Of a stretch of DNA of 64,000 bases, positions 1 through 64,000 are shown piece by piece. Where the stretch lies: positions 1,338 through 65,337 of IMG/VR virus record IMGVR_UViG_3300044716_000140; one strand, given 5' to 3'. How positions within the stretch are numbered: the first letter of the stretch is position 1; each line of letters starts with the position of its first letter. A program made the position numbers and the translations under genes. Below the pieces are notes generated by a model. It did no database searches. It was not told where the DNA came from and saw nothing but the letters and a program-made list of their open reading frames with translations. The DNA is from a virus. Taxonomy: Duplodnaviria; Caudoviricetes.

Positions 1-213
1 ATCAGCGGCGTTAACCTCCAAGCCTCCAGCATGGAAATCAGCGGTGCAGGTTCAACTGCGCTTTTCGTTGGTGCTGCTGGTTCAGTTGGTATCGGAACTG
101 AAACTCCTTCCACTGCGCTCGACGTTGTTGGATCGGTCACTGTTTCGCAAAACATCATCGGTTCTGGAACAAGCACACTTACTGGGTTCATCCTCGGTGG
201 TGGCACGTTCTAA
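1..213 (+). CDS. C-terminal part of a virion fibre protein, truncated by the window start
   Basis: The frame is open from base 1 (ISGVNLQASSMEISG...). It contains a GSVGIGTETPSTALDVVG repeat typical of phage fibres. Probably the continuation of the ORF starting at 63399. Confidence 0.7.
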   Translation: MSGVNLQASSMEISGAGSTALFVGAAGSVGIGTETPSTALDVVGSVTVSQNIIGSGTSTLTGFILGGGTF

Positions 214-234
214 TCTGAACTAAACTAAATAACA

Positions 235-270
235 CCCTGCCGTTACAATGCGTAGCGGCAGGGTTATTTT
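235..270 (+). terminator. Rho-independent terminator
   Basis: Stem CCCTGCCGTTAC / GTAGCGGCAGGG (12 bp, one G-U) with a 5-nt loop, followed by TTATTTT, just after a stop codon. Confidence 0.75.
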
Positions 271-292
271 GGCAATCTATTTTTTAAATATT

Positions 293-949
293 ATGGCACT
301 AACAGACAACCTTCGCGCTTTTTATAAACTCTCCGACCTCACCGACTCCTCCGGCAACAACCGCACCCTCACCAATAACGGTAACGTTTCTTTTGCTTCT
401 GGTAAGCTTGGAAATGCTGCTGTGTTTGATGATTCTAATTGGTTGGAATCTCCAGCTAGTATTCCTTTTGAATCAAATGCAACTGTTTCTGTTTGGTTTA
501 AGCCAACTGTTCTCGATAATTCATATGGAACAATTGTTGGTTTTTATCCGGGTCTAAATATAGCAGCTTCTGATGCAAACACAATAAGCGTTGATGACTT
601 TACTCAGCCATTTATTAGTGGCCCTTCGTTATCTGTAGACACGTGGTATCACGCTGTGGTAAAAGTACAAAGCGGAGTGTGTTATGTTTATGTAAACAAT
701 TCTCTTGTTGCATCTGAAGCAAGTATACTACTAACAGGAAATTCATTTAGAATTGGTGGAGAAATTGGATATAATTTCAACGGACAAATCGACGCAGTTG
801 GCATCTGGAACAGAGCATTAAGTGATGCAGAAGTTGCAGAACTCTATAACAACGGAACTGGTTTGGAACTTGATGGCGTTGCTCAACCAACGCTTGTCAA
901 AATGCAAGCTCCAGTTAAATTCTTCGGAAAAGTTAAATTTGGAGTCTAA
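293..949 (+). CDS. LamG/concanavalin A-like lectin domain virion protein
   Basis: TVSVWFKP, WYHAVV and FNGQIDAVGIWNRALSDAEVAELYN are Laminin_G_3 hallmarks. ATG 293 is preferred because 248 lies inside the terminator. Confidence 0.85.
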   Translation: MALTDNLRAFYKLSDLTDSSGNNRTLTNNGNVSFASGKLGNAAVFDDSNWLESPASIPFESNATVSVWFKPTVLDNSYGTIVGFYPGLNIAASDANTISVDDFTQPFISGPSLSVDTWYHAVVKVQSGVCYVYVNNSLVASEASILLTGNSFRIGGEIGYNFNGQIDAVGIWNRALSDAEVAELYNNGTGLELDGVAQPTLVKMQAPVKFFGKVKFGV

Positions 950-955
950 AATCAA

Positions 956-1201
956 ATGCCGTCCGAAACCGAAATCCCATCACGCATCCTCCCATTGCAG
1001 AGTTTAATCCCCGGTGCTAAACCATCAACTTCTCAATGGATCGAACGCGAAATTGCGATCAACGTGACGGACGGCAAGATTTACGTTCGGGTTGACGAGG
1101 CTCCCATCCTCGTCGCCGAGCGTATGCCTACACCACCAAGCGACACAGGAACATTTGCACTTAAAGTTGTAAATGGAATTTACACTTGGGTTGAAGAATG
1201 A
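956..1201 (+). CDS. small virion-associated protein
   Basis: EIAINVTDGKIY motif resembles the N-terminal anchor modules of phage fibres. Overlaps the next gene. Confidence 0.55.
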   Translation: MPSETEIPSRILPLQSLIPGAKPSTSQWIEREIAINVTDGKIYVRVDEAPILVAERMPTPPSDTGTFALKVVNGIYTWVEE

Positions 1202-1566
1202 AATTCCTTGTTTCCATATTTGTTATCTTACTGACAAGTTGCACATCTACTCCCCCAGTAGATCAACCGCAATTCGTCGGTAAATACAAAAATGCTTGCT
1301 TGCCAGAAGCAATCGCCATGACACAAGCATTGAAACAAAGTGGGATTCAAGCAAAAGTTCTTGTAGTAAATACTCCTAAGTTTAGCCATGCGTTGTCATG
1401 CTACCTTTATCCAACAAACCAAAACAAACTTTGGGTTTGGGATTCATATTGGAAAAGCATGAACCTTCGCGCATGGTGGGATAATTCTGATTCGGTTGCA
1501 AAAGAGTGGCTGAAATGGTGCAGTGCAGAAACCAAACTTACGAGTTCTCACTTTATAGAAAACTAA
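1198..1566 (+). CDS. lipoprotein with transglutaminase/papain-like Cys-His-Asp motifs
   Basis: Signal peptide with lipobox (MKFLVSIFVILLTSC), then NACLP...HALSC...WVWDS. Confidence 0.55.
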   Translation: MKFLVSIFVILLTSCTSTPPVDQPQFVGKYKNACLPEAIAMTQALKQSGIQAKVLVVNTPKFSHALSCYLYPTNQNKLWVWDSYWKSMNLRAWWDNSDSVAKEWLKWCSAETKLTSSHFIEN

Positions 1567-1570
1567 TTTT

Positions 1571-1792
1571 ATGATGGAGCAAGATGACATTCAGCGAACG
1601 CTCGGAATACTTTCCGGTAAACTTGATCTTGTGTTAGAAAATCAAAAAGACTTTGGCAGTAAATTTGCAGATTTTGAAAAACGCTTGCGTTCATTAGAAT
1701 CTCATCGCGGCTACGCATTTGGTATCATTGCAGCAGCAGCATTTATCTGGACAGTGTTTTTTGAATTTGTCAAAAACAAAATTACCAATTGA
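1571..1792 (+). CDS. coiled-coil protein with C-terminal TM helix (lysis cassette, holin/antiholin-like)
   Basis: Heptad N-terminal region followed by hydrophobic AFGIIAAAAFIWTVFF. Lies upstream of the endolysin. Confidence 0.55.
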   Translation: MMEQDDIQRTLGILSGKLDLVLENQKDFGSKFADFEKRLRSLESHRGYAFGIIAAAAFIWTVFFEFVKNKITN

Positions 1793-1986
1793 AATTTTTC
1801 TTGATTATTTTAATTTCCGCTTGCATGATTGGTTGTGTTAGTATATTAATTCCACCAACTGGAAAAAATGCAGGTGATTTAGGAAAAATACAAATTTCTT
1901 TGCAAGTCAAATATTTCCCAGTAGAACAGAAAATAGATTGGTTTAATCCAATCATTCCAGAACACAAAATATACAAAGACAAATGA
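1789..1986 (+). CDS. small putative lipoprotein (possibly spanin-like)
   Basis: TTG start, hydrophobic signal ending MIGC. Overlaps both neighbours by 4 nt. Confidence 0.45.
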   Translation: MKFFLIILISACMIGCVSILIPPTGKNAGDLGKIQISLQVKYFPVEQKIDWFNPIIPEHKIYKDK

Positions 1987-2159
1987 AAATACTTGATTAC
2001 ATACTTACTCGTTTATCTGAAACATCCACTTGGCGCGGTGTAGCTATGATTGTTGCTGCATCTGGATTGGCTATTGAACCAAACCAATTCAATGCAATTG
2101 CAGCGGCAGGAATTGCTGTTGCAGGAGCAATCAATGTGTTTCGTCAAGAGAAAAAATAA
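1983..2159 (+). CDS. putative holin, 58 aa (absent from the ORF track)
   Basis: MKILDYILTRLSETSTWRGVAMIVAASGLAIEPNQFNAIAAAGIAVAGAINVFRQEKK: two hydrophobic segments and a basic tail, directly before the endolysin. Confidence 0.7.
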   Translation: MKILDYILTRLSETSTWRGVAMIVAASGLAIEPNQFNAIAAAGIAVAGAINVFRQEKK

Positions 2160-2161
2160 TC

Positions 2162-3616
2162 ATGCTTCACAAACTTATCGCCATCGCTTCTGCTGAAGTT
2201 GGCGTGAGGGAAGAAGGCGGAAATAATCGTGGAGAACGAATCCGCGAGTATCAATCCGCAACAGATTTAAACCCCGGAGCTTGGCCATGGTGTTTTGATG
2301 AATCGGTTGAAACACTAACAATATCTGGTTGGAAAAAATTATCAGCTATTGATAAAAAAGATATTGTCGCTCAAGTTGATTCTGATACCAGAAGCGTTTC
2401 TTTTGTTAATCCAATAGAAACAATTCATGTTAATAAAAAAATTCCAATAGCGACAATTAAAACTCGATCCTTGAGTTTCAAATGTGATGCAAATCATAAA
2501 TTTTGGGGGCATTGGAATACTTCAAAATTCAATCGCCATCCAGAACTTCGACCAATATCTGATTTGACATCATCCCTTGCTGTTCCAAGCGTAAAAAATA
2601 AAAATTCAGATAATGAAAAATTTTCTTTTCAAGATTTAGATTTTCTTGCAGCTTTTATTGCTGATGGATATTTTTCACGAAAAGAAAGGCAGCATCCTAA
2701 AATAAGGATTCAAGTAAGCAAGGAAAGAAAAATCCAAGAGCTTAAAAAATTTAAAGGCCAAGAACACAAAAGTTCAAAAATATACGGATCAAGTAAATTT
2801 CCTTTGACAACATTTGAATTTACTATTCCAGATTATTTTGATTCCGTTTTTTCTGACTATAAAGAAATACGATGGGATTGGGCGTTAAGTTTATCTGCAA
2901 AACAATCTGAATATTTTATAGATAGATATGTTTTTTGGGATGGCACAATAAGCACAAAGGTTATTTCAACTTCCAGAAAACAAAATTTAGATGTTTTTTC
3001 GGCTATGTCTATACTATGCGGCAAGCACCCTAATGTTAGACAACGAAAATTTGAAAATAAAAAAACTTGTTACGAAATTACAACAAAAAATAAAAATACA
3101 AGGACTTTTAAAAAAGAACACATTTCAATAAAAGAAGAAGAAATTGACTTGTATTGCATCAAAGTTCCAAGTGGAATTATTATCTGTAGAGATTCAAGCG
3201 GAACTCCATTTGTAACTGGTAATTGCGCAGGATATGTGGATTGGTGTATTCGTGAATGGTTGGCTATTCCACAAGTTGTAATCTGGCTTAATTTGCAACG
3301 GAGATCGCCAGAAGAATGGCGACCAAAGACAGCACTTGCGTATGGACTAAAATCTTGGGCATTACAGCGTCCAAGCACCACTAAAGTATATAATGAAACG
3401 CACAAGGCGCAGCTTGGTGACATCGTAACATTTGATTTCTCTCATGTTGGATTTGTTGTTGAAGATACAGGTAAGGAAATTATTACACTTGAAGGGAATA
3501 CAAATGGTAAAGGCGAAAGAGATTCAACAAGCGGAGACGGAGTTTGGAAAAAAATTAGAAAAAAAAGCCTTGTAAAAGATTTGATTCGCATTCATCCAAG
3601 TATCGCATCGATATAA
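2162..3616 (+). CDS. CHAP-domain endolysin interrupted by an intein (173 aa after splicing)
   Basis: The spliced product reads EVGVREEGGNNRG...PWCAGYVDWC...GDIVTFDFSHVGFV...TLEGNT, the CHAP Cys/His/EGN signature. Confidence 0.9.
   Translation: MLHKLIAIASAEVGVREEGGNNRGERIREYQSATDLNPGAWPWCFDESVETLTISGWKKLSAIDKKDIVAQVDSDTRSVSFVNPIETIHVNKKIPIATIKTRSLSFKCDANHKFWGHWNTSKFNRHPELRPISDLTSSLAVPSVKNKNSDNEKFSFQDLDFLAAFIADGYFSRKERQHPKIRIQVSKERKIQELKKFKGQEHKSSKIYGSSKFPLTTFEFTIPDYFDSVFSDYKEIRWDWALSLSAKQSEYFIDRYVFWDGTISTKVISTSRKQNLDVFSAMSILCGKHPNVRQRKFENKKTCYEITTKNKNTRTFKKEHISIKEEEIDLYCIKVPSGIIICRDSSGTPFVTGNCAGYVDWCIREWLAIPQVVIWLNLQRRSPEEWRPKTALAYGLKSWALQRPSTTKVYNETHKAQLGDIVTFDFSHVGFVVEDTGKEIITLEGNTNGKGERDSTSGDGVWKKIRKKSLVKDLIRIHPSIASI
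2291..3223 (+). mobile_element. intein (311 aa) with LAGLIDADG homing endonuclease, in the endolysin
   Basis: Block A CFDESVETLTISGW; block B CDANHKF; LAGLIDADG-like FLAAFIADG and YVFWDG; block F/G LYCIKVPSG...FVTGN|C. More AT-rich than the exteins. Confidence 0.92.
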
Positions 3617-3622
3617 ATAAAT

Positions 3623-4387
3623 ATGGCTAATATTGCACACAAATGGAAAAAAGTGTTAGCAGTTTCGTGCACACACGCTCGTTATTGTGATTCCGAAGCG
3701 TGGAAAGCAGTAATGTCATTTAAGGAAAAATACAAACCAGACACAATACTTCATCTTGGTGACTTTATTGATATGTCTGCGCTAATGGGAAATGGCGCAG
3801 GGTCTGGTAATGATGGAGATGAAATAACTCCAGATATTGATACTGGATTAACTCATTTGCGACAACTAATGGCAGGATGCAAAGACCCATATATCCTTTG
3901 TGGCAACCATGAAGATCGAGCGTGGAAGCTAACAAATAGTAAAAATGCCGTTACATCATATTGCGCCCACAAAATTATTTCTGCAATTGAAGATACATCA
4001 AAAAAACTTAAAGCAAGGTTGATTCCGTATTCTGGAATTGAACAAATTGTTGATATAGCAGACATGGGATTTACTCATGGAACTTGTTATGGAGAATCTG
4101 CGGCAAGAGACATGGCAGAGCAATATTGTGATAGAAGCAGGCGCAAAATAATTATGGGGCATACTCATCGTGTAGCCATTCAAAATGCCAGAACATATCA
4201 TGGTGGAACTTGCTATAATATTGGAACTCTTACTGCTCGCGGAGCATTAGAGTATGCTAAAAATCGCAGAAGCACATTCAGTTGGTGTCAAGGATGGTTG
4301 TGGGGCGAGTATTGCGAGTCATTGCATCAATCATCGCTTCAAATCACGCAACGAGCAAAAGGAGATGTGTGGAGACTTCCAATATGA
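3623..4387 (+). CDS. calcineurin-like metallophosphoesterase
   Basis: GDFID, GNHE, THG and GHTH motifs. The first DxH motif is CTH. Confidence 0.85.
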   Translation: MANIAHKWKKVLAVSCTHARYCDSEAWKAVMSFKEKYKPDTILHLGDFIDMSALMGNGAGSGNDGDEITPDIDTGLTHLRQLMAGCKDPYILCGNHEDRAWKLTNSKNAVTSYCAHKIISAIEDTSKKLKARLIPYSGIEQIVDIADMGFTHGTCYGESAARDMAEQYCDRSRRKIIMGHTHRVAIQNARTYHGGTCYNIGTLTARGALEYAKNRRSTFSWCQGWLWGEYCESLHQSSLQITQRAKGDVWRLPI

Positions 4388-4644
4388 CTCCAAACGATTT
4401 CCTAAAAATAATCCAAGATAGTATCTATAAACGATACGAGCCAGTTCCTAAAGGGTGGTATTCAATTGTCGAGCTATGTAAAATATGGAATTTAAATTCA
4501 AGTCATGCTTCTCGAAAAGTTAGAATGGGAATTGAACTTGGAATAGTTGAAAAGAAAGATTACTTTTTACAAAAAAGTAATGGAGTAAGAAAAGTTCCAC
4601 ATTATTTTTTCCATGACGAAAAAAAGCGTAAAAGCAAGAATTAA
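4384..4644 (+). CDS. hypothetical protein, possible winged HTH
   Basis: ATG overlaps the upstream stop; PKGWYSIVELCKIWNL...VPHY. Confidence 0.55.
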   Translation: MTPNDFLKIIQDSIYKRYEPVPKGWYSIVELCKIWNLNSSHASRKVRMGIELGIVEKKDYFLQKSNGVRKVPHYFFHDEKKRKSKN

Positions 4645-4909
4645 TGGTCAATTGTGGACTATTAAGTTTGGACATCCCGGCAAGACTGACGGGGTGACTG
4701 ACGATGGTTGCTGCGACTACGAAAAACGCTTGATTACAATCAATCCCAACTCGCAAAGCAACCTTCTAAATGTTTTATCGCACGAACTAATTCACGCAAG
4801 GTTGTCAGATTTACAAGAAGAAACAGTAGAAGAACTCGGAACGCTTATTGACGAAGTTTATTGGCAAGTGCTAAAACTTTCTTTTGACAAAACAAAAACA
4901 ACAAAGTAG
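4613..4909 (+). CDS. small zincin-like (HEXXH) metalloprotease
   Basis: GCCDYEKRLITIN...VLSHELIHA...EETVE. Confidence 0.7.
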   Translation: MTKKSVKARINGQLWTIKFGHPGKTDGVTDDGCCDYEKRLITINPNSQSNLLNVLSHELIHARLSDLQEETVEELGTLIDEVYWQVLKLSFDKTKTTK

Positions 4910-4912
4910 AAA
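4884..4912 (+). promoter_or_regulatory. candidate sigma70-like promoter for the tail operon
   Basis: TTGACA-17 bp-TAGAAA just before ATG 4922. The -10 is imperfect. Confidence 0.4.
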
Positions 4913-4921
4913 ACACAAATT

Positions 4922-5668
4922 ATGTCTTGCGGATGCAATAATTCAACTTATTCCAGCACTTGTTGCCCAGAGGTTCCATATCCTCAAATCTCATCTGAAT
5001 CAATTCCATCACTGATCAGCAACCTTGTTTACGCTCTTTATGGAACAATAAACAAATCCGTTGTAAATGGACGAGTTGTTTGGGACATTCCATGTGATCC
5101 AAATAATACCGCACAAGTAGATCAAATTCCACGGGAAGAAGGCGAGGGACTGTTGTGTTACCTTTTGAGATTGTTTGCTCAATCGCTTGATGGATATGGT
5201 CAATTTTTACGCTGGGGATTTACTGGTTCTGGTCAATCTGCGTTTACTTTGACTGGAGCTTACCAACCAGATCGGAATGCTTATTTGGCATATATCGATG
5301 GCGTTGTTCAAGACCCGATTAATTATACAATTTCTACTTCATTACCGCGAGTCTTAACATTTAGTGCGCCCATTCCAAGTGGGTCATTTCTAACTATTGT
5401 TGAACTTTCCAGCAGGGCTGGAGCAACTGGTGCTACAGGGCCATCGGGAGGACCGAATGGCGCAACTGGCGCAACAGGATTGACAGGTGCTACTGGTGCA
5501 ATGCCCATGGGCGGAGGAACCGATAAAATATTTTATGAAAATGATATTGTAATGACTGCAAATTACACTATTACTTCTGGTAAGAACGCAATGTCAGCAG
5601 GCCCAATCACAGTAAACCCCGGAGTTATTTTGACAATACCATCAGGCAGCACCTATACAATCGTATGA
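4922..5668 (+). CDS. virion protein with Cys-rich N-terminus and short collagen-like repeat
   Basis: MSCGCNNSTYSSTCCP; GATGATG repeats; C-terminal NYTITSGKNAMSAGPITV module common in phage fibres. Confidence 0.7.
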   Translation: MSCGCNNSTYSSTCCPEVPYPQISSESIPSLISNLVYALYGTINKSVVNGRVVWDIPCDPNNTAQVDQIPREEGEGLLCYLLRLFAQSLDGYGQFLRWGFTGSGQSAFTLTGAYQPDRNAYLAYIDGVVQDPINYTISTSLPRVLTFSAPIPSGSFLTIVELSSRAGATGATGPSGGPNGATGATGLTGATGAMPMGGGTDKIFYENDIVMTANYTITSGKNAMSAGPITVNPGVILTIPSGSTYTIV

Positions 5669-7281
5669 GTCTAATCAAAGCAAACGCAGTCCAAGTAGGA
5701 CAATCGCCAACAGCAACGCAGAACTTCACTCTGGCAGTGCCATCGTCACCAGACGGAACGATTAAGTTGGCAAGGGGAAATGCAGGCGCAACTACGCAGG
5801 ATGTGTTGAGTGTAGATGCAAGTGGGAATATCAATGGTCTTGTTAAATCAACTGGAAGCAACACTGCAAGGACGCTTGCTAATCGGTTTGCTGATGTAAT
5901 TAATTTGAAAGATTTTGGAGCATCAATAAATGATGCGTCAATTACTGCGGCTATAGCTTATGCCATTTCGCAAAACAAAGTAATAGGAGTTGATGAATCA
6001 ATTACTGTTAAAATTCCAACATCAGCAGCAACATTGCAAATTGCCATTGATAGGTTAACTCCACTAACAAAACAAACAATAATTACACTTCAGATTCAAT
6101 CTGGTCATTTATTAACTGCTGGATTATCTTTAGAAAATAAAGATTTTTCGCAATTTATCATAACTTCAGTAGATGCGGAAGTTTCAGTCACATTTAATGG
6201 TGATGTTCTTTATGGGAAAAATTCAAAAATGCCAGTTCTTTCTTGTTTAATAAATGCAAATACTCAAACAAGTGGGAATGGAGTTAGATTAGAAGGAAGT
6301 GAAATGTTTATTTCTCCATCTTGTGGAGTAAAAAATTGTTGGGGAGATGGTTTGAGTGCGTTATATGGTTCAGTTGTATCAGCTAACAATACAATTTGGT
6401 CAGGGTCTGCTCGTAATGGGACAACATCATCTTGTATAACATCGTGGGCAAGCAGGATTAGTGCTGAAAATGCTAACTGTGAAAATTCTGGATATTATGG
6501 AGCGCAAGCGGCTCATGGTGGAGTTCTTTCATTTAGAAATGGAAATGCAAGTGGAGCTTATCGACATGGAATTAGAGCAACAGATGCGGCTATTGTAGAT
6601 GCGGATAATGCGATTGCAAATAATTGTGGTGCAGACTTGAGTGGGCTTAATGTTAATGCTTATGAAGGTGGTATTGTTAATTTTGTAAATGGAACAGCAA
6701 ATGGTAATTTAGCAACCTCTTCAGACTCCGCAGCTTTATTTGCATTTGGTGCTGGATCAGCTATAAATGCAAGAGGGGCAACATCTACTGGAAATGCAAG
6801 ATGTGGCGCACACGCAATTGGAGGTGGAATTATTAGATTGACTCCTGCAAATATTTCTGGAACAATTCTAAATATAGAAGAAACAGATGGAGTTATATCG
6901 AGAGAACTTACAACATCAAGTCAATTATATCCATTAAATGGACTTTATATTCCAACAATAACAAATGTAACAAATGTTTCATCATCAACATCCAGTGAAT
7001 CACAATGGATGAGGGTTGGAAGGGTTGTTACAGTTTCTGGCAATGTTGCAATAATTCCAACTTCAACTGGAAATACAGAAATTCAAGTTTCATTACCAAT
7101 TCCAAGTAGTTTTACTTCAATACGGCAATGCGCGGGAGTTGCAGTTCCGTTAGCATATAATACAAGTGGATATTGTTCTATAAATGGAGATACAACAAAT
7201 TATAGGGCCGTTTTTAGAATGGTTTCATCTAATGGAACCTCTGTTGTTTTAAGTTATACATTTACATATTACATAAGATGA
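5665..7281 (+). CDS. tailspike/fibre with right-handed beta-helix
   Basis: ARTLANRFADVINLKDFGA neck motif, then Gly/Ala/Asn-rich beta-helix repeats. Confidence 0.8.
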   Translation: MSLIKANAVQVGQSPTATQNFTLAVPSSPDGTIKLARGNAGATTQDVLSVDASGNINGLVKSTGSNTARTLANRFADVINLKDFGASINDASITAAIAYAISQNKVIGVDESITVKIPTSAATLQIAIDRLTPLTKQTIITLQIQSGHLLTAGLSLENKDFSQFIITSVDAEVSVTFNGDVLYGKNSKMPVLSCLINANTQTSGNGVRLEGSEMFISPSCGVKNCWGDGLSALYGSVVSANNTIWSGSARNGTTSSCITSWASRISAENANCENSGYYGAQAAHGGVLSFRNGNASGAYRHGIRATDAAIVDADNAIANNCGADLSGLNVNAYEGGIVNFVNGTANGNLATSSDSAALFAFGAGSAINARGATSTGNARCGAHAIGGGIIRLTPANISGTILNIEETDGVISRELTTSSQLYPLNGLYIPTITNVTNVSSSTSSESQWMRVGRVVTVSGNVAIIPTSTGNTEIQVSLPIPSSFTSIRQCAGVAVPLAYNTSGYCSINGDTTNYRAVFRMVSSNGTSVVLSYTFTYYIR

Positions 7282-7481
7282 ACATAGAAAGCATAACATT
7301 TGATTCATTTAACAATGAAATTGTTGTAATGGATGAAAACGGAATAAACAAAAAATATAAAAATTCAAATGAATATTTATTTGATTTTCCAAAAAGAGAA
7401 TCAGATTGTATCGCTATGAACTGGCCATCCGACTTTCCAAGCAAGCATGACAAAACCGAAGATTACGAAAAACAAACATGA
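7278..7481 (+). CDS. hypothetical protein
   Basis: Coupled by ATGA overlaps at both ends. Confidence 0.55.
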   Translation: MNIESITFDSFNNEIVVMDENGINKKYKNSNEYLFDFPKRESDCIAMNWPSDFPSKHDKTEDYEKQT

Positions 7482-9568
7482 GCGCAAACATTAAAGCATC
7501 GGTAGACGGAACACAGGCAATCATCGGCGTAGGAGGCGTTGACCAGATGACAGTCAGCAACGCTGGCGTAGTGACGGCAAACAACTTTGTAGGGCTGAAT
7601 AGCTCCAGCGTGACAGCAACTGGATCGACTACAGCAAGGACATTGGCTAATCGTTTTGCTGATACAATAAACATAATGGATTTCGGAGTGGTTGGTGATT
7701 ACAATCCAGTAACTGGAATTGGAACTGATGATACTAATAACATTAAATCTGCTATTCAATATTGTTCTACAAATAAAAAACGACTGTATATTCCGGGCGG
7801 AAAAACATATTTAATGACAGAAATAGCAATCAACGCTCCTTATTATGTTGATATGTTTAGCGATCCCGCTAATCGAGCTGTGTTTAAAACCACACTTGCG
7901 GCGGCACAAGCAAACGCAAGACAGTTTGAATTTTTAGATTTAACTGACCAAATATCGGGCAGGTCTATTACTCAAAACATAATTCCAAATCAAAGAAAAA
8001 TATACTTAAATAGCGTTTCTTTGTTGACAGAAGGAATGATTATCCGAATTACAAGCAATGTGTTATGGCCTTATGACAATAGAGGTTCTGCCTGCAAAGG
8101 AGAAATACATTTAATTACTGAAGTTGATAGCGTTAATAATTCAGTAACTATTGAGGACAGCACAAGAGATACTTATCTTTTAACTGATACTATAACTGTA
8201 GCAGCTTGGCAACCAAATAAATTTGCTATTGAAAATTTGGAATTTGAAATTCCAGAAGTCAATCCTACTCCTACTGGAGACACGGGGGGAGTATTGTTTG
8301 ATAAAACTTACAACGCTTTAATCCTCAATTGTAAAGTTAGTGGCATTAACAACTATGGTTTTACTAATAGATTTTGTGTAAACACTAGCTATCAAAAAAT
8401 TCAATGTGCAAAAACACAAGATACAAGCACTGGATACGGGATTGTTGACAGAACAAGTCTTGGCACACACATTACGGACTTAACTTCGTACAGACTTCGT
8501 GCGGCGTATGATTCCTCCAACACAGGGGTTCACGGCCCTAATCGGGACGCTGTTGTTGATGGTTTTGTAATTCGTGGAGGAGGAGTCTATTACCCTGATG
8601 GAGTAACTACCGCTAACAGAGGTCTAGGGATGCACGGCCCTAGCGAAAATGTGCAATTTATTAACGGATACATTAGTGATGTATCAAATGGCATAAGAGT
8701 TAGAGGTAAAAATACATTTATCCGTAATATTACTTTTTCTGGCTTAATGATTACAGGGGTTGCTTGCAGTCACGGCACTTTAATGACAATTTCAGACTGT
8801 GCATATGATTCAGTAAATTATCCTAATAAAAATATTGTTATCCCTACTGGGGTTGTTCCTCAATCTAGGTTGACTGATTTTATTAATTTTGGTATTAGTG
8901 ATAACCCAGATAATAATTGGAATTTTACGCTCCCCGTTATGGTTCATAACAACATTATTGCAGGATTAAAACAATCTGTTGTTAATATTGTATCTCCCGG
9001 AGAAGTTAGTAATTTATTTTTAAATAATAATATTATTCAAGCCACTCCTGATGCTGGAATTACAACTTTAGTTTTTTACAGTTCATCTTCAAATAGAGCT
9101 GTATATAATAGCACTTGCATAGGAAATCAATTATCTGCGTTAAGTGGTGATATTGCACTAGTTGATCAAGGAGCTTCAAGGGTTTTACTTGGATACTCGG
9201 CAACGGCTGCGATAAAAGAAAGGGCGGTAGCCATTGACAACAGATCATGGCTTATTCGTTTAGATAACGACACAGTGGGTAAAATTAGAACTGGCGCATC
9301 TGACCCAGAACAAGAAAGGTTAAATTTTATTCTTGCTGGCGATGCTGGGGGAACTAAATCTTTTCTGCTAACTAAAGAAAGCACAAGCAAAACAGATTGG
9401 TATGGAACTTCATTCCCAACATTAACAACAACAGCTACACCTGACACACTAAACGGAACAACTGGTACAGACGGGCTTGTAACTATTGGGGTTATGAATA
9501 ATGGCGATTTCTATATTCAAGACAGACAAAGCACAAGTAGAACATGGCGGGTTACGCTTTTAGCATAA
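7478..9568 (+). CDS. tailspike, pectate-lyase-like beta-helix (putative depolymerase)
   Basis: INIMDFGVVGD...TDDTNNIKSAI...LYIPGGKTY matches the Pectate_lyase_3-type N-terminus. Confidence 0.85.
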   Translation: MSANIKASVDGTQAIIGVGGVDQMTVSNAGVVTANNFVGLNSSSVTATGSTTARTLANRFADTINIMDFGVVGDYNPVTGIGTDDTNNIKSAIQYCSTNKKRLYIPGGKTYLMTEIAINAPYYVDMFSDPANRAVFKTTLAAAQANARQFEFLDLTDQISGRSITQNIIPNQRKIYLNSVSLLTEGMIIRITSNVLWPYDNRGSACKGEIHLITEVDSVNNSVTIEDSTRDTYLLTDTITVAAWQPNKFAIENLEFEIPEVNPTPTGDTGGVLFDKTYNALILNCKVSGINNYGFTNRFCVNTSYQKIQCAKTQDTSTGYGIVDRTSLGTHITDLTSYRLRAAYDSSNTGVHGPNRDAVVDGFVIRGGGVYYPDGVTTANRGLGMHGPSENVQFINGYISDVSNGIRVRGKNTFIRNITFSGLMITGVACSHGTLMTISDCAYDSVNYPNKNIVIPTGVVPQSRLTDFINFGISDNPDNNWNFTLPVMVHNNIIAGLKQSVVNIVSPGEVSNLFLNNNIIQATPDAGITTLVFYSSSSNRAVYNSTCIGNQLSALSGDIALVDQGASRVLLGYSATAAIKERAVAIDNRSWLIRLDNDTVGKIRTGASDPEQERLNFILAGDAGGTKSFLLTKESTSKTDWYGTSFPTLTTTATPDTLNGTTGTDGLVTIGVMNNGDFYIQDRQSTSRTWRVTLLA

Positions 9569-9581
9569 GCTAATTAAAAAA

Positions 9582-10442
9582 ATGAACAATTCTACATTTA
9601 CCATTGAAGGAATTAATAAAAATAATCAAGTAATAGATGGAAATGGTAAAGTATTGAGTGGTAAAGATTGTTTGCTTGTAAAATCAATTCAAGAAAATGG
9701 CAAATGGCTTGCTCCAGAAAACATAACAATAAAAAATTTTGTTGTTAAAGGTTCAGTTAGAATTATTGGAATCGGTATAAATGGAGAAGGAGAATTGGTT
9801 AGAGAATCTTCTAAAAACAAAAATCACATAGAGTATTCCCAATCTGTAGCTCCAAAGAATATTGTTTTTGATAACATAAAAATAGAAGCAAATAAAAGAA
9901 CTCCATTTTATGTTGCTCCGGGTTGCACAAAAATCACTCTTCAAAACAGTGAACTTACTGGATTGGCAGAGTCTGTTGCGGTATATCTTGATTGTGAGTC
10001 AGCACACAATACGATTCAGAATAATATTTTTAAAACTAAAACCAAAAGAGAAGCAATTGCAATCGATGGTTCCGCTTACAATATTATCCAGAACAATACA
10101 TTTGAATTTTTAGATTTTGGAGGAATATATCTTTATAGAAATTTAGGGGAAGGCGGAACGATTAGGCATCAGACTCCTAGTTTTAATAAAATTCTGAATA
10201 ATACTTTTAAGTATAACAATGCGATTTCAGATAAACTTAATCAGATTATTCATCCCGCCATTTGGATGGGTTCAAGGTCAAAATTTATTAAATATTTTTA
10301 TATGTCTGGTAAAAAATTCAAAGACCGAGATACAAGCAAACCATTTGGATCAAGTAAAAATCCAAATGATCTTTCATCAAATAATATCGTTAAAGGAAAT
10401 AAACCTAAAAATATTATTGTAAGAGATTGGCAGGTTAAATAA
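9582..10442 (+). CDS. right-handed beta-helix protein
   Basis: Repeated NxIxNNxF turns (HNTIQNNIF, YNIIQNNTF, FNKILNNTF). Very AT-rich. Confidence 0.7.
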   Translation: MNNSTFTIEGINKNNQVIDGNGKVLSGKDCLLVKSIQENGKWLAPENITIKNFVVKGSVRIIGIGINGEGELVRESSKNKNHIEYSQSVAPKNIVFDNIKIEANKRTPFYVAPGCTKITLQNSELTGLAESVAVYLDCESAHNTIQNNIFKTKTKREAIAIDGSAYNIIQNNTFEFLDFGGIYLYRNLGEGGTIRHQTPSFNKILNNTFKYNNAISDKLNQIIHPAIWMGSRSKFIKYFYMSGKKFKDRDTSKPFGSSKNPNDLSSNNIVKGNKPKNIIVRDWQVK

Positions 10443-10552
10443 TAAAAACTTGACAATACTCTATGTAATAGCAATATTCTTACAAATACTATGAGCCTCT
10501 ACACACCTTGCGACTCGGAATTTCCGTTGTTGTGTGAACCACTAAAATAATT

Positions 10553-11332
10553 ATGCCACTAACAAAAGCAACAACTAATATCATTAATCTTAATAAAGAT
10601 ACTGATGTAAACGAAGTCACTATAGGAAAAGGTGGTGGCAATTTATCTTCAAACACTGCCCTTGGTAGAGATTCGCTTCGTGAAAACATAACTGGAGCAA
10701 ACAATACCGCAGTTGGAGTAGCAGCACTTGTCTTCAACGAATCTGGATCAGAAAACACATCGGTTGGAGTGTCATCGCTTCGTGAAAACATAACTGGAAC
10801 AAATAATTCAGCATTTGGAAGAAGTGCGCTACGAAACAATACTGGAGATTTTAATACAGCAATTGGACATAAAGCTGGCGAGGTAAATACAAGTGGCACA
10901 AATAATGTATTTATTGGTTCAGAGTCTTCTGGAACTGCTGGCAATGTTTCTAATCAAGTTAATATTTATAATGGTAGCGTAACTGCAAGATTTACTGGAG
11001 CGGCATCAGGATGGACTTTTACTTCTGACGAACGAGATAAGAAAAACATTGAAGATTTGACTATTGGCCTTGATTTTATTAACCAATTGAAAGCTCGTAA
11101 ATTTGCATGGGATATGAGAAATTCCGATGTAGATAAAGGCAAAGAAGCATCTGGATTTATTGCTCAAGAAATTCTTCAAGTTGTTAATGTTAGCAACGCT
11201 AAATATACAAATCTTGTAGATGAAAGCAATTCAGAACAATACACACTTACTATTACTAATTTAATTCCTATTCTTGTTAAAGCAGTTCAGCAACTCTCAG
11301 CTAAAGTGGCTGAATTGGAAGCTAAAATTTAA
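10553..11332 (+). CDS. tail fibre with C-terminal intramolecular chaperone (peptidase S74)
   Basis: NTAxGxxxLxxNxxG repeats, SDERDKKNIEDL autocleavage motif, GFIAQE, terminal coiled coil. Confidence 0.88.
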   Translation: MPLTKATTNIINLNKDTDVNEVTIGKGGGNLSSNTALGRDSLRENITGANNTAVGVAALVFNESGSENTSVGVSSLRENITGTNNSAFGRSALRNNTGDFNTAIGHKAGEVNTSGTNNVFIGSESSGTAGNVSNQVNIYNGSVTARFTGAASGWTFTSDERDKKNIEDLTIGLDFINQLKARKFAWDMRNSDVDKGKEASGFIAQEILQVVNVSNAKYTNLVDESNSEQYTLTITNLIPILVKAVQQLSAKVAELEAKI

Positions 11333-11339
11333 TAAAATT

Positions 11340-11756
11340 ATGCCATACACTAATAAAAAAGCCGATCTTCCAGAGGGTTTTATTGACCTTGGAGAAAAAG
11401 TTCAATCAATGGAAATAAAGCCAGCAATGGAGATGGAGAAATCTGAGTCTATTCACTATCCTTCTCTTTACTTTGATAACGCTGAAGGATTGAGCAAGCT
11501 GCCTAAAGAAGGAACTGCGATGATTCACTTCAAAAAAGTCATGGAGAAAAAAGAAACCATGATGCGTGATGGTAAGGAAGTAAAGCGTCACTGCGTTGAG
11601 CTTCAGATTTGCGGAATTAAGCCAGAATCAGTTTCTGAAACAACCTCGACCGATGAAGAAAAAGAAGATGATGAAGACGCTATTGAAATGGGCTTGAAAG
11701 CTGCCGCTGGCGAAGCTGAATCCGAAGACAAATACGAAACCGAAGAAGAAGATTAA
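11340..11756 (+). CDS. acidic hypothetical protein
   Basis: ATG 11340 follows an A-rich leader; Glu/Asp-rich tail. Confidence 0.65.
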   Translation: MPYTNKKADLPEGFIDLGEKVQSMEIKPAMEMEKSESIHYPSLYFDNAEGLSKLPKEGTAMIHFKKVMEKKETMMRDGKEVKRHCVELQICGIKPESVSETTSTDEEKEDDEDAIEMGLKAAAGEAESEDKYETEEED

Positions 11757-11761
11757 AATTT

Positions 11762-12082
11762 ATGCCTCCAAAAAACGAGCTTCCAACTGAAGCACCAACA
11801 CCAACAACAGACGCGATGCCGGGTGAAATGGCCGCACCAACTCCTGACATGGCTCCCGCTGGTGGTCAAGTGATGGTTGAAATGCCATCTGACGCATTTG
11901 ATGCCATCTACACGCTTGTTACGCAACTCGCAAGTGGACTTGAAACTCTCAAGTCAGATGTTGACGCTCAAAAGGGTGGCGCAATGCCTCCAGAGGGCGA
12001 GATGATGCCTCCAGAAGCTGCTGCAATGGGTGCTGATGAAGAGTTTCTGAATTCTCTTGCACAAGAAGGTTCCATGCGCTAA
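11762..12082 (+). CDS. Pro/Met/Ala-rich hypothetical protein
   Basis: Clean ORF in the operon; low-complexity acidic sequence. Confidence 0.65.
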   Translation: MPPKNELPTEAPTPTTDAMPGEMAAPTPDMAPAGGQVMVEMPSDAFDAIYTLVTQLASGLETLKSDVDAQKGGAMPPEGEMMPPEAAAMGADEEFLNSLAQEGSMR

Positions 12083-12091
12083 TTTCGCGCC

Positions 12092-15000
12092 ATGTTTGTC
12101 TCGGAAATCTTCGATGAATGCGCTGAAATTTTAGGATCAACAGATACCAAGAAGGTATTTCGTAAAATTCAGCAGGCAGTCCAGACCTTGATGGAATCTG
12201 GACACTGGACGCACACCACAGCGGAAATTGATGTCTGCACTGGATGGGATCGTTGCAGTCTTGCATTGCCTCGCGGAATTGATGTGCCTCTTGCTGTCAA
12301 CATTGATGGTTCTCCGACATACTTCCGCAATCGTTTGTTCCAATACCATGTGAACAAGGGTGGAGTCTACAATTCCGTTGAGTGGGCATGGGATGATCGA
12401 GGCTATGTAGCAACGCTGATGGACATCATTCAGCCTTCACAACTTGTTGCGGTGGCTGAAAGCAATAATGATGTTGGCAAGAAAATTCGCGTTCTTGGCA
12501 TTGATCAAAACAATCGCAATCTTCGCTCGCAGATGCCAAACGGAATGGGAGTGGATGGTCTTCTCATTCCGATTCACTCGCAACAAGATTTTCAGTATGG
12601 CACGATTGCGCCTGATGACGCAACGATTGCAACCCGCAATGTTGCCATTGATCCTATCACGGATTTTACAACAACAACTCCGCATGGCTTGACATCTGGT
12701 CAAGGAATATCTGCGAGGGTTCTTACAGGCACAATTCCAGTTCCGCTCAATGATGGTCAAACATATTATGTTGGAGTTATTGACGCAGTTACAGTCCAGC
12801 TTTTCAGCGATTCGCTAAACGCTGAAGCATTGCAATACCCAATCGCGCTTTCAAGCATAGTTGGATTTGGAACAATGCAATTACGCGATCAGCGTAATGC
12901 TCAAGTGGTAACTTCGCTGGAATTTGCATCTGCTCCATCGTTTGCAATTGACTCGCCTAACGAGGTTGTTTTTCCAACATTGCCGCTTCCTGCGCCATTA
13001 GAACAAAAGAAAACATACTTTGCACAACCGATAGATTCGACGCATTTAAACATCTTTAGTTCACTTTCTGACGCGAAGAGTAATAGCAATCCGATCTACA
13101 CAACAGGTTCAATGTCACCAATCGACATTGACATCCGCAAACCAATTGTTCCAGAAACAAAACTTGTTTTTAATGTAAAGCATTATTTTAATGACGGAGA
13201 TCAGGTTCAAGCGACAACCAGTGGCGGAACATTGCCTCAACCATTAATTGAAAATCAAAATTATTTTGTAAATGTAATTAATGACACTTCAGTTTCTCTT
13301 CACGAAAATCAAGCTGATGCAATTGCGTCAACATCAACAAATTTTGTAAACCCAATTAAAATTACAACTGCTGGAGTAGGAACAAATTCTCTTGTAAAAT
13401 TACTTCAAGCAACAGCAAAATCTGGTAAGGAAAATCAAATTACCGCTACAGGATTAAACATATCTACCCCATCAGGAATCGGAGCTGATTTTGATGCGGT
13501 TGTAGTTGGGGCTGTAACCTCTACAAGAGTTGTATTTCAAGGAAGCGGATATGTTTCAGACCCTAATATTACATTTTCTGCTCCTCCAACTCCGCCAATA
13601 ACAAGTCCGTTATCTGGACAACAAAAAACAGCAACAGGATATGCTATAAGAGATACAGTAAATAACAAATTAATAAATATTGTAATTACAGACCCCGGAT
13701 TTGGATATATTACTGCTCCAACAATTACAATTGACCAACCAACTCAACAAGCATTGGAAGTAACATCAATAACAAAAGTTGGAGCAAATAAAACAATATC
13801 TGCTGGTAATCTTACTGGTTCTGGAACTACTGCAACTTGCATTGAAATTAATCATGGATATGCAGATAATCAAGTTGTTACAATAAGTGGAGCGTCACCA
13901 TCTTATTACAATGGGACATTTACTATAAATAGAATAGATGATGATACATTTACATATACAACTCTTTCAACAATAACAGTAAGTCCAGCAACTGGGACAA
14001 TTATATCTACGGCATATACTGGAACAATAGCAACTGCAACAACAAATGAAACTCATGGGTATATTGCTGGAGATAAAGTAATAATAGATGGAGCTTCACC
14101 ATCTGGATTTAACGGAACAAAAACAATTATTTCTGTAAATGCAGGAGCAAAAACTTTTACATACGCTGTATCTTCATTGCTTGGTAGTCCAGCAGGTGGC
14201 GTAGACATAACTTCTCAAAAACTATCTGGCTCTCAAGCTACAGCAACAGCAATAATTACAACATCTTTTTTATCTCATTTTACTCAAATTTCTGGAGGTT
14301 CTGGATATACAGAAGAACCTCAAATTAAAATAACAGGAGGTTCTGGAAACGGAGCAACTGCAACCGCAAATGTTAGCGGAGGGGTTGTTACAAGTTTGAA
14401 TGTAATTACTTCTGGAAGCGGATATACTACAATTCCAGATGTAGAAATAACTCCTTCTACTGGTGTATTTGTAAATTTTTCTTCAACTGGAGCATTGCCT
14501 TCGCCATTAATATCAGGCACTGCATATAGGGCTGAATCTCCAGACAATATTAATAAAACATTTACAGTTCAAAACACAGATTTTAGCGATGTAAACATTA
14601 CTTCTGCTGGAACTGGAACATTTTATGTTGTTCTTTCACGATCATTTGGAGTTGATTTTACAAATAATTGGCTTGGAGATTTTACAAGTCTTATAAATCA
14701 AGAAATTCCAGTTAGTTCAATCATAAAAACAACTTTAACAACAGCAGAAGTAACAACATCAATACCGCATGGGCTATCAACAAATGATGTTGTTTATATT
14801 AATGGAGTAACAAATCAAAATAATTACAATGGATTAAAACAAATAACAATTGTAAATCCAACAAAATTTACTTACGATATTGAAGCACTAACAATAAGTC
14901 CTGCTGTTGGTGTTAATATAACCGCACTGTTATTAACTAAAATTTATTTTGGAACAGATTATATTCTTCCAACAACATCTCCATCAATTGATAATGGTGT

Positions 15001-16075
15001 AACTCCGTTTTATTTGAGTGCCGTATCAAATACGCTTGCAAAAGTATACGCAAATATTGGTTCGACAACGCTTATCAACATTGATTCTTTCGGAACTGGT
15101 CAAACATATTACGCTATTCGGACGCAAGTTTCTCCATCTGTTGACTCAAATCTGATCAAGCCTGTAAATCTTGGATATTTAACAGAAGATCAAGTTGTTC
15201 AATTTAGTTCATCTAACATATTGCCGACTCCTCTGATTGCTGCGACTAATTACACTATTAAAATTATCGGTGATTCTGTGCGAGTGTATAACGGCGTATC
15301 TCCAGTAATTCTTTCTTCAACTGGAAGTGGTCAGTTGAGCCTTGACATTATTCGTGATGTCGTAGTGCAACCATCTAACAACATTGTTGCTGATTCATCG
15401 CTTTATGAGACAGGAACACTGCTTGTAGCTCGCGCAAAAGAAGGTGACACACTGCCAACTGGATTGTTGCCGAATACGAATTACTATGTTCGGCGCATTG
15501 ATAACAATTCTTTCGAGCTTTACGACACACTTGCCAATGCGCGTAACTTGACTTCTACAACTGGACGCAGGACATACACAACAACTGGCGATTCAGTTTC
15601 ATCCACATTCTTTGTTGATGCAATTTCCGATCCAATCTTTGTGAAAAACGTTGCACACATTGAAAAGCCTCTTACGGACGGATATGTTAGCCTTTACGCA
15701 TGGGATTACGGACGCAGCAACGACATGACGTTGATCGGGCAATATCATCCAACTGAAATCAACCCGCAATATCGACGAATCCGCATTGGCAAACCTTGTG
15801 CATGGGCAAGGATTATTTACAAGGTTACTAATCCAAGAATTACAAGCGTGTATGATTATATTCCGCTTGAACAAGAGCGAGCAATCATTGCTGCTGTTCA
15901 CGCAGTTGACTTGGAAGACAAGGATTTTGCCGATCAAGCTATGCGCTACTGGCAGATTGCGTTTGGATACCTAAAGAATCAGCAAGAATCAATTGATGGT
16001 CACGCAATGGCAGTTCCTCAAATTAATTCCATCTGTTACGCAGAAGGAGATGGAGCTGATCCTGTGATGTTTTAA
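12092..16075 (+). CDS. head-tail adaptor (tubular protein A-like) with a large repeat-domain insertion
   Basis: Helical N- and C-termini of adaptor type flank about 1000 aa of HGL/HGYxxGDxV and ITxxGSGYxxxP repeats. Directly precedes the nozzle-like gene. Confidence 0.6.
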   Translation: MFVSEIFDECAEILGSTDTKKVFRKIQQAVQTLMESGHWTHTTAEIDVCTGWDRCSLALPRGIDVPLAVNIDGSPTYFRNRLFQYHVNKGGVYNSVEWAWDDRGYVATLMDIIQPSQLVAVAESNNDVGKKIRVLGIDQNNRNLRSQMPNGMGVDGLLIPIHSQQDFQYGTIAPDDATIATRNVAIDPITDFTTTTPHGLTSGQGISARVLTGTIPVPLNDGQTYYVGVIDAVTVQLFSDSLNAEALQYPIALSSIVGFGTMQLRDQRNAQVVTSLEFASAPSFAIDSPNEVVFPTLPLPAPLEQKKTYFAQPIDSTHLNIFSSLSDAKSNSNPIYTTGSMSPIDIDIRKPIVPETKLVFNVKHYFNDGDQVQATTSGGTLPQPLIENQNYFVNVINDTSVSLHENQADAIASTSTNFVNPIKITTAGVGTNSLVKLLQATAKSGKENQITATGLNISTPSGIGADFDAVVVGAVTSTRVVFQGSGYVSDPNITFSAPPTPPITSPLSGQQKTATGYAIRDTVNNKLINIVITDPGFGYITAPTITIDQPTQQALEVTSITKVGANKTISAGNLTGSGTTATCIEINHGYADNQVVTISGASPSYYNGTFTINRIDDDTFTYTTLSTITVSPATGTIISTAYTGTIATATTNETHGYIAGDKVIIDGASPSGFNGTKTIISVNAGAKTFTYAVSSLLGSPAGGVDITSQKLSGSQATATAIITTSFLSHFTQISGGSGYTEEPQIKITGGSGNGATATANVSGGVVTSLNVITSGSGYTTIPDVEITPSTGVFVNFSSTGALPSPLISGTAYRAESPDNINKTFTVQNTDFSDVNITSAGTGTFYVVLSRSFGVDFTNNWLGDFTSLINQEIPVSSIIKTTLTTAEVTTSIPHGLSTNDVVYINGVTNQNNYNGLKQITIVNPTKFTYDIEALTISPAVGVNITALLLTKIYFGTDYILPTTSPSIDNGVTPFYLSAVSNTLAKVYANIGSTTLINIDSFGTGQTYYAIRTQVSPSVDSNLIKPVNLGYLTEDQVVQFSSSNILPTPLIAATNYTIKIIGDSVRVYNGVSPVILSSTGSGQLSLDIIRDVVVQPSNNIVADSSLYETGTLLVARAKEGDTLPTGLLPNTNYYVRRIDNNSFELYDTLANARNLTSTTGRRTYTTTGDSVSSTFFVDAISDPIFVKNVAHIEKPLTDGYVSLYAWDYGRSNDMTLIGQYHPTEINPQYRRIRIGKPCAWARIIYKVTNPRITSVYDYIPLEQERAIIAAVHAVDLEDKDFADQAMRYWQIAFGYLKNQQESIDGHAMAVPQINSICYAEGDGADPVMF

Positions 16076-18177
16076 TGAAATCACCGCAAATTACTTCTGG
16101 ACGGCAGGTAAAAACAACTGCTGGTTGGACTCAAGGAATTAACTCTGTTCGCAATCCTTGGGCACTGCCAGAGAACCAAGTTAAATGGGCAGTGAATTGT
16201 CAGTTCCGAGGTGGAATTGCACAGACAAGACCCGGACAATCAATGCGATTGTCATTACCTCCGGGCAATTTTCAAGGCGGCATTCTTTTTCTTGCAAACA
16301 AGCAATTCAAAGCAGCAGATGCCACAACATCTACGCAAATTTACGGAACAAATGGCGAAGGCGTTGAAGCGGATGAGTTGCCATACATTGTATTTGCTGT
16401 AAACGGCAAGGTTTATTGGAGTCCATTCCCACTAACACAACCTCAGAATTGGAAACCATTCCAATTGACCAATGTTTCGCTTGATCCAAATGTTTCACAA
16501 TTTTGTTTCACGCTGGCAACCAAATCAGCAAACATTTCTACTGGTGGAGACGTTTCGGTAACTCCATCGCATCGCGTATTGTTCATCCAAGATGGTGTAA
16601 ACGCTCCTGTTTATTGGGACGGATCAAATACCACTGGAGTTCAAGATGCAGACGTTCCAATTGGATTTTGGATGGCATATTCTGGAAATCGACTTTGGGT
16701 TGCTAACAAAAACATTGTGCTTGCATCTGATCTTGGCGACCCTACAAGCTGGCAGGAACGCACTACAGGATCAGGGCGCGGAGATTTCTCGTTTACTAGA
16801 CCAGTAACTGCATTGGTGAACTATGTAGGTCAAAATAACGATCAGAAATTGTATGTGTTTACAGATCGTGAAACATATGCTCTTTCAAGCGGTATTTACG
16901 ACAGGGCGGCATGGGGAACAACGCCTAATTTCCAAACTATTTTGTTTGCGAATGTAGGTTGCATTGCTGGTAAATCCATCGCGTTTCAAGCGGGTCAAAT
17001 GTGGTGGTTTTCTCAAGGTGGACTGGTTTCAGCGGACGTTGCTGGCAACGCTTACCTTTCGTCGCAGGTATTGTATAAAGATGTCGAAATGGTGCGAGCG
17101 AAGGCATACATGGCAGGCAACCAAACTGGAATTTGCGCGACATCATTTGAGAATTACTTGCTTTACAGCATTCCGTATCTTGAGCCACTAAATTCAGCCA
17201 CAATGGTCATGGATTGGGCAGTTGCAGCGGAAATGGGATCATCGCGTCAACCTGCTTGGTGCGGTGTATGGACAGGAACAAGACCCGTTGAGTGGACTAC
17301 AGGAATTGTTGATGGTCAACCTCGCTGCTTTCATTTCTCCGTTGATTATTCAGCGACAAACGATGGTTCTTACATTTCGCTTTGGGAATCATTTACTCAA
17401 AACCGAGTTGATTCATATTTGAGCATCAATGCGGATGGTTCAACGACTGAATTATTCAATCGGATTTACTCGCAAGTTGAAACCGCATTGCTTGGTGATG
17501 GAATGGACTTCAAGCAGTTTGTTTACGCTGAACTGGAATGTTGCGAGGTTGGAGGCACAGTAGATGTCAAGGCATCTTATCGAGGCAGCAAGGGGCCATA
17601 TCAAAATATTCTTGACACGCGCATTTTAGCGGTAACTGAAGACTACCAATGGCAGGATACTCCATTTGCGCCAGAGATTGAAAAGTTTGGTTTTTTGAAC
17701 ACGCAACATCGGCGTTTGATTACTGAATCTGCAACTCGAAATGCAGTTGCTGAAACTTGCGAGTCATATCTCACAACGGATATTGATAAGGGCTTTTCTA
17801 TGCTCGTTGAATGGTGTGGAGAGTTAGGAGTTGAGATAATTCGGATGTTTCAAGACCCGTGGAGCGAAAGGTCAACTGGTGTTCCAAATTCAAAAGAAAA
17901 ACAATCTTGTTTGCTTGCCCAAGATGGATCAACATTGACTCTTGATCTTCTTCCAAGTCCGTATGAAATTCCACAAACAGAGCAACAAAGTTGGTATGCC
18001 AAAGTTTATCGAACTGTGACTTTGACTTGTCCATCTTTGTCGTCAATTTCAGCAACGGCAGCAGCATCGTTCCTGTCAAGCATTTCTTTTACTCACGCCG
18101 AAGAACAAGCTGGAATTCTTGCTCAACAGGCCGCAAATGCAGCGGCTAATCAATACAGAATACTTAATCCTTGCTAA
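16075..18177 (+). CDS. tail nozzle / tubular protein B-like (beta-propeller)
   Basis: 700 aa, beta-rich; MAYSGNRLWVA...SDLGDPTSW and VGCIAGKSI motifs; position after the adaptor. Confidence 0.7.
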   Translation: MKSPQITSGRQVKTTAGWTQGINSVRNPWALPENQVKWAVNCQFRGGIAQTRPGQSMRLSLPPGNFQGGILFLANKQFKAADATTSTQIYGTNGEGVEADELPYIVFAVNGKVYWSPFPLTQPQNWKPFQLTNVSLDPNVSQFCFTLATKSANISTGGDVSVTPSHRVLFIQDGVNAPVYWDGSNTTGVQDADVPIGFWMAYSGNRLWVANKNIVLASDLGDPTSWQERTTGSGRGDFSFTRPVTALVNYVGQNNDQKLYVFTDRETYALSSGIYDRAAWGTTPNFQTILFANVGCIAGKSIAFQAGQMWWFSQGGLVSADVAGNAYLSSQVLYKDVEMVRAKAYMAGNQTGICATSFENYLLYSIPYLEPLNSATMVMDWAVAAEMGSSRQPAWCGVWTGTRPVEWTTGIVDGQPRCFHFSVDYSATNDGSYISLWESFTQNRVDSYLSINADGSTTELFNRIYSQVETALLGDGMDFKQFVYAELECCEVGGTVDVKASYRGSKGPYQNILDTRILAVTEDYQWQDTPFAPEIEKFGFLNTQHRRLITESATRNAVAETCESYLTTDIDKGFSMLVEWCGELGVEIIRMFQDPWSERSTGVPNSKEKQSCLLAQDGSTLTLDLLPSPYEIPQTEQQSWYAKVYRTVTLTCPSLSSISATAAASFLSSISFTHAEEQAGILAQQAANAAANQYRILNPC

Positions 18178-18178
18178 T

Positions 18179-18433
18179 ATGCCTTCCATCATTGACGCTT
18201 CTGTAAAAGTTACAAACTTCCCAAACCGATTTGTATCACCATTCGGGGATGATCCAGTTGTGCCGCTATATTCTTCTGTTCCAATTCCAATTGATATTGA
18301 AAATTGCCTTCCTTGCGTTGTTTGTGGTAACTTTGCCACACGGAACAAAGTTATTCAGCAGCAAGCCGAAAGATTCAAAGGATATTTGCCAACGGAGTTG
18401 AGCGGAAATGAAGTTGTGGTTGGAACTAATTAA
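18179..18433 (+). CDS. small Cys-containing virion-module protein
   Basis: ATG 2 nt after the upstream stop; CLPCVVC motif. Confidence 0.6.
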   Translation: MPSIIDASVKVTNFPNRFVSPFGDDPVVPLYSSVPIPIDIENCLPCVVCGNFATRNKVIQQQAERFKGYLPTELSGNEVVVGTN

Positions 18434-18441
18434 ATAAATAT

Positions 18442-18828
18442 ATGAGAACAAGAATTGAATATAAATACGCAAAACATGGATCAAACGAATTCTATGAATT
18501 GCAAGATTTCGCACAAGAATTTGACCATGAAATCATCGAACATCCGAATATCAATGTTTACGCGCATTATTCTAATGGCAAGTTATTTGGATATTCTGAT
18601 CATGTATTTCTTCCTGTCGTCTATCCTGCCTTTCACCCACAACACACGCGACCACAAGATGTCATCCAAGTGATGAGCGATTGGAAGGCGCACTCGCAAC
18701 TTTCTGGACAACCCGGATACATTGGAGTTCCGCTAATCAATGATCGGCCTAATTTTAACAATGAAATTATGCGTAAATTAGGTTTGACAAAAACAGATCG
18801 TGAAATTTATAGTATGACTAATTTTTAA
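18442..18828 (+). CDS. GNAT-fold (acyltransferase-like) protein
   Basis: VYAHYSNGKLFGY hairpin and IMRKLGLTK resemble GNAT motifs. Position matches T7 gp13, before the ejection proteins. Confidence 0.5.
   Translation: MRTRIEYKYAKHGSNEFYELQDFAQEFDHEIIEHPNINVYAHYSNGKLFGYSDHVFLPVVYPAFHPQHTRPQDVIQVMSDWKAHSQLSGQPGYIGVPLINDRPNFNNEIMRKLGLTKTDREIYSMTNF
18784..18813 (+). promoter_or_regulatory. candidate sigma70-like promoter
   Basis: TTGACA-18 bp-TATAGT, 17 nt before ATG 18831. Confidence 0.45.
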
Positions 18829-18830
18829 TC

Positions 18831-19760
18831 ATGGGTGGATCACAAACAGTTAATGCACAGCAATATTTGAGCAAGCCAGACCCATCGCGTGAATTGGCTA
18901 TTCAAATGGCAATGCAGCAAGCCCAAGCACAGCAACAAGCAACGCAGGCTAAATTGCTTGATGCTTATTCTAAAATGGCTCCAGTGCAGCAAGAATATGA
19001 TGCTCTAAAAGAATCTAAACGACTTGGCGAGCTTGGAATGGCAAATGTTCAGCGTTCCCGCGAAATGGAGCAAATGGTTTCTCCAGAAGCAGCACAAATG
19101 CGACAAGCTCAAGGCGCAGAACTTGCGAGACTTGCAAGCATGGATAATGCAACTCGCTACATGAATGAATGGGCGCGTAATCAAGGTCTTATTCAAGGAT
19201 ACGAAACTGGACTTGGCAATTCCACTATTGGGCAAGCTGCAACATACGATGCAGCATTAAAAGCAAAGGCTAATTACGACCAGCAAAACCTTGCATTGCA
19301 GCAAGAAATTCTTCGTCAAATGCAAGCTCCAGTTGGAGGCATTGATCCATCTACATCAATTTCAGCGCAAGAAGCAAATAAGGCATCTAATTTGCAAGCA
19401 CTTCAAAATTGGCAGAATGCAATGTATGGAAACATTGGAGCATTCAATCAATCTGTTTCTGATCAAATGGCGCAAGCTGGAGCAAACTTTCAAAACCTGC
19501 AACAAAATGCGATGCAAAACAAGTTGAATTACCAAGGTGCATTGCTTGGTCAACAAGCTCAAAACACTGCGGCAGATAGGGCAATGACTGGAGCATACAT
19601 TCAAGCTGGAGGAAGCGTAATTCAAGGTGCTGCTGGTGCTGCTGGTGGCATGGGTGGAGCTGCAAGCAAAGGAATTTCTGGATATGGTGGACAAACATAT
19701 GTTCCAAAAACATCTTCTACTGGAGGGCAATTTTACGCTCCAATTAGCGGAACACCTTAG
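18831..19760 (+). CDS. internal virion/ejection protein, paralog A1
   Basis: Q/A/M-rich helical protein with Gly-rich C-terminus; aligns with 19779 (KPDP, APVGGIDP). Confidence 0.65.
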   Translation: MGGSQTVNAQQYLSKPDPSRELAIQMAMQQAQAQQQATQAKLLDAYSKMAPVQQEYDALKESKRLGELGMANVQRSREMEQMVSPEAAQMRQAQGAELARLASMDNATRYMNEWARNQGLIQGYETGLGNSTIGQAATYDAALKAKANYDQQNLALQQEILRQMQAPVGGIDPSTSISAQEANKASNLQALQNWQNAMYGNIGAFNQSVSDQMAQAGANFQNLQQNAMQNKLNYQGALLGQQAQNTAADRAMTGAYIQAGGSVIQGAAGAAGGMGGAASKGISGYGGQTYVPKTSSTGGQFYAPISGTP

Positions 19761-19778
19761 ATGATGTTGAATTAATTT

Positions 19779-20570
19779 ATGGCTTATCAAAAACCAGACC
19801 CAACAGCAGCACTTCAAGGTTTAGGAATTCAAGCGCAAGGGCAACTTGCGATGTTGCAAAATCAAGCGGGTCTTCTTAAATCCTACGCATCTCAAGCTCC
19901 ATTGATGCAGTCATTTGATGCCGCAAAAACATCTCAGCAAGCGGCAGAGTTTGGAATGGACAATTTGCAACGCTCAAAGGAGTTTGATCGTTTGCTTAAT
20001 CCAGAAATTGCCAAGATGCGCGATGAGCTTGGTTCAAAAGTTGCCGAGGCGACTAACTTGGGCGCAACAAAAACTTGGATGGACAATTGGGCGGTCAAGA
20101 AGGGTTTGATGAACCAATCTGGACTTGGAACTGATAGCTTAATTGGAAGGTCTGCCGTTTACGACCAAGCAACAGAAGCTGGAAGGCAGGCAAGGTTGCA
20201 GAACCTTGCAATTCAACAAGGCTATCTTGCTCAAACTCCAGCACCAATCGGTGGTCTTGATCCAGCATCCATTATTGCCGCTGAACAAGCCGCAAAAGCT
20301 CAGAATCTTGTCGCAATGCAGCAGTATCAAGGAAATGTTATGCAAGGAGCGCAGCAACTTAATCAATCAACATCAGATTGGATTAATTCAAACCTTGGAC
20401 AACTTCAAAAAATCAATCAGAATCAACAACAAAGTCAGCAAAATTACGAGCAAATGATGCTTCAAAACGCTCAACAAAACGCTGCAAGTAGTAACGCTCA
20501 AAAAGGACAAATGATTCAAACTGGAGGTGCGGTTGCTGGTGCTGTTTTGGGTGCTGCTATTATTATTTAA
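19779..20570 (+). CDS. internal virion/ejection protein, paralog A2
   Basis: Paralog of 18831 (KPDP, APIGGLDP); hydrophobic C-terminal GGAVAGAVLGAAIII. Confidence 0.65.
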   Translation: MAYQKPDPTAALQGLGIQAQGQLAMLQNQAGLLKSYASQAPLMQSFDAAKTSQQAAEFGMDNLQRSKEFDRLLNPEIAKMRDELGSKVAEATNLGATKTWMDNWAVKKGLMNQSGLGTDSLIGRSAVYDQATEAGRQARLQNLAIQQGYLAQTPAPIGGLDPASIIAAEQAAKAQNLVAMQQYQGNVMQGAQQLNQSTSDWINSNLGQLQKINQNQQQSQQNYEQMMLQNAQQNAASSNAQKGQMIQTGGAVAGAVLGAAIII

Positions 20571-21406
20571 TGAAACAACTAATAGATACAACAATACATA
20601 AAATAAAAGAATGGAACAAAAGGTGGCCGAGAGCAGTAGTTTTGTGGAGCGGAGGTAAAGACTCTACGGCACTGCTGCACTTGATCAAGTTTGGCGCAGG
20701 AATTGATCTTCCCGTCATCCAGTATCGTGAACCAAAATTCCGTGAACGATATGCTTATTCAGATCGTTTGATCAAAGAGTGGAAACTGGAGGTTTACGAT
20801 TACGCTCCAAGCAAAATAGCTATTGCGGATGGCCCAGATGTTGAAACTGGTGAATTGCGTTTTGATTTCGTGAAATACTATCAATGGGGTCAAGGAACGG
20901 CAGTATGTTTGTCTCTCGGCACTGAGCGGCCAAAAGAAGGAGAAGACTTCTTGTGTGCCGTTACAGACGTTCTACAGCGTCCTACAGGCAGTTTTAATTG
21001 GCCTTGGGGAGCAGTGTATATCGGCACTAAATATAGCGACACAGACTTGATTAAAGGTCATGTTCCGCTTGCGGTTGATATTCGCTATGCTGAAAATTCT
21101 CCAATGTCATTGTATCCAATGCGAGATTGGACTGATGAAGATATTTTCCAATATCTGGAAGATAGCGGAGTTCAGCCAGACCCGACGAGGTATGTCAAGG
21201 ATTACCACAAATGGAAGAACAATCCAGACAAGTCGCTTAATGCAGACTTCTATCCGATTTGCTTCAATTGCGTAAACAGGCATGAAGGAAAGTATGTTGA
21301 TTGTCCGAAGTTAAAAGCTAAAATATCAAATATTTCTCACCTTGCGCCATACGAAGATTTGGTTAATGATGACCTTGGTTTTCGACCTGTGACATGGAAC
21401 AAATAA
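20570..21406 (+). CDS. PAPS-reductase-family PP-loop protein
   Basis: VVLWSGGKDS PP-loop, YPMRDWTDEDIFQYL, C-terminal CFNC...C. Confidence 0.85.
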   Translation: MKQLIDTTIHKIKEWNKRWPRAVVLWSGGKDSTALLHLIKFGAGIDLPVIQYREPKFRERYAYSDRLIKEWKLEVYDYAPSKIAIADGPDVETGELRFDFVKYYQWGQGTAVCLSLGTERPKEGEDFLCAVTDVLQRPTGSFNWPWGAVYIGTKYSDTDLIKGHVPLAVDIRYAENSPMSLYPMRDWTDEDIFQYLEDSGVQPDPTRYVKDYHKWKNNPDKSLNADFYPICFNCVNRHEGKYVDCPKLKAKISNISHLAPYEDLVNDDLGFRPVTWNK

Positions 21407-21690
21407 ATGAATTAGACTGCAAATCATGCGGTGCTTGTTGTTGTTTCAAATGGTCTTGGCCTGTATTGAGACGAGATCGATCAGACGCAGTAAACATACC
21501 TAAAGAAATGGTAAGAACAGATTTTCCGTTGATAAAAACAATTGACAATCGTTGCATTGCTCTTGATGGCAAGGTTGGCAAATCTGTTTGTTGCAAGATT
21601 TACAATGACAGACCAAATTCTTGCAGGCAATTTGAACCCGGAAGCGACCTTTGTATAGAAGCTCGCAAAAAAGTTCTTGAACAAAGTTAA
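21394..21690 (+). CDS. YkgJ-family CxxCxxCC Fe/Zn-cluster protein
   Basis: CKSCGACC...RCIAL...CKIYNDRPNSCRQFEPGSDLC. Confidence 0.9.
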   Translation: MEQINELDCKSCGACCCFKWSWPVLRRDRSDAVNIPKEMVRTDFPLIKTIDNRCIALDGKVGKSVCCKIYNDRPNSCRQFEPGSDLCIEARKKVLEQS

Positions 21691-21726
21691 ATGCCATGCT
21701 AACAACCAACAAATTCTTTTAATTTT

Positions 21727-22206
21727 ATGGGTGGAAGTCGATCAAAACCTAAACAACAGCAACAACAGCAGCAACAGCAATCTTCTGGCCCTGATCCAAT
21801 GATTGCATTTATGTCGATGCAGCAGCAGCAACAAGCCGCTCAAGCTGCCGCTGAAGCTGAACGTCAAAAACAAGCTCAAATTCAAGCTCAACAACAAGCT
21901 GGAATGCAGGCGCAGCAACAAGGTGAAGCTGCTGCCAAAAGCGCATTGAGCGGAATGAATGTTGGTCAGCAAGCGCAAGACCAAGCTACTATGGCCGCTG
22001 CACAAAAAACATCTGCTCCAATAACGGGAGCAACGCCATCTCCCACTGTTGATGTTGGTCAATATCGTCAAGCATCTCTTGGAACAATGGGAGGACAGCA
22101 AGGCGCAGCAGCAATGGCAGCTAATGCTGGAGCAGGCGGAACACAACAAAGAGGCAACCAGTTTCAAGTTCCTGCAACTACTGGTCTAACTTTTGGAGGA
22201 GCATAA
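21727..22206 (+). CDS. Gln/Ala-rich putative ejection protein, paralog B1
   Basis: MGGSRSK start, poly-Q, GPDPM motif, ends TFGGA. Confidence 0.65.
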   Translation: MGGSRSKPKQQQQQQQQQSSGPDPMIAFMSMQQQQQAAQAAAEAERQKQAQIQAQQQAGMQAQQQGEAAAKSALSGMNVGQQAQDQATMAAAQKTSAPITGATPSPTVDVGQYRQASLGTMGGQQGAAAMAANAGAGGTQQRGNQFQVPATTGLTFGGA

Positions 22207-22208
22207 TT

Positions 22209-22724
22209 ATGGGTGGAGGAGGCGGCGGTTCTAAACCAAAAAAACAAACGCAAACTGGGCCTGACCCAATGATGGCGTTTTTAGCTCAAATGCAATCGCA
22301 GCAAGCCGCTCAAGCTGCTGCTGCTGAACGAGCGCAACAAGAAGCGTTGCGTCAGTCTCAAATGACTGCTGGGACTCAACGCCAACAACAATCAGAGCAA
22401 GCCGCAAGCCAAGAACTCGCCACAATGGGTTCAATGCAGTCAATCCGCGATGCCAACGCACTTCTTGCAGCGCAACAAGCGCAAGCAACTGCTGGACAAG
22501 AAGCAACTGGTGGCGGATTTGATTTTAATAAATCGCGTGAAGAAGCACTTGCCAATCTTGGCGCAGCGGCGGGAATGCTGCCAGCTACTGCTGTAAATGT
22601 TCCTATGACATCTGTAAATCCAGCTTTAACAGGTCTTGTAAACCAAGGCGCAGGAGCAGCAGCTAAAAAATCAAATATGTTCTCGCTTCCATCTTCATCT
22701 GACCTTAAATTTGGTGGCGTTTAA
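22209..22724 (+). CDS. Gln/Ala-rich putative ejection protein, paralog B2
   Basis: MGGGGGGSK start, GPDPM motif, ends KFGGV. Confidence 0.65.
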   Translation: MGGGGGGSKPKKQTQTGPDPMMAFLAQMQSQQAAQAAAAERAQQEALRQSQMTAGTQRQQQSEQAASQELATMGSMQSIRDANALLAAQQAQATAGQEATGGGFDFNKSREEALANLGAAAGMLPATAVNVPMTSVNPALTGLVNQGAGAAAKKSNMFSLPSSSDLKFGGV

Positions 22725-22726
22725 TT

Positions 22727-24457
22727 ATGGCAATCTCATACTCTGGCGAAGGATACAAGTTCAATCCTCAATTTGCCAATCTTGGCGCATTGCAAGGATT
22801 GCAACCGCTTGATGTCACTCGCAAAGCTGAATTTCAGCTTCAGCCATTGACATACGCTCCTATTCCATCCTCGCGTCCAGAGATTGTGTCTGAAGGTATC
22901 TCCAAGGGCATTCTTGCTGCTGTTGGCGGCATTACTGAAGGCATTACTGCTAAATACAAGACAGAGCAGGCTAAAGAGGAGAAACTTGCTGAAAGAGCGC
23001 ATGACTTGAAAGTAGCCGCTCTTAAAGCAAAACAATACGATCCATATATTGAAGCACTTAAAACAAAAAAATTAGAGTTAGAAACTGACGCGATTAATAA
23101 ACGAATTGAAGGCTCTGTTCCTGCTGGAGCAAAAAGAAGAATTTATCATTCAATAGATACAGAACCGCTTCCAGAATCAACGGAAACAACTGATGATAAG
23201 ATTGATTTTAATTTAACTCCATCAGGTTTAGAAACTACTTCAATTCAAGGAGGCGATATGTCTGCAAACATTGCAGATCAAGCAAAAGCACTTGAAGGAA
23301 TTTCCGCTGAATATTTAACAGCATCAACTGATTCTGGAGTTGGGCCATTTGCACCAATTGAACAACCTAAATCAATGCAACTTGGAAAGGTTTCAACAAG
23401 TTTGATTTCTCCAGAACAAGAAAAAGAAATTCAATCAAAGTTTGAACCTTACGGAATTCCAAGTGTTCTTGAAAAAGCACCACAAAAAACTTTGTTGTCA
23501 ATTGAAAAAGCTCAACCTAAAGAAGAAGTAAAAATAAAACCTCCTCGCGCTATTGATGTTGATACTGAAGAAGAAGCGCAAGCTGAAGCGTATCGTGACA
23601 TACCCGGTTTTAAAGAAGGAACATATACACAAGAAATTGATGAAAATGGACAACCATTTTATCGCGTTAAAGCTCGTGAAAAAATGAGTCCATCAGAAAT
23701 TGCCGATCTAAAAAAGAAAGAAGCTGAAGCAAGAAAAGCAGAGTTAGAAGGAACTGAAGGGAAAAAAGAAAAACTTCAACAATTTCAACTTCAATCATTT
23801 GAAAATGTAAATCGCGCACAAGAAACGCTTGCTGATTTGGAAAAACATCTTGAAAAAGTTCAAGGAAAACTTGGGCCTGTGTCTGGAAGATTGCTTTCTA
23901 AAAATCCATATGATCCAGATGTTCAACTTTTGCAAAAATATCTTACAGCATTGGTTCCAACAATTGCTCGCGGCGTTTATGGTGAAGTTGGTGTTTTGAC
24001 TCAAGCTGATATTGATAACTATAAACAATTAATTCCAAATATTACTCAAGACCCCGCAAACGCAAAAGCTACATTGGAGTTTTTAAAAAGAGATTTAGAG
24101 AGAGCCAAAAAAACTAAATTAGGTATTTGGGAATCAACAAATTTTGATGTTGAGGGATTAAAAAAATTTACTCAAGTAAGTGAACCAGCAGAAAAAGATC
24201 AACAAGACCAAATTTCAACTCTTTCAATGGAGCTTGAGCAGGTTCCAGTAGATCAAAGAAACTCTCCAGACTTCCTTGCAAAGCGCAAAGTATTATTTGA
24301 TCTTGTTAAACAACAAGAAGAGTTGAAAAAGAAATCACAACCAAAACCAACTCCAACTCCTACTCCAGTTCCACAACCAACATTTCAACCAGCGGTTCCT
24401 CGCCAGACAGTAACAGAATACGGAGAAACAATAGAATCGATGTTTGGAAATAGATAA
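22727..24457 (+). CDS. internal virion/ejection protein
   Basis: 576 aa, helical, with ARGVYGEVGVLTQADI motif; lies before the giant protein. Confidence 0.6.
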   Translation: MAISYSGEGYKFNPQFANLGALQGLQPLDVTRKAEFQLQPLTYAPIPSSRPEIVSEGISKGILAAVGGITEGITAKYKTEQAKEEKLAERAHDLKVAALKAKQYDPYIEALKTKKLELETDAINKRIEGSVPAGAKRRIYHSIDTEPLPESTETTDDKIDFNLTPSGLETTSIQGGDMSANIADQAKALEGISAEYLTASTDSGVGPFAPIEQPKSMQLGKVSTSLISPEQEKEIQSKFEPYGIPSVLEKAPQKTLLSIEKAQPKEEVKIKPPRAIDVDTEEEAQAEAYRDIPGFKEGTYTQEIDENGQPFYRVKAREKMSPSEIADLKKKEAEARKAELEGTEGKKEKLQQFQLQSFENVNRAQETLADLEKHLEKVQGKLGPVSGRLLSKNPYDPDVQLLQKYLTALVPTIARGVYGEVGVLTQADIDNYKQLIPNITQDPANAKATLEFLKRDLERAKKTKLGIWESTNFDVEGLKKFTQVSEPAEKDQQDQISTLSMELEQVPVDQRNSPDFLAKRKVLFDLVKQQEELKKKSQPKPTPTPTPVPQPTFQPAVPRQTVTEYGETIESMFGNR

Positions 24458-24458
24458 A

Positions 24459-27400
24459 ATGGCAAGCATTCTTGACGAAATCAAGGCAGAAGTCGAAGCG
24501 GAACTATCTCAACAACCTCAAGAAGAAAAGCCAGCAAGCGTTCTTGAAGATGTTAAGCAGGAGGTTTCGGCAGAACCACAACAAACTCCAGTTGAAGAAC
24601 CAAAAGCTGATTTTTTTGAGTCTGCCGAAAGGTGGTTAGAACCTGCTCCAACGCAAAAATCCAGCGGAGATATTTTCCTTGGACTTATTTCAAATAAACG
24701 TTCAAACGAGCTTGACGATGAAGAAAAAGGTTTGTTTAACGCATTAAGCGATGAGGAACAATACAAGGTAGCTCAATCTCGCAAAGATATTCCGCTTAAT
24801 GACGCTCAAGCAAGGCGCATTTTTGAGGTTGAAAAGTCAAAGATGCCATCAATTCCTACATCTTGGGAGGATTGGTATAATCTTGGTGGTGATGCTTGGG
24901 ATGTCGTTAAAAATGTTTCAAAGTTAGGTGCAAAAGTTGGACTTGGAGCAGCGGAATTCGGACGCGATGTTGTCAAGGCAACTGACATGACTGTCAGTGA
25001 CGAAGAAGCTGCTAATAACATTAAAAAAGCCAAAGGTTCATTCTACTCGTTCATGGCTCCAGCTTTTGAGATTCCAGAAAGCGTAGCATGGGCAACAGCA
25101 AAAGCACAAGAAGGTGGTTTTGGTTGGGCGGATGCTGCTGGTGAAAAACTTGGCTTGGTAAATCCAGAAGATCGATTTGAACGCTGGAAAGGACGAAGGT
25201 TAGTTTCGCAAGCTCAAGCTGAATACTTCCGTGAACATCCAACTGTTTATAGTAGGATGCTTGATAATCCGCTGGCAAAAGATGCGCTTTCATACATTGC
25301 AAAATCGCAAATGGAATCGCCAGAAGAATTGGCAGTAAGAGACAATATTTCTGTTGAAGAAGCAAAAGCTCAACAGGACGCGATGGCGCGTGAGCAAATT
25401 GATAATTTGACTTCTGATATGGAGTCTGAATTGCCAGAAGAAAATGCTCGCGTAAGAATTGCTGGTGAGTTTTTGCTTCCCGGTGAGCTTGGAATGGGAA
25501 CAATGGGTGCTGTTTCAGCGGTTGCAAAGGCAGGAACAGGCATCGCAAAAGGATTGAAATACATTGGCAAATCCGCTGATGAAATTGCTGAAATCAACAA
25601 GGCAGCACAAACACTGCGAAAGTCTGAATTTGCAGAAATGCTTAGAAAGCGCACAGAGCGAGCAGAAGCGGTTGCTCAAGGTGCAGGCAAGATTGAAAAA
25701 GCGATTGAAAGATTTAAACCTGCCGCTGAAAAAGTAAATAAAGTTCTTGGTAACATTACCGCGCCTGTTCTTGGTGGCGTTGCTGGCTATAGCGTTTACG
25801 AAGAATCGCCAATGACTGGTATTTTGAGTGGCGTTCTTGGTGGAGTTGCTGCGAGAGGTGTATTGAAAGGAACGAAGGTTGGTCTTGAAATTCCCACATT
25901 TGTTCGTGAGGTTGCAGAAGCTCGTAAGGTTGCACCTCTTGGCAAGACATTTGAGACACTCGGCAAATCCGCTGAAGGATCGGCATTGAAGGCTAAAATT
26001 CTTTCCCGTGGAGGAAAGACGATTGATAACATCCTTTCCAACTCCGTTGAGTATGCAAAAACTGGAATTCATGGAACAACGCTTGCTCTTGCTACTGGAG
26101 CTTTGGAGTCCGCTGATCCAGAGGAGATGAAGCAAATGCTCGCTGATGGTCTTGCAATCACTCTTGGTGGACGCGCATTGCAGCATATCAAGGGCAAGAT
26201 GATGGGCAATGACCCTATCATTGAGCAACGCGAGCGTATTTCAGACGATTCTCGCATCCATCGCAGGTATCAAGAAGCTGATCCAGAAACCCAAGCAAAC
26301 TTGGATCAAATTTCTGACTTTGATAATGCTATTTCTGCAAGAGAAACAAAGCTGAACGAAAGTGAATCTGACCTTGCAAACTTGATGGCAGCTTACAAGG
26401 GTTCAGCGGAAGATGCCAGAAAAATTAAACTTGCTCAATCGGAAGTAGAAAAAAACAAGATTGCACTTGATCAAGTAAAACGCGCCAATGTGCAAACGCG
26501 CAATGAATTTGGCAGGGAGTTTTTGAAGACATACGCAAACCTTCAAGACATTACCAATGGTGTTATGAAGAGTGGTCAGAACAATGTTGGATTCAATGTT
26601 CTTTCGACCGATCAAATCTATCAAAAGTTGCGTAATGATCCAGCGAACAGCAATGTTCCAGACGCTGATCTTGCACAGATGGCAAGCCAAGCTGGATTTT
26701 ACTCAAATCCCGCACAACAAGGGCTTGCATTTGACCGCAGAAAACCATCGATTGTTATCAATGCAGATTCCATTCGTGAGCGCATCAAGTTGTTTGGTGA
26801 ATCGCCAACGGAAGCACTGGTTCACGAAACATCGCACTTCATGGATGTTGTTCCAGAGTTCCAAGAAGCACTTGCTCCAGTGCGTTCAATGCTTTTCCAA
26901 AACGAAATCCGCGATGCCGCTGGAAACATCAAGGCTACAACTTCTGGTATTTTCTCCAAGGCAAAACTCGTTGAACTTTTTAATGATGGATACCTTCGCC
27001 ATTTAGACCCGCAAGGAAGAGAAGCATTTTCCAAGCTGAACAAACTTTGGGATGAATCCCGTGGTCAGTTGGATGAAAACAAAGTTGCCAACTACATGAA
27101 GAGCGAAGTCATGGCAGACTTGCTTGGAGAAGTGTCCAGCAGGCATCTTGCAAATGATTTGGATTCCGCAACACTTGCCATGTGGGATCGTGCAAGGATC
27201 AAAGCAAAGAAAAACTTGCTGGATCGTGCTATCAATCGTTTTTACGGACTTGGAGGACGAGGTGACATTGTTACTGCCGCTAATACACGCGCAGAATTCC
27301 CGCCAGAAGCGATGGCGGCAGCAAGAGATGCAATGCGCCAGATCGTTTCTTTAAATGGCGAAATTTCGCCTCCAGCGCAAGAAGCTGATATGCCTGCTAT

Positions 27401-30400
27401 CAGCAAGGCGCAGATGATGAAAAACTCTGCGTTGATCGAGCGTTTCGGAAAAGATTCTCCGCTATTCAAAACAGAGTTTAAAGTCAAGGTATTTGACAAG
27501 GACGGCAATCAGGTTGGCGAGTCAATGCCAGTGACAACGCCAAATCCAAGGGAAGGAACATTCCAAAGCACTGATGTTGGAATGAAGAAACTTTCTGGAT
27601 ATGGCGACATTCCAGCGGAAGCGCAAGGACTGCAAGTTCCCGAAGGCGGAACTCTTGTTGTCTCGCGTGATTTGGTCATGGAACCAGATGGGGTAACTCC
27701 TGTCATGTATGACGCGAAGGACGCAAAGAAAATTGATGCAGACCGCAAAAAGCTGATTACCGAAGCACTGGATACTGATGATTACGGGACACCTAATCGT
27801 TTTGAGCCAGTAGCAGAAGGCTCAGAAACATATCGCGGCACATTTACTCCAGCGCAAATTCAAGCAATCAAGGATATGCCAGAGAGTCTTGTGCCAAGGA
27901 CGCTCAAAGAGCATATGCTGAAAGTTAATGATGCCATTGCTCGCGGAGATGGAACAAGGTTTATTGTGGATTACGCAGCGGTAATGAATGACAAGGGCAA
28001 GTATCAAGCATTCTCGCCAAAGATGTATGACCTTGTGCCAATCGGAATGCACTTGTCTAAAAAAGGCAATTTCCTTGTAACAACGATTTCTGTTGGACGC
28101 ATATTTGATAAAATGCGCTTGTGGAATGAGCGTATGCCGGGTCGTTTGCGTTTCTGGGACAACAATCTTGAGCGCACATTTGATGATTTCTCGAAGTATT
28201 TGAATAACTGGCAACAAGGCAAAGCTGGAGAAACTGGTCTTGATGCCGATCCTCAAGTTGCATTGCAGAAGAAGAACATTTTTAACGACCTTCTGAACCT
28301 TTACGACAAAGGAACTGAATTTACAAACCTTGATAGGACAACTATTCCTCGCAAAAAAGGTGATCCACGGAACAAGGATGCTAACCGCACGATCATGTCA
28401 ATTCGCGTTGACCACATTGCTGAATTGATTCCAAACGAGAACGCAACAAAACTTCCAGTCAATTACGGATTTGCCAAAATCAATTTCATGCCAGAACGCA
28501 TGGAAGGTGAAGTTCCAACGCAGGAGCCTACTATTGGAGAAAAAACTGAAATTTATCCAAAGATAGGTAGACCTACTATCTCAGAAAAACCGAAAAGTTC
28601 GGAGATGATAGGTGCTGACACAATCAAACCCGCTGATCTTCAAACAAGTGCAAAACCAGAAGCTGACTCAGTAATCAAGCCATTCTCCAACGTTTTAGTG
28701 TCATCCGCTGGACTCATCAACTTCCTTCCTGCTTATCACGGCACTCCATTTGAAGTGGACAAGTTCAAGTTGGCAAACATCGGCACTGGCGAAGGAGCGC
28801 AGGCGTATGGATGGGGGTTGTATTTTGCGCAGGCAAGAAAGGTTGCTGAAGAATATGCAAGAGTATTAGCTAATAGAGATTTAACTGGATACAAAAATGC
28901 ACAATTAAATGCAAAAGATATTGTTTCAAGGTTAGGCGGCAATGCTGAATATGCAGCAGAAATATTGCGAGATCAGTTACAATCAATTCCAGAAAATTCA
29001 TTAAATTTTACAAGAATTTCTGATACATTAAAAATGATCGAAACAGGAGAGTATGCAAAAGACCTTGAAGCACAGGGCAACCTCTACAAAGTCGATATCG
29101 ATGTGAAAGACGAAGACTTGCTTGATTGGGATAAACCATTGAGTGAGCAACCAGAAAGTGTTCGTGATGCGATTACTGCAATTATCAATGAGCGCATTCC
29201 AAAAGAAATTGCTGATTCAGCTATTGAAAACATGGAAGCTAAAGGAGGTTCGCTCTACGCTTTGATTTCAGATAGCTTTGGTGAAAGCGCACAGGGAACT
29301 CCAGAGAAGCGAGCATCTGAAGCATTGCTTGAAGCAGGAATTCCCGGCATCCGCTACCTTGATCAACAAAGCAGAGCAACAACAGGTGGGAATATTTTAG
29401 GTGTTTGGCAAGGCGAACAACGCATGATGGAAGATAAGGGTAGGGGGAAATGGTTTGCTCGCGTTCAAGTTAAAGATCGCAGTGTTGCATTTCAAAACGC
29501 TCCAACTTCAGTAAGCACTACAAGTATGCCTTTCAATACAAGAGAAGAGGCGCAAGCGTGGGCTGAAAAGAAAATATCTGAAGGCACATACAACTATGTC
29601 GTCTTCGATGAGAATCTAATCACCATTCTTGACAAGAACGATAAGCCTGTTGCTGGCGAGTTGCCGACAAAGCAACCATTGGGTGGTATTCAGTTCATGC
29701 CGCAACGTCCAGTTGGTAAAACTCAAGCTGGATATGATTACACATATTTAGACCAAGCAATGGCAAGAGGCAAAGATGGAAGGGTTGCATTAACGCGACC
29801 TGTTCGTGCAGATGAAGCATTGCCGTTGCTATCACAACGAATTCCAATAACTGAACAGGTTGATAAAGATTCGTTTGATTATACAAGACCAGCGGAAGTT
29901 GTATTTTATCAACATGAAAATAAACCTGTATCGTTTAAATACGATCCAGAGCTTATTGAAAAACCTGTTTTTAAAGACATAGCTACAGAACACGCAGGAA
30001 AAAATGTTCAGCTTGCAATGGCAGACAGGCAAACTGCCACAGGTGGAGATATGGGAGGAATTATCTTCCCGTGGTTGAAATCAAATGCTAATGCAATTAT
30101 TATTGGTGATGATGGAATAAAATATAGGGCTGTTTGGGGTAATAATGAATGGAAACCAGTGTTTTCCATGAAAAATAAAAACATCAATTTCAATGCGTCT
30201 AATTTATTGACATATTTGATGGGTGAAGATGCTCATGCATCGAATACAAGGGAAGTAAGGGTAATTTCAAATGAGATTGAAAATTCAAAAATATCAAGAA
30301 ATCAAAAAGATTTATTTTTAATACTTGCTAATATTGGAGTTAAAAAACAGAAAAGAGCAGATCAACAAAAAAATATAAAATCTGCAAATGATAGTATTGA

Positions 30401-31211
30401 AGAAGCGAAAAAACTTACCCAAGAATCAACTGATAAAGAAGAAATTAAAAAATTAAAAGATTTAATTAAATCAAAAGAAAAAGATATAGAGATAGCTCAA
30501 TCAAAATTTGATAAATTTATTGAAACTTCTGATGAAGAATTAATTAAACAAGTAATAACAAAATACAAAACTTCTTACACAAGATTTAAGGGCGGAACTG
30601 GCAGCGAAAACAATTTCATCAAAAATCAAAAAGCATTGAATGAATTTAAACAAACAAAATCATTCAAAAATCTGCTAAAATTAGTTAAAAATAAACAACT
30701 AATAAGTTTGGATGATACTTTCAAGGGAAGAAAAGCATCAATTGCTCAAATTTTAGGACTTACTATTGATGATTTCAATGTTGATAATATTCTTAATGAA
30801 ACAATGGATTTCAAAAACGGAAGAATTAATCAGATTGTTGGCAGCGTTGAACTTTCCAGAAATCCAGATTTGATGGCAGTGTATTTAGGTGATGATCCTA
30901 ATCAAGCAAAACGCATGACTGCACAAGAGGCAAGGGCGGCAGCGCAATTGAAATCTAATCCAAACTTTGTTCCGCACGAAGCATATTCTTGGGCAATGCT
31001 TGGGCCAGTTGATGGAAATTATTTTTTGAATTCAAATCCAAAAACACATTTGGAATACTTCCCTGATTTCAAAGAAGCATACGCAAACATTCAAGACGAT
31101 GCTGATAAAAAGAAAAAAATTCTTGAAGGAAACGAAACGACGCTGATGGGTGCAATAAGAGACAACACTCAAATGCCTCTTGCAATGCCTGCAATTTCTG
31201 CTAAAAAATAA
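24459..31211 (+). CDS. giant polyvalent ejection protein (~2250 aa) with zincin HEXXH and ADP-ribosyltransferase-like domains
   Basis: LVHETSH near 26820; AYHGTPFEVDKF...IGTGEGAQAYGWGLYF...GIPGIRYLD...NYVVFD at 28731-29640. The ORF track gives TTG 24444; ATG 24459 is more likely. Confidence 0.75.
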   Translation: MASILDEIKAEVEAELSQQPQEEKPASVLEDVKQEVSAEPQQTPVEEPKADFFESAERWLEPAPTQKSSGDIFLGLISNKRSNELDDEEKGLFNALSDEEQYKVAQSRKDIPLNDAQARRIFEVEKSKMPSIPTSWEDWYNLGGDAWDVVKNVSKLGAKVGLGAAEFGRDVVKATDMTVSDEEAANNIKKAKGSFYSFMAPAFEIPESVAWATAKAQEGGFGWADAAGEKLGLVNPEDRFERWKGRRLVSQAQAEYFREHPTVYSRMLDNPLAKDALSYIAKSQMESPEELAVRDNISVEEAKAQQDAMAREQIDNLTSDMESELPEENARVRIAGEFLLPGELGMGTMGAVSAVAKAGTGIAKGLKYIGKSADEIAEINKAAQTLRKSEFAEMLRKRTERAEAVAQGAGKIEKAIERFKPAAEKVNKVLGNITAPVLGGVAGYSVYEESPMTGILSGVLGGVAARGVLKGTKVGLEIPTFVREVAEARKVAPLGKTFETLGKSAEGSALKAKILSRGGKTIDNILSNSVEYAKTGIHGTTLALATGALESADPEEMKQMLADGLAITLGGRALQHIKGKMMGNDPIIEQRERISDDSRIHRRYQEADPETQANLDQISDFDNAISARETKLNESESDLANLMAAYKGSAEDARKIKLAQSEVEKNKIALDQVKRANVQTRNEFGREFLKTYANLQDITNGVMKSGQNNVGFNVLSTDQIYQKLRNDPANSNVPDADLAQMASQAGFYSNPAQQGLAFDRRKPSIVINADSIRERIKLFGESPTEALVHETSHFMDVVPEFQEALAPVRSMLFQNEIRDAAGNIKATTSGIFSKAKLVELFNDGYLRHLDPQGREAFSKLNKLWDESRGQLDENKVANYMKSEVMADLLGEVSSRHLANDLDSATLAMWDRARIKAKKNLLDRAINRFYGLGGRGDIVTAANTRAEFPPEAMAAARDAMRQIVSLNGEISPPAQEADMPAISKAQMMKNSALIERFGKDSPLFKTEFKVKVFDKDGNQVGESMPVTTPNPREGTFQSTDVGMKKLSGYGDIPAEAQGLQVPEGGTLVVSRDLVMEPDGVTPVMYDAKDAKKIDADRKKLITEALDTDDYGTPNRFEPVAEGSETYRGTFTPAQIQAIKDMPESLVPRTLKEHMLKVNDAIARGDGTRFIVDYAAVMNDKGKYQAFSPKMYDLVPIGMHLSKKGNFLVTTISVGRIFDKMRLWNERMPGRLRFWDNNLERTFDDFSKYLNNWQQGKAGETGLDADPQVALQKKNIFNDLLNLYDKGTEFTNLDRTTIPRKKGDPRNKDANRTIMSIRVDHIAELIPNENATKLPVNYGFAKINFMPERMEGEVPTQEPTIGEKTEIYPKIGRPTISEKPKSSEMIGADTIKPADLQTSAKPEADSVIKPFSNVLVSSAGLINFLPAYHGTPFEVDKFKLANIGTGEGAQAYGWGLYFAQARKVAEEYARVLANRDLTGYKNAQLNAKDIVSRLGGNAEYAAEILRDQLQSIPENSLNFTRISDTLKMIETGEYAKDLEAQGNLYKVDIDVKDEDLLDWDKPLSEQPESVRDAITAIINERIPKEIADSAIENMEAKGGSLYALISDSFGESAQGTPEKRASEALLEAGIPGIRYLDQQSRATTGGNILGVWQGEQRMMEDKGRGKWFARVQVKDRSVAFQNAPTSVSTTSMPFNTREEAQAWAEKKISEGTYNYVVFDENLITILDKNDKPVAGELPTKQPLGGIQFMPQRPVGKTQAGYDYTYLDQAMARGKDGRVALTRPVRADEALPLLSQRIPITEQVDKDSFDYTRPAEVVFYQHENKPVSFKYDPELIEKPVFKDIATEHAGKNVQLAMADRQTATGGDMGGIIFPWLKSNANAIIIGDDGIKYRAVWGNNEWKPVFSMKNKNINFNASNLLTYLMGEDAHASNTREVRVISNEIENSKISRNQKDLFLILANIGVKKQKRADQQKNIKSANDSIEEAKKLTQESTDKEEIKKLKDLIKSKEKDIEIAQSKFDKFIETSDEELIKQVITKYKTSYTRFKGGTGSENNFIKNQKALNEFKQTKSFKNLLKLVKNKQLISLDDTFKGRKASIAQILGLTIDDFNVDNILNETMDFKNGRINQIVGSVELSRNPDLMAVYLGDDPNQAKRMTAQEARAAAQLKSNPNFVPHEAYSWAMLGPVDGNYFLNSNPKTHLEYFPDFKEAYANIQDDADKKKKILEGNETTLMGAIRDNTQMPLAMPAISAKK

Positions 31212-31215
31212 AACC

Positions 31216-31419
31216 ATGAATAAATACACAGGAATCCAATATTGGGAAGAAGCAGACAGACCATCAAAATTGTCTGAAGAAATAGGTGAAACAGTTTATC
31301 CATGTGGTGATGGAACCTACTATGCCGTTTCTTCATTTGCTCCAGAAGAGTCTCACTTTTTAGCCAGCGGAGCAAGTCAAGGTGATCCCGCATCAATTGC
31401 TGAAATAGAAAAAGACTAA
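31216..31419 (+). CDS. hypothetical protein
   Basis: ATG 4 nt after the giant gene stop. Confidence 0.55.
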   Translation: MNKYTGIQYWEEADRPSKLSEEIGETVYPCGDGTYYAVSSFAPEESHFLASGASQGDPASIAEIEKD

Positions 31420-31421
31420 TT

Positions 31422-31562
31422 ATGCCACTACGAAAATGTGCCTCGCAAAATTGCTTCACTCGCAATTTGAAAACTGAAATCAAATCTGGCAAGCCCATCA
31501 AGCAGGCTCTTGCCATCGCATACAGCGTCCAACGCAAGGCGAAAACCAAGAAGAAAAAGTAA
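31422..31562 (+). CDS. small basic phage protein, 46 aa (absent from the ORF track)
   Basis: MPLRKCASQNCFTRNLKTEIKSGKPIKQALAIAYSVQRKAKTKKKK; GKPxKQAxAIA motif recurs in phages. Confidence 0.7.
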   Translation: MPLRKCASQNCFTRNLKTEIKSGKPIKQALAIAYSVQRKAKTKKKK

Positions 31563-31577
31563 CGGATTGTTTTTCTA

Positions 31578-31676
31578 ATGACGATTCACACTTGGACAAT
31601 TTTGGTGATTGCTACGGCATCGTTTATTGCTGGTGGTTTCTGCATTGCCGCTGCTTGCTGGTGGGACGATAAATGA
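31578..31676 (+). CDS. 32-aa single-TM peptide
   Basis: MTIHTWTILVIATASFIAGGFCIAAACWWDDK; ATGA overlap with the next gene. Confidence 0.5.
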   Translation: MTIHTWTILVIATASFIAGGFCIAAACWWDDK

Positions 31677-32302
31677 TCACGCTTAAAAATATTGATCCAG
31701 TTGCCATGCGGTATGCGACAACTGGTGACTGGGAATGGTTGCCTAATGGTCATCTCAAATGTTCTGCTGCCGATTACGGCAACGAAGATGGCGCATTTCT
31801 CGTCAGCCTGCATCAGATGATAGAAGGGTGGCTATGCAACAAAGCTGGAATCCGTGAGGATGAGGTTAGCAATGATGTTGCCGAGCTTCAGACGGCAACG
31901 CAGATTGAGCGCATTGTGTGTGAGGCGGCAGGAATTGATTGGGACGAGCATAACAAGTGGGTGCTGCGAGCAAGCGACGAGGTCGAGCGCAAGCAAGGCG
32001 ATGAAGTTCCAGCAATCCTACTCAACGGGCCAAGATTTTGGGCTGAGTTGCACTTGCTTGGATTGCGTCACAAGTCAGGAAAAAATATGACTGGCTGGTT
32101 GAATGATTGGCGCGATTCACTTCCGTTCAACGGATGCCCATGCAAGGAACATCTTGACGAGTGGATGAGCGAAAATCCTCCAGACTGGAACAGATTTTTT
32201 GAGTGGGGTATTGACCTGCACAACGCAGTAAATATGCGGATTGGCAAGCCAACAATGGATGTTGAGAATGCGAAAGAATTATGGATGCAACGACACTTCT
32301 AA
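31673..32302 (+). CDS. two-domain protein with C-terminal Erv1/ALR-like FAD sulfhydryl oxidase domain
   Basis: GPRFWAELH...LPFNGCPCKEH...FFEWGIDLHNAVNMRIGKP matches the Erv pattern GxxxWxxLH / C..CxxH / HNxVNxxxGK. Confidence 0.8.
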   Translation: MITLKNIDPVAMRYATTGDWEWLPNGHLKCSAADYGNEDGAFLVSLHQMIEGWLCNKAGIREDEVSNDVAELQTATQIERIVCEAAGIDWDEHNKWVLRASDEVERKQGDEVPAILLNGPRFWAELHLLGLRHKSGKNMTGWLNDWRDSLPFNGCPCKEHLDEWMSENPPDWNRFFEWGIDLHNAVNMRIGKPTMDVENAKELWMQRHF

Positions 32303-32310
32303 AATAATTC

Positions 32311-32338
32311 TTGCCATGCGAAAATAACCGCATAGGAT
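32311..32338 (+). promoter_or_regulatory. candidate early promoter
   Basis: A/T tract then TTGCCA-16 bp-TAGGAT, before a run of small ORFs. Confidence 0.45.
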
Positions 32339-32349
32339 TCGCGGCTCAT

Positions 32350-32481
32350 ATGAACATCATCGATACATTCATCAATACACCGATCCTCGTTACGCTCCAG
32401 CACTGCTGGCAGGCATTCCTGTGCCTGTCTCCAATCGCGTTGCTCGCAGGACTAACACTTCTCATCACACAAAATGACTAA
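32350..32481 (+). CDS. 43-aa membrane peptide
   Basis: MNIIDTFINTPILVTLQHCWQAFLCLSPIALLAGLTLLITQND. Confidence 0.5.
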   Translation: MNIIDTFINTPILVTLQHCWQAFLCLSPIALLAGLTLLITQND

Positions 32482-32680
32482 ACACCGAGGTCAAAAACTA
32501 AAGATGCTTTCGGCCAAGGGTGCTGGAGACTCATCTGGCATGGAGGAGAAAGTAGACGCATGGTTGGTTAAACTCTCTGGTGAAGTTAGCAGGGCTTGCG
32601 ATAAGTTCTGGACAACTACAGATGAAAGACGCAGTGTTGACGGCCAATACCGCAAAAACAATCCATTTATAAACGAATAA
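32474..32680 (+). CDS. hypothetical protein
   Basis: ORF in a tightly packed run. Confidence 0.55.
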   Translation: MTKHRGQKLKMLSAKGAGDSSGMEEKVDAWLVKLSGEVSRACDKFWTTTDERRSVDGQYRKNNPFINE

Positions 32681-32683
32681 AAT

Positions 32684-32917
32684 ATGGCAAAAATAAATAA
32701 TCATCCTGCATTTCCCGTGCAGGCATACGCAGGAGATCAACACACACCGAAGGTTAGACCTAACTCTGGCATGGGAATGCGAGACTGGTTCGCTGGACGC
32801 GCACTGGAAGGCATATTGGCAAATCCAGATGAGGAGGCTATGGATGCTCCAGCGGAGGAAGTAGCTCAACTTGCATACAAGTTTGCAGACGCAATGCTGG
32901 AAGAACGGGAAAAATAA
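32684..32917 (+). CDS. conserved small phage protein
   Basis: PAFP...GMGMRDWFAGRALEG...AYKFADAML motif, widespread in phage early regions. Confidence 0.75.
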   Translation: MAKINNHPAFPVQAYAGDQHTPKVRPNSGMGMRDWFAGRALEGILANPDEEAMDAPAEEVAQLAYKFADAMLEEREK

Positions 32918-32920
32918 TTT

Positions 32921-33061
32921 ATGTCAACATCAGCAACCATTAAATTTGGAGGGCCAATGATTATTTCAAATGGTCAATCAAAGAAGAAGCTATCGAACAT
33001 GAATGTGTCGGTAGCCAAACCAAACAAAAAAACAAGCAAACTAAAATCAATAAAAAAATGA
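32921..33061 (+). CDS. 46-aa basic peptide
   Basis: Fills the gap exactly, with an ATGA overlap to the next gene. Confidence 0.45.
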   Translation: MSTSATIKFGGPMIISNGQSKKKLSNMNVSVAKPNKKTSKLKSIKK

Positions 33062-33309
33062 GCGAGCAAACAGAACCAACAGCAGAAGGATTCAGCGAGG
33101 ATCAGGTCAAGGCAATTGAACACGTCTTGAAGGACATTGACATTGACGCAGTATCAAAAGACGAAGTGTTCATTGATGTCATCAATCGTCTCAAGAGGTT
33201 CAATTTTGAGATGACAGTTGCTCTGTATCTACTCGAAAAGAAAACCATCTCGGACATGGCAAATGCCTCCGCAGAAACACCAGCGGAAGGCGACGAGAAG
33301 CCAGAATAA
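33058..33309 (+). CDS. hypothetical protein
   Basis: Acidic helical ORF. Confidence 0.6.
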   Translation: MSEQTEPTAEGFSEDQVKAIEHVLKDIDIDAVSKDEVFIDVINRLKRFNFEMTVALYLLEKKTISDMANASAETPAEGDEKPE

Positions 33310-33382
33310 ATTTAGACGTTTGGCGACGAAAATTAGTTGAAGTGCGTAAGTCCAATCCTCGCGCACTCATTTTTAAAAAACC

Positions 33383-33628
33383 ATGAGCATTATATCCGAT
33401 CACGCATCCGACATGAAAGACCTGTCCCACAATTGCCCATCGTGCGGCGTTGAGTGGGTTGACCACCGAGGCCCAACATCTCTCTGCGAGCGTCTACAAG
33501 AGTGCAAACGAGTCATTGCTGACTTGCTGCATTATGTAGAGCAACCAGACTACACACGCGACATTGGCGAGATGGAATGTTATTTCGACACCATCGAAGA
33601 CGCTGAAATTATCTTGGAGGAGTTCTAA
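33383..33628 (+). CDS. hypothetical protein with CxxC...H...C Zn-finger-like motif
   Basis: CPSCGVEWVDHRGPTSLC. Confidence 0.6.
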   Translation: MSIISDHASDMKDLSHNCPSCGVEWVDHRGPTSLCERLQECKRVIADLLHYVEQPDYTRDIGEMECYFDTIEDAEIILEEF

Positions 33629-33852
33629 TGGATTTTGATACACGAACACTAAAAATAGCAGTGATACCAAAAGGCGAAAAAATATTTAACAATCAGGTTA
33701 CGCAAGTTGAAATTGTTGACGAAGCTGCCGGAGAATATGTGGAGGTTTCTAAATGCAGTGAAAGTTATGATGGGAAAATTGGAATATGCAAATATGAATG
33801 GCCCGCAATTCGCGCAGCAATAGACAAGATGTTAAAGGAGTGCCGAGACTAA
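33628..33852 (+). CDS. hypothetical protein
   Basis: TAATG coupling at both ends; VEIVDEAAGEYVEV motif. Confidence 0.65.
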   Translation: MDFDTRTLKIAVIPKGEKIFNNQVTQVEIVDEAAGEYVEVSKCSESYDGKIGICKYEWPAIRAAIDKMLKECRD

Positions 33853-34019
33853 TGGACACCATCAAAAATTCGGAGTGGAGCAGGAACGGCAAGGGCGATG
33901 ATGAGCGTCCTATGGATCGTAAAAAGTTTCGTTCAAACTTTGACGAAATAGATTGGTCTGCTCATCGCAAAAGCAAGTCAGAAGACATAGTTCCATACGA
34001 AGACGACCGCAGAGCCTGA
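33852..34019 (+). CDS. small hypothetical protein
   Basis: NGKGDDERP...FRSNFDEIDW, a recurrent phage mini-protein motif. Confidence 0.6.
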   Translation: MDTIKNSEWSRNGKGDDERPMDRKKFRSNFDEIDWSAHRKSKSEDIVPYEDDRRA

Positions 34020-34176
34020 TTTGATCAGCGTTTGCGAGCGTCAATCTTTTTTTACAATTATTTTTCTACGCTGAAAAAAATTGTTGCGCAGTGTTTATGC
34101 GGTTCTGCGAGCATTGATGTCCGCAGATGTAGATTCCATGTGGTTCTACGGGTTTGAAAAAAAGTTTAAAAAAAAC

Positions 34177-34204
34177 TTTACATCGAAAAGCCGTGCTGTA
34201 GTTT
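34177..34204 (+). promoter_or_regulatory. candidate early promoter of the recombination operon
   Basis: A-tract UP element, then TTTACA-16 bp-TAGTTT. Confidence 0.5.
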
Positions 34205-34260
34205 TGATTTCAAGCAGACGGCACAACGCCAGAAGCGCAATAAATAAATACATACATACA

Positions 34261-34476
34261 ATGAATCCACTACTAAACGAAATCCACGATCTGTTCGCAT
34301 TCCAGCTCAAGCAAGCACAGCGGCATGATCTCGACGAAATCCGAATCACAGTGCCTCGCGCAAAATCGTTCTGCAATGCAATCCGAATTGCCAAGCACCA
34401 TGAACGGGTTAGTAAAGAATCGCATCCAGCAAGAATCTTCCACAACTGGGCAACAGTTCAGATGTCCGCAAAATGA
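34261..34476 (+). CDS. hypothetical protein
   Basis: ATG follows an A-rich leader (AAATAAATACATACATACA). Confidence 0.6.
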   Translation: MNPLLNEIHDLFAFQLKQAQRHDLDEIRITVPRAKSFCNAIRIAKHHERVSKESHPARIFHNWATVQMSAK

Positions 34477-34616
34477 GTGCTGAATTCGCAGTCACTTTAT
34501 TCTTGCTCTGCATTGGAAGCTGCTATGCTTGCTTCCGATTGGGGCAAGAAAATGTCCTTCATCAATTCCGCAATTATTGCGACAAACAAGACCAAAACAA
34601 AACAACCAAAAAATAA
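34473..34616 (+). CDS. 47-aa membrane-anchored peptide
   Basis: MSAEFAVTLFLLCIGSCYACFRLGQ...; ATGA overlap. Confidence 0.5.
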   Translation: MSAEFAVTLFLLCIGSCYACFRLGQENVLHQFRNYCDKQDQNKTTKK

Positions 34617-34622
34617 ATACAT

Positions 34623-35405
34623 ATGAGTAACGCAATCGTAGTTCACAACCAGTCCGTGTCGGACATCGAAACAATGGCAAAAGCCATTACCAAGTCTGGC
34701 CTGTTCGGGATCAAATCTCCAGAGCAAGCAGTAGCACTTATGCTTGTTGCTCAAAGCGAAGGCAGGCATCCTGCTAGCGTAGCCAGCGAGTTTGACATCA
34801 TCCAAGGTCGTCCTGCATTGAAGTCACAAGCCGCACTGGCTCGCTTCCAAGCAGCAGGCGGCAAGATTCAATGGACAAGCCGAGGGCCAAGCAAATGCTC
34901 CGCGAAGTTCGCTCACGCTCAAGGTGGAGAGCTTGAGATAACTTGGACAATGGAACGCGCAAATGCCGCTGGACTCACTGGCAAGGCAACATGGCGGCAG
35001 TATCCAGACCAAATGCTTTCCGCTCGCGTTGTCGCTGAAGGTGTACGTGCAGTATTTCCTGCCTGCTTGAATGGAGTCTACCTTGCTGAAGAGGTGCAGG
35101 ACTTCGACAGCAAGCCAACAAACATTAGGACATCAGCACCAGTTGTCATAAAGGAAGCAACACCAGTTGCGGTTGAGATGGTGTCTATCGAGGACGCTCC
35201 AGAAATCTCGTGGGACGCTGGAAACTGGTATGATGGCATCAAGGCAAAAATTGACCCTGTTGCAGATGCTGCGACTCGTTTCCTTGCTGCTAAGGGACAA
35301 CTCACAGATGGACAATCATGGACTGACCTTGGTGAAGGCGCATACCGCCAACGCATTTTGGAAGCAACTGACAAGTTCATCGCTGCTTTGGAGGCATTCA
35401 AATGA
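34623..35405 (+). CDS. RecT/Redbeta-like single-strand annealing protein
   Basis: SGLFGIKSPEQAVALML...IIQGRPAL...WRQYPDQMLSAR...GVYLAEEV; adjacent to the exonuclease. Confidence 0.8.
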   Translation: MSNAIVVHNQSVSDIETMAKAITKSGLFGIKSPEQAVALMLVAQSEGRHPASVASEFDIIQGRPALKSQAALARFQAAGGKIQWTSRGPSKCSAKFAHAQGGELEITWTMERANAAGLTGKATWRQYPDQMLSARVVAEGVRAVFPACLNGVYLAEEVQDFDSKPTNIRTSAPVVIKEATPVAVEMVSIEDAPEISWDAGNWYDGIKAKIDPVADAATRFLAAKGQLTDGQSWTDLGEGAYRQRILEATDKFIAALEAFK

Positions 35406-36415
35406 TCCGTCACTCATCACTGCCTAAGTTAGAACAGTGCGCTTGCTACGAATCCGCTGGAGGTGACTCTCCAGCGGCAGCAAGAGGCACACGGATGGAC
35501 GAGGCATTCCGCTTCGCGCTATCTGGAGACGCAAGCAAACTTGACGCTCTGGAGCATGGCGAAAAGATGGCAGTTGATTGGGCAGTCAACCAAGTGCGTT
35601 TAATTGCTGAAGGCGAAATTATCATCTCAGAGGAATCTGAACTCAAAGTTCAAACACCGGGACTTGAGCATATCGGAACAGAGGATTCACGCATCCCATC
35701 GAAATGCATGAGCCTTGATCTAAAGTCAGGTCAAATCCATGATTACTTTTCGCAGATGGCGGCATACGCATATGGCAATATGGAACGCGACTTTGCTCCA
35801 GAATGGACTTGCCGCTTGTTGTTCTGCGATCAAAGACGTGTGGTGACACATACGTTTACATACGAGCAAGCGAAGATGGTTGTAGAAAACATTCTGGAGG
35901 CCGTTGCCGATCCAGAGAAGAAACCAACTCCGTGTGAATATTGTGGCTGGTGTAAAAATAAAGAAGAGTGCCTTGCACTTGGCAAGGCAGCATCCGAGAC
36001 ACTGGAGATCGTTGATAGCGATTTAAAAGCCAACCTCGCGCAACTGAAGAAGTATCTGGCAGACTCGCCAGAAACGCTCGCGGCATTTATTACAAAGGCA
36101 ACAATCTTTAATGATGAGTTGGTAGATTGGGCAAGGGAACTTGCAAAGGAAAAACTTTTCGATGGCGAAGAAATACCCGGTTACAAGTTGCAGAAAGTCA
36201 AAGGAACAGATTACATAGATCCAACTCAAGTTGCCAGAGCGTTGTCAACATCTGGAGCAACGATGCAGGAAGTTGTTAAGTTCCTCGGAGATAAAGTAAA
36301 AGCATTAGATATGCGAGATTTTCTTGACAATCGTCAATGCGATTTTCAATTTGATGTCATTCAAGGAAAAGGATATACTAAATTAACTACAGACAAGAAA
36401 AAGAAGCACAATTAA
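35402..36415 (+). CDS. PD-(D/E)XK exonuclease (Cas4/DUF2800-like)
   Basis: GTED...DLKSG...QMAAYA and a C-terminal PCEYCGWC...C cluster. Confidence 0.8.
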   Translation: MIRHSSLPKLEQCACYESAGGDSPAAARGTRMDEAFRFALSGDASKLDALEHGEKMAVDWAVNQVRLIAEGEIIISEESELKVQTPGLEHIGTEDSRIPSKCMSLDLKSGQIHDYFSQMAAYAYGNMERDFAPEWTCRLLFCDQRRVVTHTFTYEQAKMVVENILEAVADPEKKPTPCEYCGWCKNKEECLALGKAASETLEIVDSDLKANLAQLKKYLADSPETLAAFITKATIFNDELVDWARELAKEKLFDGEEIPGYKLQKVKGTDYIDPTQVARALSTSGATMQEVVKFLGDKVKALDMRDFLDNRQCDFQFDVIQGKGYTKLTTDKKKKHN

Positions 36416-36434
36416 TAAATAAATACATAAATAC

Positions 36435-36728
36435 ATGAATATCAGACAACGAAATAAATGGCTTGATGGTTTTAATCTCCGCATTAAAACTCAAGAAGAA
36501 TGGATTGAAGACATTATGAAAGTGCCAGCATATGCTCGCGCATTAGTTGCTCGCATGATCTGGTGGGACTATGCCAGCGAAAAGTTGAGCAAGGACAAAT
36601 GGGAAAAGTTTGACCAGTTCCTTGTTCCTCCATACGACGATGTATCTCCACGAGCATTGATCAATGGATTGATAATTTGCGGATACACTAAAGACCGCGC
36701 CAATACCAGAGTAAGGAGGGCAGCATGA
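36435..36728 (+). CDS. hypothetical protein
   Basis: ORF follows an A-rich leader. Confidence 0.6.
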   Translation: MNIRQRNKWLDGFNLRIKTQEEWIEDIMKVPAYARALVARMIWWDYASEKLSKDKWEKFDQFLVPPYDDVSPRALINGLIICGYTKDRANTRVRRAA

Positions 36729-36859
36729 ACATATATCAAAAAATTTGGTTTGATTATTACAAAACATTTAACGCAGATGAAAAATATAAAAAATATGACA
36801 AATTTTTATATGATTATTTAGTAAAAAATTCTAATTCAGATAAAAGGAGGACAAAATGA
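36725..36859 (+). CDS. 44-aa AT-rich peptide
   Basis: SD-like AGGAGG upstream; ATGA overlaps at both ends. Confidence 0.45.
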   Translation: MNIYQKIWFDYYKTFNADEKYKKYDKFLYDYLVKNSNSDKRRTK

Positions 36860-37158
36860 TGGGCGGTTACAATCTCAAGGAAGCTGGATGCGCCAAAGTC
36901 ATCGATAACACTCCCGATGACTGGAAGGAAGCAACGCTTGCAATCATAAAGGCAATGGCATCCAGCGGCATGACATTCCATGCAGAAGATGTCCGCAAGC
37001 TCGCTGGTGATCCACCTAACCATCCAAACGCATTCGGTGCTATATTCAATGTAGCGCAACGATTGAAGTTGATCGTCCGTGTTGGTGACATAATCGCCAA
37101 ACGCGACAACGCACACGCAAGGAGAATTTCGCTTTACAAAGGCGCACGTTACGCTTAG
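36856..37158 (+). CDS. hypothetical protein, winged-helix-like
   Basis: FHAEDVR...PPNHPNAFGAIF...HARRI. Confidence 0.65.
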   Translation: MMGGYNLKEAGCAKVIDNTPDDWKEATLAIIKAMASSGMTFHAEDVRKLAGDPPNHPNAFGAIFNVAQRLKLIVRVGDIIAKRDNAHARRISLYKGARYA

Positions 37159-37161
37159 ATT
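37133..37161 (+). promoter_or_regulatory. promoter of the replication operon
   Basis: TTTACA-17 bp-TAGATT. Confidence 0.55.
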
Positions 37162-37181
37162 AGTGTAGCTTCAGTTGAAGC

Positions 37182-37284
37182 GCATCGCTTAGAACCCGAT
37201 GTCAAAAACACCCAAACAATTTCCCTCGCCTCATGGCATTGTCGTTTGATAATGCGGTTCTACTTGAGGCGAGGGTTTTCTTTT
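37182..37284 (+). promoter_or_regulatory. structured leader/attenuator (kissing pseudoknot plus terminator-like hairpin)
   Basis: Hairpin loop TAGAACC (37190-37196) is complementary to GGTTCTA (37256-37262), which lies inside the stem CCCTCGCCTCA/TGAGGCGAGGG, followed by TTTTCTTTT. Confidence 0.7.
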
Positions 37285-37287
37285 ATT

Positions 37288-38100
37288 ATGCAGTTTAAAA
37301 TAGAACAATACGAGAGATGCCAGACAATGGCAGAAGGATCAATCGAGGATCACTTGATTGGAATTACCAAACCGACAATTGATCGGTTATTGAAGATGGA
37401 CAATCCCGGCGATTGTATCGCGCTTTACACATTTTACGCCTACACTCGCAAGTGGCAGAAAAACACGGCAGTTCATGCAACATCAGATTATGCCATGACT
37501 GGTCTTCAGTGGGGTCGAGATAAGTTCACAAAAGCAAAAGCTCAACTCAAGGAAGCTGGATTCATTGAGGATGTCCAACGCAAGGATGCCAGCGGTAAAG
37601 TTATCGGTTGGTATGTCGGAGTTCGCTTTGCACAGAACGCAACTCTTGGCAATTTCCATGTTGCAGAGCTACCAGAAAACCACCCTACGGGTTTCCCACA
37701 GGGTGGTGAATCCACACTGTGGAAAAACCGCACCCAAATACCTATTACTAATAACAAAATACCTAATACTAATAATGAAATACCTAATAATATAGAAACA
37801 CAGCAGGATTTATTACCTTTACCAACTGGTAAAGGCAATAAACCCACCAAGGCAACACTTAAAAAACCAGAGTCAGTTTCTCAACAAGTTTGGAATGATT
37901 TCCTCACACTCCGCAAAGCTAAACGCGCACCACTTACAGAAACCGCATTGAACATGATTGAAAAAGAATCTGAAATTGCAGGCTTGACACTCAATGACGC
38001 TCTGACAGAATGCGTCACCCGTGGATGGCAATCATTCAAAGCTGACTGGGTAAAACCCAAGCAGCAACAGGTTGAGATGACATACTCGCGGGCTTGCTAA
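37288..38100 (+). CDS. replication initiator (lambda O-like architecture)
   Basis: N-terminal HTH-like region, central repeats, C-terminal VWNDFLTLRKAKRAPLT domain; directly upstream of DnaB. Confidence 0.75.
   Translation: MQFKIEQYERCQTMAEGSIEDHLIGITKPTIDRLLKMDNPGDCIALYTFYAYTRKWQKNTAVHATSDYAMTGLQWGRDKFTKAKAQLKEAGFIEDVQRKDASGKVIGWYVGVRFAQNATLGNFHVAELPENHPTGFPQGGESTLWKNRTQIPITNNKIPNTNNEIPNNIETQQDLLPLPTGKGNKPTKATLKKPESVSQQVWNDFLTLRKAKRAPLTETALNMIEKESEIAGLTLNDALTECVTRGWQSFKADWVKPKQQQVEMTYSRAC
37688..37792. repeat. putative replication origin: imperfect palindrome plus three 21-bp-period AT-rich repeats
   Basis: GGTTTCCCACAGGGTGG..CCACACTGTGGAAAAACC, then AAATACCTAWTA repeated at 37736, 37757 and 37778. 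Confidence 0.6.
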
Positions 38101-38107
38101 TACATAT

Positions 38108-39400
38108 ATGAAATCACTACCTATCGCCATCACCGCAGAGAAAGCTGCACTATCACTAATCGCAATCGATCCAGAGGTTCTACCGCACCTTGCATGGAAC
38201 GCTGATCTATTCGCTCTGGAGCAGCACAAGCTGATCTTCAAGGCACTGGAGAGGGTTTACCAGCGGACAGGCAGCACAAACGCACTGGGAGCAATCTCTG
38301 ACCTCGAAACCACTGGCAAGCTCAACTCCGCTGGAGGAAAGGAAGGAGTCATCGAAGTTCTCAAGACAATCCTGCTCGCGCCGGGAGCTATGTGCGTTGA
38401 GACAGCAGCGGATTACCGCTCGCAGTTGCTCAAAGCAAAAGGATACCGCGATGCTATCAAGACATGGGAAGAAGCGCATGACGATGTTTGCGCCATGCGA
38501 GCTGACCTTCCAGCAATCGCTGATGCACTGGCTAATGCAATCCAGCCAGAAACCAATTCAAAGAGCGTAAAGGAGCATTTAAGCGATTTCCTTGACGATT
38601 TAGAAAACAAGTCACCACTGGAAAACTTTGCCACTGGAATTCCAAAGGTTGACAAACTGCTCGGTGGTGGAATGCGTCGAGGTGAAATGCTCGTTGTCGG
38701 AGCGCAGACCAGCGGAGGTAAGTCAATCCTATTGTATCAGGCGGCACTCAACGCGCTACTGGAGGGAAAATCGGTAACGATATTCTCTCTCGAAATGCCA
38801 GCGAAATCTATCCTGCAACGAATGGCTTGCAATCTGATCGGAAAGACAATCGTTCCAATGCGTGAGATCAATGCAGTGTCAGACTGGAAGACAGTTGCCA
38901 GCGCGAAAGACATATCAAATGCAATTGAGCAATTGATGAAGATGAACCTCACGATTCGCGACGATATGTCCGAGGTTGGCGAGATCATCGCAGAGGCTCA
39001 ACGTCTCGCTTCACTTGGCAAGGCAGACGTAATTGTGGTCGATTACCTACAAATTGTAACGATGCCTAACGCCGACAATAGAGAGCAGGCAGTGAGTGAA
39101 CTATCACGTAGACTGAAGCTGACGGCACTCAAGGCAAACTCCGTGGTCTTGACGGCATCGCAACTCAACGACGATGGCGCAGTGCGTGAGTCACGCGCAA
39201 TCGGACACCACACAGATTTCCTGCTCATAATCTCGCATCCTGACGATAAAAAGAAAGAGCCTGCTGGCTACCGCAAAACAGCACAAGCGCAACCAACGTC
39301 ACGGATCAGGATAGACAAGAATCGCCGAGGACAACGAGACGTGTTCGTGCCAGTGAAAATGCGCGGAGAAATTTCACGCTTCGAGGAAATCCATGAATAA
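38108..39400 (+). CDS. dnaB: replicative DNA helicase, DnaB-like
   Basis: AEKAAL N-domain, Walker A GAQTSGGKS, FSLEM, VVDYLQ, ASQLN, KNRRG. Confidence 0.95.
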   Translation: MKSLPIAITAEKAALSLIAIDPEVLPHLAWNADLFALEQHKLIFKALERVYQRTGSTNALGAISDLETTGKLNSAGGKEGVIEVLKTILLAPGAMCVETAADYRSQLLKAKGYRDAIKTWEEAHDDVCAMRADLPAIADALANAIQPETNSKSVKEHLSDFLDDLENKSPLENFATGIPKVDKLLGGGMRRGEMLVVGAQTSGGKSILLYQAALNALLEGKSVTIFSLEMPAKSILQRMACNLIGKTIVPMREINAVSDWKTVASAKDISNAIEQLMKMNLTIRDDMSEVGEIIAEAQRLASLGKADVIVVDYLQIVTMPNADNREQAVSELSRRLKLTALKANSVVLTASQLNDDGAVRESRAIGHHTDFLLIISHPDDKKKEPAGYRKTAQAQPTSRIRIDKNRRGQRDVFVPVKMRGEISRFEEIHE

Positions 39401-39638
39401 AGATCACGCATACGAGCATTGTCTCATGCTCCTTGAAACGAGCATTGGAATCTGGGAGAACCGCATCCAGTCTCGATTTGCGCTTGCTGAGAAAAACTAC
39501 CAAGAGGCAAGAAAAATATATGAAAAAAATTTCAGCGAGTCTGCAAGCGGTTCAGCGGAAATCGAAGACCGCAAACCCAGTATTGATGCGGTTGCGGAGT
39601 GGGATGCTTTTTTTGAAAATAATGTTGACCCGTTTTAG
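39393..39638 (+). CDS. hypothetical protein
   Basis: Overlaps the dnaB stop. Confidence 0.55.
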   Translation: MNKDHAYEHCLMLLETSIGIWENRIQSRFALAEKNYQEARKIYEKNFSESASGSAEIEDRKPSIDAVAEWDAFFENNVDPF

Positions 39639-39652
39639 CAATGCTGTAGATT
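39625..39652 (+). promoter_or_regulatory. candidate promoter
   Basis: TTGACC-16 bp-TAGATT; shares TGCTGTAG with the 34177 promoter. Confidence 0.5.
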
Positions 39653-39697
39653 CATTCGTGTTCAATAAAAACATTCATTCACAATCAATAAATATAT

Positions 39698-39913
39698 ATG
39701 ACAATCACAATGACACCACTGGCTGAAAGACTGATGGAAGAATTCCCAGAAGACTTCCAAGAAGGCGCGGATGCTCAAGACAAGATCGAGCAAGGACTGG
39801 ATGGAGGAGAACGCGCCAAGGCAATTTGGGCAATCGTTGAAGAAAACACCGAAGACGCACTATCACCAAAAGACTTTGCGTTCTGGATCGGACAAGGCTA
39901 TGGAACAATCTAA
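39698..39913 (+). CDS. hypothetical protein
   Basis: Acidic ORF after the promoter. Confidence 0.6.
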   Translation: MTITMTPLAERLMEEFPEDFQEGADAQDKIEQGLDGGERAKAIWAIVEENTEDALSPKDFAFWIGQGYGTI

Positions 39914-40082
39914 ACCTAACCCCGGCAGCAAAGCAGCAATCGAGCAAGGTTGCACTTGTCCTGTCATGGATAACGAATATGGCGCAGGCTACATGGGGAT
40001 GGAGGGAGTATTCATTTACTCAGCAGGATGCAAGCTCCACAAGTCGGACAATAATTTAAACAAACAAGACAATGACAATTGA
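39900..40082 (+). CDS. small Cys-motif phage protein
   Basis: PNPGSKAAIEQGCTCPVMDN...GCKLH. Confidence 0.7.
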   Translation: MEQSKPNPGSKAAIEQGCTCPVMDNEYGAGYMGMEGVFIYSAGCKLHKSDNNLNKQDNDN

Positions 40083-40269
40083 ATGCGCACAAGAAAATGG
40101 TTTCGTGCCGCTAACTAATGGCTATAAACTTCCACGGGAGAAGTGGATGATGGATAATGCCATTAAGGACGCGCAACGAAATAACAAAGAAGTTTGCCTC
40201 ATCTCAACCAACGAAGGCGTTGAAATCTGGCAGAAACCAAAAAACAAACTAGCAACAGAACAAGAATAA
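40072..40269 (+). CDS. hypothetical protein
   Basis: ORF in a packed run. Confidence 0.55.
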   Translation: MTIECAQENGFVPLTNGYKLPREKWMMDNAIKDAQRNNKEVCLISTNEGVEIWQKPKNKLATEQE

Positions 40270-40271
40270 AT

Positions 40272-40547
40272 ATGGAATACGATAACACTAATCGCGGATC
40301 GCTCTTCAAAAACGACCGCAAGGAACAGGATAGTCACTCCGATTACAATGGCAGCATCAACATTGAAGGTGTAGAATACTACATCAACGCATGGATCAAG
40401 GAATCCAAGAAAGACGGCAAGAAGTTCTTCAGCCTATCAGTTAAGCCAAAAGCTAATCAAAACGCGCCACAGGCCAAATCTGCGCCAGCAAAGGCTAAAT
40501 ACGAAGGACGCAAGAAAGACGAAGAAGGCGACGATATTCCATTCTGA
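40272..40547 (+). CDS. small ssDNA-binding protein (DUF736-like) with SSB acidic tail
   Basis: GSLFKNDRKE...DYNGSINIEG...AWIK...FSLSV; ends DDIPF. Confidence 0.8.
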   Translation: MEYDNTNRGSLFKNDRKEQDSHSDYNGSINIEGVEYYINAWIKESKKDGKKFFSLSVKPKANQNAPQAKSAPAKAKYEGRKKDEEGDDIPF

Positions 40548-40720
40548 TTGGAAAATCGCGCACGGCAGATAATAATGGATGCAGTGTTCGCATTTGACTC
40601 CTTCGCGCTACATATTATCAATATATGTAGTGTAAAGACGACAACGATAAACAAATTCCATTCTGATCTACTGGTGTAAATACTGGGGGCTGCGCATCCA
40701 CTCAAACGCAGAACTTTTAA

Positions 40721-41197
40721 ATGATTAGCCTGCAAGAAACATTATTTGACCTGTCAGAGTATTCGCTGGAATGCGATGAAAAGAAAGGCAATGACAACGC
40801 AAAAACTGGAACATTGTCTGAAATCATGTTCGCTATTGAGGCAGCAAAAAATGGATTTGATGTTTTCATGCCAATCGGTCACGCTCAAAAAGCCGACTGC
40901 ATAATCTGGAAATCACCAGCAAAACCAATCAGCGTTCAAGTTAAAAGAGCAGGATCAAAATCAATAAATTCTTATCAAATATCAACGTCATCAAAAAAAC
41001 CATCTTGCGCTGCAAATCCAAATGACAGAGGCTCACTTTACACAAATTATCATGAAGGAGACTTTGACGTTCTTGCAGCACACATCGCACAACAAAACTG
41101 CTGGGCATTATACAGACTCAAAGACATATGTGGACAATCATCAATTCGATGGAATGGATCACCAAGGAATAACTTTGAACTGCTGAATCATATATGA
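40721..41197 (+). CDS. PD-(D/E)XK endonuclease, I-Ssp6803I/homing type
   Basis: GTLSE...GFDVFMP...ADCII...VQVK...Y...DFDVLA. Confidence 0.7.
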   Translation: MISLQETLFDLSEYSLECDEKKGNDNAKTGTLSEIMFAIEAAKNGFDVFMPIGHAQKADCIIWKSPAKPISVQVKRAGSKSINSYQISTSSKKPSCAANPNDRGSLYTNYHEGDFDVLAAHIAQQNCWALYRLKDICGQSSIRWNGSPRNNFELLNHI

Positions 41198-41562
41198 GCA
41201 TTAGTATTAATTTTTTAAAAAAACTTGGCTACACTGAACAACCAGATGGATCATATTCACCTAATCATAAAGGGATACTTAACACCCTCGCTAAACACGC
41301 TCCTAAACAAACACTGGACGCACTACGCAAGGGAGAAGAAACTCGCAGCAAACGCACTCACCTCCGCATTACAAGATATTCTTGCAGACCACTCGATTGC
41401 GACAACTACGCAGGAGGTTGTAAACCAATTATTGACCAACTACGTTACGCTAAACTCATCCGCGACGACTCGCCAGAAGACATCGAAGTTGACTTCCGCC
41501 AAGTCAAGGTCAAAACCAAAAAAGAAGAACGCACGGAAATCGAAATCAGCGAAACTCGATGA
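41194..41562 (+). CDS. RusA-like Holliday junction resolvase (catalytic half)
   Basis: RPLDCDNYAGGCKPIIDQL...IRDDS gives the RusA DxDN..K...D...DD pattern. Confidence 0.8.
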   Translation: MSISINFLKKLGYTEQPDGSYSPNHKGILNTLAKHAPKQTLDALRKGEETRSKRTHLRITRYSCRPLDCDNYAGGCKPIIDQLRYAKLIRDDSPEDIEVDFRQVKVKTKKEERTEIEISETR

Positions 41563-41566
41563 TTGA
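41246..41566 (+). CDS. overlapping alternative-frame ORF carrying the RusA N-terminal motif
   Basis: MDHIHLIIKGYLTPSLNTLLNKHWTHYAREKK; open for 106 codons inside the other gene. Confidence 0.5.
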   Translation: MDHIHLIIKGYLTPSLNTLLNKHWTHYAREKKLAANALTSALQDILADHSIATTTQEVVNQLLTNYVTLNSSATTRQKTSKLTSAKSRSKPKKKNARKSKSAKLDD

Positions 41567-41687
41567 AGATGATAGCAACAGAACTGTTACTTTCGAGGGA
41601 ACATCGCACAGCACTGCCTCGGTTCCCGAGATAATAACAACAACTCAAAACACGTCAAGACTTATTTTTACCCACTGCAAATAAATT

Positions 41688-42161
41688 ATGAGCGAAGAAG
41701 TTACAAAAGAGAAAAATAAAGGTGGAAGACCGACAATTTACACTCAGGCAATAGCTGATGAGATTTGCGAACGTCTCGCACATGGTGAAACACTGCGAAA
41801 AATGGTGCTGGATGATCATATGCCGCCAGCAGGAACGATCTACAGGTGGCTTGATAGCAACGAAAGCTTTCGTGATCAATACGCACAGGCGCGAGTTCGT
41901 CAGGCAGACTATTACGCAGAGATGATCATCGATGAATCCTTTGGCGCACATGACGCAAGCATTGGTCGTCTACGCATGGACGCTCTGAAGTGGGCATCCA
42001 GTAAGATCGCTCCCAAGAAGTATGGCGACAAGATCGAGCTTGAGTCCAATAACAACCAAAACTTGACGCTATCCTTCAACATTCCCAACCGAGGCAATGA
42101 GCGTGAAATCATCGAACTTGAAGATGCTCAACGCTTAACGCTGGAACAGGGCGAGAAGTAG
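41688..42161 (+). CDS. terS: terminase small subunit (Sf6/P22-like)
   Basis: GRPTIYTQAIADEICERLAHGETLR...FRDQYAQAR...KWASSKIAPKKYGDK. Confidence 0.9.
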   Translation: MSEEVTKEKNKGGRPTIYTQAIADEICERLAHGETLRKMVLDDHMPPAGTIYRWLDSNESFRDQYAQARVRQADYYAEMIIDESFGAHDASIGRLRMDALKWASSKIAPKKYGDKIELESNNNQNLTLSFNIPNRGNEREIIELEDAQRLTLEQGEK

Positions 42162-42185
42162 TCAATTATCTACTACACAGATTAT

Positions 42186-42431
42186 ATGAAGTTATCAACT
42201 GAAACCGCAGCGGAAACGCTTACTGACAAGCCATATACAATGGAAATTGAAGATGAAATTTATAGCCTCAAATCGACCATCAAGGCACTTCGTCGCAACA
42301 TTGTTGAGGATAATTGTTACATTGACGCACTGGAGGAGGCTATCAGCGATGCTAAACTCGCCTTCCATGCAGGCGCATCACCATCAGATATATATAACGC
42401 ACTGACTCGCACAGAGATCAAAACTAAATAG
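42186..42431 (+). CDS. coiled-coil hypothetical protein
   Basis: ORF in the operon. Confidence 0.55.
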   Translation: MKLSTETAAETLTDKPYTMEIEDEIYSLKSTIKALRRNIVEDNCYIDALEEAISDAKLAFHAGASPSDIYNALTRTEIKTK

Positions 42432-42432
42432 A

Positions 42433-43548
42433 ATGAGATTCCATATATTAGGACTACCGCACACTGTTACCAGCAAAGAGTTTAACGCCTGCGCTTACAC
42501 ACAGAAAGTAGTTAAGTTCGGGAAGATGATGACATCCCGTGGGCATGAAGTCATCCACTATGGGCATGAGGATAGCGTTCTGGATTGCACGGAACACGTT
42601 AGCGTATTGACCAACGATGACTTTGCCAAAAGCTATGGTTCACATGACTGGCGCAAGACGTTCTTCAAGTTTGATACCAGCGACCACGCCTACCAGACCT
42701 TCTTCACCAATGCCATCCGTGAAGTAGGCAAGCGCAAGCGCAAGCATGACTTCATTTTGCCATTCTGGGGTAGCGGTGTTCGTCCAGTCTGCGACGCGCA
42801 TCTAGACCTTATCTGCGTTGAACCCGGCATAGGCTACGCAGGAGGTCACTGGGCGCGTTGGAAGGTGTTTGAATCATATGCCATATACCATGCGTATTGT
42901 GGATTATCTGCCGTTGGTTCATGCAAGCAGGATTGGTATGATGTCGTCATCCCGAATTATTTTGATGTCGCAGATTTCGACTTCAATAGCGCGAAGGAAG
43001 ATTATTTCCTCTACCTTGGCAGGGTCTACAGCGGCAAAGGTGTTGATGTAGCTATACAGGCTACGGAACGAGCAGGAGTCAAGCTGGTCATCGCGGGACA
43101 GAAAGAGGAAGGATACAAGCTGCCTTCGCACGTCGAGTATGTAGGATACGCTGACGTTCCAACGCGCAAGAAGCTCATGGCAGGCGCAAGAGCATCGTTC
43201 CTACCATCGATGTATGTTGAGCCATTCGGAGGTGTCCAGATCGAGAACCTGCTATCAGGCACGCCTACCATCACCACTGATTGGGGTAGCTTCGCGGAAA
43301 ACAACCTGCATGGTATCACTGGCTATCGATGCCGCACTATGGGTGACTTTGTGGATGCTATCAAAAACATTGATTGCATCAACCCGTGGGACTGCAAGCG
43401 ATTCGGCAACAACTTCACGCTGGAGAAGGTTGCACCAATGTATGAGAAGTATTTCAGCGATGTCCTTGATGTCTACGAAGGCGCAGGATGGTATGCTGAT
43501 GGCAACGGAATTGATTCCATGACGAGGTTCTATCCAAGCATTATATGA
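42433..43548 (+). CDS. GT-B (GT4-like) glycosyltransferase
   Basis: FLYLGRVYSGKGVDVAI...LPSMYVEPFGGVQIE...GTPTITTDWG. Confidence 0.92.
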   Translation: MRFHILGLPHTVTSKEFNACAYTQKVVKFGKMMTSRGHEVIHYGHEDSVLDCTEHVSVLTNDDFAKSYGSHDWRKTFFKFDTSDHAYQTFFTNAIREVGKRKRKHDFILPFWGSGVRPVCDAHLDLICVEPGIGYAGGHWARWKVFESYAIYHAYCGLSAVGSCKQDWYDVVIPNYFDVADFDFNSAKEDYFLYLGRVYSGKGVDVAIQATERAGVKLVIAGQKEEGYKLPSHVEYVGYADVPTRKKLMAGARASFLPSMYVEPFGGVQIENLLSGTPTITTDWGSFAENNLHGITGYRCRTMGDFVDAIKNIDCINPWDCKRFGNNFTLEKVAPMYEKYFSDVLDVYEGAGWYADGNGIDSMTRFYPSII

Positions 43549-44102
43549 GCGACTACGCATTTGAATCGGCATACTGGGGAGATTGCTGCAATACATTTGA
43601 CGAGGATCAGAAGCACTATGTCTATGCTCGTTACATGGGCTTGAAGCACTATGTCTACTCGTTTGATGTAGCAGGCGCGAGGATCATTGACATTGGAGGC
43701 GGCCCAACATCAATGCTTCTCAAGACGATCAACCTTGCGCCTCGTTCGCTTGTAGTTGACCCGTTGCATTATCCAAATTGGACATATGACAGGTATTCCG
43801 CGAAAGGCATTGATTCGTTGGTTGTGCGTGGTGAAGACATCTACGAAGAAGGATACGATGAGTGCTGGATTTACAACTGTCTTCAGCACACAGATGACCC
43901 TGAGCGTATCATAGAAAACGCATTAAACGCAGCAAAGACAATACGATTGTTTGAGTGGATTGACATCCCGCCGCACGATGGTCATCCAATTGAGTTGACA
44001 AAGGAGAAGCTGGACGCATGGATTGGCAAGGAGGGCCAGACGATTCAGCTTGCGGAGTCAGGATGTTTTGGTAAAGCATATTTCAACACATACACAAAAT
44101 GA
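43545..44102 (+). CDS. class I SAM-dependent methyltransferase-like protein
   Basis: IIDIGGGP motif I, VVDP, YDECWIYNCLQHTDDP. Confidence 0.8.
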   Translation: MSDYAFESAYWGDCCNTFDEDQKHYVYARYMGLKHYVYSFDVAGARIIDIGGGPTSMLLKTINLAPRSLVVDPLHYPNWTYDRYSAKGIDSLVVRGEDIYEEGYDECWIYNCLQHTDDPERIIENALNAAKTIRLFEWIDIPPHDGHPIELTKEKLDAWIGKEGQTIQLAESGCFGKAYFNTYTK

Positions 44103-44566
44103 GTAATACAACACCATACCAGCAGTTCGTGAACGCAATCGTCAAGCCCGGAGCGGAAATCGTTCGGCAGTTGACACCACAGCAAGCGCATATGTTGCAC
44201 ATGGCGGTTGGAGTATCTGGCGAGGCAGGAGAGCTTCTTGATGCCGTCAAGAAGCATTGCGTCTACCAGAAGCAAATCGACATTCCGCACATTATCGAGG
44301 AGGCAGGAGACATCTTGTTTTATCTTACTGGACTTTTGAATGAGCTTGACTTGTCACTTGAAGATTGCATTAACGCGAACAAGGAGAAGTTAAGCAGACG
44401 CTATGCGAGCGGCAGCTACAGCAACGAGCAGGCTATTGCAAGGGCAGACAAGGTTGAGGAAGTCAAGCAAGAAAAAACTATTCCCGACATTGAGTCTGAC
44501 TTTGATGACGTGAAGATCGAGCGAGTCTGCAAACTTGATGATGAAGCCTGCGAGTCTTGCCAATGA
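44099..44566 (+). CDS. MazG-like NTP pyrophosphohydrolase
   Basis: GVSGEAGELLDAVKK...EEAGDILFY...NKEKLSRRY. Confidence 0.9.
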   Translation: MSNTTPYQQFVNAIVKPGAEIVRQLTPQQAHMLHMAVGVSGEAGELLDAVKKHCVYQKQIDIPHIIEEAGDILFYLTGLLNELDLSLEDCINANKEKLSRRYASGSYSNEQAIARADKVEEVKQEKTIPDIESDFDDVKIERVCKLDDEACESCQ

Positions 44567-44877
44567 AAAATATATTACTTGCATCTTGCTTGGCCTTGTG
44601 CGCGTGTGGAACGGCAAAGGAAACATACACGGAGAAAAGAACCTTGACATATCCGAAGGGCACTACGCCGAACTTGAAGGAAATGTATCTGCGTGAAGAC
44701 AAGACTCCAGATTCCGCTCCAGTGGTTGAGCAGAACACATACACTGGCGTTGCTATTCCAGAACCTGTCCCCCCTATTTACAGCGATTATGATTTGCTTC
44801 CGAGCAATTCATTGGAGGATGAAAACGAGCGGTTGCGTTTGCTTGCGATAAACAAAATCTTGAAAGGAATGCAATGA
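44563..44877 (+). CDS. putative lipoprotein
   Basis: MKNILLASCLALCAC lipobox. Confidence 0.6.
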   Translation: MKNILLASCLALCACGTAKETYTEKRTLTYPKGTTPNLKEMYLREDKTPDSAPVVEQNTYTGVAIPEPVPPIYSDYDLLPSNSLEDENERLRLLAINKILKGMQ

Positions 44878-45266
44878 GTGATTGGGATGAATACGCACTT
44901 GGAATTGCCGAGGTAGTTGCGAAGAAGAGTAAAGACCCGTGGAGGCAGGTTGGTGCTGTGCTGTTGCGGCATGACAACACGATTGCGGCTTGTGGCTACA
45001 ATGGATTTCCAGCGCATATGGTGGAAGACTGGTCTGATCGTGAGCGCAGGAGGAACTACGTTGTCCATGCGGAGCAGAACGCATTGCGCCATGTCAAGCC
45101 AAATGAGTGTCGCTTGATTGCGTCTACGACACTGCCATGCAATAATTGTTTAAAATCTCTTGCATCGTATGGAATCAGGCGTATTGTCTACCGCGAAACC
45201 TATCCAACGGATGAATCGACAATTCTTCTCGCGGCAGATTTCGGAATAGAATTAATAAATATATGA
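44874..45266 (+). CDS. dCMP deaminase
   Basis: SKDPWRQVGA, GYNG, HAEQNA, PCNNC. Confidence 0.92.
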   Translation: MSDWDEYALGIAEVVAKKSKDPWRQVGAVLLRHDNTIAACGYNGFPAHMVEDWSDRERRRNYVVHAEQNALRHVKPNECRLIASTTLPCNNCLKSLASYGIRRIVYRETYPTDESTILLAADFGIELINI

Positions 45267-45451
45267 ATACATACAAAATCACATATAGCTCGCCAAAGAA
45301 CATATTCAGCGGTGAGTTGTTCACCAAGGCGAAGTCAAGTCCAGATGCCATGTCAACATTTTTGGGATGGTTGCAAGAGCAATCTGTCTGGACGCATTTG
45401 TGGAGCATTCAAATCAACATCGAGCAAGTTGAGAATGGAGCATGGATATGA
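45263..45451 (+). CDS. hypothetical protein
   Basis: ATGA coupling. Confidence 0.55.
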   Translation: MNTYKITYSSPKNIFSGELFTKAKSSPDAMSTFLGWLQEQSVWTHLWSIQINIEQVENGAWI

Positions 45452-45501
45452 GTGAGACACCAGAGACGGATGCGGCTTACGGGAGGGAGGGCGCGAAATG
45501 A
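45448..45501 (+). pseudogene. 17-codon minigene or internally deleted member of the TPETD family
   Basis: MSETPETDAAYGREGAK retains only the family start and end; ATGA coupling at both ends. Confidence 0.55.
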
Positions 45502-45986
45502 AAATTGAAATAATCAAAGGCGATAACAATGCCGTAACAGATTTTTTCTCATCGCCATCAAACACACCAGAGACGGATGACCAGCCAATCATCTACGCCA
45601 TGAACGATAACGGATACCAAGTGCCGTGCGTTGATTTGGAGTTTGCTCGCAAACTTGAACGCGAGCGCGACGAGGCGATTTTTGATAAAAATACATCTGC
45701 CGCAGATTTTTTGAAACAGATACAACACATAACTCTGTGCAAGGATGTTGCGCGAGAAAAAATACTTATAGCTGAAAAGGAACGCGATGAAACGCGAAAG
45801 CAATTTGTTGATTTTCTTAACAAAACGGAAAACTATAAGCGTGAGCGAGATAAAGCGAGGGAGGTTGCTGACGGAGGTTTAATAGCTTTAGAGCGAGCTA
45901 TTAAATACATACCAGAGTCATCGCGTATAAGTTTTGAAGATGCGCTTTGGAGACTTCGTAAAAAACTTGAGGAGGAAAATAAATGA
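45498..45986 (+). CDS. TPETD/ERDEAR coiled-coil family protein
   Basis: TPETD...FARKLERERDEA with repeated ERD units. Confidence 0.7.
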   Translation: MKIEIIKGDNNAVTDFFSSPSNTPETDDQPIIYAMNDNGYQVPCVDLEFARKLERERDEAIFDKNTSAADFLKQIQHITLCKDVAREKILIAEKERDETRKQFVDFLNKTENYKRERDKAREVADGGLIALERAIKYIPESSRISFEDALWRLRKKLEEENK

Positions 45987-46366
45987 GAGACACGCCAGAA
46001 ACAAAAGCATTCAAGACACGCATTCGCGGGATCGACGGAGACAAGCATTGGGTTCCTGCTGGGTTTGCGGAAATATTGGAGCGCGAGCGCGACGAGGCGC
46101 GGAAACACTTGAAAGAAATAGAGGAATACGGAACAGATGAAATCAACGCTGCCGTTGATCTTCGTCGGAACCTTGCTCAAGCTCTTGTTGACTTGGATGA
46201 TATGCAATACCAGCGAGACGAGGCGCGGGAGCAAATCAAAGAGCTAATCTATATCTCCGAACGCGCTATTGACTTGGCAGAAATAGATTTTGAAAACGAC
46301 AAGTTTGGAATCGTATCTGAACTTCGGTATGAATTAAAACAAATCATGCAGGAGGGTGCGAAATGA
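45983..46366 (+). CDS. TPET/ERDEAR coiled-coil family protein
   Basis: MRDTPET...LERERDEAR...QRDEAR...EGAK. Confidence 0.7.
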   Translation: MRDTPETKAFKTRIRGIDGDKHWVPAGFAEILERERDEARKHLKEIEEYGTDEINAAVDLRRNLAQALVDLDDMQYQRDEAREQIKELIYISERAIDLAEIDFENDKFGIVSELRYELKQIMQEGAK

Positions 46367-46620
46367 GAATAGACTACGATAAAGATCAGTTAAGTTACGC
46401 TTTGGCAAATGCGTTAAAAGAACGCGACGAGGCACGGGAAAAATACGATGCACTTGCAACCGAGCATATGCTTGTGGTTAATAAATTGTGCAAAGAACTT
46501 GACGATGCAAGGGAGGCTTTAATGAAGATTGAGGATTTATTTGTAGACGGCACAGATATTTACGCAGATAGGGAAAATATGGGACTGATTGCTAGAGCGG
46601 CATTGGAGGAGGCAAAATGA
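46363..46620 (+). CDS. ERDEAR coiled-coil family protein
   Basis: KERDEARE...ELDDARE...EEAK. Confidence 0.7.
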   Translation: MRIDYDKDQLSYALANALKERDEAREKYDALATEHMLVVNKLCKELDDAREALMKIEDLFVDGTDIYADRENMGLIARAALEEAK

Positions 46621-46859
46621 AAAAATCCGAACTATGGTCAAAATATGTTGAGAAGAATCCATCATTTGATGGGTTGGGAACAATAACAATGTCAGCAAGA
46701 GGTTTGCGTAAAATGTTTAACCAAACTTGGGACATTGCGTTTCAGTCTGGATTCAACCAAGAGTTTGAGGATGATGAGAAGGAAGATGATTATCCAGAAC
46801 CAATTAGGTATAGCGAGTCTGCAATAAACATTTTCGATACGATATTCGGAAAACGATGA
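46617..46859 (+). CDS. hypothetical protein
   Basis: ATGA coupling. Confidence 0.6.
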   Translation: MKKSELWSKYVEKNPSFDGLGTITMSARGLRKMFNQTWDIAFQSGFNQEFEDDEKEDDYPEPIRYSESAINIFDTIFGKR

Positions 46860-47023
46860 ATTCACTTGAACAATATATTGAGTATGAAAAACTTGATCCA
46901 GTTAAAGCGATGAACGCATTGCAGGATCATGGGATAATCAGCGACAATTGCATTGAAGCAAAAGATGTTATCGATGCAGGAGTTGCAGTAACTTGGCTGG
47001 ATCAAAACTTTTGGAAAATATGA
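46856..47023 (+). CDS. 55-aa hypothetical protein (absent from the ORF track)
   Basis: MNSLEQYIEYEKLDPVKAMNALQDHGIISDNC...; coupled at both ends. Confidence 0.6.
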   Translation: MNSLEQYIEYEKLDPVKAMNALQDHGIISDNCIEAKDVIDAGVAVTWLDQNFWKI

Positions 47024-47316
47024 GCGGAGGACACTTTGATTATGTGCAATATAAGTTGGAAGATATTGCTGATGAGATTGAGAGGATTGTTCAAGAGAAC
47101 GATTCTAATGAGGTCAACGAGTGGGGAGATCGTATTGGAAAGAATTATAAGGAAGAAACGCTTTACGAGTTTATGCTTGGTGTGACTTTTATTCTTACTG
47201 CTGCGACCTACATTAGGAGGATTGATTACTTGCTGTCTGGCGACGATGGCGAGGATTCGTTTCATGCGAGGCTAAACAAGGACATGGGATATGAAGAAGA
47301 ACAGGAAGAATCTTAA
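47020..47316 (+). CDS. conserved phage hypothetical protein
   Basis: MSGGHFDY...IDYLLSGDDGEDSF motif. Confidence 0.7.
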   Translation: MSGGHFDYVQYKLEDIADEIERIVQENDSNEVNEWGDRIGKNYKEETLYEFMLGVTFILTAATYIRRIDYLLSGDDGEDSFHARLNKDMGYEEEQEES

Positions 47317-47605
47317 ATCATATTTTCCCGGCAAGGACTGCAAGTGCCATGCGTATGATGCTGGAGAGTGCGGGTGTCCTGCTGACTGGACTCCAACGGA
47401 AGTTTACCAACTTCGTTATGAGAATGAGGATTTGAAATCGCTTTGCAAGGAGTTCTTGGATATTCTGAATATCGTTGAGGTAAGTGATAGCGAAAGAGAG
47501 TTTCATCCAACGCGAATTACTTCATGCCGTGTGCAGGATGGTGTAAGGATAAACAAGATTCTTGCACATATCTGTCGAATTGTGACAGATTCTTGCAAAA
47601 AGTAA
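47291..47605 (+). CDS. hypothetical protein with CxC...CxC motif
   Basis: DCKCHAYDAGECGCPADW. Confidence 0.6.
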   Translation: MKKNRKNLKSYFPGKDCKCHAYDAGECGCPADWTPTEVYQLRYENEDLKSLCKEFLDILNIVEVSDSEREFHPTRITSCRVQDGVRINKILAHICRIVTDSCKK

Positions 47606-47607
47606 CA

Positions 47608-47997
47608 ATGAAAACAAGTTTTTGGGATCATAGTGGCAAACCATCTGTTTTTGTTGTGAAAGAAAATGGCAAAGAAATTCATCGAGGCGGATTTGAGGAA
47701 GGATATAAACTTATCAATATGAGCATAGAACAAGACATCACAAGATTGACGCAGGAATGGTATGCATTGATGGGAGAAGATCATCATAAAGATCGTGACT
47801 GCCATTGGTATATTGAAACCAAGTGGAGTTATGGTCAAGTTCCAACATACTGCGTAATCCATCATGGTTATGTTTATGATCGCATCGAGGAAAACTGGAG
47901 CAGTTATGAGGGCGCATTGAATAGGTTGCGCGAAATTCTTATTGATGCTATTAAGGAGATTAATGAGTTCAGAGACAACGATCCAAACTGGAGGTAA
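47608..47997 (+). CDS. hypothetical protein
   Basis: DHHKDRDCHWYIE motif; ATG 2 nt after the upstream stop. Confidence 0.6.
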   Translation: MKTSFWDHSGKPSVFVVKENGKEIHRGGFEEGYKLINMSIEQDITRLTQEWYALMGEDHHKDRDCHWYIETKWSYGQVPTYCVIHHGYVYDRIEENWSSYEGALNRLREILIDAIKEINEFRDNDPNWR

Positions 47998-47998
47998 A

Positions 47999-48154
47999 AT
48001 GACAAGAGCAGAAGCACAACGGAAATCAAACGATAAATATATGTCTGGAAAAATTACCAGAGAAGAATGGAGTAAAGAGTTTGATGATTTGTCAAATGTC
48101 CGAATTTGGTTAGCAGACGGGAGGATTGAAAATGGAAGCAAAAGCAACTCTTGA
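47999..48154 (+). CDS. small hypothetical protein
   Basis: GGAGG upstream of the ATG. Confidence 0.5.
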   Translation: MTRAEAQRKSNDKYMSGKITREEWSKEFDDLSNVRIWLADGRIENGSKSNS

Positions 48155-48398
48155 ATTTAACTTGCCAGAGCAGGAGTGGGATTTTAAATACGCTTGTGCT
48201 GGATTGGATGCGCTATTGACACTGAACGACATTGATCAGGAGCTTCGGTCAGCGGTGCGTTACCATACTGGCGAATTTACGCATTACATTGACGAGGAAA
48301 CTGGCGAGCGGAAGTTTTGCTGCAATGATACATTGCATCATGTTCGCAAGGTTATAAACGAAATGGTTCACGAACGAAAATTGCCAGAACTAATTTGA
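48132..48398 (+). CDS. conserved phage hypothetical protein
   Basis: KATLEFNLPE...IDQELRS motif. Confidence 0.65.
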   Translation: MEAKATLEFNLPEQEWDFKYACAGLDALLTLNDIDQELRSAVRYHTGEFTHYIDEETGERKFCCNDTLHHVRKVINEMVHERKLPELI

Positions 48399-51238
48399 CA
48401 GCAGATGTTAAAAACGCAATCGCCTTGGCAGAAAAAATTCGTGCCGAGGTTGATAACGCGACTGATGAAGATCGCGGGATATTGCTTGCCGCAAAGTATA
48501 TTATAACAAATGTTTCAAATACAACTGGCAACTTTAAATTAGACCTACCATTTGCAAAGAGTGTTGTATTGCAGTTTGTAAACGAACTGCTTAACAAAGA
48601 TCAATTTGAGGCAGCGGCAACTGTCTTGTGGGGGCAACAAGTTTACGACTGGCGACCACAATCTTCGATGGATACATGGAGATGCTTATTTGATCATGAT
48701 AAGTTGCTTATTCAGGGTGCTGGAGCGATGGGAAAAACATTTGGCGCAGCGGCATGGTTTCTGCTGGACTGGATGCGTGACCCTCACTACACTTGCATTA
48801 AAGTTGTTTCACTTACTGCTGAACACGCTCAACGCAACGTATTTGCTGCTATTAAAAAGTTTTATACGACTGCATTGGTAAGACCAGAATTTGATGGAAG
48901 CGAAACGCTTGTAAAAAGCATACAGGCAAATAATGACTCAAAGAACGGAATTCATCTTGTAGCTATCCCAAAGGGTGATAGCGGAACTGGAACTTTGCGT
49001 GGTTTCCATCCAAGTCCAAGAGCAGGCAAGCCACATCCAACATTTGGACAAATGTCCAGAACTCATGTTGTGCTGGACGAAGCGGAAGAAGTTCCTGCTG
49101 GCGTTTGGGAAGGTTTGCAAAACATCTTGTCCGCAGCGGATACGGAAGGCGCAAAAGGACGCATTAAAATTTTTGCTGCGAGCAACCCAAAGGATAGGAC
49201 AAGCGAGTTTGGCAAGCGGTGCGAACCAGAGCGAGGTTGGGGATCGGTGGATTGCGAGGATGACTTTGAATGGGAGTCACGCGATGGTTGGCACGTATTG
49301 CGCCTTGATGCCGCACGATGCGAAAACGTCATTGAGCAGAAAATTGTTTTTCCCGGCTTGCAGACTAACGAAGGCTACACGGCATACGAAGCGAAAGGAA
49401 GAACCGCTGAATATTACTGTGCCGACACAGAGACGGAGGTTTTATCAAAGCGTGGATGGTTGAAGCACGATCAACTTAATGTTGGAGATACGATTTATAC
49501 TGTAAATATTGATACTGGTTTTGCAGAGTGGCAAGATGTTAATGAGGTATTTGCGAAACATTATGATGGAAATCTTGTGTCTATGGAGAGCCGCCACATT
49601 TCTGCTCTTGTTACTCCAAATCATAGGTGGGCGACAACAAATAAACAGATACTCAAAACAAAGAAAAATTTTCGCTTTAAAATCAAAGAAACATCAAATC
49701 TTGCAAAGCATGACATGATTCCGCTTTGCAGAAAATCTATTGATAATGAAAAAATATATGATGAAGATTTTGCAGAACTAATTGGATGGATTGTTACAGA
49801 TGGAAGTTTTAGTGAATACAATAGAGTTTTTATTTACCAATCTCAAAAAGCAAATCCACATAAATGCGATAAAATACGAGAACTTTTAATTAAATTGAGA
49901 CATCCATTCCAAGAAGAAGAATATAATGGAATGATTCATTTCAAATTTGCGAATAATCTTGGAAGAATGGTTAAAGAAGCAATTCCTAATAAAAAACTAA
50001 CAATTAATTTTATTGAAAAGCTAAACAATGATGGAAGGCGCAAACTTTTCGAGTCAATGGTTCTTGGTGATGGTGGAATTCAAGGTGGTAGCACAAAATA
50101 CATTTGCACCAAAGATAAAAAGCAAGCTGAAGTTTATTCAATTTTGATAAACAGACTTGGGATGGCAAGCCGAATACACGAAAGGTTTGTTAAAGGTAAT
50201 TTTATCAAACAAACAAATTATCAATCTAAAGGCTGCACAATGTATTATGTTGATGCATTGGAAACCAAAAATGTTCGTGTTCAATACATGAACATGAAAG
50301 AAGTTCCATACTCTGGAGTTGTTTGGTGTCCAAGAACAGACAACCAAACATTTTTTGCAAGAAGGGATGGAAAGTGTTATTTTACTGGGAACACAATGGC
50401 GCGTGGTTGGTTCCCGCAGGAAGGTATCAGCATGGCAATAATTACACCATCGATGCTTGATAACGCGATGGGTAACGTGCGGTTTATTGGGCCTGTAGTG
50501 CCTCTGGCAGCGTTTGACTTGGCATTGGAAGGCAATGATAGCGTTGTGTGTTCTTTCGGAAGATTTGGACTTTGTGATGGGTGGACACCGATGAGTGGTC
50601 AGTTTATTCCTTTCAAGACTCCGAGAACAGTATTGCAACTTGATTCGCAGATGACATTTCCGAAGGCGGCAACGCTGGAGCAAACTTACAACATTATTAA
50701 GTTTTGTAAGAACATGAAGATTTCTCCGAACTGGTTGTGCGTTGACCGAACTGGAAATGGCGCAGGAATCCATGACTCGCTGAAAACCTTGTTTGGTGAT
50801 GAAGTTCTTGGCGTAAACTATTCTTGGGCGGCAACGGACACGCATATCCTCGGAGATGATTCACAGAAGGCGAGCGAGCTTTACAACGGAGTGGTTACTG
50901 AATTGTTGTTTGGATTATCCAAGTATCTTGAGTTTGAATACCTCAAAATATCACCGGGATTCCGCAACGATCAACTTGTGCGTCAAGCAACTGGAAGACG
51001 CTATATGCAAAAAGGTAAGGGCATGGTGCGTGTAGAAAGTAAAAAAGATTATGTTAAGCGGACACGGCAACCATCACCAGATGCTTTGGACTCGCTTTCA
51101 ATGCTGGTATTTCTTATGCGACAACGCGCAGGCTCAACTGCGACTATGGTAGAAAACAAAAAAGAAACTCCGCGATTAATGGATCGTGAAATGTTCTCTA
51201 TCGTGGATAAGATACAATTTATTGATTTTAGCGAATAA
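48395..51238 (+). CDS. terL: terminase large subunit with intein (622 aa after splicing)
   Basis: Walker A GAGAMGKT, Walker B VVLDEAEE, ASNP; nuclease AFDLALEGND, VDRTGNG, SPDALD. Confidence 0.92.
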   Translation: MTADVKNAIALAEKIRAEVDNATDEDRGILLAAKYIITNVSNTTGNFKLDLPFAKSVVLQFVNELLNKDQFEAAATVLWGQQVYDWRPQSSMDTWRCLFDHDKLLIQGAGAMGKTFGAAAWFLLDWMRDPHYTCIKVVSLTAEHAQRNVFAAIKKFYTTALVRPEFDGSETLVKSIQANNDSKNGIHLVAIPKGDSGTGTLRGFHPSPRAGKPHPTFGQMSRTHVVLDEAEEVPAGVWEGLQNILSAADTEGAKGRIKIFAASNPKDRTSEFGKRCEPERGWGSVDCEDDFEWESRDGWHVLRLDAARCENVIEQKIVFPGLQTNEGYTAYEAKGRTAEYYCADTETEVLSKRGWLKHDQLNVGDTIYTVNIDTGFAEWQDVNEVFAKHYDGNLVSMESRHISALVTPNHRWATTNKQILKTKKNFRFKIKETSNLAKHDMIPLCRKSIDNEKIYDEDFAELIGWIVTDGSFSEYNRVFIYQSQKANPHKCDKIRELLIKLRHPFQEEEYNGMIHFKFANNLGRMVKEAIPNKKLTINFIEKLNNDGRRKLFESMVLGDGGIQGGSTKYICTKDKKQAEVYSILINRLGMASRIHERFVKGNFIKQTNYQSKGCTMYYVDALETKNVRVQYMNMKEVPYSGVVWCPRTDNQTFFARRDGKCYFTGNTMARGWFPQEGISMAIITPSMLDNAMGNVRFIGPVVPLAAFDLALEGNDSVVCSFGRFGLCDGWTPMSGQFIPFKTPRTVLQLDSQMTFPKAATLEQTYNIIKFCKNMKISPNWLCVDRTGNGAGIHDSLKTLFGDEVLGVNYSWAATDTHILGDDSQKASELYNGVVTELLFGLSKYLEFEYLKISPGFRNDQLVRQATGRRYMQKGKGMVRVESKKDYVKRTRQPSPDALDSLSMLVFLMRQRAGSTATMVENKKETPRLMDREMFSIVDKIQFIDFSE
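49418..50392 (+). mobile_element. intein (325 aa) with LAGLIDADG homing endonuclease, in TerL
   Basis: Y|CADTETEVLSKRGW; VTPNHRW; IGWIVTDG and MVLGDG; VWCPRTDNQTFFARRDGKCYFTGN|T. Confidence 0.93.
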
Positions 51239-51388
51239 ATGAAACATATCAAAATTAGCGTATAATCAAGTGTGGTTTGATTTATTTATCAAATATGATG
51301 CACTAAGTGGTGATTGTTTGCTTTATTTATCATAAAAGATAAATTATGCTTGCAAGATTTTAAAATTTAAATTAAAGAACACAAAATT

Positions 51389-51973
51389 ATGGCAAAACCT
51401 ATTATTGGAATGATACCTCCCGGTGGATGGCACTACATGGAAGGAGATGTGAAATTGACATCTCATTCTTATGAAAATCTTTTGACAACAGTTCAAAATT
51501 ATCGTGCGGAAAATCATTTGCCAATTGGCGATGTCGAGGGCGATGTAAGCAGTTATCTCTGTTCTAACTGGCCTAATTTTTGTCATGGAGTTGACATGGT
51601 TGTTGTGACTTCAGTCCATCCAGAAACAAGTCAGCAAACTTTGTTAAACGACATCACTGTTTGGGCAAAAAACATTTTGAATTCTGGCAAGAAAAATTTG
51701 CTCGTTTCTGACGAATTGGCTGAACAACGAGCGCAAGTTTGCAAGGCTTGTCCAGAAAATAAATCGTGGAAATCGGGTTGTGCTTCATGCGTTTCTGCTG
51801 CTGAACGTGTGTCTGCCAGTATCAGAAATGGCAAAGATACAGAGACATCAGTAAAACTTGGAGGTTGCAATGTAATGCGACACGATAATCGCAGTGCAGT
51901 ATTCATGTTCAAAAAACAATTTTCATCAGCATCAAATACACCTAAAGATTGTTGGATCAATTTGAATAAATAA
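51389..51973 (+). CDS. Cys-rich head-module protein
   Basis: RAQVCKACPEN...GCASC...GGCNV...DCW; lies between terL and portal. Confidence 0.7.
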   Translation: MAKPIIGMIPPGGWHYMEGDVKLTSHSYENLLTTVQNYRAENHLPIGDVEGDVSSYLCSNWPNFCHGVDMVVVTSVHPETSQQTLLNDITVWAKNILNSGKKNLLVSDELAEQRAQVCKACPENKSWKSGCASCVSAAERVSASIRNGKDTETSVKLGGCNVMRHDNRSAVFMFKKQFSSASNTPKDCWINLNK

Positions 51974-51983
51974 AAAATAAATT

Positions 51984-54401
51984 ATGGCTGACGTATTAAA
52001 ACCGTTACCAGCAATAGTAACAGATACCTATGCGACAAAATCTCCTCGCATTACTAACGCTTATGACAAACCTCGCATTCTTGATTTGGATGTTATTGAT
52101 CCCGCTGTTGGGAATAATGATGTTGTCAATAAAGATACTTTGCAGGTTAAGCGAACATTTAAAGATGCCTCGCAAGCTCACTCTGCGTATCGCAGGCTTA
52201 AGCAGCAGAATGTCGAGAGGAACAGAAAAAACCAACTGATCCAAAAGAAGCTCAACAATGAGCCTCCATACGCTGCGAAGAAGCTGGAAAGCATGGGTCA
52301 AAATTGGCGTTCTAATCGTCCTACTGGTTTTCTTTCCACGATGGTTAGTCGAATTCAACCTCCTTTTAGGCAGGTCATCGAGCAGGCTACAACTCTCACC
52401 TTCTCCAAGTATCCAGTTGAAGGAGTAGACGCAGAAAACAAGACAAAAGTTTTCCGCGAAGAGATTACCAAGTGCATCCGTGGTTGGAGTGGTCACGATG
52501 ACATTGTGGCACAAGTTGTCCATGAAAATACCACATTTGGATTTTGTGGTCTATGTTGGGACGATTTGCGCGATTGGAAACCAGAATTTTTGCGCCAAGA
52601 TTATACGTTCTTTTCCATTGAAACTCCACAGGAGGTTGACGCAACTCCAATTTGGGCGCGTAAACGCCGATACCAGATCGCGGAATTACTTCCAGTGCTT
52701 GAAGACCCGCAGATGGCAGCAATGGCAGGCTGGCATATCAAGAATCTTATTAAGTCAATAAACAACGCAATTCCCGCTGGTAGAACTCTGGATTCTGATG
52801 ATGATGCTCGTCGATACGAGGATTGGATTCGTGAAGGATCGTATGGCGCAAGCTACGAAAATGACGCGAAGTATGTTGAGCTTGGCGAGTTGTTGGTAAA
52901 AGAACCGCACGGCAAGATTAGCCGCTTTCTTTTTGACGATAAAAGCGGAGACGAGATTTGCACACAGATTGACCGATACAACGCAATGAGCGAATGCCTC
53001 GCATTGTTTGCTATCGAGATTGGCAACGGCAACTTGATGGGTTCCCGTGGTGCGGGACGTGATTTATATAATACCCATATTGCAGTTGACAAAGCTCGAA
53101 ATCTTGTTGTGGACAATGTTTACCTCAAGGGAATGCTGTTGCTCAAGAAAGGCCCGAATGCAAAGGCAGGCGCAGCACCATTAACTGTCCATCATCCTAT
53201 CTGCTATATCGCGGAAGGATATGAAGTCATCCCGCAGAATCTTCCAGCGGATGTTGATGATTTCCTGCGACTGGATCAATTTATCTCTGGACTTGCTGAA
53301 ATTCAAGTTGGCACGTTCCTCCCCGGAATGCCAATGGAAGCGCAAGGCAGTAATCGCACCGCATCTGAAGTCAATCGCGTTGCTGCTATCGAGAACCAAC
53401 TTCGTGAAGGCATTTTGATGCGTTGGACAAAACAATACTCCAAGGCAGTTGAGCGTATGCAGCGAGGTATCTGTCACCCAGAACACGTCAAGGCTGCTGC
53501 CGAACTTAAAACTCGTCTTGACATCGCTCGTCAAATGGTTCCAAGCGCGACATGGGCAAGGCGTGAAGTTGTTGATGCCTTTGATCGGTCTGTCATGGAT
53601 TTGCCATCGTTCCTTGTTCCTTTCGAGATTCCAGAGCATCTGGATGAAGACGCAATTTTCTGCTGCTTGAATATGTTGGAGCGTAACCTACCTCCTGCTG
53701 ACATCCTGCTCATGGCATATAGTCCAGCGGAAGAACTCTTGCCTGACACGCAGGCGCAGGACAACGCGATGCTTGATCTGATGATCCAGCGTTACATGGG
53801 AAATCCGCAAGTCAACCAAGACGAGTTGCTGAAGCTCGATTGGTCACGCAAGATGGGTGAAAGCATTGCCAACCAAGTTATTCTTCCGAAAGATCAGGTT
53901 GAGGCACTTGCAATTGAAGCTACTCGCCAACAGATTATCGAGTTGCAATCTATCATTGCTGGTCAAGACGTTCCTGTATCTCCGAGAGACAATGACATCG
54001 TTCACCTTGACACGATGGCGCAAAAGCTCATGCCGCTTATTGAGCAAGCTCCCGCTGGCGCGTTGCCTCCAGAAATGGTTGCGCCATTTATGAAGGCGTT
54101 GCAGCATTTTATGATGCACATTGGACAGGCTGAAGCTAAAGGCGCAAACTCGCAGCAAGTGACGCAATACAAGCAAGCGGCAAAGCAAGCGTTTGATCAT
54201 CTCACAGCGGGTCACGGAACGCCACCACCAGAAGAGTTGCAACCAGCAGCAGGCGCAGGATTGCCGTCTGGTGGAGGTGGACGCAGGCCAGTTGTTGCAC
54301 AGGCAAGGGCTATTGGCGAAATGACAGAGCAAGCAGCACCAACACAACTTGGAACGATTAACGCAATCGCTAATCCTCCGAAACCAGTTACAGCAGGATA
54401 A
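51984..54401 (+). CDS. portal protein
   Basis: 805 aa after terL and before scaffold and capsid; NRTASEV motif typical of podoviral portals. Confidence 0.75.
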   Translation: MADVLKPLPAIVTDTYATKSPRITNAYDKPRILDLDVIDPAVGNNDVVNKDTLQVKRTFKDASQAHSAYRRLKQQNVERNRKNQLIQKKLNNEPPYAAKKLESMGQNWRSNRPTGFLSTMVSRIQPPFRQVIEQATTLTFSKYPVEGVDAENKTKVFREEITKCIRGWSGHDDIVAQVVHENTTFGFCGLCWDDLRDWKPEFLRQDYTFFSIETPQEVDATPIWARKRRYQIAELLPVLEDPQMAAMAGWHIKNLIKSINNAIPAGRTLDSDDDARRYEDWIREGSYGASYENDAKYVELGELLVKEPHGKISRFLFDDKSGDEICTQIDRYNAMSECLALFAIEIGNGNLMGSRGAGRDLYNTHIAVDKARNLVVDNVYLKGMLLLKKGPNAKAGAAPLTVHHPICYIAEGYEVIPQNLPADVDDFLRLDQFISGLAEIQVGTFLPGMPMEAQGSNRTASEVNRVAAIENQLREGILMRWTKQYSKAVERMQRGICHPEHVKAAAELKTRLDIARQMVPSATWARREVVDAFDRSVMDLPSFLVPFEIPEHLDEDAIFCCLNMLERNLPPADILLMAYSPAEELLPDTQAQDNAMLDLMIQRYMGNPQVNQDELLKLDWSRKMGESIANQVILPKDQVEALAIEATRQQIIELQSIIAGQDVPVSPRDNDIVHLDTMAQKLMPLIEQAPAGALPPEMVAPFMKALQHFMMHIGQAEAKGANSQQVTQYKQAAKQAFDHLTAGHGTPPPEELQPAAGAGLPSGGGGRRPVVAQARAIGEMTEQAAPTQLGTINAIANPPKPVTAG

Positions 54402-54420
54402 ACAAAAACAAAATAACACT

Positions 54421-54678
54421 ATGGGCGGATCAAACTCACAAGCACTGAAGAACTACAAAAAATACGCGATGGAAGTAGCGCAACCAGATCGCGGAGATGG
54501 GATGTCTCAAGAAACAGCAGACGCATACGCTAAATTTGACAATAACTCATCTACTCCTAACGCATTTGGACGCGATGCAAAAAAAGTTGATCCAGCGTCC
54601 GTTATTAAAAAAGAAGATATTAATTTGACTAAAAAGCCAATGTCGTCGTATGATGCCATTGACGCAGGATTGCGATAA
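54421..54678 (+). CDS. hypothetical protein starting MGGSNS
   Basis: ATG follows an A-rich leader. Its C-terminus YDAIDAGL resembles the scaffold end SDAIDLGL. Confidence 0.65.
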   Translation: MGGSNSQALKNYKKYAMEVAQPDRGDGMSQETADAYAKFDNNSSTPNAFGRDAKKVDPASVIKKEDINLTKKPMSSYDAIDAGLR

Positions 54679-54711
54679 GCTATCTTGCAATAAACAAATA
54701 CATAACAAATT

Positions 54712-54951
54712 ATGAAGTGGACAAGCGCAGATAGCGTTACCTTACGGGAATATTTAAATAAATCTGGAAATAAATTGATAGAATATTACCGCTCGCGCAT
54801 TCCGTTGTGCGATGGTAAATCTATTGAGGAAGTTGCGTTGCAAGCAAAGTTTAAAGAAGGTTTTGAATTCGCCATTCGAGAACTGCAAACGCTCGCTTTT
54901 GAAATTGAAGAAAACCAAGACGCAACATCTGGTAATTTTACCGCAATGTAA
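54712..54951 (+). CDS. hypothetical head-module protein
   Basis: Small helical ORF after the portal. Confidence 0.65.
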   Translation: MKWTSADSVTLREYLNKSGNKLIEYYRSRIPLCDGKSIEEVALQAKFKEGFEFAIRELQTLAFEIEENQDATSGNFTAM

Positions 54952-54974
54952 AAATACATAGTTTCAGTAAATAT

Positions 54975-55130
54975 ATGAGAAAAAAACAACAAGGATTGTG
55001 GGCTAACATCCACGCAAAACGTGAACGCATCGCTGCTGGTAGTGGCGAGAAAATGAGGAAAGTTGGAAGCAAAGGCGCACCTACCGCAAAGGCAATTAAA
55101 CAATCAGCGACAACAGAAAAAAAGAAATAA
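54975..55130 (+). CDS. 51-aa basic phage protein (absent from the ORF track)
   Basis: GLWANIHAKRERIAAGSGEKMRKVGSKGAPTAKAIKQSA, a recurrent motif in aquatic phages. Confidence 0.75.
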   Translation: MRKKQQGLWANIHAKRERIAAGSGEKMRKVGSKGAPTAKAIKQSATTEKKK

Positions 55131-55131
55131 T

Positions 55132-55764
55132 ATGGAAAAGGTAGCGGGTGTATATGAAATTGAAATTGCTGGCTATAAATACTATGGCAGCAGCATCAAT
55201 ATCTACGCCCGTAAGCAAAACCATATAACAAAACTGCGATCTGGAATGCATCGCAATCTGCGACTTCAAAGATGTTTTAATAAATATGGAGAAGATGCAA
55301 TGGCATTCAAGATACTTGTTCTTTGTGATGAAGAATCTGTTCTTGATGAAGAACAAAAATATTTAGACGAAAATATCGGTAATGATAATTGTCTAAACTT
55401 TTGCAAAAGCGCATCTGCTCCAATGGCTGGAATTAAATTTTCAGACAACCATAAAAAGAAAATGTCAGAATCGCAGATCAGAAATAAATACATTTTTTAT
55501 TATGCGTGCGGCAAAATTGAATCATTTGATAGTTTAAAACTTGCTGGTAATAAATTCAGAGTCAGAAGTTCAATTGTTTCTCGATGGTTTAAAAGAAAAG
55601 ACCTTGGAAGAAATCACGGAATACTGCAATCCAACAATATTATAAAAGCTGAAAAAATTGGAGATGAATATATTGTTTTATTACCATATAAATACAAACA
55701 AGAACCTTGGAAAATAGCTGGAGCAACAAGCAAAACTCAATATTATAGAGAAAAAAAGAAATGA
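55132..55764 (+). CDS. free-standing GIY-YIG homing endonuclease
   Basis: GVYEI...YYGSS...R...H...LQRCFNKYG...EEQKYLD; NUMOD3-like GIKFSDNHKKKMSES. Confidence 0.88.
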   Translation: MEKVAGVYEIEIAGYKYYGSSINIYARKQNHITKLRSGMHRNLRLQRCFNKYGEDAMAFKILVLCDEESVLDEEQKYLDENIGNDNCLNFCKSASAPMAGIKFSDNHKKKMSESQIRNKYIFYYACGKIESFDSLKLAGNKFRVRSSIVSRWFKRKDLGRNHGILQSNNIIKAEKIGDEYIVLLPYKYKQEPWKIAGATSKTQYYREKKK

Positions 55765-56015
55765 AAACAAAACCCGCAACTGGCAAAGCATCAGTTAAAA
55801 TAGTAAAAAATTCAAACACTGGGAAAACTCGCAAAATTTCTTACGGACAAAAAGGAGCGAATGTTGATCCCGGAAGCAAGCGAGCAAATAGTTATTGCGC
55901 AAGAAGTTTAGGCATTAAAAAAGCACTTCCTAAAAGCAAACAAAACGATCCAAATACACCAAACAACCTTTCGAGGAAAAAATGGAAATGTGCGGGAGCT
56001 AAATCAATGAAATAA
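55761..56015 (+). CDS. small basic phage protein
   Basis: SYGQKGA...PGSKRANSYCARS...DPNTPNNLSRKKWKC. Confidence 0.75.
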   Translation: MKTKPATGKASVKIVKNSNTGKTRKISYGQKGANVDPGSKRANSYCARSLGIKKALPKSKQNDPNTPNNLSRKKWKCAGAKSMK

Positions 56016-56019
56016 ATTT

Positions 56020-57285
56020 ATGACAGATACCAACGAAAACACAGTAGAACCAGACGTAACAGGATTTGGAAACCCAAGTCTTGACTCAGACCCAATCGAC
56101 GAAACAACAAGCGCAACAATTGACAATTTGCTTGATGAAGCACTTGGAGAAACTACAGAAAACAATGAAACAAAAACTGAAGAAGTGGTTAGTGAACCAG
56201 AGGCAGTATTGGAAGAACCTGCTGCTCCTGTTGCTGAACCTGCAACTGAACCCGCAACCCAAGACGAGCAAGTTCAAGCCGAAGCAAAACTACAAGTCGA
56301 AATTGATCCAGAAATCGCAGCCATTGAGCAACCTCGCAATCTCAGCGAAAAAAACCAAAGCAACTGGCGCAAACTTCAAGAAACTGCAAGTCAATACAAG
56401 CAACAAGCCGCCGAAGCAGAAGTTCTGCGTCAGCGACTCTCCGAAGCAGAGCAGCGGAAAGAAATCCCGCAAGACTACGAAGAACTCAAAAAATTCCGCG
56501 CAATCTTCGACATCAAAAACGATCCAGAGTTTAAGTCGAAGTATGATCAACCAATCCAAAGTGCCAAAGAAAGTATATATGGAATTTTAAGGAAGCATGG
56601 TGCTGGAGATGATGTAATCAAGTCGATTGAAGACGCTGGAGGCCCGGATAAAGTTGCAGATAGTTTTTGGAAACAGTCTGCATTTCAGAAATTGCCATTG
56701 ACAGACTCTGAAAGGCTCAAGCGTGGTCTTGTTGATGTTTCCGAACTCAAGGAAAAGCAAGAAGCTGAAATTTCTCATGCCGCTGATCACGCTGAAGAAA
56801 TCCTAACTCAACGCGAAACGCAAAATAAAGAATGGTATGGCAAGGAAGTTGAGCAGATTGACAATTACATGGAGGAGATTACAAAAGACCTCCCGTGGGC
56901 AAGGTTTGTTGAACCTCTCCCAAACGCGACTCCAGAGCAACTGAAGCAGGTCGAGGAACACAATAAACGTGTTGGAGACTTGGCAACCAAGTTCAACTCT
57001 GCATTGTGGCCTACAACGGCACAGGAACGCGCCAATGTTGCTGCATCTGCCGTCTTCAGTCATGTGCTTACAGAGCAGCTACGCACCGAGCAGGCGCAAA
57101 AAAACGCGCTCATGGATCAAATCAAGCAACTCACTTCCGAAAACAACAAGCTCAAAGGAAGTTCCAAGTTGCCAAAGCAGACAGTTACAACGCAATCGTC
57201 AAATAAACCATCAAATCTGTCTGATCGGATTAAAATGAATGCTTCAGACGCAATTGACCTTGGTTTGGACGAGGCAGGATTGTAA
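56020..57285 (+). CDS. capsid scaffolding protein
   Basis: Acidic disordered N-terminus and coiled coils; position between portal and MCP. Confidence 0.7.
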   Translation: MTDTNENTVEPDVTGFGNPSLDSDPIDETTSATIDNLLDEALGETTENNETKTEEVVSEPEAVLEEPAAPVAEPATEPATQDEQVQAEAKLQVEIDPEIAAIEQPRNLSEKNQSNWRKLQETASQYKQQAAEAEVLRQRLSEAEQRKEIPQDYEELKKFRAIFDIKNDPEFKSKYDQPIQSAKESIYGILRKHGAGDDVIKSIEDAGGPDKVADSFWKQSAFQKLPLTDSERLKRGLVDVSELKEKQEAEISHAADHAEEILTQRETQNKEWYGKEVEQIDNYMEEITKDLPWARFVEPLPNATPEQLKQVEEHNKRVGDLATKFNSALWPTTAQERANVAASAVFSHVLTEQLRTEQAQKNALMDQIKQLTSENNKLKGSSKLPKQTVTTQSSNKPSNLSDRIKMNASDAIDLGLDEAGL

Positions 57286-57336
57286 AATATTATAAAGTTA
57301 GCATAAACTACGATAAACTTGTTATAAATTGACACT

Positions 57337-58290
57337 ATGGAAGTAAAAATATCACCAGATGAACGCATTACAATGAACGCATTGGACAATTTTGATCCAT
57401 TCGCTCGAAATGGAGTGCCAACACAACCTGTAAATCAACTGAAAGTTGCAAAAAAGCCCGGACGCAAGCCAAAAGAAGAGGTAAGTGAGCAAAATGAGGA
57501 TCGTAATGTTGATATTGGCACACAGAACGAGACAAAACCTCTGGAAACCATCGAAAATGCAGTTCCAGAACCGCAAATTGAGGATGAACTACACGAAACA
57601 TTGCCAATACAGCAAACAATTGTAGAGTCACGATCTTCTGAAGGGTTGCCGAGCTATCGAGCTGAGTTTGCTGGTCGAGATATCTTCGTTGGATTCTCTG
57701 CTGTAAAGCAAACAAACCCAATTACAGCATTTTCCATGATTAACATGGCACTTGACTTTGGACGAGACAAAATCCGTTTTGATTTTGCAACAACTGGTAA
57801 TTTTTATCATGGTAAAAACGAACTTGCTAAAAAGTTCCTTCAGACAGACGCAAAATACCTGCTTTTGATCGACAATGACATTGTTCCATCTATCGGAAGA
57901 CCAGCATGGGCAAAATCAACGATTGGAGCGGCACAGAACGTGCAAGATTCCGCATTGCAGCGTCATGTAATTCATCGTTTGATCGGAAGTGGAAAATCTA
58001 TTATTGGCGCAGCATACTTTGAAAACCAGCTTGCAGATTCAATCGTTTGCTCAAACAAAGAATTGGGATCAAAGGCCAAATCATATCCCGAAGAGATTGT
58101 GCCTGTAGACTGGATTGGTTCTGGATGTATGCTAATCCATCGTCGCGTATTTGCTGACATTGGCGAGCGTCAAGGAGGGTTCTTCTATCCAGACGACGCA
58201 TCGTTTTGTAAACGCGCAAAGGATGCAGGACATCAACCGCACATCGACCTTGGAATTCCAGTATTCCAAATCGGGTATAAATCGTATTAA
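57337..58290 (+). CDS. GT-A (GT2-like) glycosyltransferase with disordered N-terminal extension
   Basis: YLLLIDNDIV (DxD), VDWIGSGCMLIHRRVF, DDASFCKRA. Confidence 0.8.
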   Translation: MEVKISPDERITMNALDNFDPFARNGVPTQPVNQLKVAKKPGRKPKEEVSEQNEDRNVDIGTQNETKPLETIENAVPEPQIEDELHETLPIQQTIVESRSSEGLPSYRAEFAGRDIFVGFSAVKQTNPITAFSMINMALDFGRDKIRFDFATTGNFYHGKNELAKKFLQTDAKYLLLIDNDIVPSIGRPAWAKSTIGAAQNVQDSALQRHVIHRLIGSGKSIIGAAYFENQLADSIVCSNKELGSKAKSYPEEIVPVDWIGSGCMLIHRRVFADIGERQGGFFYPDDASFCKRAKDAGHQPHIDLGIPVFQIGYKSY

Positions 58291-58319
58291 TCACAACTAA
58301 AAATAACCATTTCGGGTAT

Positions 58320-58895
58320 ATGAAACCTAAAATTTATTCATATTACGAAAGTATCCAGACCTTGCCGCAGGCAGAGCAATTTGCTCGCGCAAACTACTGG
58401 AAGACATCGTGGGAAAAAAATGGTTGGGATTGCGTGATGCTTAACCGCTCACACGCGCAAGCCAGCAATGCATATCAAAAGTTCATGGCAAAAATAATGA
58501 AGATGTCATTTGACTTGCCAATGGACTACCAGCACGTCTTCCCGCAGATTATCGCTCGATATTCCCGCTGGTCTGCGCTTCATGCGGCGGGAGGTGGATG
58601 GATGAGCGATTACGATGTTGTCAATATCAATTTCACTCCACACGATGCGGTCAGATTTGAATCTACTCTCAACATCGTTTCTGGAGAACCATGCTACTTG
58701 TTTTTTGCAACACGCGAGCATTGCAATGCTGTAATGAGCAAATTTATTCAAGAAGATTTTTTTGTTGACAACAGACTTCGTTTTGAATCTGAAATTCTCG
58801 GAGTAGAAGGCAAATTGTCGGATATGCTAAACCAAGTTCGACACATTGAAAAAAGTGACAAGCCAAAGTCTGAAATCATGGCATCACTCATGTAA
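58320..58895 (+). CDS. DxD-motif glycosyltransferase (GT32/OCH1-like)
   Basis: WKTSWEKNGW...RWSALHAAGGGWMSDYDV. Confidence 0.7.
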   Translation: MKPKIYSYYESIQTLPQAEQFARANYWKTSWEKNGWDCVMLNRSHAQASNAYQKFMAKIMKMSFDLPMDYQHVFPQIIARYSRWSALHAAGGGWMSDYDVVNINFTPHDAVRFESTLNIVSGEPCYLFFATREHCNAVMSKFIQEDFFVDNRLRFESEILGVEGKLSDMLNQVRHIEKSDKPKSEIMASLM

Positions 58896-58899
58896 CCAT

Positions 58900-59410
58900 A
58901 CTCATTCTGGAAGGCTTGAGGTTGGCGGCAAGAGACACTTCGCCTGTTATGGTGATGAAGTGTCTTGAACAATACTCATTCCGTATAGGAATCGGCAGTA
59001 TGGCATTTCGACATTTACGCTGCTATCTTTATCGGGCCGCACCAACACTCAACAAACACCCATTAGCAACGCCTTCGCCTATCCCGTGCAAACATTGCAA
59101 TTTTAATCGCAATATTTACCGAACTCGGAATAGCGTGTTTACCCAAATAAAAATTTGAGCGGGAAAATTGGCATGGTTACAGCATATGTTTTTCCCTGTG
59201 CGTTTCCGACAAGTAAACCCAAGGGATTCGTTGTCGCTCTCTCGATCATATTTCGCTCATCGATATAGCACCTTTGCGAGCTACTTTGGGGAACTGCGTG
59301 AGCTTCATGCCAAGTAAAAACCCGCCTTGATGGAGCAGCACCAAGACGGGTTTATTTTTACCAGAAGGGAAAATGTTTTTCGTCTTGAACCCTGCTCGAT
59401 TCAAGTAAGA
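58900..59410 (-). ncRNA. putative large structured non-coding RNA (~500 nt)
   Basis: Has its own promoter; many nested stems whose G-U pairs work only on the - strand; no credible ORF. Confidence 0.6.
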
Positions 59411-59417
59411 TGAAAGC

Positions 59418-59446
59418 AACCTACGAGACGATTGATTCTATGTCAA
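59418..59446 (-). promoter_or_regulatory. sigma70-like leftward promoter
   Basis: On the - strand: A-rich UP element, then TTGACA-17 bp-TAGGTT. Confidence 0.65.
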
Positions 59447-59500
59447 ATATTTTTTGAAAATATTTTTTGAAAATATTGTTGACAACATTTGAAAAATATT
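59446..59500. repeat. tandem 13-bp AT-rich repeats between divergent transcripts
   Basis: AATATTTTTTGAA twice, then degenerate AATATTGTTGACA and CATTTGAAAAATATT. Confidence 0.6.
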
Positions 59501-59761
59501 GCAGTCCGTAAATATCTCGGCGAGCCATTCCGTATATGGTGACTCCGTGGAAGTCAAAGAATCCACACTACAGGCCGCACAACAAGCCCAGCGTGCCGGG
59601 GCGAACAAACAAGAAACCAAGCAAGATGATCAATTTCGTGACATCACGAAAATGATATTCCTGCAAACTTGAATGTCGTTCCCGAAGTTTTCTAAACAAC
59701 GGGTCGGTTCAAGCAGAACAAAACCCAAACACAAACAAAACTAAAATAGAAAACTAAAATT

Positions 59762-60955
59762 ATGCCTAACGATTGTATTCCATTGGCGACAGTTCAAAAC
59801 TTCGCATCTAAAGACGTAAACCGCATCATCGGACAAATTGCCCGTGTGCTTGCTCGCAAATCACCTTACATCAACTCCATTGATGGTGGCACTCTGCCTT
59901 CCGTTTCGGACGTTGTTCGTAGCGTTGTTGAGGAAATGGCAGTTCCTGCCGCTTCGCTCGCTTCTCCTACCTTCGTGAATGACCTTTCGCTTTGCGGCGT
60001 TGGTGCTACTCCCGATCAGGTTGGCTCGACTGAATATCAGTTCCAGCTTCAAACCCTTCGTGGTGCGGGCCCTCGCGTTTGCGTTAAGCAAGCTCGCACT
60101 GCCTTCAAAGGCTCGTATCTCCAAGCTCAAGTTTCGCTTGAGAAAACGATCCTTCAGATCATCAATGCCGACATCCGTTATCAGTATTTGATTCAATGTG
60201 GTATCAAGTATGTTGTGGATTCTACCGACACTTTCGCCAACAACCTTACTGGCGATATGCAGCAGATCAACACCTTGTTTGCTAACAAAGTGCCTGACGC
60301 GCCAATGAACTTCAAGACCCTCTATCGCATTGGAACTTTCCTCCGCGAAGAGATGCTTGCCGAACCTTTCGCAACGAAAGATGGCGAGTTCTTCCAAGTT
60401 CTTGCTTCCGCCGATCAAATCGAAAACTTCCGCAATGACGCTGATGTCAAGGAAGACCTTCTATATCTCTCCGCTGGTAGCTTCAAGCTCGGTGAAGAGT
60501 CCATCTCTGGTTATCAGTTCATGGGCTATCGTGGGTTTGCTTTTGGTATCGACCAACAGCCTCTCCGCGCTACTGCAAACGTTGATGGTGTCTTGACTCT
60601 GGTCAACCCAATCGTTTCGACTGCCGTTACGAATGGTTTCGCTCAACGCCGCAACCCAGCTTGGGTTTCTGCGCCATACGAAGTTATGTTTGTGATCGCT
60701 GGTGAAGCGTTCAAACGCCTTGTTCCTGAGAACTACGTTGGCGAAGGCACATTTAAGTTCGCTCCTCAACTCGCCATGGGCGAACTTGAGTGGACTTACT
60801 TCCGCGACAACGATTGTAACCTGTATGGTGATTTCGGTCAGCATATCTATCAAATCCAACGCGCTATTCAGCCACTTCGTCCACAGAACGTGTGCGCCAT
60901 TGTTTATCGTCGTTGCCCATTTGATGGCAATCCTACGCCTTGCGTAATTCCTTAA
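59762..60955 (+). CDS. major capsid protein
   Basis: 397 aa with strongly biased, C-ending codons; follows the scaffold; long A/C-rich leader; hairpin downstream. Confidence 0.8.
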   Translation: MPNDCIPLATVQNFASKDVNRIIGQIARVLARKSPYINSIDGGTLPSVSDVVRSVVEEMAVPAASLASPTFVNDLSLCGVGATPDQVGSTEYQFQLQTLRGAGPRVCVKQARTAFKGSYLQAQVSLEKTILQIINADIRYQYLIQCGIKYVVDSTDTFANNLTGDMQQINTLFANKVPDAPMNFKTLYRIGTFLREEMLAEPFATKDGEFFQVLASADQIENFRNDADVKEDLLYLSAGSFKLGEESISGYQFMGYRGFAFGIDQQPLRATANVDGVLTLVNPIVSTAVTNGFAQRRNPAWVSAPYEVMFVIAGEAFKRLVPENYVGEGTFKFAPQLAMGELEWTYFRDNDCNLYGDFGQHIYQIQRAIQPLRPQNVCAIVYRRCPFDGNPTPCVIP

Positions 60956-60972
60956 TCAAATAGGTTGGTATC

Positions 60973-61004
60973 GGTGGCAGTGTTATTAAGTTGACACTGC
61001 CACC
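60973..61004 (+). terminator. strong hairpin after the capsid gene (no U-tract)
   Basis: GGTGGCAGTGTTA-TTAAGT-TGACACTGCCACC. May be an mRNA-stabilising or partial termination element. Confidence 0.55.
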
Positions 61005-61026
61005 TCATCAGCTTACAAATTAAATT

Positions 61027-61296
61027 ATGGAAATTCCGTCGATTCTTGATACAGCAAAATATCGCCATCTTGTTTTAGATGGAGTCAATTCAATTGAAAC
61101 ATCACTTGCTGGTTTGCAGGGATTTCAGATTCCAGAGTATGACGAACTTGCGTTGACATATTACGGAACAACAAACAACATTGCTACTGTTGTATATAAA
61201 AAAGCATCTGCCGTTGTTGCTACTCTCACATTGACGTATGCCGTTCAGCCTCCAACTGCTAATGACGCTAATCTTGTTAATGTAACAATTTCTTAA
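61027..61296 (+). CDS. small virion protein
   Basis: IPEYDELALTY...NIATVVYK...VATLTLTY beta-sheet motif; directly after MCP. Confidence 0.7.
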   Translation: MEIPSILDTAKYRHLVLDGVNSIETSLAGLQGFQIPEYDELALTYYGTTNNIATVVYKKASAVVATLTLTYAVQPPTANDANLVNVTIS

Positions 61297-61297
61297 A

Positions 61298-63112
61298 ATG
61301 GCACTTAAATTTAATCCTTTTACTGGCAAACTTGATTTTGCAGGAACAACGGGAGGTGGAGGATCGCCTACTGGTTCTGCTGGTGGTGATTTGGCTGGAA
61401 CATATCCCAATCCTACTGTAGATGGATTGCAGGGAACTCCAGTTTCCAACGCAACGCCAATCAATGGACAAGTCTTGCAATACAATGGAACGAGTTGGGT
61501 TCCCGGCACTATTCCTTCTGGCGGTTCTGGTGGTGGTGGTGTAATTTATTATCTCAATTTCAACACAGCAGCAGACGCTCCTGTAACAAATATTCCGCAA
61601 ACACCAAACGCATCGAAAGAACTTGGAATTGTCGGAGAAACAACCGCAACAAGTTATCTTTCTCCAATTCTCTCTACTGCGAGCTACAACTTTCTCGCAT
61701 CGTTTGTTACTGATCTCAATGTTCCATCTGCCACAGCAATCCCTGCTGGCATTTGGGATTTCAATATCTTCGTAGAATCAACGACCACAAATTCTGCAAA
61801 TCAAGTTCGTTTCAAAGTGGAGATTCTTAAATATGATGGTGTAAATGCTCCAACGCTCCTTGCGACTTCTAACGATGTTTACATTTACGATCCTGCTGAA
61901 ATCAATCAGGAGGTTGCATCTGTGGTCATGCCACAAACTACGATTCTTGCAACTGATAGAATCCTTGTTTACTTGTATGGACGGGCGAATCAAAACAACA
62001 ATCGTCTTACATTCCATTTTGGCGGAAACTACCCATCGCATACTCACAGCACAATGCCATCTGTCACAGGAACTGGCGTTGCAAAAGTAGTCAATGGAGT
62101 ATTCCAATCTCCAGCATCCACGATTGTTAATGCTGACGTGTCTGCTACCGCAGCTATCGAAGTAAGCAAACTTTCTCAAGCAACCAATCGAATCCTTGGC
62201 AGAACAACTGCCGGAACTGGATCAGTAGAAGAGTTGAGTGTTGTAGGCAATCTTACGCTTGCATCTGGAACATTAACTTCTGCATCGACTGATATTCAAA
62301 TTTTCACAGCAAGCGCAACTTGGACAAAGCCAGCAAACGCTAAATCCGTAAACATCCAACTTTTGGGCGGTGGAGGTGGCGGTGGCAGCGGAAGACGTAA
62401 TACAACCTCAAGTGTTGTAAGAGCGGCTGGCGGTGGTGGTGGCGGTGGTTCCTGTGTTTCCATAAATATTCCAGCTTCTATTTTGTCGGCAACAGAGACT
62501 GTAACAATAGGTGCTGGTGGTGCAGGTGGTGCAGGCCAAACAATTGATGCAACAAATGGAAATCCGGGCACAGCGGGGGGAGATACTTCTTTTGGTAGCG
62601 TAATTGCGCCGGGAGGTTCTGGGGGAGACGGAGGAACTAATGTCGGGGCATCAGGTGGGCTTGGATCAATTGAAGGAAGCGCAGGAGGGCAAGCAGCAAA
62701 TAACGGAGGTGCTGGTTCTCCTGGTTTTCCTGTAACAACATATTCATCTACGGGATACGGTGGCGCAGGCGGCGGTGGAGGCGGCGGGGTTGCTGCAAAC
62801 AATGCTCAATTTAATGCTGGTGCTGGAGGTAGATCGCTTCCACTAAACTTTATTGGTGGGGCTGGCGGTAATGCTGGCGGTAATGCTGGAACAAATGGAA
62901 CTTCAAATTCTTCAGCAACACTTGGATTGTTTGCCGTTGGATCAGGCGGCGGCGGCGGAGGTGGTGGGGCTTCTGTTTCTGGCGGTAATGGTGGCAATGG
63001 AGGATTCCCTGCTGCTGGCGGTGGTGGCGGTGGGGCAACTTATTTGGGAGCATCATCAGGAGGAGGCGGAAATGGTGGCGCGGGAATGGCAATAATTACA
63101 ACCTATTTTTAA
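61298..63112 (+). CDS. fibre protein with glycine-rich C-terminal domain
   Basis: KFNPFTGKLD N-terminus, GGDLAGTYPNPTV, FTASATWTKP, then GGGGG repeats ending GAGMAIITTYF. Confidence 0.8.
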   Translation: MALKFNPFTGKLDFAGTTGGGGSPTGSAGGDLAGTYPNPTVDGLQGTPVSNATPINGQVLQYNGTSWVPGTIPSGGSGGGGVIYYLNFNTAADAPVTNIPQTPNASKELGIVGETTATSYLSPILSTASYNFLASFVTDLNVPSATAIPAGIWDFNIFVESTTTNSANQVRFKVEILKYDGVNAPTLLATSNDVYIYDPAEINQEVASVVMPQTTILATDRILVYLYGRANQNNNRLTFHFGGNYPSHTHSTMPSVTGTGVAKVVNGVFQSPASTIVNADVSATAAIEVSKLSQATNRILGRTTAGTGSVEELSVVGNLTLASGTLTSASTDIQIFTASATWTKPANAKSVNIQLLGGGGGGGSGRRNTTSSVVRAAGGGGGGGSCVSINIPASILSATETVTIGAGGAGGAGQTIDATNGNPGTAGGDTSFGSVIAPGGSGGDGGTNVGASGGLGSIEGSAGGQAANNGGAGSPGFPVTTYSSTGYGGAGGGGGGGVAANNAQFNAGAGGRSLPLNFIGGAGGNAGGNAGTNGTSNSSATLGLFAVGSGGGGGGGGASVSGGNGGNGGFPAAGGGGGGATYLGASSGGGGNGGAGMAIITTYF

Positions 63113-63113
63113 T

Positions 63114-63326
63114 ATGATCAAACGATACGTTATTCTAAACGCAGATGGAGGATGGTTGGAAAATACTATTCTTTGGGACGGCAATACAGAAACATGGCAA
63201 CCACCGCAAGGAACTATTGTAAAACTAGAAAACGAAGTTGATTTTTCAACGCTTCCCATACATCCAGATATTTTAAATGATCCAGTCGAAATTATCATTG
63301 ACATTGAGGAAGCTGGATCGTATTAA
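63114..63326 (+). CDS. small fibre-associated protein
   Basis: YVILNADG..ENTILWDG...WQPPQG, typically downstream of Gly-rich fibres. Confidence 0.65.
   Translation: MIKRYVILNADGGWLENTILWDGNTETWQPPQGTIVKLENEVDFSTLPIHPDILNDPVEIIIDIEEAGSY
63298..63326 (+). promoter_or_regulatory. candidate promoter
   Basis: TTGACA-17 bp-TATTAA before the A/C-rich leader of the last gene. Confidence 0.4.
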
Positions 63327-63398
63327 CACTTTCATTGTTGAAAAACTCAACAAGAAAAACAAAAACACAAAAACTAAACTAAACAACATAAACTAATT

Positions 63399-64000
63399 AT
63401 GCCAAACAACGACATCAACCGCACACGCTTCAGCAATCGTCATCGTCTTCTCGGTGATCCAGCAGGAGCAGGCGCACCGCAATCCGCTCTCACAGCAGAG
63501 TTGGCCCACAACGAAAACGACAACATCCTCTACATCGGAACTGGCAATGACGGAGCAGGTAATGCTACCGCCATCGTCCCAATCGCTGGTGAAGGTCACT
63601 TCTCGACCCGTAGCTACGCTGAGTCTCTGAGTGGTGGAGTTCAATCCGCCCTCGACGCAGAGGTTACTGCACGTCAAACTGCGGTGAGCGAGCTTTCGAG
63701 CCGAGTTGACGCTATTGTGTCCAACACGGATGCAGCGGCTCTTGACTCCCTCTCGGAAATCGTCACCGCTTTCCAAGGTGCGGATAGCGACCTCAATGGT
63801 GCTATCACCGCTCTTGGCACATCGGCCACATCGGCCATTGGTGCAGAGCAAACCCGTGCTGAAGCCGCAGAAGCCGCCCTCGCTTCGGATATCTCCGACG
63901 AAGAGGCCGCTCGTATCGCCGCTGATAACATCCTGACTGGCGATGTCAGCAATCTCGTAAGCCGCGCCAACACCAACGACACTCGTAGCACCGCTATTGA
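63399..64000 (+). CDS. coiled-coil virion fibre protein, N-terminal part (runs off the window; absent from the ORF track)
   Basis: MPNNDINRTRF...ELAHNENDNILYIG...AALDSLSEIVTAFQGAD...EQTRAEAAE; open to the end; capsid-like codon bias. Confidence 0.85.
   Translation, partial: MPNNDINRTRFSNRHRLLGDPAGAGAPQSALTAELAHNENDNILYIGTGNDGAGNATAIVPIAGEGHFSTRSYAESLSGGVQSALDAEVTARQTAVSELSSRVDAIVSNTDAAALDSLSEIVTAFQGADSDLNGAITALGTSATSAIGAEQTRAEAAEAALASDISDEEAARIAADNILTGDVSNLVSRANTNDTRSTAI

Follow-up and report, generated by a model that had tools for sequence, protein, structure and literature searches.

The window, by which we mean the whole stretch of 64,000 nt of lake-water tailed-phage DNA analysed here, contains on its forward strand an uninterrupted open reading frame of 484 codons plus stop (2162..3616), which reads ...GAWPW|CFDESVE...FVTGN|CAGYVDWC.... 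When codons 44-354 are taken out (2291-3223, 933 nt, 311 codons), 173 amino acids remain. The segment removed is an intein made of a class-1-type HINT domain with a LAGLIDADG homing endonuclease inserted in it, and it lies between Trp43 and the sole invariant cysteine of the CHAP family. The gene and its parts are as follows.

2162..3616, + strand: precursor gene, a CHAP hydrolase (most likely the endolysin) plus intein; single open frame with Pfam CHAP and PHROG endolysin matches
2162..2290, + strand: N-extein, 43 aa, ending in ...AWPW; colinear with residues 1-43 of intein-less 173-aa alleles
2291..3223, + strand: intein, 311 aa, from Cys1 to Gly310-Asn311; recognised by presence/absence, Foldseek, GC content and dN/dS
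3224..3226, + strand: Cys+1 (C355; C44 after splicing), predicted splice nucleophile of the C-extein and CHAP catalytic cysteine; invariant in all alignments
3224..3616, + strand: C-extein of 130 codons plus stop, with the Pfam CHAP match at residues 351-446
3443-3445, + strand: catalytic His428 of the C-extein; invariant
3491-3499, + strand: catalytic Glu444-x-Asn446 of the C-extein; Asn invariant

Intein-less homologues of 173 aa, up to 95% identical to the exteins (best P0002), are present in databases and are colinear with the product of excision. Together with empty sites that are exact at the DNA level (see below), they confirm the original prediction that the intein abuts the CHAP nucleophile and that excision of 2291-3223 restores a CHAP protein. 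Judging from matches to inteins of other phages and from the similarity of the predicted structure to solved homing-endonuclease inteins (Foldseek, E 6e-11), such an intein-in-CHAP pattern is far beyond chance. A group I or group II intron was also considered as the nature of the insert and is ruled out, the frame being open throughout; the sole outcome of an Rfam scan of 1900-3900 was a snoRNA match at chance level (E 0.57, below gathering).

The C-extein scores 28.4 and 31.5 bits against the Pfam CHAP family (PF05257, cut-off 26). Among 42 intein-less homologues, C44 is the sole invariant cysteine; H117 and N135 never vary, and E133 is kept in at least 90%. The resulting order, Cys...His...Glu-x-Asn, matches the catalytic pattern Cys54-His117-Glu134-Asn136 reported for CHAPK (PMC3448105). 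The AlphaFold2 model of the spliced form (pLDDT 92.8) has as its best Foldseek matches CHAP endolysin domains, with CHAPK (4csh) ranking first (E 1.7e-4) and LysGH15 and LysIME-EF1 also found. By sequence, a profile of the exteins gave weak matches only to solved structures (PlyPy, 5udm, E 0.1; LytN, E 0.17); its match to a ribosomal protein (E 0.002) was rejected as spurious, and assignment to the NCBIfam family TIGR02594 was sub-threshold (14.6 vs 70.55 bits). In the model of the intein-less P0002, the CHAP fold, of the papain-like alpha+beta type, begins with helices 2-10 and 25-31, which correspond to the N-extein, and in the spliced-form model helix 44-55 starts at the catalytic cysteine. 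From this anatomy we soundly infer that the hydrolase fold and its active site stay split until splicing, so that activity should need splicing. Because the intein directly precedes the CHAP nucleophile, the same cysteine doubles as +1 splice residue and catalytic thiol; the claim that one thiol would do two jobs thus stands, as far as its position goes.

Seven lysin-type Pfam families were searched in the 65-kb genome and CHAP alone matched. No match was obtained there for Phage_lysozyme, SLT, Amidase_2, Peptidase_M23 or GH25; the GH19 search carries no weight, as its control matched 0/14 control genomes. Pfam also detected no lysin domain in eight large virion or function-unassigned proteins. 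The intein-less P0002, for its part, is covered end to end by matches to PHROG endolysin families. On the basis of these family names and of the lack of other recognisable lysins, the CHAP hydrolase is most likely the endolysin of the phage. A cluster of small genes precedes it.

1198..2159, + strand: four small overlapping ORFs upstream of the CHAP gene, their sequences read by eye

Two of them display a signal peptide with a lipobox-like cysteine and two display hydrophobic segments. They possibly represent a holin/spanin set, as suggested by this inspection of their sequences, and neither Pfam nor PHROGs gave them a lysis label.

The motifs of the insert, with block numbering after PMC4031507, are listed below. 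Conservation was counted over two sets of intein-bearing alleles (56 and 79), with identities down to about 25%.

2291..2329, + strand: splicing block A (Cys1...Thr10...Gly13); Cys1 and Gly13 in 56/56 alleles, Thr10 in 55/56
2483..2509, + strand: splicing block B (C-D-A-N-H), with Asp B:7, His B:10 and Phe B:12
2636..2674, + strand: first LAGLIDADG motif (..AAFIADG..); D in 55/56, G in 56/56; I-DmoI-like fold matches
2912..2950, + strand: second LAGLIDADG motif (..VFWDG..); D in 55/56, G in 56/56
3149..3169, + strand: splicing block F (L-Y-C), with Cys at F:4; C332 in 56/56 and 79/79
3209..3223, + strand: splicing block G (F-V-T-G-N), with penultimate Gly and terminal Asn; both in 56/56 and 79/79

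All class-1 splicing residues are present and are invariant or nearly so across these 56-79 alleles. The position-1 nucleophile (Cys44 of the precursor) and the block B histidine (His112) are found in 56/56 and 79/79 alleles, and the terminal Asn354 and the Cys355 at +1 are likewise invariant. Deviations from the usual motifs occur at B:7, where Asp (51/56 alleles) replaces Thr, and at G:6, where Gly353 (79/79) stands in place of the typical, non-obligatory His. At F:4, Asp is the most frequent residue in inteins and Cys the second (PMC4031507). The original prediction was right that the intein ends in Gly-Asn, but this ending is not the special trait it was presented as: according to PMC5050341, phage class-1 inteins often do without the penultimate His, and the Bethlehem RDF intein, whose penultimate residue is Gly, undergoes complete splicing, which becomes slower when this Gly is replaced by His. 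The phage analysed here carries another intein, in TerL, which combines Cys1 with Thr at G:5, a cysteine in block F and a Trp two residues past the block B His.

Structural comparison recognises both parts of the insert. The precursor model (pLDDT 88.9) gave the TliVMA, PI-SceI and PI-PfuI inteins as best Foldseek matches (E 6e-11 to 2e-9) and matched I-DmoI with a probability of 1.00. None of the Pfam intein models matches the precursor, and Intein_splicing matches only 3/79 alleles; LAGLIDADG_3 reaches 17.3-18.9 bits on the precursor, below its cut-off of 22.5. In PHROGs, the precursor matches endolysin families as well as the intein-bearing PhoH and ThyX families.

The intein is under purifying selection (dN/dS 0.14). 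Between the window and the related locus L084, dN/dS amounts to 0.139 for the intein, with 0.106 in its LAGLIDADG part and 0.065 in its C-terminal HINT part, and to 0.12-0.16 for the exteins; nucleotide identity is 80% in the intein and 69-70% in the exteins. The GC content of the intein is 30.3% vs 42.2% for the whole window, and only 0.8% of 933-nt windows are equally low.

Empty alleles were found in close relatives. The contigs L007, L009 and L006 align to the window up to 2292 and pick up again at 3224, exactly 933 bp being missing, so that the insertion is exact except for a 2-nt TG ambiguity. Comparison with L007, whose genome is otherwise near-identical, further delineates a tract around the insertion.

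2159..3502, + strand: divergent tract around the insertion, relative to L007

No difference separates the two sequences over 827-2158, whereas identity drops to 81% in 2200-2290 and 79-88% in 3224-3500, and returns to about 96% past 3500. This tract possibly results from co-conversion or allele replacement, although the flanking divergence may also stem from the usual recombination of a mosaic gene and not from an endonuclease-driven event. Both forms of the gene occur together in the same lake metagenomes, and intein-plus and intein-minus alleles, which had been suggested as a check, were thus found in two runs. In run X4, one contig (depth 99) joins 2293 to 3233 with six other letters between, a net change of -933 nt, and a second one (depth 6.6) crosses the intein over 2228-3292; in run X3, an intein-crossing contig (depth 7.3) lies beside a depth-40 contig in which a loose end carries the sequence of the intein-less junction, these depths being one value per contig that gives no allele frequencies. 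In IMG/VR, 80/80 loci are uninterrupted at the site, but they were fetched with patterns from the intein-less protein that included the uninterrupted junction and are therefore biased to empty alleles; an estimate of intein frequency from this set was dropped. Across these 80 loci, the core of the insertion site is conserved at codon positions 1 and 2.

The original prediction treated this case as singular. It is not, since the same intein is present at the same site in 78 diverged metagenomic proteins, and 62/79 intein-bearing proteins score as CHAP in Pfam. A search for shorter homologues yielded 339 matches at E<=1e-3 among 854 candidates; near-length matches numbered 31. Other alleles (P0139, P0143, P0144 and P0146) harbor a second intein located after the catalytic Glu-x-Asn (EGN|T site), which begins with Ala1 and has the full Trp-Cys-Thr pattern and is thus class-3-like. 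Among 50,697 cultured-phage records searched by tblastn, 18 match, all to the intein part, and the closest relatives display 23-26% identity over intein residues 1-311; the exteins had no match in these records at the sensitivity of tblastn for so short a sequence.

Altogether, we consider it highly probable that a mobile class-1 LAGLIDADG intein has inserted itself into a CHAP peptidoglycan hydrolase gene, is spliced out of the protein and is kept as a selfish element. The precursor would be translated as a single 484-aa chain, in which Cys1, the block B His, the terminal Asn and Cys+1 would perform the standard four-step protein splicing. This reaction would be efficient and would release the 311-aa intein and the 173-aa enzyme, Cys+1 becoming the catalytic nucleophile. 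The choice of this site would come from its DNA, since the AWPW|CAA codons are highly conserved and thus well suited as a target for homing, and not from any regulation of lysis by splicing. During co-infection, the endonuclease would cut empty alleles and repair would copy the intein-bearing one; the indirect basis for such cutting is the polymorphism, the divergent flanks and the dN/dS of 0.106 of the LAGLIDADG part. Presence and absence within a sample, the divergent tract, an intact LAGLIDADG domain under selection and the low GC content fit selfish homing. On the other hand, that this intein has stayed at this site across very deep divergence would also be compatible with a retained benefit.

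Such a benefit could be a gate on lysis, as had been proposed at first: splicing would be slow or conditioned by redox state, metals or temperature, active endolysin would arise late or in suitable cells alone, and the intein would be retained for tuning lysis timing. One could imagine a post-translational checkpoint in which oxidative or metal stress traps the precursor through three thiols and delays lysis. The splicing centre indeed holds three invariant cysteines (Cys1, Cys F:4 and Cys+1), and the pairing of intein and site lasts across the 78 diverged proteins. However, no regulation-specific feature was found, the N-extein is without cysteine and hence offers no partner for a redox trap, and tailed phages normally time lysis through the holin and not through the endolysin. 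Most relatives are moreover intein-less (the 339 short matches against the 31 near-length ones), the site is empty in all of the biased set of 80 loci, and the intein-crossing contigs are the low-depth ones in runs X3 and X4. The literature can be read both ways: cysteine-rich splicing centres of other inteins are described as sensitive to oxidative stress (PMC6195587) and variation of the penultimate residue is argued to tune the splicing rate, but the sole tested Gly-Asn phage intein is reported to splice completely (PMC5050341). We thus regard a lysis gate as improbable and give the stress checkpoint little credence; the claim of a redox-, metal- or temperature-sensitive switch is not borne out, the data fitting a selfish homing element.

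Two further readings concern the splicing reaction itself. The block F Cys, rather than Cys1, could attack the N-terminal junction first, as in the Bethlehem DnaB-type inteins. Supporting this idea, Cys F:4 is invariant (79/79), Thr G:5 is found here and in most alleles (46/71 of the ends listed among the 78 proteins read xTGN), the TerL intein of the present phage combines Trp, block F Cys and Thr G:5, albeit with Cys1, and the alleles with the second-site intein have the full Trp-Cys-Thr together with Ala1. Yet class 3 inteins are described as having no position-1 nucleophile and a Trp at B:12 (PMC4031507, PMC5050341), whereas Cys1 is invariant here (79/79) and B:12 is Phe, and Cys at F:4 is common in inteins overall, which makes this chemistry very unlikely. 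One would also wonder whether the insertion could be dead, splicing having been lost, the gene being inactive and lysis relying on some unrecognised enzyme. Splicing is after all deduced from the residues, the penultimate His is missing and the large virion proteins of unassigned function may conceal a lysin. But the frame is open, the splicing and CHAP catalytic residues are all intact and invariant across alleles, intein (0.14) and exteins (0.12-0.16) have low dN/dS values, and no other lysin domain was found among the families searched, so that we see hardly any room for such a scenario. The insert therefore looks like an ordinary selfish element, the mobile class-1 intein described above, rather than a lysis switch.

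Known inteins cluster in proteins of replication, repair, nucleotide metabolism and packaging, and this host bias has been argued both ways, as selfish targeting of conserved DNA or as the sign of regulatory roles. No account of an intein within an endolysin, a CHAP protein or another peptidoglycan hydrolase came up in the main text of open-access papers and bioRxiv preprints, in line with the earlier claim that inteins are not seen in cell-wall hydrolases; neither 'lysin' nor 'peptidoglycan' occurs in the surveys PMC4760082 and PMC5050341. The CHAP endolysin is thus apparently an intein host type not described before. With an intein widespread in a peptidoglycan hydrolase, the host range of inteins comes to include a lysis enzyme, and the CHAP family is hit at two catalytic motifs, the catalytic cysteine (78 proteins) and Glu-x-Asn (the class-3-like intein). 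The system also provides a handy readout for conditional splicing, since lysis, zymograms and turbidity are easily scored, and natural intein-plus and intein-minus alleles are available in near-isogenic phages. If the checkpoint were true, conditional protein splicing would control a phage life-cycle decision, and the freshwater-phage CHAP endolysins, whose two catalytic motifs are hit by independent inteins, would constitute a natural conditional-splicing system. For annotation and lysin mining, a warning is that such enzymes appear as proteins of 450-600 aa, their function partly unassigned.

A comparison can be drawn with known systems on both the enzyme and the intein side. The CHAP endolysins CHAPK of LysK (4csh), LysGH15 (4olk), LysIME-EF1 (6ist) and PlyPy (5udm) share with the spliced product the fold and the order and spacing of Cys...His...Glu-x-Asn, but they are enzymes of staphylococcal or enterococcal phages with 14-16% identity to it. 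None of the four is known to harbor an intein; a group I intron interrupts lysK. Among solved structures, the insert most closely resembles PI-SceI (1ef0, 1vde), TliVMA/PhoVMA (7qsu, 7qss, 7qst) and PI-PfuI (1dq3), which likewise consist of a HINT domain with an inserted two-motif LAGLIDADG endonuclease. Their identity to it is however 10-13%, their hosts are an ATPase or a ribonucleotide reductase and they end in His-Asn, whereas the present intein differs from PI-SceI-type inteins by Asp B:7, Cys F:4 and Gly G:6. Among the 50,697 cultured-phage records, its closest sequence relatives are inteins from phages such as Tenacibaculum PTm1 and phages of Escherichia and Staphylococcus, but these reside in ribonucleotide reductase beta, DNA polymerase and nicotinamide phosphoribosyltransferase, all nucleotide-metabolism or replication genes. 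With the class 3 inteins of the Bethlehem DnaB type (Trp-Cys-Thr), for which a phage origin has been proposed (PMC4031507), it has Cys F:4 and Thr G:5 in common, but it differs from them by its invariant Cys1 and its Phe at B:12, the class-3-like one being the EGN|T-site intein. Finally, the intein of gp51 of mycobacteriophage Bethlehem, as described by Kelley et al. 2016 (PMC5050341), is also a phage-borne class 1 intein with Cys1, a LAGLIDADG domain and a Gly-Asn end, and its insertion also adjoins an invariant active-site motif. The likeness drawn here concerns these features, and the host of that intein is a recombination directionality factor (a metallophosphoesterase), not a cell-wall hydrolase.

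The CHAP gene and the insertion within it were delimited as follows.

2162-3616, + strand: precursor gene, a CHAP hydrolase with an intein, one open frame of 484 aa
2291-3223, + strand: intein, 933 nt missing from the virus loci L007, L009 and L006

The C-terminal third of the 484-aa protein scored 28.4 bits against Pfam CHAP (cut-off 26; 31.5 bits in a second scan), and the protein also matched three PHROG endolysin families. Residues 43-356 matched the PHROG families PhoH-like and thymidylate synthase, whose members contain inteins, as well as inteins in ribonucleotide reductase beta, DNA polymerase and nicotinamide phosphoribosyltransferase genes of cultured phages (23-26% identity). Only 18 of 50,697 cultured-phage records matched the precursor, all 18 on the intein part only. 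When short proteins were searched with the window protein, 339 matches at E<=1e-3 were obtained among 854 candidates, dozens of them 169-175 aa long. The closest, P0002, a database protein of 173 aa, is 95% identical. Alignment A1 shows that the short homologues match the window protein colinearly over residues 1-43 and 355-484 and lack residues 44-354. At the DNA level, L007 and L009 align with 787-2292 (L006 from 1738) and the alignment restarts at 3224; the insertion is therefore 933 nt long, 2291-3223, with a 2-nt TG ambiguity. The intein opens with a TGT codon; with or without the intein, position +1 is encoded by TGC. An Rfam scan found no intron-like RNA at this locus. The original prediction of an intein at the CHAP catalytic cysteine was thus exact, given the colinear 173-aa homologues and the absence of the 933 nt from related DNA.

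We then considered the cysteine itself (Cys+1; C355 in the precursor, C44 in the 173-aa protein). Among 42 intein-less homologues, down to 37% identity (alignment A3), C44 is the sole invariant cysteine; H117 and N135 are invariant too, and E133 is at least 90% conserved. The order and spacing of Cys, His and Glu-x-Asn are like those of CHAPK, for which PMC3448105 describes a Cys54-His117-Glu134 relay plus Asn136. An AlphaFold model of P0002 computed with A3 (pLDDT 92.8, pTM 0.91) places C44 at the start of helix 44-55. Its best Foldseek PDB matches are phage endolysin CHAP domains, including CHAPK (4csh, E 1.7e-4), LysGH15, LysIME-EF1, PlyGRCS, Ly7917 and PlyPy. Invariance, motif order and position at the helix N-terminus, rather than residue-level superposition, are the grounds on which we equate this cysteine with that of CHAPK, and they bear out the claim that Cys+1 is the CHAP nucleophile. 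The alignment and the model identify the extein as a CHAP cysteine hydrolase.

Alignment A4 brings together 56 intein-bearing alleles that share 25-86% identity with the window protein. All 56 have Cys1, Gly13, the His of block B, the Cys of block F, both LAGLIDADG Gly residues and, at the C-terminal junction, the penultimate Gly, the terminal Asn and Cys+1; the Asp of each LAGLIDADG motif is found in 55/56. C44, H112, C332, G353, N354 and C355 stay invariant in a wider set of 79 (alignment A5). The precursor model (pLDDT 88.9) matches the homing-endonuclease inteins TliVMA (E 6e-11), PI-SceI, PI-PfuI and PhoVMA, and its middle domain matches I-DmoI. Judged by its motifs and the model, the inserted segment is a complete intein that carries a homing endonuclease. 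With blocks numbered after PMC4031507, its residues are Cys A:1, Asp B:7, His B:10, Phe B:12, Cys F:4, Thr G:5, Gly G:6 and Asn G:7; Cys ranks second in frequency at F:4 (PMC4031507). Given the invariant Cys1, we assign the intein to class 1. Class 3, whose members are described as being without a position-1 nucleophile and having Trp at B:12 (PMC5050341), is ruled out by Cys1 and by Phe at B:12. The Gly-Asn ending singled out in the original prediction is indeed present, but it is not unusual: it is common to the entire CHAP-site intein family, and in mycobacteriophage class-1 inteins the penultimate His is often swapped for Gly, Lys or Ser (PMC5050341). The Bethlehem RDF intein, which like the CHAP intein has a penultimate Gly, splices completely and is slowed by a Gly-to-His change (PMC5050341).

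Once the 484-aa precursor is translated and the intein folded, Cys1 would make a thioester and the N-extein would pass to Cys+1. Cyclisation of Asn311 would then free the 173-aa enzyme, with Cys+1 available as CHAP nucleophile. In the model, the catalytic Cys forms the N-terminus of the catalytic helix, where the 311-aa domain would be attached before splicing. Because this domain sits at the active-site Cys and the thiol is engaged in the splice junction, the unspliced precursor should be inactive. The CHAP protein is probably the phage endolysin. CHAP, occurring once, is the only lysin-type domain found across the genome; a profile search of the phage genome gave no match to Phage_lysozyme, SLT, Amidase_2, M23 or GH25; and, without the intein, the protein matches PHROG endolysin families along its entire length. 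The CHAP gene ends a run of four small overlapping ORFs (1198-2159) with lipoprotein-like and membrane-like products. Two of these products open with a signal peptide plus lipobox-like Cys; another is a coiled-coil protein with a hydrophobic stretch at its C-terminal end, and the remaining one, 58 aa long, has two such stretches. Pfam and PHROGs gave them no lysis annotation; they may form a spanin/holin set.

It had also been proposed that splicing is conditional and gates lysis. The idea would fit with the three invariant thiols of the splicing centre, and with the fact that the pairing of intein and site has persisted over deep divergence. However, the N-extein lacks any cysteine that might serve as a redox trap, the intein is missing from most relatives, lysis time is generally set by holins and not by endolysins, and the one tested Gly-Asn phage intein is reported to splice fully (PMC5050341). 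Nothing supporting the gate was found, and we consider it improbable.

The same intein was detected in 106 of 295 other fetched proteins (local phmmer, E<=1e-3). In 78 of these a CHAP-like motif comes after a junction of the form [W/Y]|C...GN|C; the rest comprise 11 truncated proteins and 17 with other exteins. Together with the window protein, the 78 make a set of 79, of which 62 score for CHAP and one is a family A DNA polymerase passed by the junction filter; additional domains are PG_binding_1 (14), PG_binding_3 (3), NlpC/P60 (2) and SLT (1). An exhaustive representative search gave 2,383 matches at E<=1e-3, and the matches listed include dozens of 50%-identity clusters, 450-750 aa in length, that cover query residues ~6-365 without interruption. 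All these intein-bearing proteins come from metagenomes. Judged from sequence, an intein at the CHAP catalytic Cys is not a one-off. In P0139, P0143, P0144 and P0146 (locus L016, ~4405-5440), the Cys site of the same 173-aa CHAP protein is empty and a different intein, of 346 aa, immediately follows the catalytic Glu-Gly-Asn. Its first residue is Ala and its end reads Thr-His-Asn|Thr; it has Trp two residues past the block B His and a block F Cys, and contains Pfam Hom_end and LAGLIDADG_3 domains; by this Trp/Cys/Thr signature it is classed as class-3-like. Since separate inteins occupy the two sites, both catalytic motifs have been colonised independently.

Compared with intein-less L007, the window shows zero differences over 827-2158 and the first at 2159; identity drops to 81% over the 90 nt preceding the insertion and lies at 79-88% over the 280 nt following it, beyond which it recovers to ~96%. 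The intein-bearing allele has evidently replaced a resident CHAP allele. Co-conversion during homing is the natural reading of the divergent tract, which ordinary recombination might also have made. In metagenome run X4, which belongs to a study other than that of the possible source run, one contig (depth 99) goes from 2293 to 3233 by way of six other letters and is 933 nt shorter in net terms; a second (depth 6.6) spans the intein at 2228-3292. Run X3 has an intein-spanning contig of depth 7.3 and one of depth 40 with the intein-less junction at its loose end; these depths are not allele frequencies. Intein-plus and intein-less alleles, which the original prediction proposed to look for in metagenomes, therefore co-exist in single lake samples. 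L084, a contig of 61.8 kb, has the same intein. Between it and the window, dN/dS is 0.139 for the whole intein, with 0.106 in the endonuclease part and 0.065 in the C-terminal splicing part; nucleotide identity is 80% in the intein vs 69-70% in the exteins. This pattern fits transfer between diverged host alleles, with the endonuclease under selection. The GC content of the intein is 30.3% vs 42.2% for the window, a value equally low in only 0.8% of 933-nt windows. The 80 IMG/VR loci retrieved with an intein-less protein all (80/80) carry an empty site whose core codes for AWPW|CAA; most first and second codon positions of this core are conserved to 90% or more. A conserved coding core is the type of target used by LAGLIDADG enzymes. 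Altogether, the CHAP intein is predicted to behave as a mobile element.

The genome contains another intein.

49418-50392, + strand, within ORF 48395-51238 (terminase large subunit): TerL intein, 325 aa, boundaries from motifs only

Cys1 is its first residue, Gly-Asn its end, and Thr follows at +1; besides Cys1 it has a Cys in block F, Thr at G:5 and a Trp placed two residues beyond the His of block B. Its GC content is 33.6% vs 45.3% in the TerL exteins, and its identity with the CHAP intein is 22%.

The window covers nearly the whole 65,337-bp IMG/VR record (CheckV completeness 100%), has every large ORF on the + strand, and encodes relatives of DnaB-type helicase, terminase, tail-fibre and internal-virion-protein genes. 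Runs containing the stretch are recorded as lake-water, freshwater or riverine metagenomes (24 rows, 17 studies), and one of them may be the source. ORF 248-949 encodes a concanavalin-like Laminin_G_3 protein and is a probable tail-fibre gene. Within it, 431-786 (~356 nt) is unalignable to L007 and L009, which are otherwise 98-100% identical to the window; the counterpart in L007 is 410 nt, and the segment resembles a cassette exchanged within a protein of receptor-binding type. ORF 24444-31211 (2,255 aa) has a sub-threshold match at residues 1429-1473 (29.1 bits vs cut-off 31.2) to ART-PolyVal, the ADP-ribosyltransferase of polyvalent proteins, and may encode a giant polyvalent virion protein. 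Directly downstream of the CHAP gene, 3623-4387 encodes a calcineurin-like metallophosphoesterase, uninterrupted here; in mycobacteriophages this family is itself a frequent intein host (PMC5050341).

Searches of the main text of open-access papers, and checks in PMC7468147, PMC7685451, PMC3556154, PMC3706429 and PMC10136315, yielded no description of an intein within an endolysin, CHAP domain or peptidoglycan hydrolase. In two intein surveys, 'lysin' occurs 0 times (PMC4760082 and PMC5050341), as does 'peptidoglycan' in PMC4760082. The CHAP intein offers a clean and unusually assayable natural system with no new mechanism: the element itself is a conventional intein, and the novelty lies in the class of host protein and the sites of insertion.

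Follow-up and report, generated by a model that had tools for sequence, protein, structure and literature searches.

The stretch of DNA analysed here (the window: 64,000 nucleotides, bases 1338-65337 of a 65,337-bp IMG/VR viral record that is rated 100% complete) encodes a 209-residue protein that carries an Erv/ALR domain behind an N-terminal domain without a name. We favour, with modest confidence, the reading that this protein is a cytoplasmic, homodimeric Erv-type flavin thiol oxidase which employs a CxC cysteine pair to generate disulfides, and whose substrates are probably phage proteins made late in infection. The wider proposition, that tailed phages (an abundant freshwater lineage and hundreds of uncultivated ones) encode de novo disulfide-generating flavoenzymes, many of them with a CxC on the flavin side, has in our judgement slightly less than an even chance of being right. 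The features on which this account draws are the following, in window coordinates:

31673..32302, + strand: the whole open reading frame, 209 aa plus stop, ATG start; two domains, the unnamed N-terminal domain and the Erv/ALR domain
31673..31996, + strand: N-terminal domain, residues 1-108, three strands and then helices (AlphaFold2 pLDDT mostly 85-94)
31811..31825, + strand: HQMIE, H47-E51; the family motif is HExxE, with Q at the second position in the window's clade
32006..32299, + strand: Erv/ALR-type FAD-binding helical-bundle domain, residues 112-209, assigned by PF04777 and by fold matches
32039..32053, + strand: W123-A-E-L-H127, the motif of Erv helix 1; W123 and H127 are invariant in the 20-sequence alignment
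32135..32143, + strand: C155-P156-C157, a CxC where the CxxC redox pair of Erv enzymes sits; invariant in the 20-sequence alignment
32219..32233, + strand: H183-N-A-V-N187 (HNxVN), followed by R189, G191 and K192; HNxVN is invariant in the 20-sequence alignment
24444..31211, + strand: a 2255-aa cysteine-free protein of the virion block, whose gene precedes the Erv gene; in some relatives an ORF of ~430 aa lies between the two

The assignment of residues ~112-209 to the Erv/ALR family is solid, since sequence profiles, single-sequence searches, predicted fold, invariant motifs and the dN/dS of the gene all lead to it. The first-pass annotation, made from the letters of the window, had proposed a cytoplasmic enzyme of the Erv/ALR fold with CxC replacing CxxC and a fused N-terminal domain, and HMM search, fold comparison, conservation and dimer prediction back that proposal. 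A search with the PF04777 HMM matched residues 122-204 (E 1.4e-8; 35.5 bits against a cut-off of 27.6); in the genome record the match scored 37.9 bits, and four relatives score between 29.8 and 35.0 bits. Starting from the single sequence, phmmer reached human ALR and pB119L of African swine fever virus (ASFV) at E ~1e-4, and a profile built from 30 relatives that consist of the Erv domain only matched 15 Erv sequences in the PDB at E values of 6.5e-13 to 1.7e-6. The AlphaFold2 model of the 209-aa protein, built on 20 relatives (mean pLDDT 86), superimposes on the solved Erv structures 3gwl, 3w4y, 4e0i, 1jr8, 3td7 and 3gwn with Z scores of 10.9-12.8, and the rows that follow these six entries in the comparison of the model with the PDB (VIA-align) have a Z of 5.5 or less. 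Foldseek likewise returned 3gwl as best match (E 3.6e-4; TM 0.76 on the target) and gave a probability of 1.00 to at least 17 Erv chains.

The same picture emerges from individual residues. W123, H127, H183, N184, V186, N187, R189 and G191 are invariant in all 20 aligned relatives, and among the 30 Erv-only relatives the histidine of helix 1 and the HNxVN are invariant, the tryptophan is kept in at least 90%, and the other positions are conserved too. The HNAVN of the phage protein aligns with the HNEVN, HNKVN or HNNVN of solved Erv enzymes, and the flavin-side motifs as a whole (W..H and HNxVN) with those of ALR, Erv1 and pB119L; we take the conserved W..H, the HNxVN and the basic residue that follows it to be the residues on the FAD side. 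All of the 35 homologues retrieved through a word index (45-95% identity) carry PF04777, and dN/dS between close pairs is ~0.03 in the Erv half, compared with 0.08-0.16 in the N-terminal half; strong purifying selection acts on the ORF, which is a real gene. Both short motifs that had been singled out beforehand, CPC and HQMIE, are present at 32135-32143 and 31811-31825, respectively, and the N-terminus of the protein (MITLKNIDPVAMRY), for which the absence of a signal peptide had been noted, by eye holds no hydrophobic signal-like stretch.

The active site departs from the textbook arrangement. Enzymes of PF04777 carry a canonical flavin-adjacent CxxC, in the place of which the phage protein has CPC, for which reason we class the gene as a variant rather than a canonical representative of the family. 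In alignments C157 falls on the second cysteine of the CxxC of ALR, Erv1 and pB119L, with C155 one residue closer to it than their first. This spacing is widespread. A census of 174 alignable Erv-domain stretches found CxC in 44 of the 45 that are closest to the window, and among the 129 more distant ones, with the flavin-side cysteine aligned, 81 have CxC, 42 have CxxC and 6 have neither; the IMG/VR loci retrieved with the Erv-only alignment (n = 80) divide into 33 with CxC and 47 with CxxC. The second cysteine is invariant in the fused family and in the Erv-only relatives, and the middle residue of the CxC varies, S, A, R, P, K and D being the commonest. Mapped onto a FastTree phylogeny from which the motif columns had been removed, a weak tree given a domain of 90 residues, the spacing changes 23 times, whereas shuffled labels required 34.4 changes on average and never fewer than 27. 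The two spacings are thus clustered on the tree, yet they interleave and appear labile, which hints that they may be functionally interchangeable. We know of no Erv enzyme that has been proven active with a flavin-adjacent CxC. Redox-active CxC motifs do occur elsewhere in the pathway, namely the shuttle CGC of Erv2 and the CPC of the Erv1 partner Mia40, so that CxC disulfides are redox-competent in this context.

Co-folding of two protein copies in the presence of FAD gave an ipSAE of 0.89, whereas the best of three controls reached 0.18, and the three dimer runs had at least 97% of their contacts in common, with a partner pLDDT of at least 91. In calibration the dimer mark was reached by 20 of 30 solved same-chain pairs and by 1 of 23 solved single chains, counts that are only a rough guide here since a custom alignment was used and FAD was included. 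The predicted interface is made up of the strand formed by residues 1-6 and the helices of the N-terminal domain, together with Erv residues 120-149 and 193-209. These models predict a homodimer, and the score may owe something to the resemblance to solved Erv dimers. If the protein binds FAD as Erv oxidases do, a substrate dithiol would reduce the C155-C157 disulfide, electrons would pass from the two cysteines to the flavin, and O2 or some other acceptor would then re-oxidise the flavin. New disulfides would in this manner be formed de novo within infected cells. Neither a thioredoxin-fold protein nor any other partner came to light among 10 ORFs of the window (one from a relative included) and 10 cysteine-containing ORFs.

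The N-terminal domain constitutes a family of its own, for which no match was found in Pfam, PHROGs or NCBIfam. It also occurs as a stand-alone protein of 95-190 aa in many viral clusters (P0043, P0047, P0048 and others). An alignment of 26 sequences, in P0047 numbering, has R14, G19, D20, E50 and E53 invariant and H49, C57, H92 and E99 in at least 90%, and its consensus is H-E-x-x-E plus a later histidine. The window's clade has Q for the first glutamate of this motif and is devoid of a segment of ~18 residues that bears the conserved histidine, and another subclade has K at the position of the first glutamate. The HExxH of zincins is found neither in the family, which has HExxE, nor in the window, which has HQMIE. 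The best match with a zincin fold is selecase (Z 5.5 for the window's model and 5.3 for the model of P0047, pLDDT 95.9). Minimal zincins head the results of two independent fold searches at Z 4.6-5.5, the weak likeness as a whole spanning Z 4-5.5, scores which lie in the range that the tool terms "possibly a common arrangement"; Foldseek returned nothing for the domain at E 0.001 or below, and the nearest named clusters in the Atlas are Peptidase_M78 (0.79) and SprT-like (0.77). Selecase, abylysin, SprT/SPRTN, IrrE/PprI/CapP and YbeY resemble the domain in having a three-stranded sheet followed by a long helix with H-E-x-x-acidic, but they differ in their HExxH, as opposed to HExxE (HQxxE in the window), and the phage domain is without a Pfam match. 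The likeness weakly suggests a zincin relationship and is best treated as a lead, not an assignment. Most simply read, the domain would be a phage module of dimerisation or substrate docking, as it supplies much of the interface in the dimer model. C55 and C83 were considered as a shuttle pair and dropped because C83 is missing from several stand-alone homologues and from P0033.

The Erv gene lies in the genome of a tailed phage that is coded on one strand. Its gene complement includes a tail spike (7478-9568), fibre-like proteins, an internal-virion-protein-like gene, a large terminase with an intein-sized insert, a homing endonuclease, RecT, an exonuclease, a replication initiator, a DnaB helicase and MazG; a tRNA scan found none. 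The 397-aa protein encoded at 59762-60955 was unmatched by Pfam, PHROGs, PDB sequence search and tblastn, and only the Atlas feature search named it, with a score of 0.97 to major capsid clusters of the N4-gp56 type. Neither the portal nor the capsid protein had a tblastn match among 50,697 deposited phage records, which characterises the lineage as uncultivated, and a megablast search with 20 kb of the window against deposited phage records was likewise without a match. The capsid protein recurs in at least 156 IMG/VR stretches (84-99% identity for the best 80), the metagenomes in which the window's DNA occurs carry the labels lake, freshwater, wetland and soil, and no RNA dataset is listed among those containing it. 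A weak clue to the host is provided by a glycosyltransferase that shares 72% identity with genes from Synechococcus myophages, which account for 51 of its 53 matching records.

The position of the Erv gene is constant. In 24 of 24 related loci it comes right behind the giant gene that closes the virion-internal block or is separated from it by the ORF of ~430 aa, and it stays there even where the downstream replication module has been inverted or replaced. In one locus (L010) the genes downstream are convergent, so that the structural strand block ends with the Erv gene plus a handful of small ORFs. Erv-only genes of the CxC type are found 2-3 kb downstream of tape-measure genes in two contigs of unrelated phages (L157 and L213, with L183 a weaker case), and in L213 the gene is also directly upstream of TerL. 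Ten large ORFs near Erv-only genes were scanned, of which four gave structural or packaging matches, two gave matches to nucleic-acid enzymes and four have no match. A scan for promoters and terminators turned up sites no more numerous than in shuffled sequence, and it is thus gene order that argues for late expression. The Erv gene is probably expressed late and may play a role at the time of morphogenesis, and its location where the structural block ends makes phage proteins synthesised late the most likely substrates.

An earlier reading, that of the first-pass annotation, went further and posited a dedicated disulfide pathway for cysteine-rich capsid and tail proteins that is needed for virion assembly. 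The genomic position fits such a pathway in all 24 loci, disulfide-linked virions have been seen by cryo-EM in phages including Q-beta, Milano and PD491P1 as well as in T1-like tail tubes (PMC13576161), and the Erv enzymes of nucleocytoplasmic large DNA viruses and baculoviruses fulfil the same role (see PMC13576161). Moreover, each of the cysteine features that had been listed is present: the capsid protein has eight cysteines (2.0%), C5 and C394 among them, the ORF at 4922-5668 begins with MSCGC, the ORF at 16075-18177 ends in NPC, the 18179 ORF contains CLPCVVC, and the 51389 ORF has eight cysteines including CKAC-x12-CASC, a motif that looks zinc-binding. Of 81 homologues of the capsid protein, 80-81 retain each of six cysteines (C5, C78, C107, C352, C385 and C394). 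The generalisation drawn from these features, that the structural genes are rich in cysteine, was not confirmed as stated, however. The overall content is ordinary (249 of 20322 residues, or 1.23%, in the + strand ORF set), and seven proteins of the virion-internal block at 18442-31211 (3861 aa, the 2255-aa protein included) have no cysteine at all. The predicted correlation between the gene and the cysteine content of the capsid failed to materialise in the relatives. Among 21 near-complete ones, which comprise every record in the set of 80 capsid loci that reaches 57 kb (each at least 91% complete) and in which the domains were called by family profile and PF04777, only six have the Erv domain (one of them in two copies), two (G018 and G019) have the N-terminal domain alone at the same genomic place, and 13 have neither. 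Since these 13 possess the same cysteine-bearing capsid protein, the capsid is made independently of the gene, and since altogether 15 of the 21 are without the Erv domain and two lineages retain just the N-terminal domain, its activity is dispensable for this type of virion.

Cysteine numbers in 16 whole genomes (seven with the Erv domain, two with the N-terminal domain only and seven with neither) tell the same story. The capsid protein has six to eight cysteines in relatives with and without the gene alike; the range is 9-13 with the gene against 9-12 without it for the 16075 family, 8-10 against 8-9 for the 51389 family, and 0.87-1.20% against 0.90-1.20% for the whole genome. Fibre proteins of 21-27 cysteines belong to a clade without Erv, and some of the cysteines look zinc-binding. 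In a portal tree (careful search) and a tree of the 16075 type (quick search) the Erv and N-only genomes group together with the N-only ones nested inside; the position of G003, which has a very long branch that is probably due to crude ORF calls, was disregarded. Presence and absence of the gene hence follow clades and come down to about two events, approximately one gain and one loss, a small number that nevertheless suffices to show that a virion with these cysteines is produced in the enzyme's absence. The Erv gene is accessory in its lineage, a tie to a cysteine-rich capsid is not supported, and we regard the obligate pathway for virion assembly as unlikely.

An accessory, clade-limited distribution is often encountered in auxiliary genes, and one may ask whether the oxidase acts on the host instead, draining or re-setting the redox state of its thiols (thioredoxin, glutathione or thiol-switched enzymes) and leaving phage proteins aside. 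The gene does adjoin the region of small ORFs and replication genes. Cyanobacteria possess light/dark thiol redox switches that would make an attractive target if the host is a cyanobacterium, for which the glycosyltransferase of Synechococcus-phage type and MazG are a weak clue. In loci with an inverted replication module the gene nevertheless keeps to the structural strand block, and we judge host takeover quite improbable, its cyanobacterial version included. A different objection concerns the chemistry. The spacing that defines the family is not that of the phage protein, and the domain might serve other CxC chemistry (on a small-molecule thiol, a metal or a persulfide), or it might be a flavin-binding or a structural dimer scaffold, with the N-terminal domain and the ~430-aa neighbour of the relatives forming the real functional unit. 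The latter ORF, which matched nothing in Pfam or among PDB sequences, is indeed present in both genomes that have the N-terminal domain only, in 4 of the 7 that have the Erv domain and in none of the 7 that have neither, and the N-terminal domain stands alone in G018 and G019. Yet the ORF is missing from the window, where the N-terminal domain has also lost conserved residues and the Erv half is the better conserved of the two; both cysteines and the flavin-side motifs are invariant under strong purifying selection, and CxC and CxxC forms interleave in the family. We give this reading as a whole, the proposed N-terminal unit included, a slim chance. The evidence is in our view most consistent with a disulfide-generating oxidase that acts on late phage proteins.

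How little of this family has been catalogued is apparent from database searches. When the fused protein and four Erv-only relatives were compared by tblastn with the 50,697 deposited records, no phage matched, and the sole match was Mollivirus, a eukaryotic giant virus. The query and 10 Erv-only relatives are without a family in PHROGs, and NCBIfam gave none for the eight proteins searched. Pattern scans of cellular genomes, which have a limited reach, found no relative with P0051 alone and two loci only, both in one Alienimonas genome, with the 20-sequence alignment. The family is large: a HMMER pass over 1.84 billion cluster representatives yielded 1189 proteins at E 0.001 or below, most of the 150 listed among them being 90-170 residues long, and with the Erv-only alignment at least 408 IMG/VR contigs with an Erv domain were recovered. 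The family would thus appear to have escaped annotation, being without matches in deposited isolates, PHROGs and NCBIfam in these searches. A literature search, supplements aside, found no paper that describes a phage Erv enzyme; PMC10598087 gives the distribution of PF04777 as eukaryotes, a few bacterial groups and "some dsDNA viruses", and according to the Discussion of a paper of September 2026 (PMC13576161) disulfide-forming machinery has not been described in bacteriophages. Should the wider proposition hold, the enzymes discussed here would be the first such machinery encoded by phages, and disulfides would be made in the reducing cytoplasm of bacteria during infection, as is the case with giant eukaryotic viruses. 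A phage Erv enzyme would offer a direct route to the cytoplasmic disulfides of phage virions, a flavin-adjacent CxC would extend what is known of Erv catalysis, and a small cytoplasmic oxidase could help to produce disulfide-bonded proteins in bacteria. A family that is large in viral metagenomes and absent from isolate collections is a worthwhile target.

The phage protein shares similarities with several well-studied Erv systems. With Erv1/ALR of mitochondria and Erv2 of the endoplasmic reticulum it has the Pfam family and the fold in common, and its predicted dimer would employ the first two helices of the Erv domain. These enzymes, however, have a flavin-adjacent CxxC, with CxC or CPC located elsewhere or on another protein, and neither the structural disulfide of ALR nor an evident flexible shuttle tail is found in the phage protein. 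The fusion of the Erv domain to a second module is reminiscent of QSOX and of mimivirus R596 (3td7/3gwn), the second module of which is described as an ORFan domain (PMC3509050). The fold match is closer for R596 (Z 10.9-11.1) than for QSOX (Z 5.2-5.3), and the additional domain of the phage protein is N-terminal and unrelated, neither thioredoxin-like nor akin to the ORFan domain of R596. The best counterpart in structure and sequence alike is ASFV pB119L (3gwl; Z 12.8, rmsd 2.1 over 93 residues), which the profile of Erv-only relatives reaches at E 6.5e-13. It differs from the phage protein, to which it is ~25-28% identical, in its CxxC (aligned as PCT--RC), in lacking an additional N-terminal domain and in being encoded by a eukaryotic virus, whereas the helical bundle, the W..H and the HNxVN are common to both, and pB119L too is a viral enzyme of the cytoplasm.

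The following genes of this phage are of note for the cysteine content of their products.

18442-31211, plus strand: seven virion-internal-block proteins of 128, 309, 263, 159, 171, 576 and 2255 aa, each with zero cysteines
51389-51973, plus strand: 194-aa protein encoded between the terminase and portal genes, with the motif CKAC-x12-CASC
20570-21690, plus strand: PAPS-reductase-like gene (PF01507) and 98-aa CxxCxxCC protein (PF03692, 10 cysteines)

In the relatives compared, homologues of the seven cysteine-free proteins contain 0-2 cysteines with or without an Erv gene in the genome, the exception being the small 18442 family (0-4). We would guess that the absence of cysteine from the virion-internal block may be tied to passage of these proteins through the tail in an unfolded state. 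The 194-aa protein retains 8-10 cysteines across all genomes compared, and its paired CxxC motifs look like a zinc ribbon. The PAPS-reductase-like and CxxCxxCC genes are situated within the structural gene block.

Two families occur, among the 16 genomes that were compared, only where the Erv domain or the N-terminal domain is encoded.

4613-4909, plus strand: 98-aa ORF of the window with HELIH, a canonical HExxH mini-zincin motif
8573-9859 of the related locus L004: ORF of ~430 aa, not present in the window

The HELIH family occurs in four of the seven genomes with an Erv domain, in one of the two with the N-terminal domain only and in none of the seven with neither; in the distant relatives L017, L018, L022 and L024 its members are encoded downstream of the Erv gene, at a distance of a few genes. 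The ~430-aa ORF is confined to genomes with an Erv or N-domain gene (4/7 and 2/2, respectively, as opposed to 0/7 with neither), and has no match to Pfam or to PDB sequences. In many relatives it separates the giant gene from the Erv gene.

Further matches to the fused family came from a related record and from cellular genomes. The related 66-kb genome record G011, which underlies locus L081, carries two non-identical copies of the fused gene near its two ends (30-728 and 62561-63268), which could be paralogues or the product of an assembly of two variants. A pattern search of cellular genomes for the fused family returned two loci only, L255 and L256, both on scaffolds of the planctomycete Alienimonas sp. 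DA493 and both matching the Erv domain with 35-37% identity.

The large terminase differs in length between relatives.

48395-51238, plus strand: large terminase, 947 aa
2162-3616, plus strand: 484-aa protein that clusters with the large terminase

Most relatives encode a terminase of about 620-630 aa, compared to 947 aa in the window and 964 aa in the related genomes G012 and G014, and the window's enzyme thus contains an insert of the size of an intein. A common intein or endonuclease part probably explains why the 484-aa protein groups with it.

A last set of genes may bear on the host.

42433-44566, plus strand: glycosyltransferase region with adjoining phrog_3603 and MazG genes
44874-45266: dCMP deaminase

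Together these genes hint, if weakly, at a cyanobacterial host; the glycosyltransferase shares 72% identity with Synechococcus myophage genes, and Synechococcus phages account for 51 of the 53 matching records.

Follow-up and report, generated by a model that had tools for sequence, protein, structure and literature searches.

A minus-strand unit behind a candidate attenuator leader

All large ORFs of the window, by which we mean the whole 64,000-nt stretch of phage DNA analysed here, lie on the plus strand. The 866-nt gap 58896-59761, in contrast, is occupied by a unit on the minus strand, in which a promoter is followed by a hairpin (hairpin 1), an intrinsic terminator (hairpin 2) and a body of about 420 nt (Table 1). 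Reading the sequence placed the promoter, both hairpins and their loops exactly where an earlier note, made from the letters of this DNA alone, had put them. For comparison, 32 non-identical leaders with 19 different loop pairs were gathered from related phage contigs.

Table 1. Features of the minus-strand unit and of a second leader of like design in the window
Feature	Positions	Strand	Description
Sigma-70-like promoter	59418..59446	-	TTGACA 59446-59441, 17-nt spacer, TAGGTT 59423-59418
Hairpin 1	59384..59405	-	8-bp stem, 6-nt loop L1 GAGCAG (59397-59392)
Small A/U-rich linker hairpin	59354..59374	-	in the window, part of both predicted conformers; would cap the alternative long hairpin
Intrinsic terminator (hairpin 2)	59316..59350	-	12-bp stem 59350-59321, 6-nt loop L2 CTGCTC (59338-59333), UUUUU 59320-59316
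Body, type A	58896..59315	-	structured RNA of ~420 nt via predicted read-through; 16 helices; no conserved ORF
Lineage-specific insert	59062..59150	-	contains nested stems, among them a 14-bp stem 59119-59088
R1, direct repeat copy 1	58972..58981	-	GAATGAGTAT; exact copies in the window: two, both inside the unit
R2, direct repeat copy 2	58898..58907	-	at the 3' edge of the unit
Weak hairpin with U6, candidate 3' end	58853..58893	-	within the antisense of the upstream ORF; -11.8 kcal/mol, z -1.5
Second attenuator (candidate)	37140..37290	+	TTTACA-17-TAGATT, hairpin loop TAGAACC, long terminator with GGTTCTA, U-run

Transcription would start near 59411. The TTGAC of the promoter is seen in 29 of the 32 leaders, the remaining three having been clipped during extraction, and the pattern TTGACN-16..18-TANNNT recurs at a fixed distance in 27. 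The window's own -10 box is weak, sharing three of six positions with TATAAT, and was not listed by the promoter scan. The -10 boxes of the relatives are better than that of the window.

The stem of the terminator is 99.2% paired across 31 distinct leaders, with one invariant U-G pair, and is followed by a U-run in all 32; its energy is -18.4 kcal/mol on the minus strand as against -11.3 on the plus strand. Since at least four T also lie beside hairpin 2 on the opposite strand in 19/32 leaders, it may work in both directions. The 12-bp stem with its U-run sits about 60-95 nt behind the conserved promoter, i.e., in a promoter-proximal leader of the kind that characterises zipper-type attenuators. 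The window holds only two strong intrinsic terminators, and each has a complement of its loop upstream. Hairpin 1, for which we propose the role of an anti-antiterminator or a kissing partner, was judged by per-sequence folds: the centre of L1 falls within the apical loop of the minimum-free-energy (MFE) fold in 30/32 leaders and the entire L1 in 13/32, with G-U pairs preserving the stem in several relatives. A count on the alignment gave 69.2% paired, because loop lengths of 6-8 nt shift most rows out of register. Between the two hairpins, a linker hairpin of the AUUUUC...GAAAAU type recurs in relatives, as judged by eye.

Loop complementarity is maintained across relatives

The exact complementarity of GAGCAG and CUGCUC, to which the earlier note had drawn attention, is real and covaries: L1 is the Watson-Crick complement of L2 over 6-8 nt in 31 of the 32 leaders, through the 19 variants. 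The one exception, L012, combines five complementary nucleotides with a G-U pair, and the retention of its match via this pair points to the RNA rather than the DNA level. Pairings between non-cognate loops reach 6 nt in only 17/946 cases and 7 nt in none (0/946). The stems are almost invariant while the loops vary freely, and hairpins 1 and 2 have the stem core CTTGA/TCAAG in common. Moreover, the same loop pair is found with different body types, and one relative (L119) has a body 98% identical to that of the window with other loops.

The same design recurs in the window ahead of the replication genes (Table 1): the start codon of the initiator, at 37289, follows the U-run of the second leader, and the genes downstream encode an O-like initiator and a DnaB-like helicase. 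Among 14 loci inspected, eight relatives carry this leader, with three loop variants (TAGAACC/GGTTCTA, TGAACC/GGTTCA and GTGGAAA/TTTCCAC), such that the likeness pointed out earlier for 37182-37284 extends to covariation of the loops. Here the forced L1:L2 fold lies 12 kcal/mol above the two-hairpin fold. The further suggestion that the unit is co-regulated with replication is not supported: the loop pairs are unrelated (GAGCAG/CTGCTC vs TAGAACC/GGTTCTA), and the link is one of architecture alone.

Two competing folds of the leader

Across the 32 leaders, the two-hairpin fold has a mean energy of -26.4 kcal/mol as against -23.9 when L1:L2 is forced into a nested helix, and in 11/32 the forced fold comes within 0.1 kcal/mol of the two-hairpin fold. 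Before the 3' arm of the terminator has been made, the MFE structure is an antiterminator in 31/32 leaders, with at least 10 cross pairs (median 14), and its gain over hairpin 1 alone amounts to 9.2 kcal/mol for cognate partners vs 4.1 for non-cognate chimeras. The alternative antiterminator fold of a zipper-type attenuator is accordingly seen in silico in these 31 leaders; it is poor in five of the 32 (L018, L099, L113, L189 and L007). Matching loops together with shared stem arms may, on these models, form a near-isoenergetic antiterminator, which is more than a kissing contact. Arms with two partners each would explain why the stems are near-invariant and the loops free to vary. The kissing-loop leader proposed in the earlier note thus stands as regards its complementary loops; a purely kissing reading is not the sole one, given that a near-isoenergetic antiterminator is also predicted to form at 59316-59405.

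In the switch that we propose, a host-type promoter would start the RNA, whose first ~95 nt would act as a transcription attenuator with two folds. One would have both hairpin 1 and the terminator; their loops could touch, and the polymerase would halt, leaving a short RNA. In the other, L1 and the 3' arm of hairpin 1 would pair with the 5' arm of the terminator and L2; the outer arms could pair too, giving a single long imperfect hairpin, and the polymerase would continue. Read-through would yield an RNA of ~510 nt, in which the body of ~420 nt would fold independently. A comparison of reading frames in relatives found no leader peptide, and no signal for the switch was found.

An unlikely reading is that the two hairpins always form and their loops make a static kissing complex, within or between RNAs and with no antiterminator, serving as a compact, nuclease-resistant 5' module, an RNase III-type site or an oligomer handle as in phi29 pRNA or ROOL/GOLLD. 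The loops, of 6-8 nt each, match over their full length, and the duplexes between them average -8.0 kcal/mol; in the second leader (37140-37290) the complement lies unpaired in the terminator, with a basal stem that does not compete. L018 has its terminator stem flipped while hairpin 1 shows no corresponding change, such that the loop match alone is retained, and no other loop pair is as long or as rich in G+C; this pattern favours the contact between the loops as the conserved core. Kissing-loop homo-oligomers of large phage-associated RNAs have also been described, as the available text of PMC12286853 relates. However, a static complex leaves unexplained both the stem core shared by the near-invariant stems in the face of variable loops and the isoenergetic swapped fold of 11/32 leaders, and the invariable placement of the design on a terminator behind a promoter fits read-through control.

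The variability of the loops also invites an account in terms of self-recognition, which we regard as improbable. Here the abundant terminated leader would target, in trans, nascent leaders that share its specificity, as in immunity or incompatibility, and diversifying selection on the loops would keep related phages from cross-talk. The 19 loop variants on almost identical stems, the near-orthogonality of non-cognate pairs, the occurrence of one loop pair with different bodies and the converse case of L119 are in keeping with it, and P4 CI RNA and IsrK offer precedents (PMC4825925, in the text available). Yet both partners sit in cis, some 55 nt from each other, and pairing in cis should therefore prevail; stems with two partners account for the pattern in the absence of positive selection. 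No third site complementary to L1 or L2 is common to the 32 units over about 1.5 kb on the upstream side and 2.5 kb on the downstream side, as far as each locus extends; only L1 and L2 recur at fixed positions, as opposed to the two or more target sites of P4 CI and P1 c4. Nor was there a sign of lysogeny among that part of the ORFs compared with families, the large ORFs all lying on one strand.

The body RNA and its strand

The body occurs in at least four sequence types (A-D) of ~365-420 nt that are not alignable to each other and have in common only the first ~45 nt and motifs at the 3' end. The single sequence folds only weakly better than chance (on the minus strand -163.5 kcal/mol, z -2.73, equalled by 1/100 shuffles), and the real support for its structure comes from comparison with relatives. 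In type A, 26 of 89 predicted pairs are changed on both sides, as against 16.4 +/- 2.1 in shuffled alignments (reached in 0/500) and 2-6 in slid controls, and these 26 pairs fall in nine of the 16 helices. Type B gives a comparable result, with 15/76 such pairs vs 7.9 +/- 1.8 shuffled (0/500) and 0-3 slid. Several tetraloops of the GNRA type are present.

The nested stems, including the 14-bp stem, that the earlier note had singled out are present in the single-sequence MFE fold. They lie in the insert, which among the aligned type A members is confined to the window, L004 and L017, other sequence standing there in 8/11; L119 also carries it. A closing helix suggested for the 3' domain (59052-59036 with 58929-58916) fares unevenly: it is pairable in 92.2% of cells, but none of its 14 pairs shows a compensatory change and four are disrupted in some sequences. 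At the place of R1 and R2, 13/32 units have an exact repeat of 8-17 nt with a spacing of 67-81 nt, its sequence varying by lineage, and no partner for R1/R2 was found in the window. The hairpin considered as a 3' end is not significant, 16/200 shuffles being equally good. An 8-nt match, seen by eye, of the body to the 5' UTR of the 397-aa gene was dropped, being lost in L004; an alignment of 69 stretches upstream of that gene proved too gappy for folding.

When the same helices are read on both strands, canonical pairs prevail on the minus strand, at 97.0% vs 88.7% for type A, 98.2 vs 91.6 for type B and 99.2 vs 89.6 for the leader. This agrees with the orientation that the earlier note had derived from G-U pairs. 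The reverse complement of the type A alignment folds nearly equally (-65.8 vs -68.4 kcal/mol). In two metatranscriptome runs the shares are small (0.10 and 0.05); they carry no strand or end information and leave 58900-59245 uncovered. A 154-nt contig of a relative from an RNA run starts at 59246 and spans the terminator; it is strandless, and DNA carry-over is possible.

Recombinase sites have conserved arms around variable spacers, and the two imperfect palindromes with matching central spacers resemble such sites. One may accordingly ask whether the feature is a DNA element for protein binding or recombination, or else belongs to the plus strand, where the 191-aa gene would have a structured 3' UTR with a bidirectional terminator at its end. 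The plus-strand orientation of the genes, the T-run beside the hairpin in 19/32 leaders and the plus-strand fold (-154.9 kcal/mol, z -2.32, equalled by 2/100 shuffles) could be cited for this, and we hold it to be very improbable. The invariant G-U pairs turn into A-C on the plus strand, the loop match of L012 depends on a G-U pair, the terminator is 7 kcal/mol weaker there and the conserved promoter lies on the minus strand. Further, in a second phage group, no gene ends beside the body and the unit is oriented like the downstream genes. A separation of about 55 bp is also short for synapsis.

Distribution, neighbours and host

The terminator pattern is present in 19/80 related loci, and the unit is absent from five relatives that are 97-100% complete, as searched with the pattern and with BLAST using types A and B, and in four of them with a leader model; the genome of the window was the positive control. 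Its site is a hot spot for cargo, in which other relatives have genes with glycosyltransferase or FGE-sulfatase domains. The leader stands directly before an HNH-like ORF in L018, and a body is combined with an HNH-like ORF in L083. In the second phage group, the unit lies at a divergent promoter region, co-oriented with the downstream genes; in L175 and L181, leader and body are followed by dCMP deaminase and, further down, a DnaB-like gene, and the contig of L188 stops after the deaminase. From these arrangements, the leader would seem to be a general device that precedes different cargo.

This distribution bears on the suggestion in the earlier note of a replication primer, or a packaging or scaffold RNA, which is not supported: that the unit is an essential RNA of this kind, including a primer or origin RNA, is highly improbable. 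Its position, in the second group, at the head of an operon for dCMP deaminase and a DnaB-like helicase, the maximum of the cumulative GC skew near 58-59 kb and the resemblance of the design to ColE1 RNA II/RNA I speak for such a role. Absence from all five near-complete relatives argues against an essential primer or packaging RNA, as do the use of the hot spot by other genes and the exchange of the body for unrelated types. A phi29-type pRNA would be present in every member of its group and, besides these absences, no match to the Rfam pRNA was obtained.

For the neighbouring ORFs of 191, 317, 421 and 397 aa, PHROGs and Pfam gave no family, and isolated phages yielded no match, either to the region by blastn or to the 397-aa protein by tblastn. 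In contigs of cellular genomes, a 19-mer of type B had three matches with no wider similarity. By our own estimate about four are expected by chance, so these identify neither a homologue nor a host. The phages probably infect freshwater cyanobacteria, and a glycosyltransferase match points to picocyanobacteria.

Coding potential and known RNA families

All six candidate reading frames are broken by frameshifts or stops in 10 relatives, which bears out the view, taken earlier from the sequence of the window, that there is no credible ORF. Thus, the idea that the unit is an mRNA for a small protein or a type I toxin, with an extended structured untranslated region, is scarcely tenable: the window does have ORFs of 33-80 aa in the region, and hok exemplifies highly structured small-toxin mRNAs of ~400 nt, but 0/6 frames survive in relatives, with length differences that are not multiples of three and in-frame stops.

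A search of the entire window with Rfam 15 gave no match at gathering score, the best E-value in the region being 0.39, which is noise. In eight loci, comprising units of types A, B, C and D and the L018 leader, only tRNAs were matched, elsewhere in the loci; the best sub-threshold match was the PyrR site at 25.7 bits vs a threshold of 54, and a further scan yielded noise alone. The families covered include group I/II introns, RNase P, tmRNA, 6S, GOLLD, ROOL, HEARO, C4, pRNA and the PyrR site, and ARAGORN found no tRNA or tmRNA gene in the window. None of the four body types matches an Rfam family, and the description in the earlier note of a structured, non-coding minus-strand unit outside known families is backed by covariation and by the broken frames.

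Comparison with known systems

The reading that we favour, with moderate confidence, is that the minus strand carries an optional transcription unit, self-contained, non-coding and moron-like in nature, with an attenuator as its switch and a body RNA made by read-through. Phage morons are independent units between two genes, with their own sigma-70-type promoter and factor-independent terminator. Like them, the unit is present in some relatives only, is oriented against its neighbours and has its own promoter and terminator; unlike them, its cargo would be an RNA and not a protein gene. As no gene follows the body in phages of the window type, our best guess is that it acts as a free RNA in trans.

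Complementary loops on stable hairpins are familiar from ColE1 RNA I/RNA II, R1 CopA/CopT and phi29 pRNA. As in those systems, the loops here are of 6-8 nt and vary between relatives yet stay complementary. There, the partners are two molecules or copies of an essential RNA, whereas here a single RNA has both, about 55 nt apart, a terminator serves as one partner and phages can do without the unit.

The closest design is that of the pLS20 cATT zipper attenuator, a promoter leader with a weak upstream stem-loop, a central stem-loop and an intrinsic terminator; as set out in the available part of PMC13401043, it has two folds of similar free energy and an upstream hairpin conserved in sequence, and its zipper starts from the long central stem-loop, which is required for antitermination. 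Shared with it are the leader behind a promoter, the three-hairpin layout, folds of similar energy and the conserved upstream hairpin. In contrast to that account, our central hairpin is tiny and A/U-rich, as predicted in the window and seen by eye in relatives, and complementarity involves the loops of both hairpins, hypervariable and covarying, while the outer arms can swap as well. Moreover, the present unit belongs to a phage, probably of cyanobacteria, as opposed to a Gram-positive conjugative plasmid, bears no sequence similarity to cATT and is known from sequence and predicted folds.

P1/P7 c4 RNA is a comparable phage system with regulator and target on one transcript. P4 CI RNA pairs with seqA and seqC of its own transcript, causing premature termination, and the short IsrK of Gifsy-1 acts on its own read-through form (PMC4825925, in its available text). 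Our unit resembles both in uniting a regulator and a complementary target on one phage transcript, theirs being tied to premature termination or a read-through form; short and long isoforms from one promoter, through a leaky terminator, are a feature of theirs. It differs in that P4 CI needs a processed RNA and two target sites, while here there are only two partners. These are systems of temperate enterobacterial elements, and the present unit has no Rfam match to C4 or any other family. As regards the body, GOLLD and ROOL are phage- or metagenome-associated non-coding RNAs of several hundred bases, to which PMC12286853, in the portion available, assigns no function. The body is likewise a long non-coding phage RNA, with covarying helices and GNRA-type tetraloops; unlike them, it matches no Rfam family, is smaller (~365-420 nt), comes in several unalignable types and lies behind an attenuator.

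Biological implications

As comparative proof that two RNA segments make contact beside a terminator, the 19 compensating loop pairs are unusually clean. The zipper-type design has so far been described, within the literature that we searched, only for Gram-positive conjugative plasmids; the present leaders extend it to phages probably of freshwater cyanobacteria, and the same phage has the attenuator design ahead of its replication genes. With it comes a new family of structured phage RNAs of ~365-420 nt that are optional cargo exchanged between genomes, which raises the question of how a phage benefits from a protein-free moron.

A more speculative possibility, to which we assign a low probability, is that of an exchangeable RNA cassette with an address code. 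In this scheme, each lineage would use its hypervariable loop pair as lock and key to regulate its own copy only, in cis and, by way of the abundant short RNA, in trans during co-infection. The body, in four or more alternative forms, would represent a novel kind of tetraloop-rich RNA that the host polymerase makes first on infection and that works as a protein-free effector (e.g., a decoy for a host defence, or a factor that modifies RNA polymerase or RNases of the host). If true, protein morons and anti-defence genes would have an equivalent made of RNA and, should the loops set specificity in trans, the loop pairs would offer a natural set of orthogonal RNA switches.

Setting and anatomy of the unit

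The parent IMG/VR record, of which the window covers bases 1338-65337, is 65,337 nt long and rated 100% complete, and the large ORFs of the window lie on the plus strand without exception. The unit, namely a minus-strand promoter, a two-hairpin leader and a structured body of about 420 nt, lies in an 866-nt gap between ORFs of 191 aa (left) and 397 aa (right), for neither of which Pfam or PHROG gave a family. Other parts of the genome code for tail and virion proteins, an O-like initiator and a DnaB-like helicase. No isolated phage matches the unit region or the 397-aa protein. A glycosyltransferase with 72% identity over 95% of its length to those of the Synechococcus myophages S-CAM7 and ACG-2014f is a hint, and no more, of a cyanobacterial host or of gene exchange with cyanophages. 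The cumulative GC skew has its maximum at 58-59 kb; the skew itself turns negative over 59-62 kb, although the genes do not leave the plus strand.

Features of the window discussed in the text
Feature	Position	Strand	Content	Basis
Promoter of unit leader		-	TTGACA-17-TAGGTT	read in sequence
Hairpin 1	59405-59384	-	loop GAGCAG	read in sequence
Hairpin 2 (terminator)	59350-59321	-	loop CTGCTC, then UUUUU	read in sequence
Direct repeat near body 3' end	58972-58981, 58898-58907	-		
Gap holding the unit	58896-59761			
Stretch upstream of 397-aa gene	59457-59761	+	several hairpins; TTGACA near 59480	
Site 2 leader	37140-37290	+	TTTACA-17-TAGATT, hairpin loop TAGAACC, long terminator with GGTTCTA, U-run, initiator start codon	sequence
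Glycosyltransferase gene	42433-43548	+		
947-aa ORF	48395-51238	+	LAGLIDADG domain within it; possible intein	
233-aa ORF	55063-55764	+	homing-endonuclease-like	

All the elements that an earlier note had read on the minus strand are present there, and its further nested stems recur in the minimum free energy (MFE) fold. By itself, this fold barely beats shuffles (z of -2.73, vs -2.32 for the plus strand, which is nearly as good). In the window no Rfam family reached the gathering score, with noise alone below it; the Rfam comparison that the note had proposed returned no known family for the unit or for its type B, C and D counterparts, and ARAGORN found no tRNA or tmRNA. It is comparison with related phages that supports the unit well, and we regard it as a real, correctly observed feature and very probably a minus-strand structured RNA unit.

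Using the 397-aa protein as query, we obtained 156 related stretches, and among the best 80 loci of these the terminator pattern identifies the unit in 19. In most of the remaining loci the gap measures about 250 nt and matches the stretch upstream of the 397-aa gene alone, and some relatives have glycosyltransferase or FGE-sulfatase-domain genes where the window has the unit. The unit's gap is a cargo hot spot (loci L006, L010, L018, L050, L052 and L061). The upstream stretch itself, about 300 nt in the window, is at least partly conserved in many relatives, some of them devoid of the unit, and may be a structured 5' UTR; an alignment of 69 such stretches was too gappy to judge its structure. 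Scanning for the terminator 3' arm added further contigs, for a total of 48 instances, 36 of them non-identical, from which 32 leaders were aligned.

A leader with nearly invariant stems and co-varying loops

The 32 leaders display 19 different terminator-loop cores, and in 31 leaders the hairpin-1 loop (L1) contains an exact 6-8 nt complement of the terminator loop (L2), the remaining one (L012) having 5 complementary nt plus one G-U pair. When loops are combined non-cognately, a match of 6 nt arises in 17 of 946 cases and one of 7 nt in none. Pairing in the terminator stem amounts to 99.2% and includes one U-G pair that never varies. A U-run follows the stem in all 32 leaders; as the opposite strand has a T-run in 19, the hairpin may act bidirectionally. 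A promoter of the form TTGACN-16..18-TANNNT precedes 27 leaders, the window's own -10 being a weak form that a promoter scan missed. The window contains GAGCAG or its complement 46 times (29.2 +/- 5.5 expected; 0/100 shuffles reach 46), an excess that may reflect codon usage, and none of these occurrences stood out besides the two loops.

Just two intrinsic terminators in the window are convincing, and both have a loop complement upstream. The second belongs to the leader directly before the replication initiator (site 2), which 8 of 14 inspected initiator loci of relatives also carry, six with the window's loop pair, L203 with TGAACC/GGTTCA and L213 with GTGGAAA/TTTCCAC. The shared design that the earlier note saw at 37182-37284 stands, but the co-regulation it proposed is not implied, as the loops of the two sites are unrelated.

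Both hairpins have the stem core CTTGA/TCAAG, so their arms can swap partners. When L1:L2 is forced into a nested helix, the prediction is one long imperfect hairpin, in which the hairpin-1 5' arm pairs with the terminator 3' arm, L1 with L2, and the hairpin-1 3' arm with the terminator 5' arm. On average this fold has -23.9 kcal/mol and the two-hairpin fold -26.4; in 11 of the 32 leaders they differ by at most 0.1 kcal/mol. For the transcript that stops short of the terminator 3' arm, the MFE fold is this antiterminator in 31/32 leaders, with at least 10 cross pairs (median 14). Over hairpin 1 by itself it gains 9.2 kcal/mol; non-cognate chimeras gain 4.1 kcal/mol. In such a switch each arm would have two partners and be frozen, and each loop one, so that the loops would drift together; nearly invariant stems with variable loops would then follow without special pleading. 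Of the mechanisms described so far, the recently reported zipper-type attenuator of pLS20 comes closest and follows the same logic. On this modelling we consider the attenuator switch plausible and somewhat favoured.

A plain kissing contact between L1 and L2, which may coexist with the antiterminator, is still a serious rival: the zipper is poor in five leaders, the forced fold at site 2 is 12 kcal/mol worse, and in L018 the terminator stem is flipped with no matching change in hairpin 1, while the loop pair is the strongest of all. Covarying loops have parallels in ColE1-type kissing loops and phi29 pRNA. Neither a leader peptide nor a third complementary site was found. For an RNA acting on its own transcript, P4 CI RNA and IsrK are precedents (PMC4825925).

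The body

Downstream of the terminator, BLAST distinguishes these sequence types: A (17 sequences, the window's included), B (14), C (L083 only) and D (L188 only). Common to all are the initial ~45 nt and some motifs close to the 3' end. The type A alignment of 11 sequences gives 89 predicted pairs, with 96.7% of cells paired; both partners have changed in 26 of these pairs, where shuffles give 16.4 +/- 2.1 (0/500 reach 26) and slid controls 2-6. The 76 predicted pairs of type B (14 sequences) are 98.2% paired, with 15 altered on both sides (7.9 +/- 1.8 shuffled, 0/500; 0-3 slid); GNRA-type tetraloops cap three of its hairpins, one with a compensating stem change. The 14-bp stem singled out earlier is present in the window fold, within an insert limited to a window-like subset, and the proposed closing helix (59052-59036 with 58929-58916) has no compensatory change. 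The absence of a credible ORF was borne out, none of six candidates being conserved.

The same helices are canonical more often on the minus than on the plus strand (A, 97.0 vs 88.7%; B, 98.2 vs 91.6%; leader, 99.2 vs 89.6%), in line with the orientation argued earlier from G-U pairs. Reverse-complement alignments yield alternative folds that are about as stable, and for this reason the strand assignment depends chiefly on the promoter, U-run, G-U pairs and gene context in relatives. The shares in two metatranscriptome runs were small. From a relative with a GTCACAA-type loop comes a 154-nt contig that extends from 59246 across the terminator, contigs giving no strand; 58900-59245 of the body has no contig coverage.

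Near the body 3' end lies a direct repeat of 8-17 nt with copies 67-81 nt apart, found at the same place in L017, L033, L083, L188 and L181; its sequence differs by lineage while the repetition is kept. Exact copies of at least 8 nt occur in 13/32 units, and a search of the window for a complementary partner found none. Just past a type B body, L181:1879-1912 forms a hairpin with a stem almost identical to that of the leader terminator, oriented for the opposite strand and with no upstream loop partner.

A portable and dispensable module

Among five relatives rated 97-100% complete, the terminator pattern and BLAST with type A or type B units each found none, and the leader model, run on four, gave a best E of 0.197, which is not significant (6e-16 in the window's own genome). 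This absence speaks against an RNA that is essential as a primer or origin, for packaging or as a scaffold, and hence against the replication-primer, packaging and scaffold roles suggested earlier.

The leader also precedes other loads. In L018 an HNH-like ORF directly follows promoter and leader; in L083 leader and type C body are followed by such an ORF and then a dCMP deaminase; and in L175, L181 and L188 leader and body precede the deaminase, and L175 and L181 have a DnaB-like gene farther downstream. In these phages the unit is co-oriented with the downstream genes at a divergent promoter region. The small HNH-like ORF (L018, minus strand, ~2230-2690; L083:2200-2754) has CxxC...HH...CxxCH and scores 17.7 bits against Pfam HNH, under the Pfam cut-off; its placement points to a passenger of the homing-endonuclease type within the cassette. 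One loop pair occurs with both body A and body B, and L119 has a body 98% identical to the window's behind a different leader, which points to modular exchange of leader and body. Such varied loads imply that the leader is a portable control device, for which the body is one possible load.

Full-text literature searches found no description of the unit. On the sequence comparisons, the leader would be a new variation on a known attenuator type, and the body is predicted to represent a new family of phage non-coding RNA.
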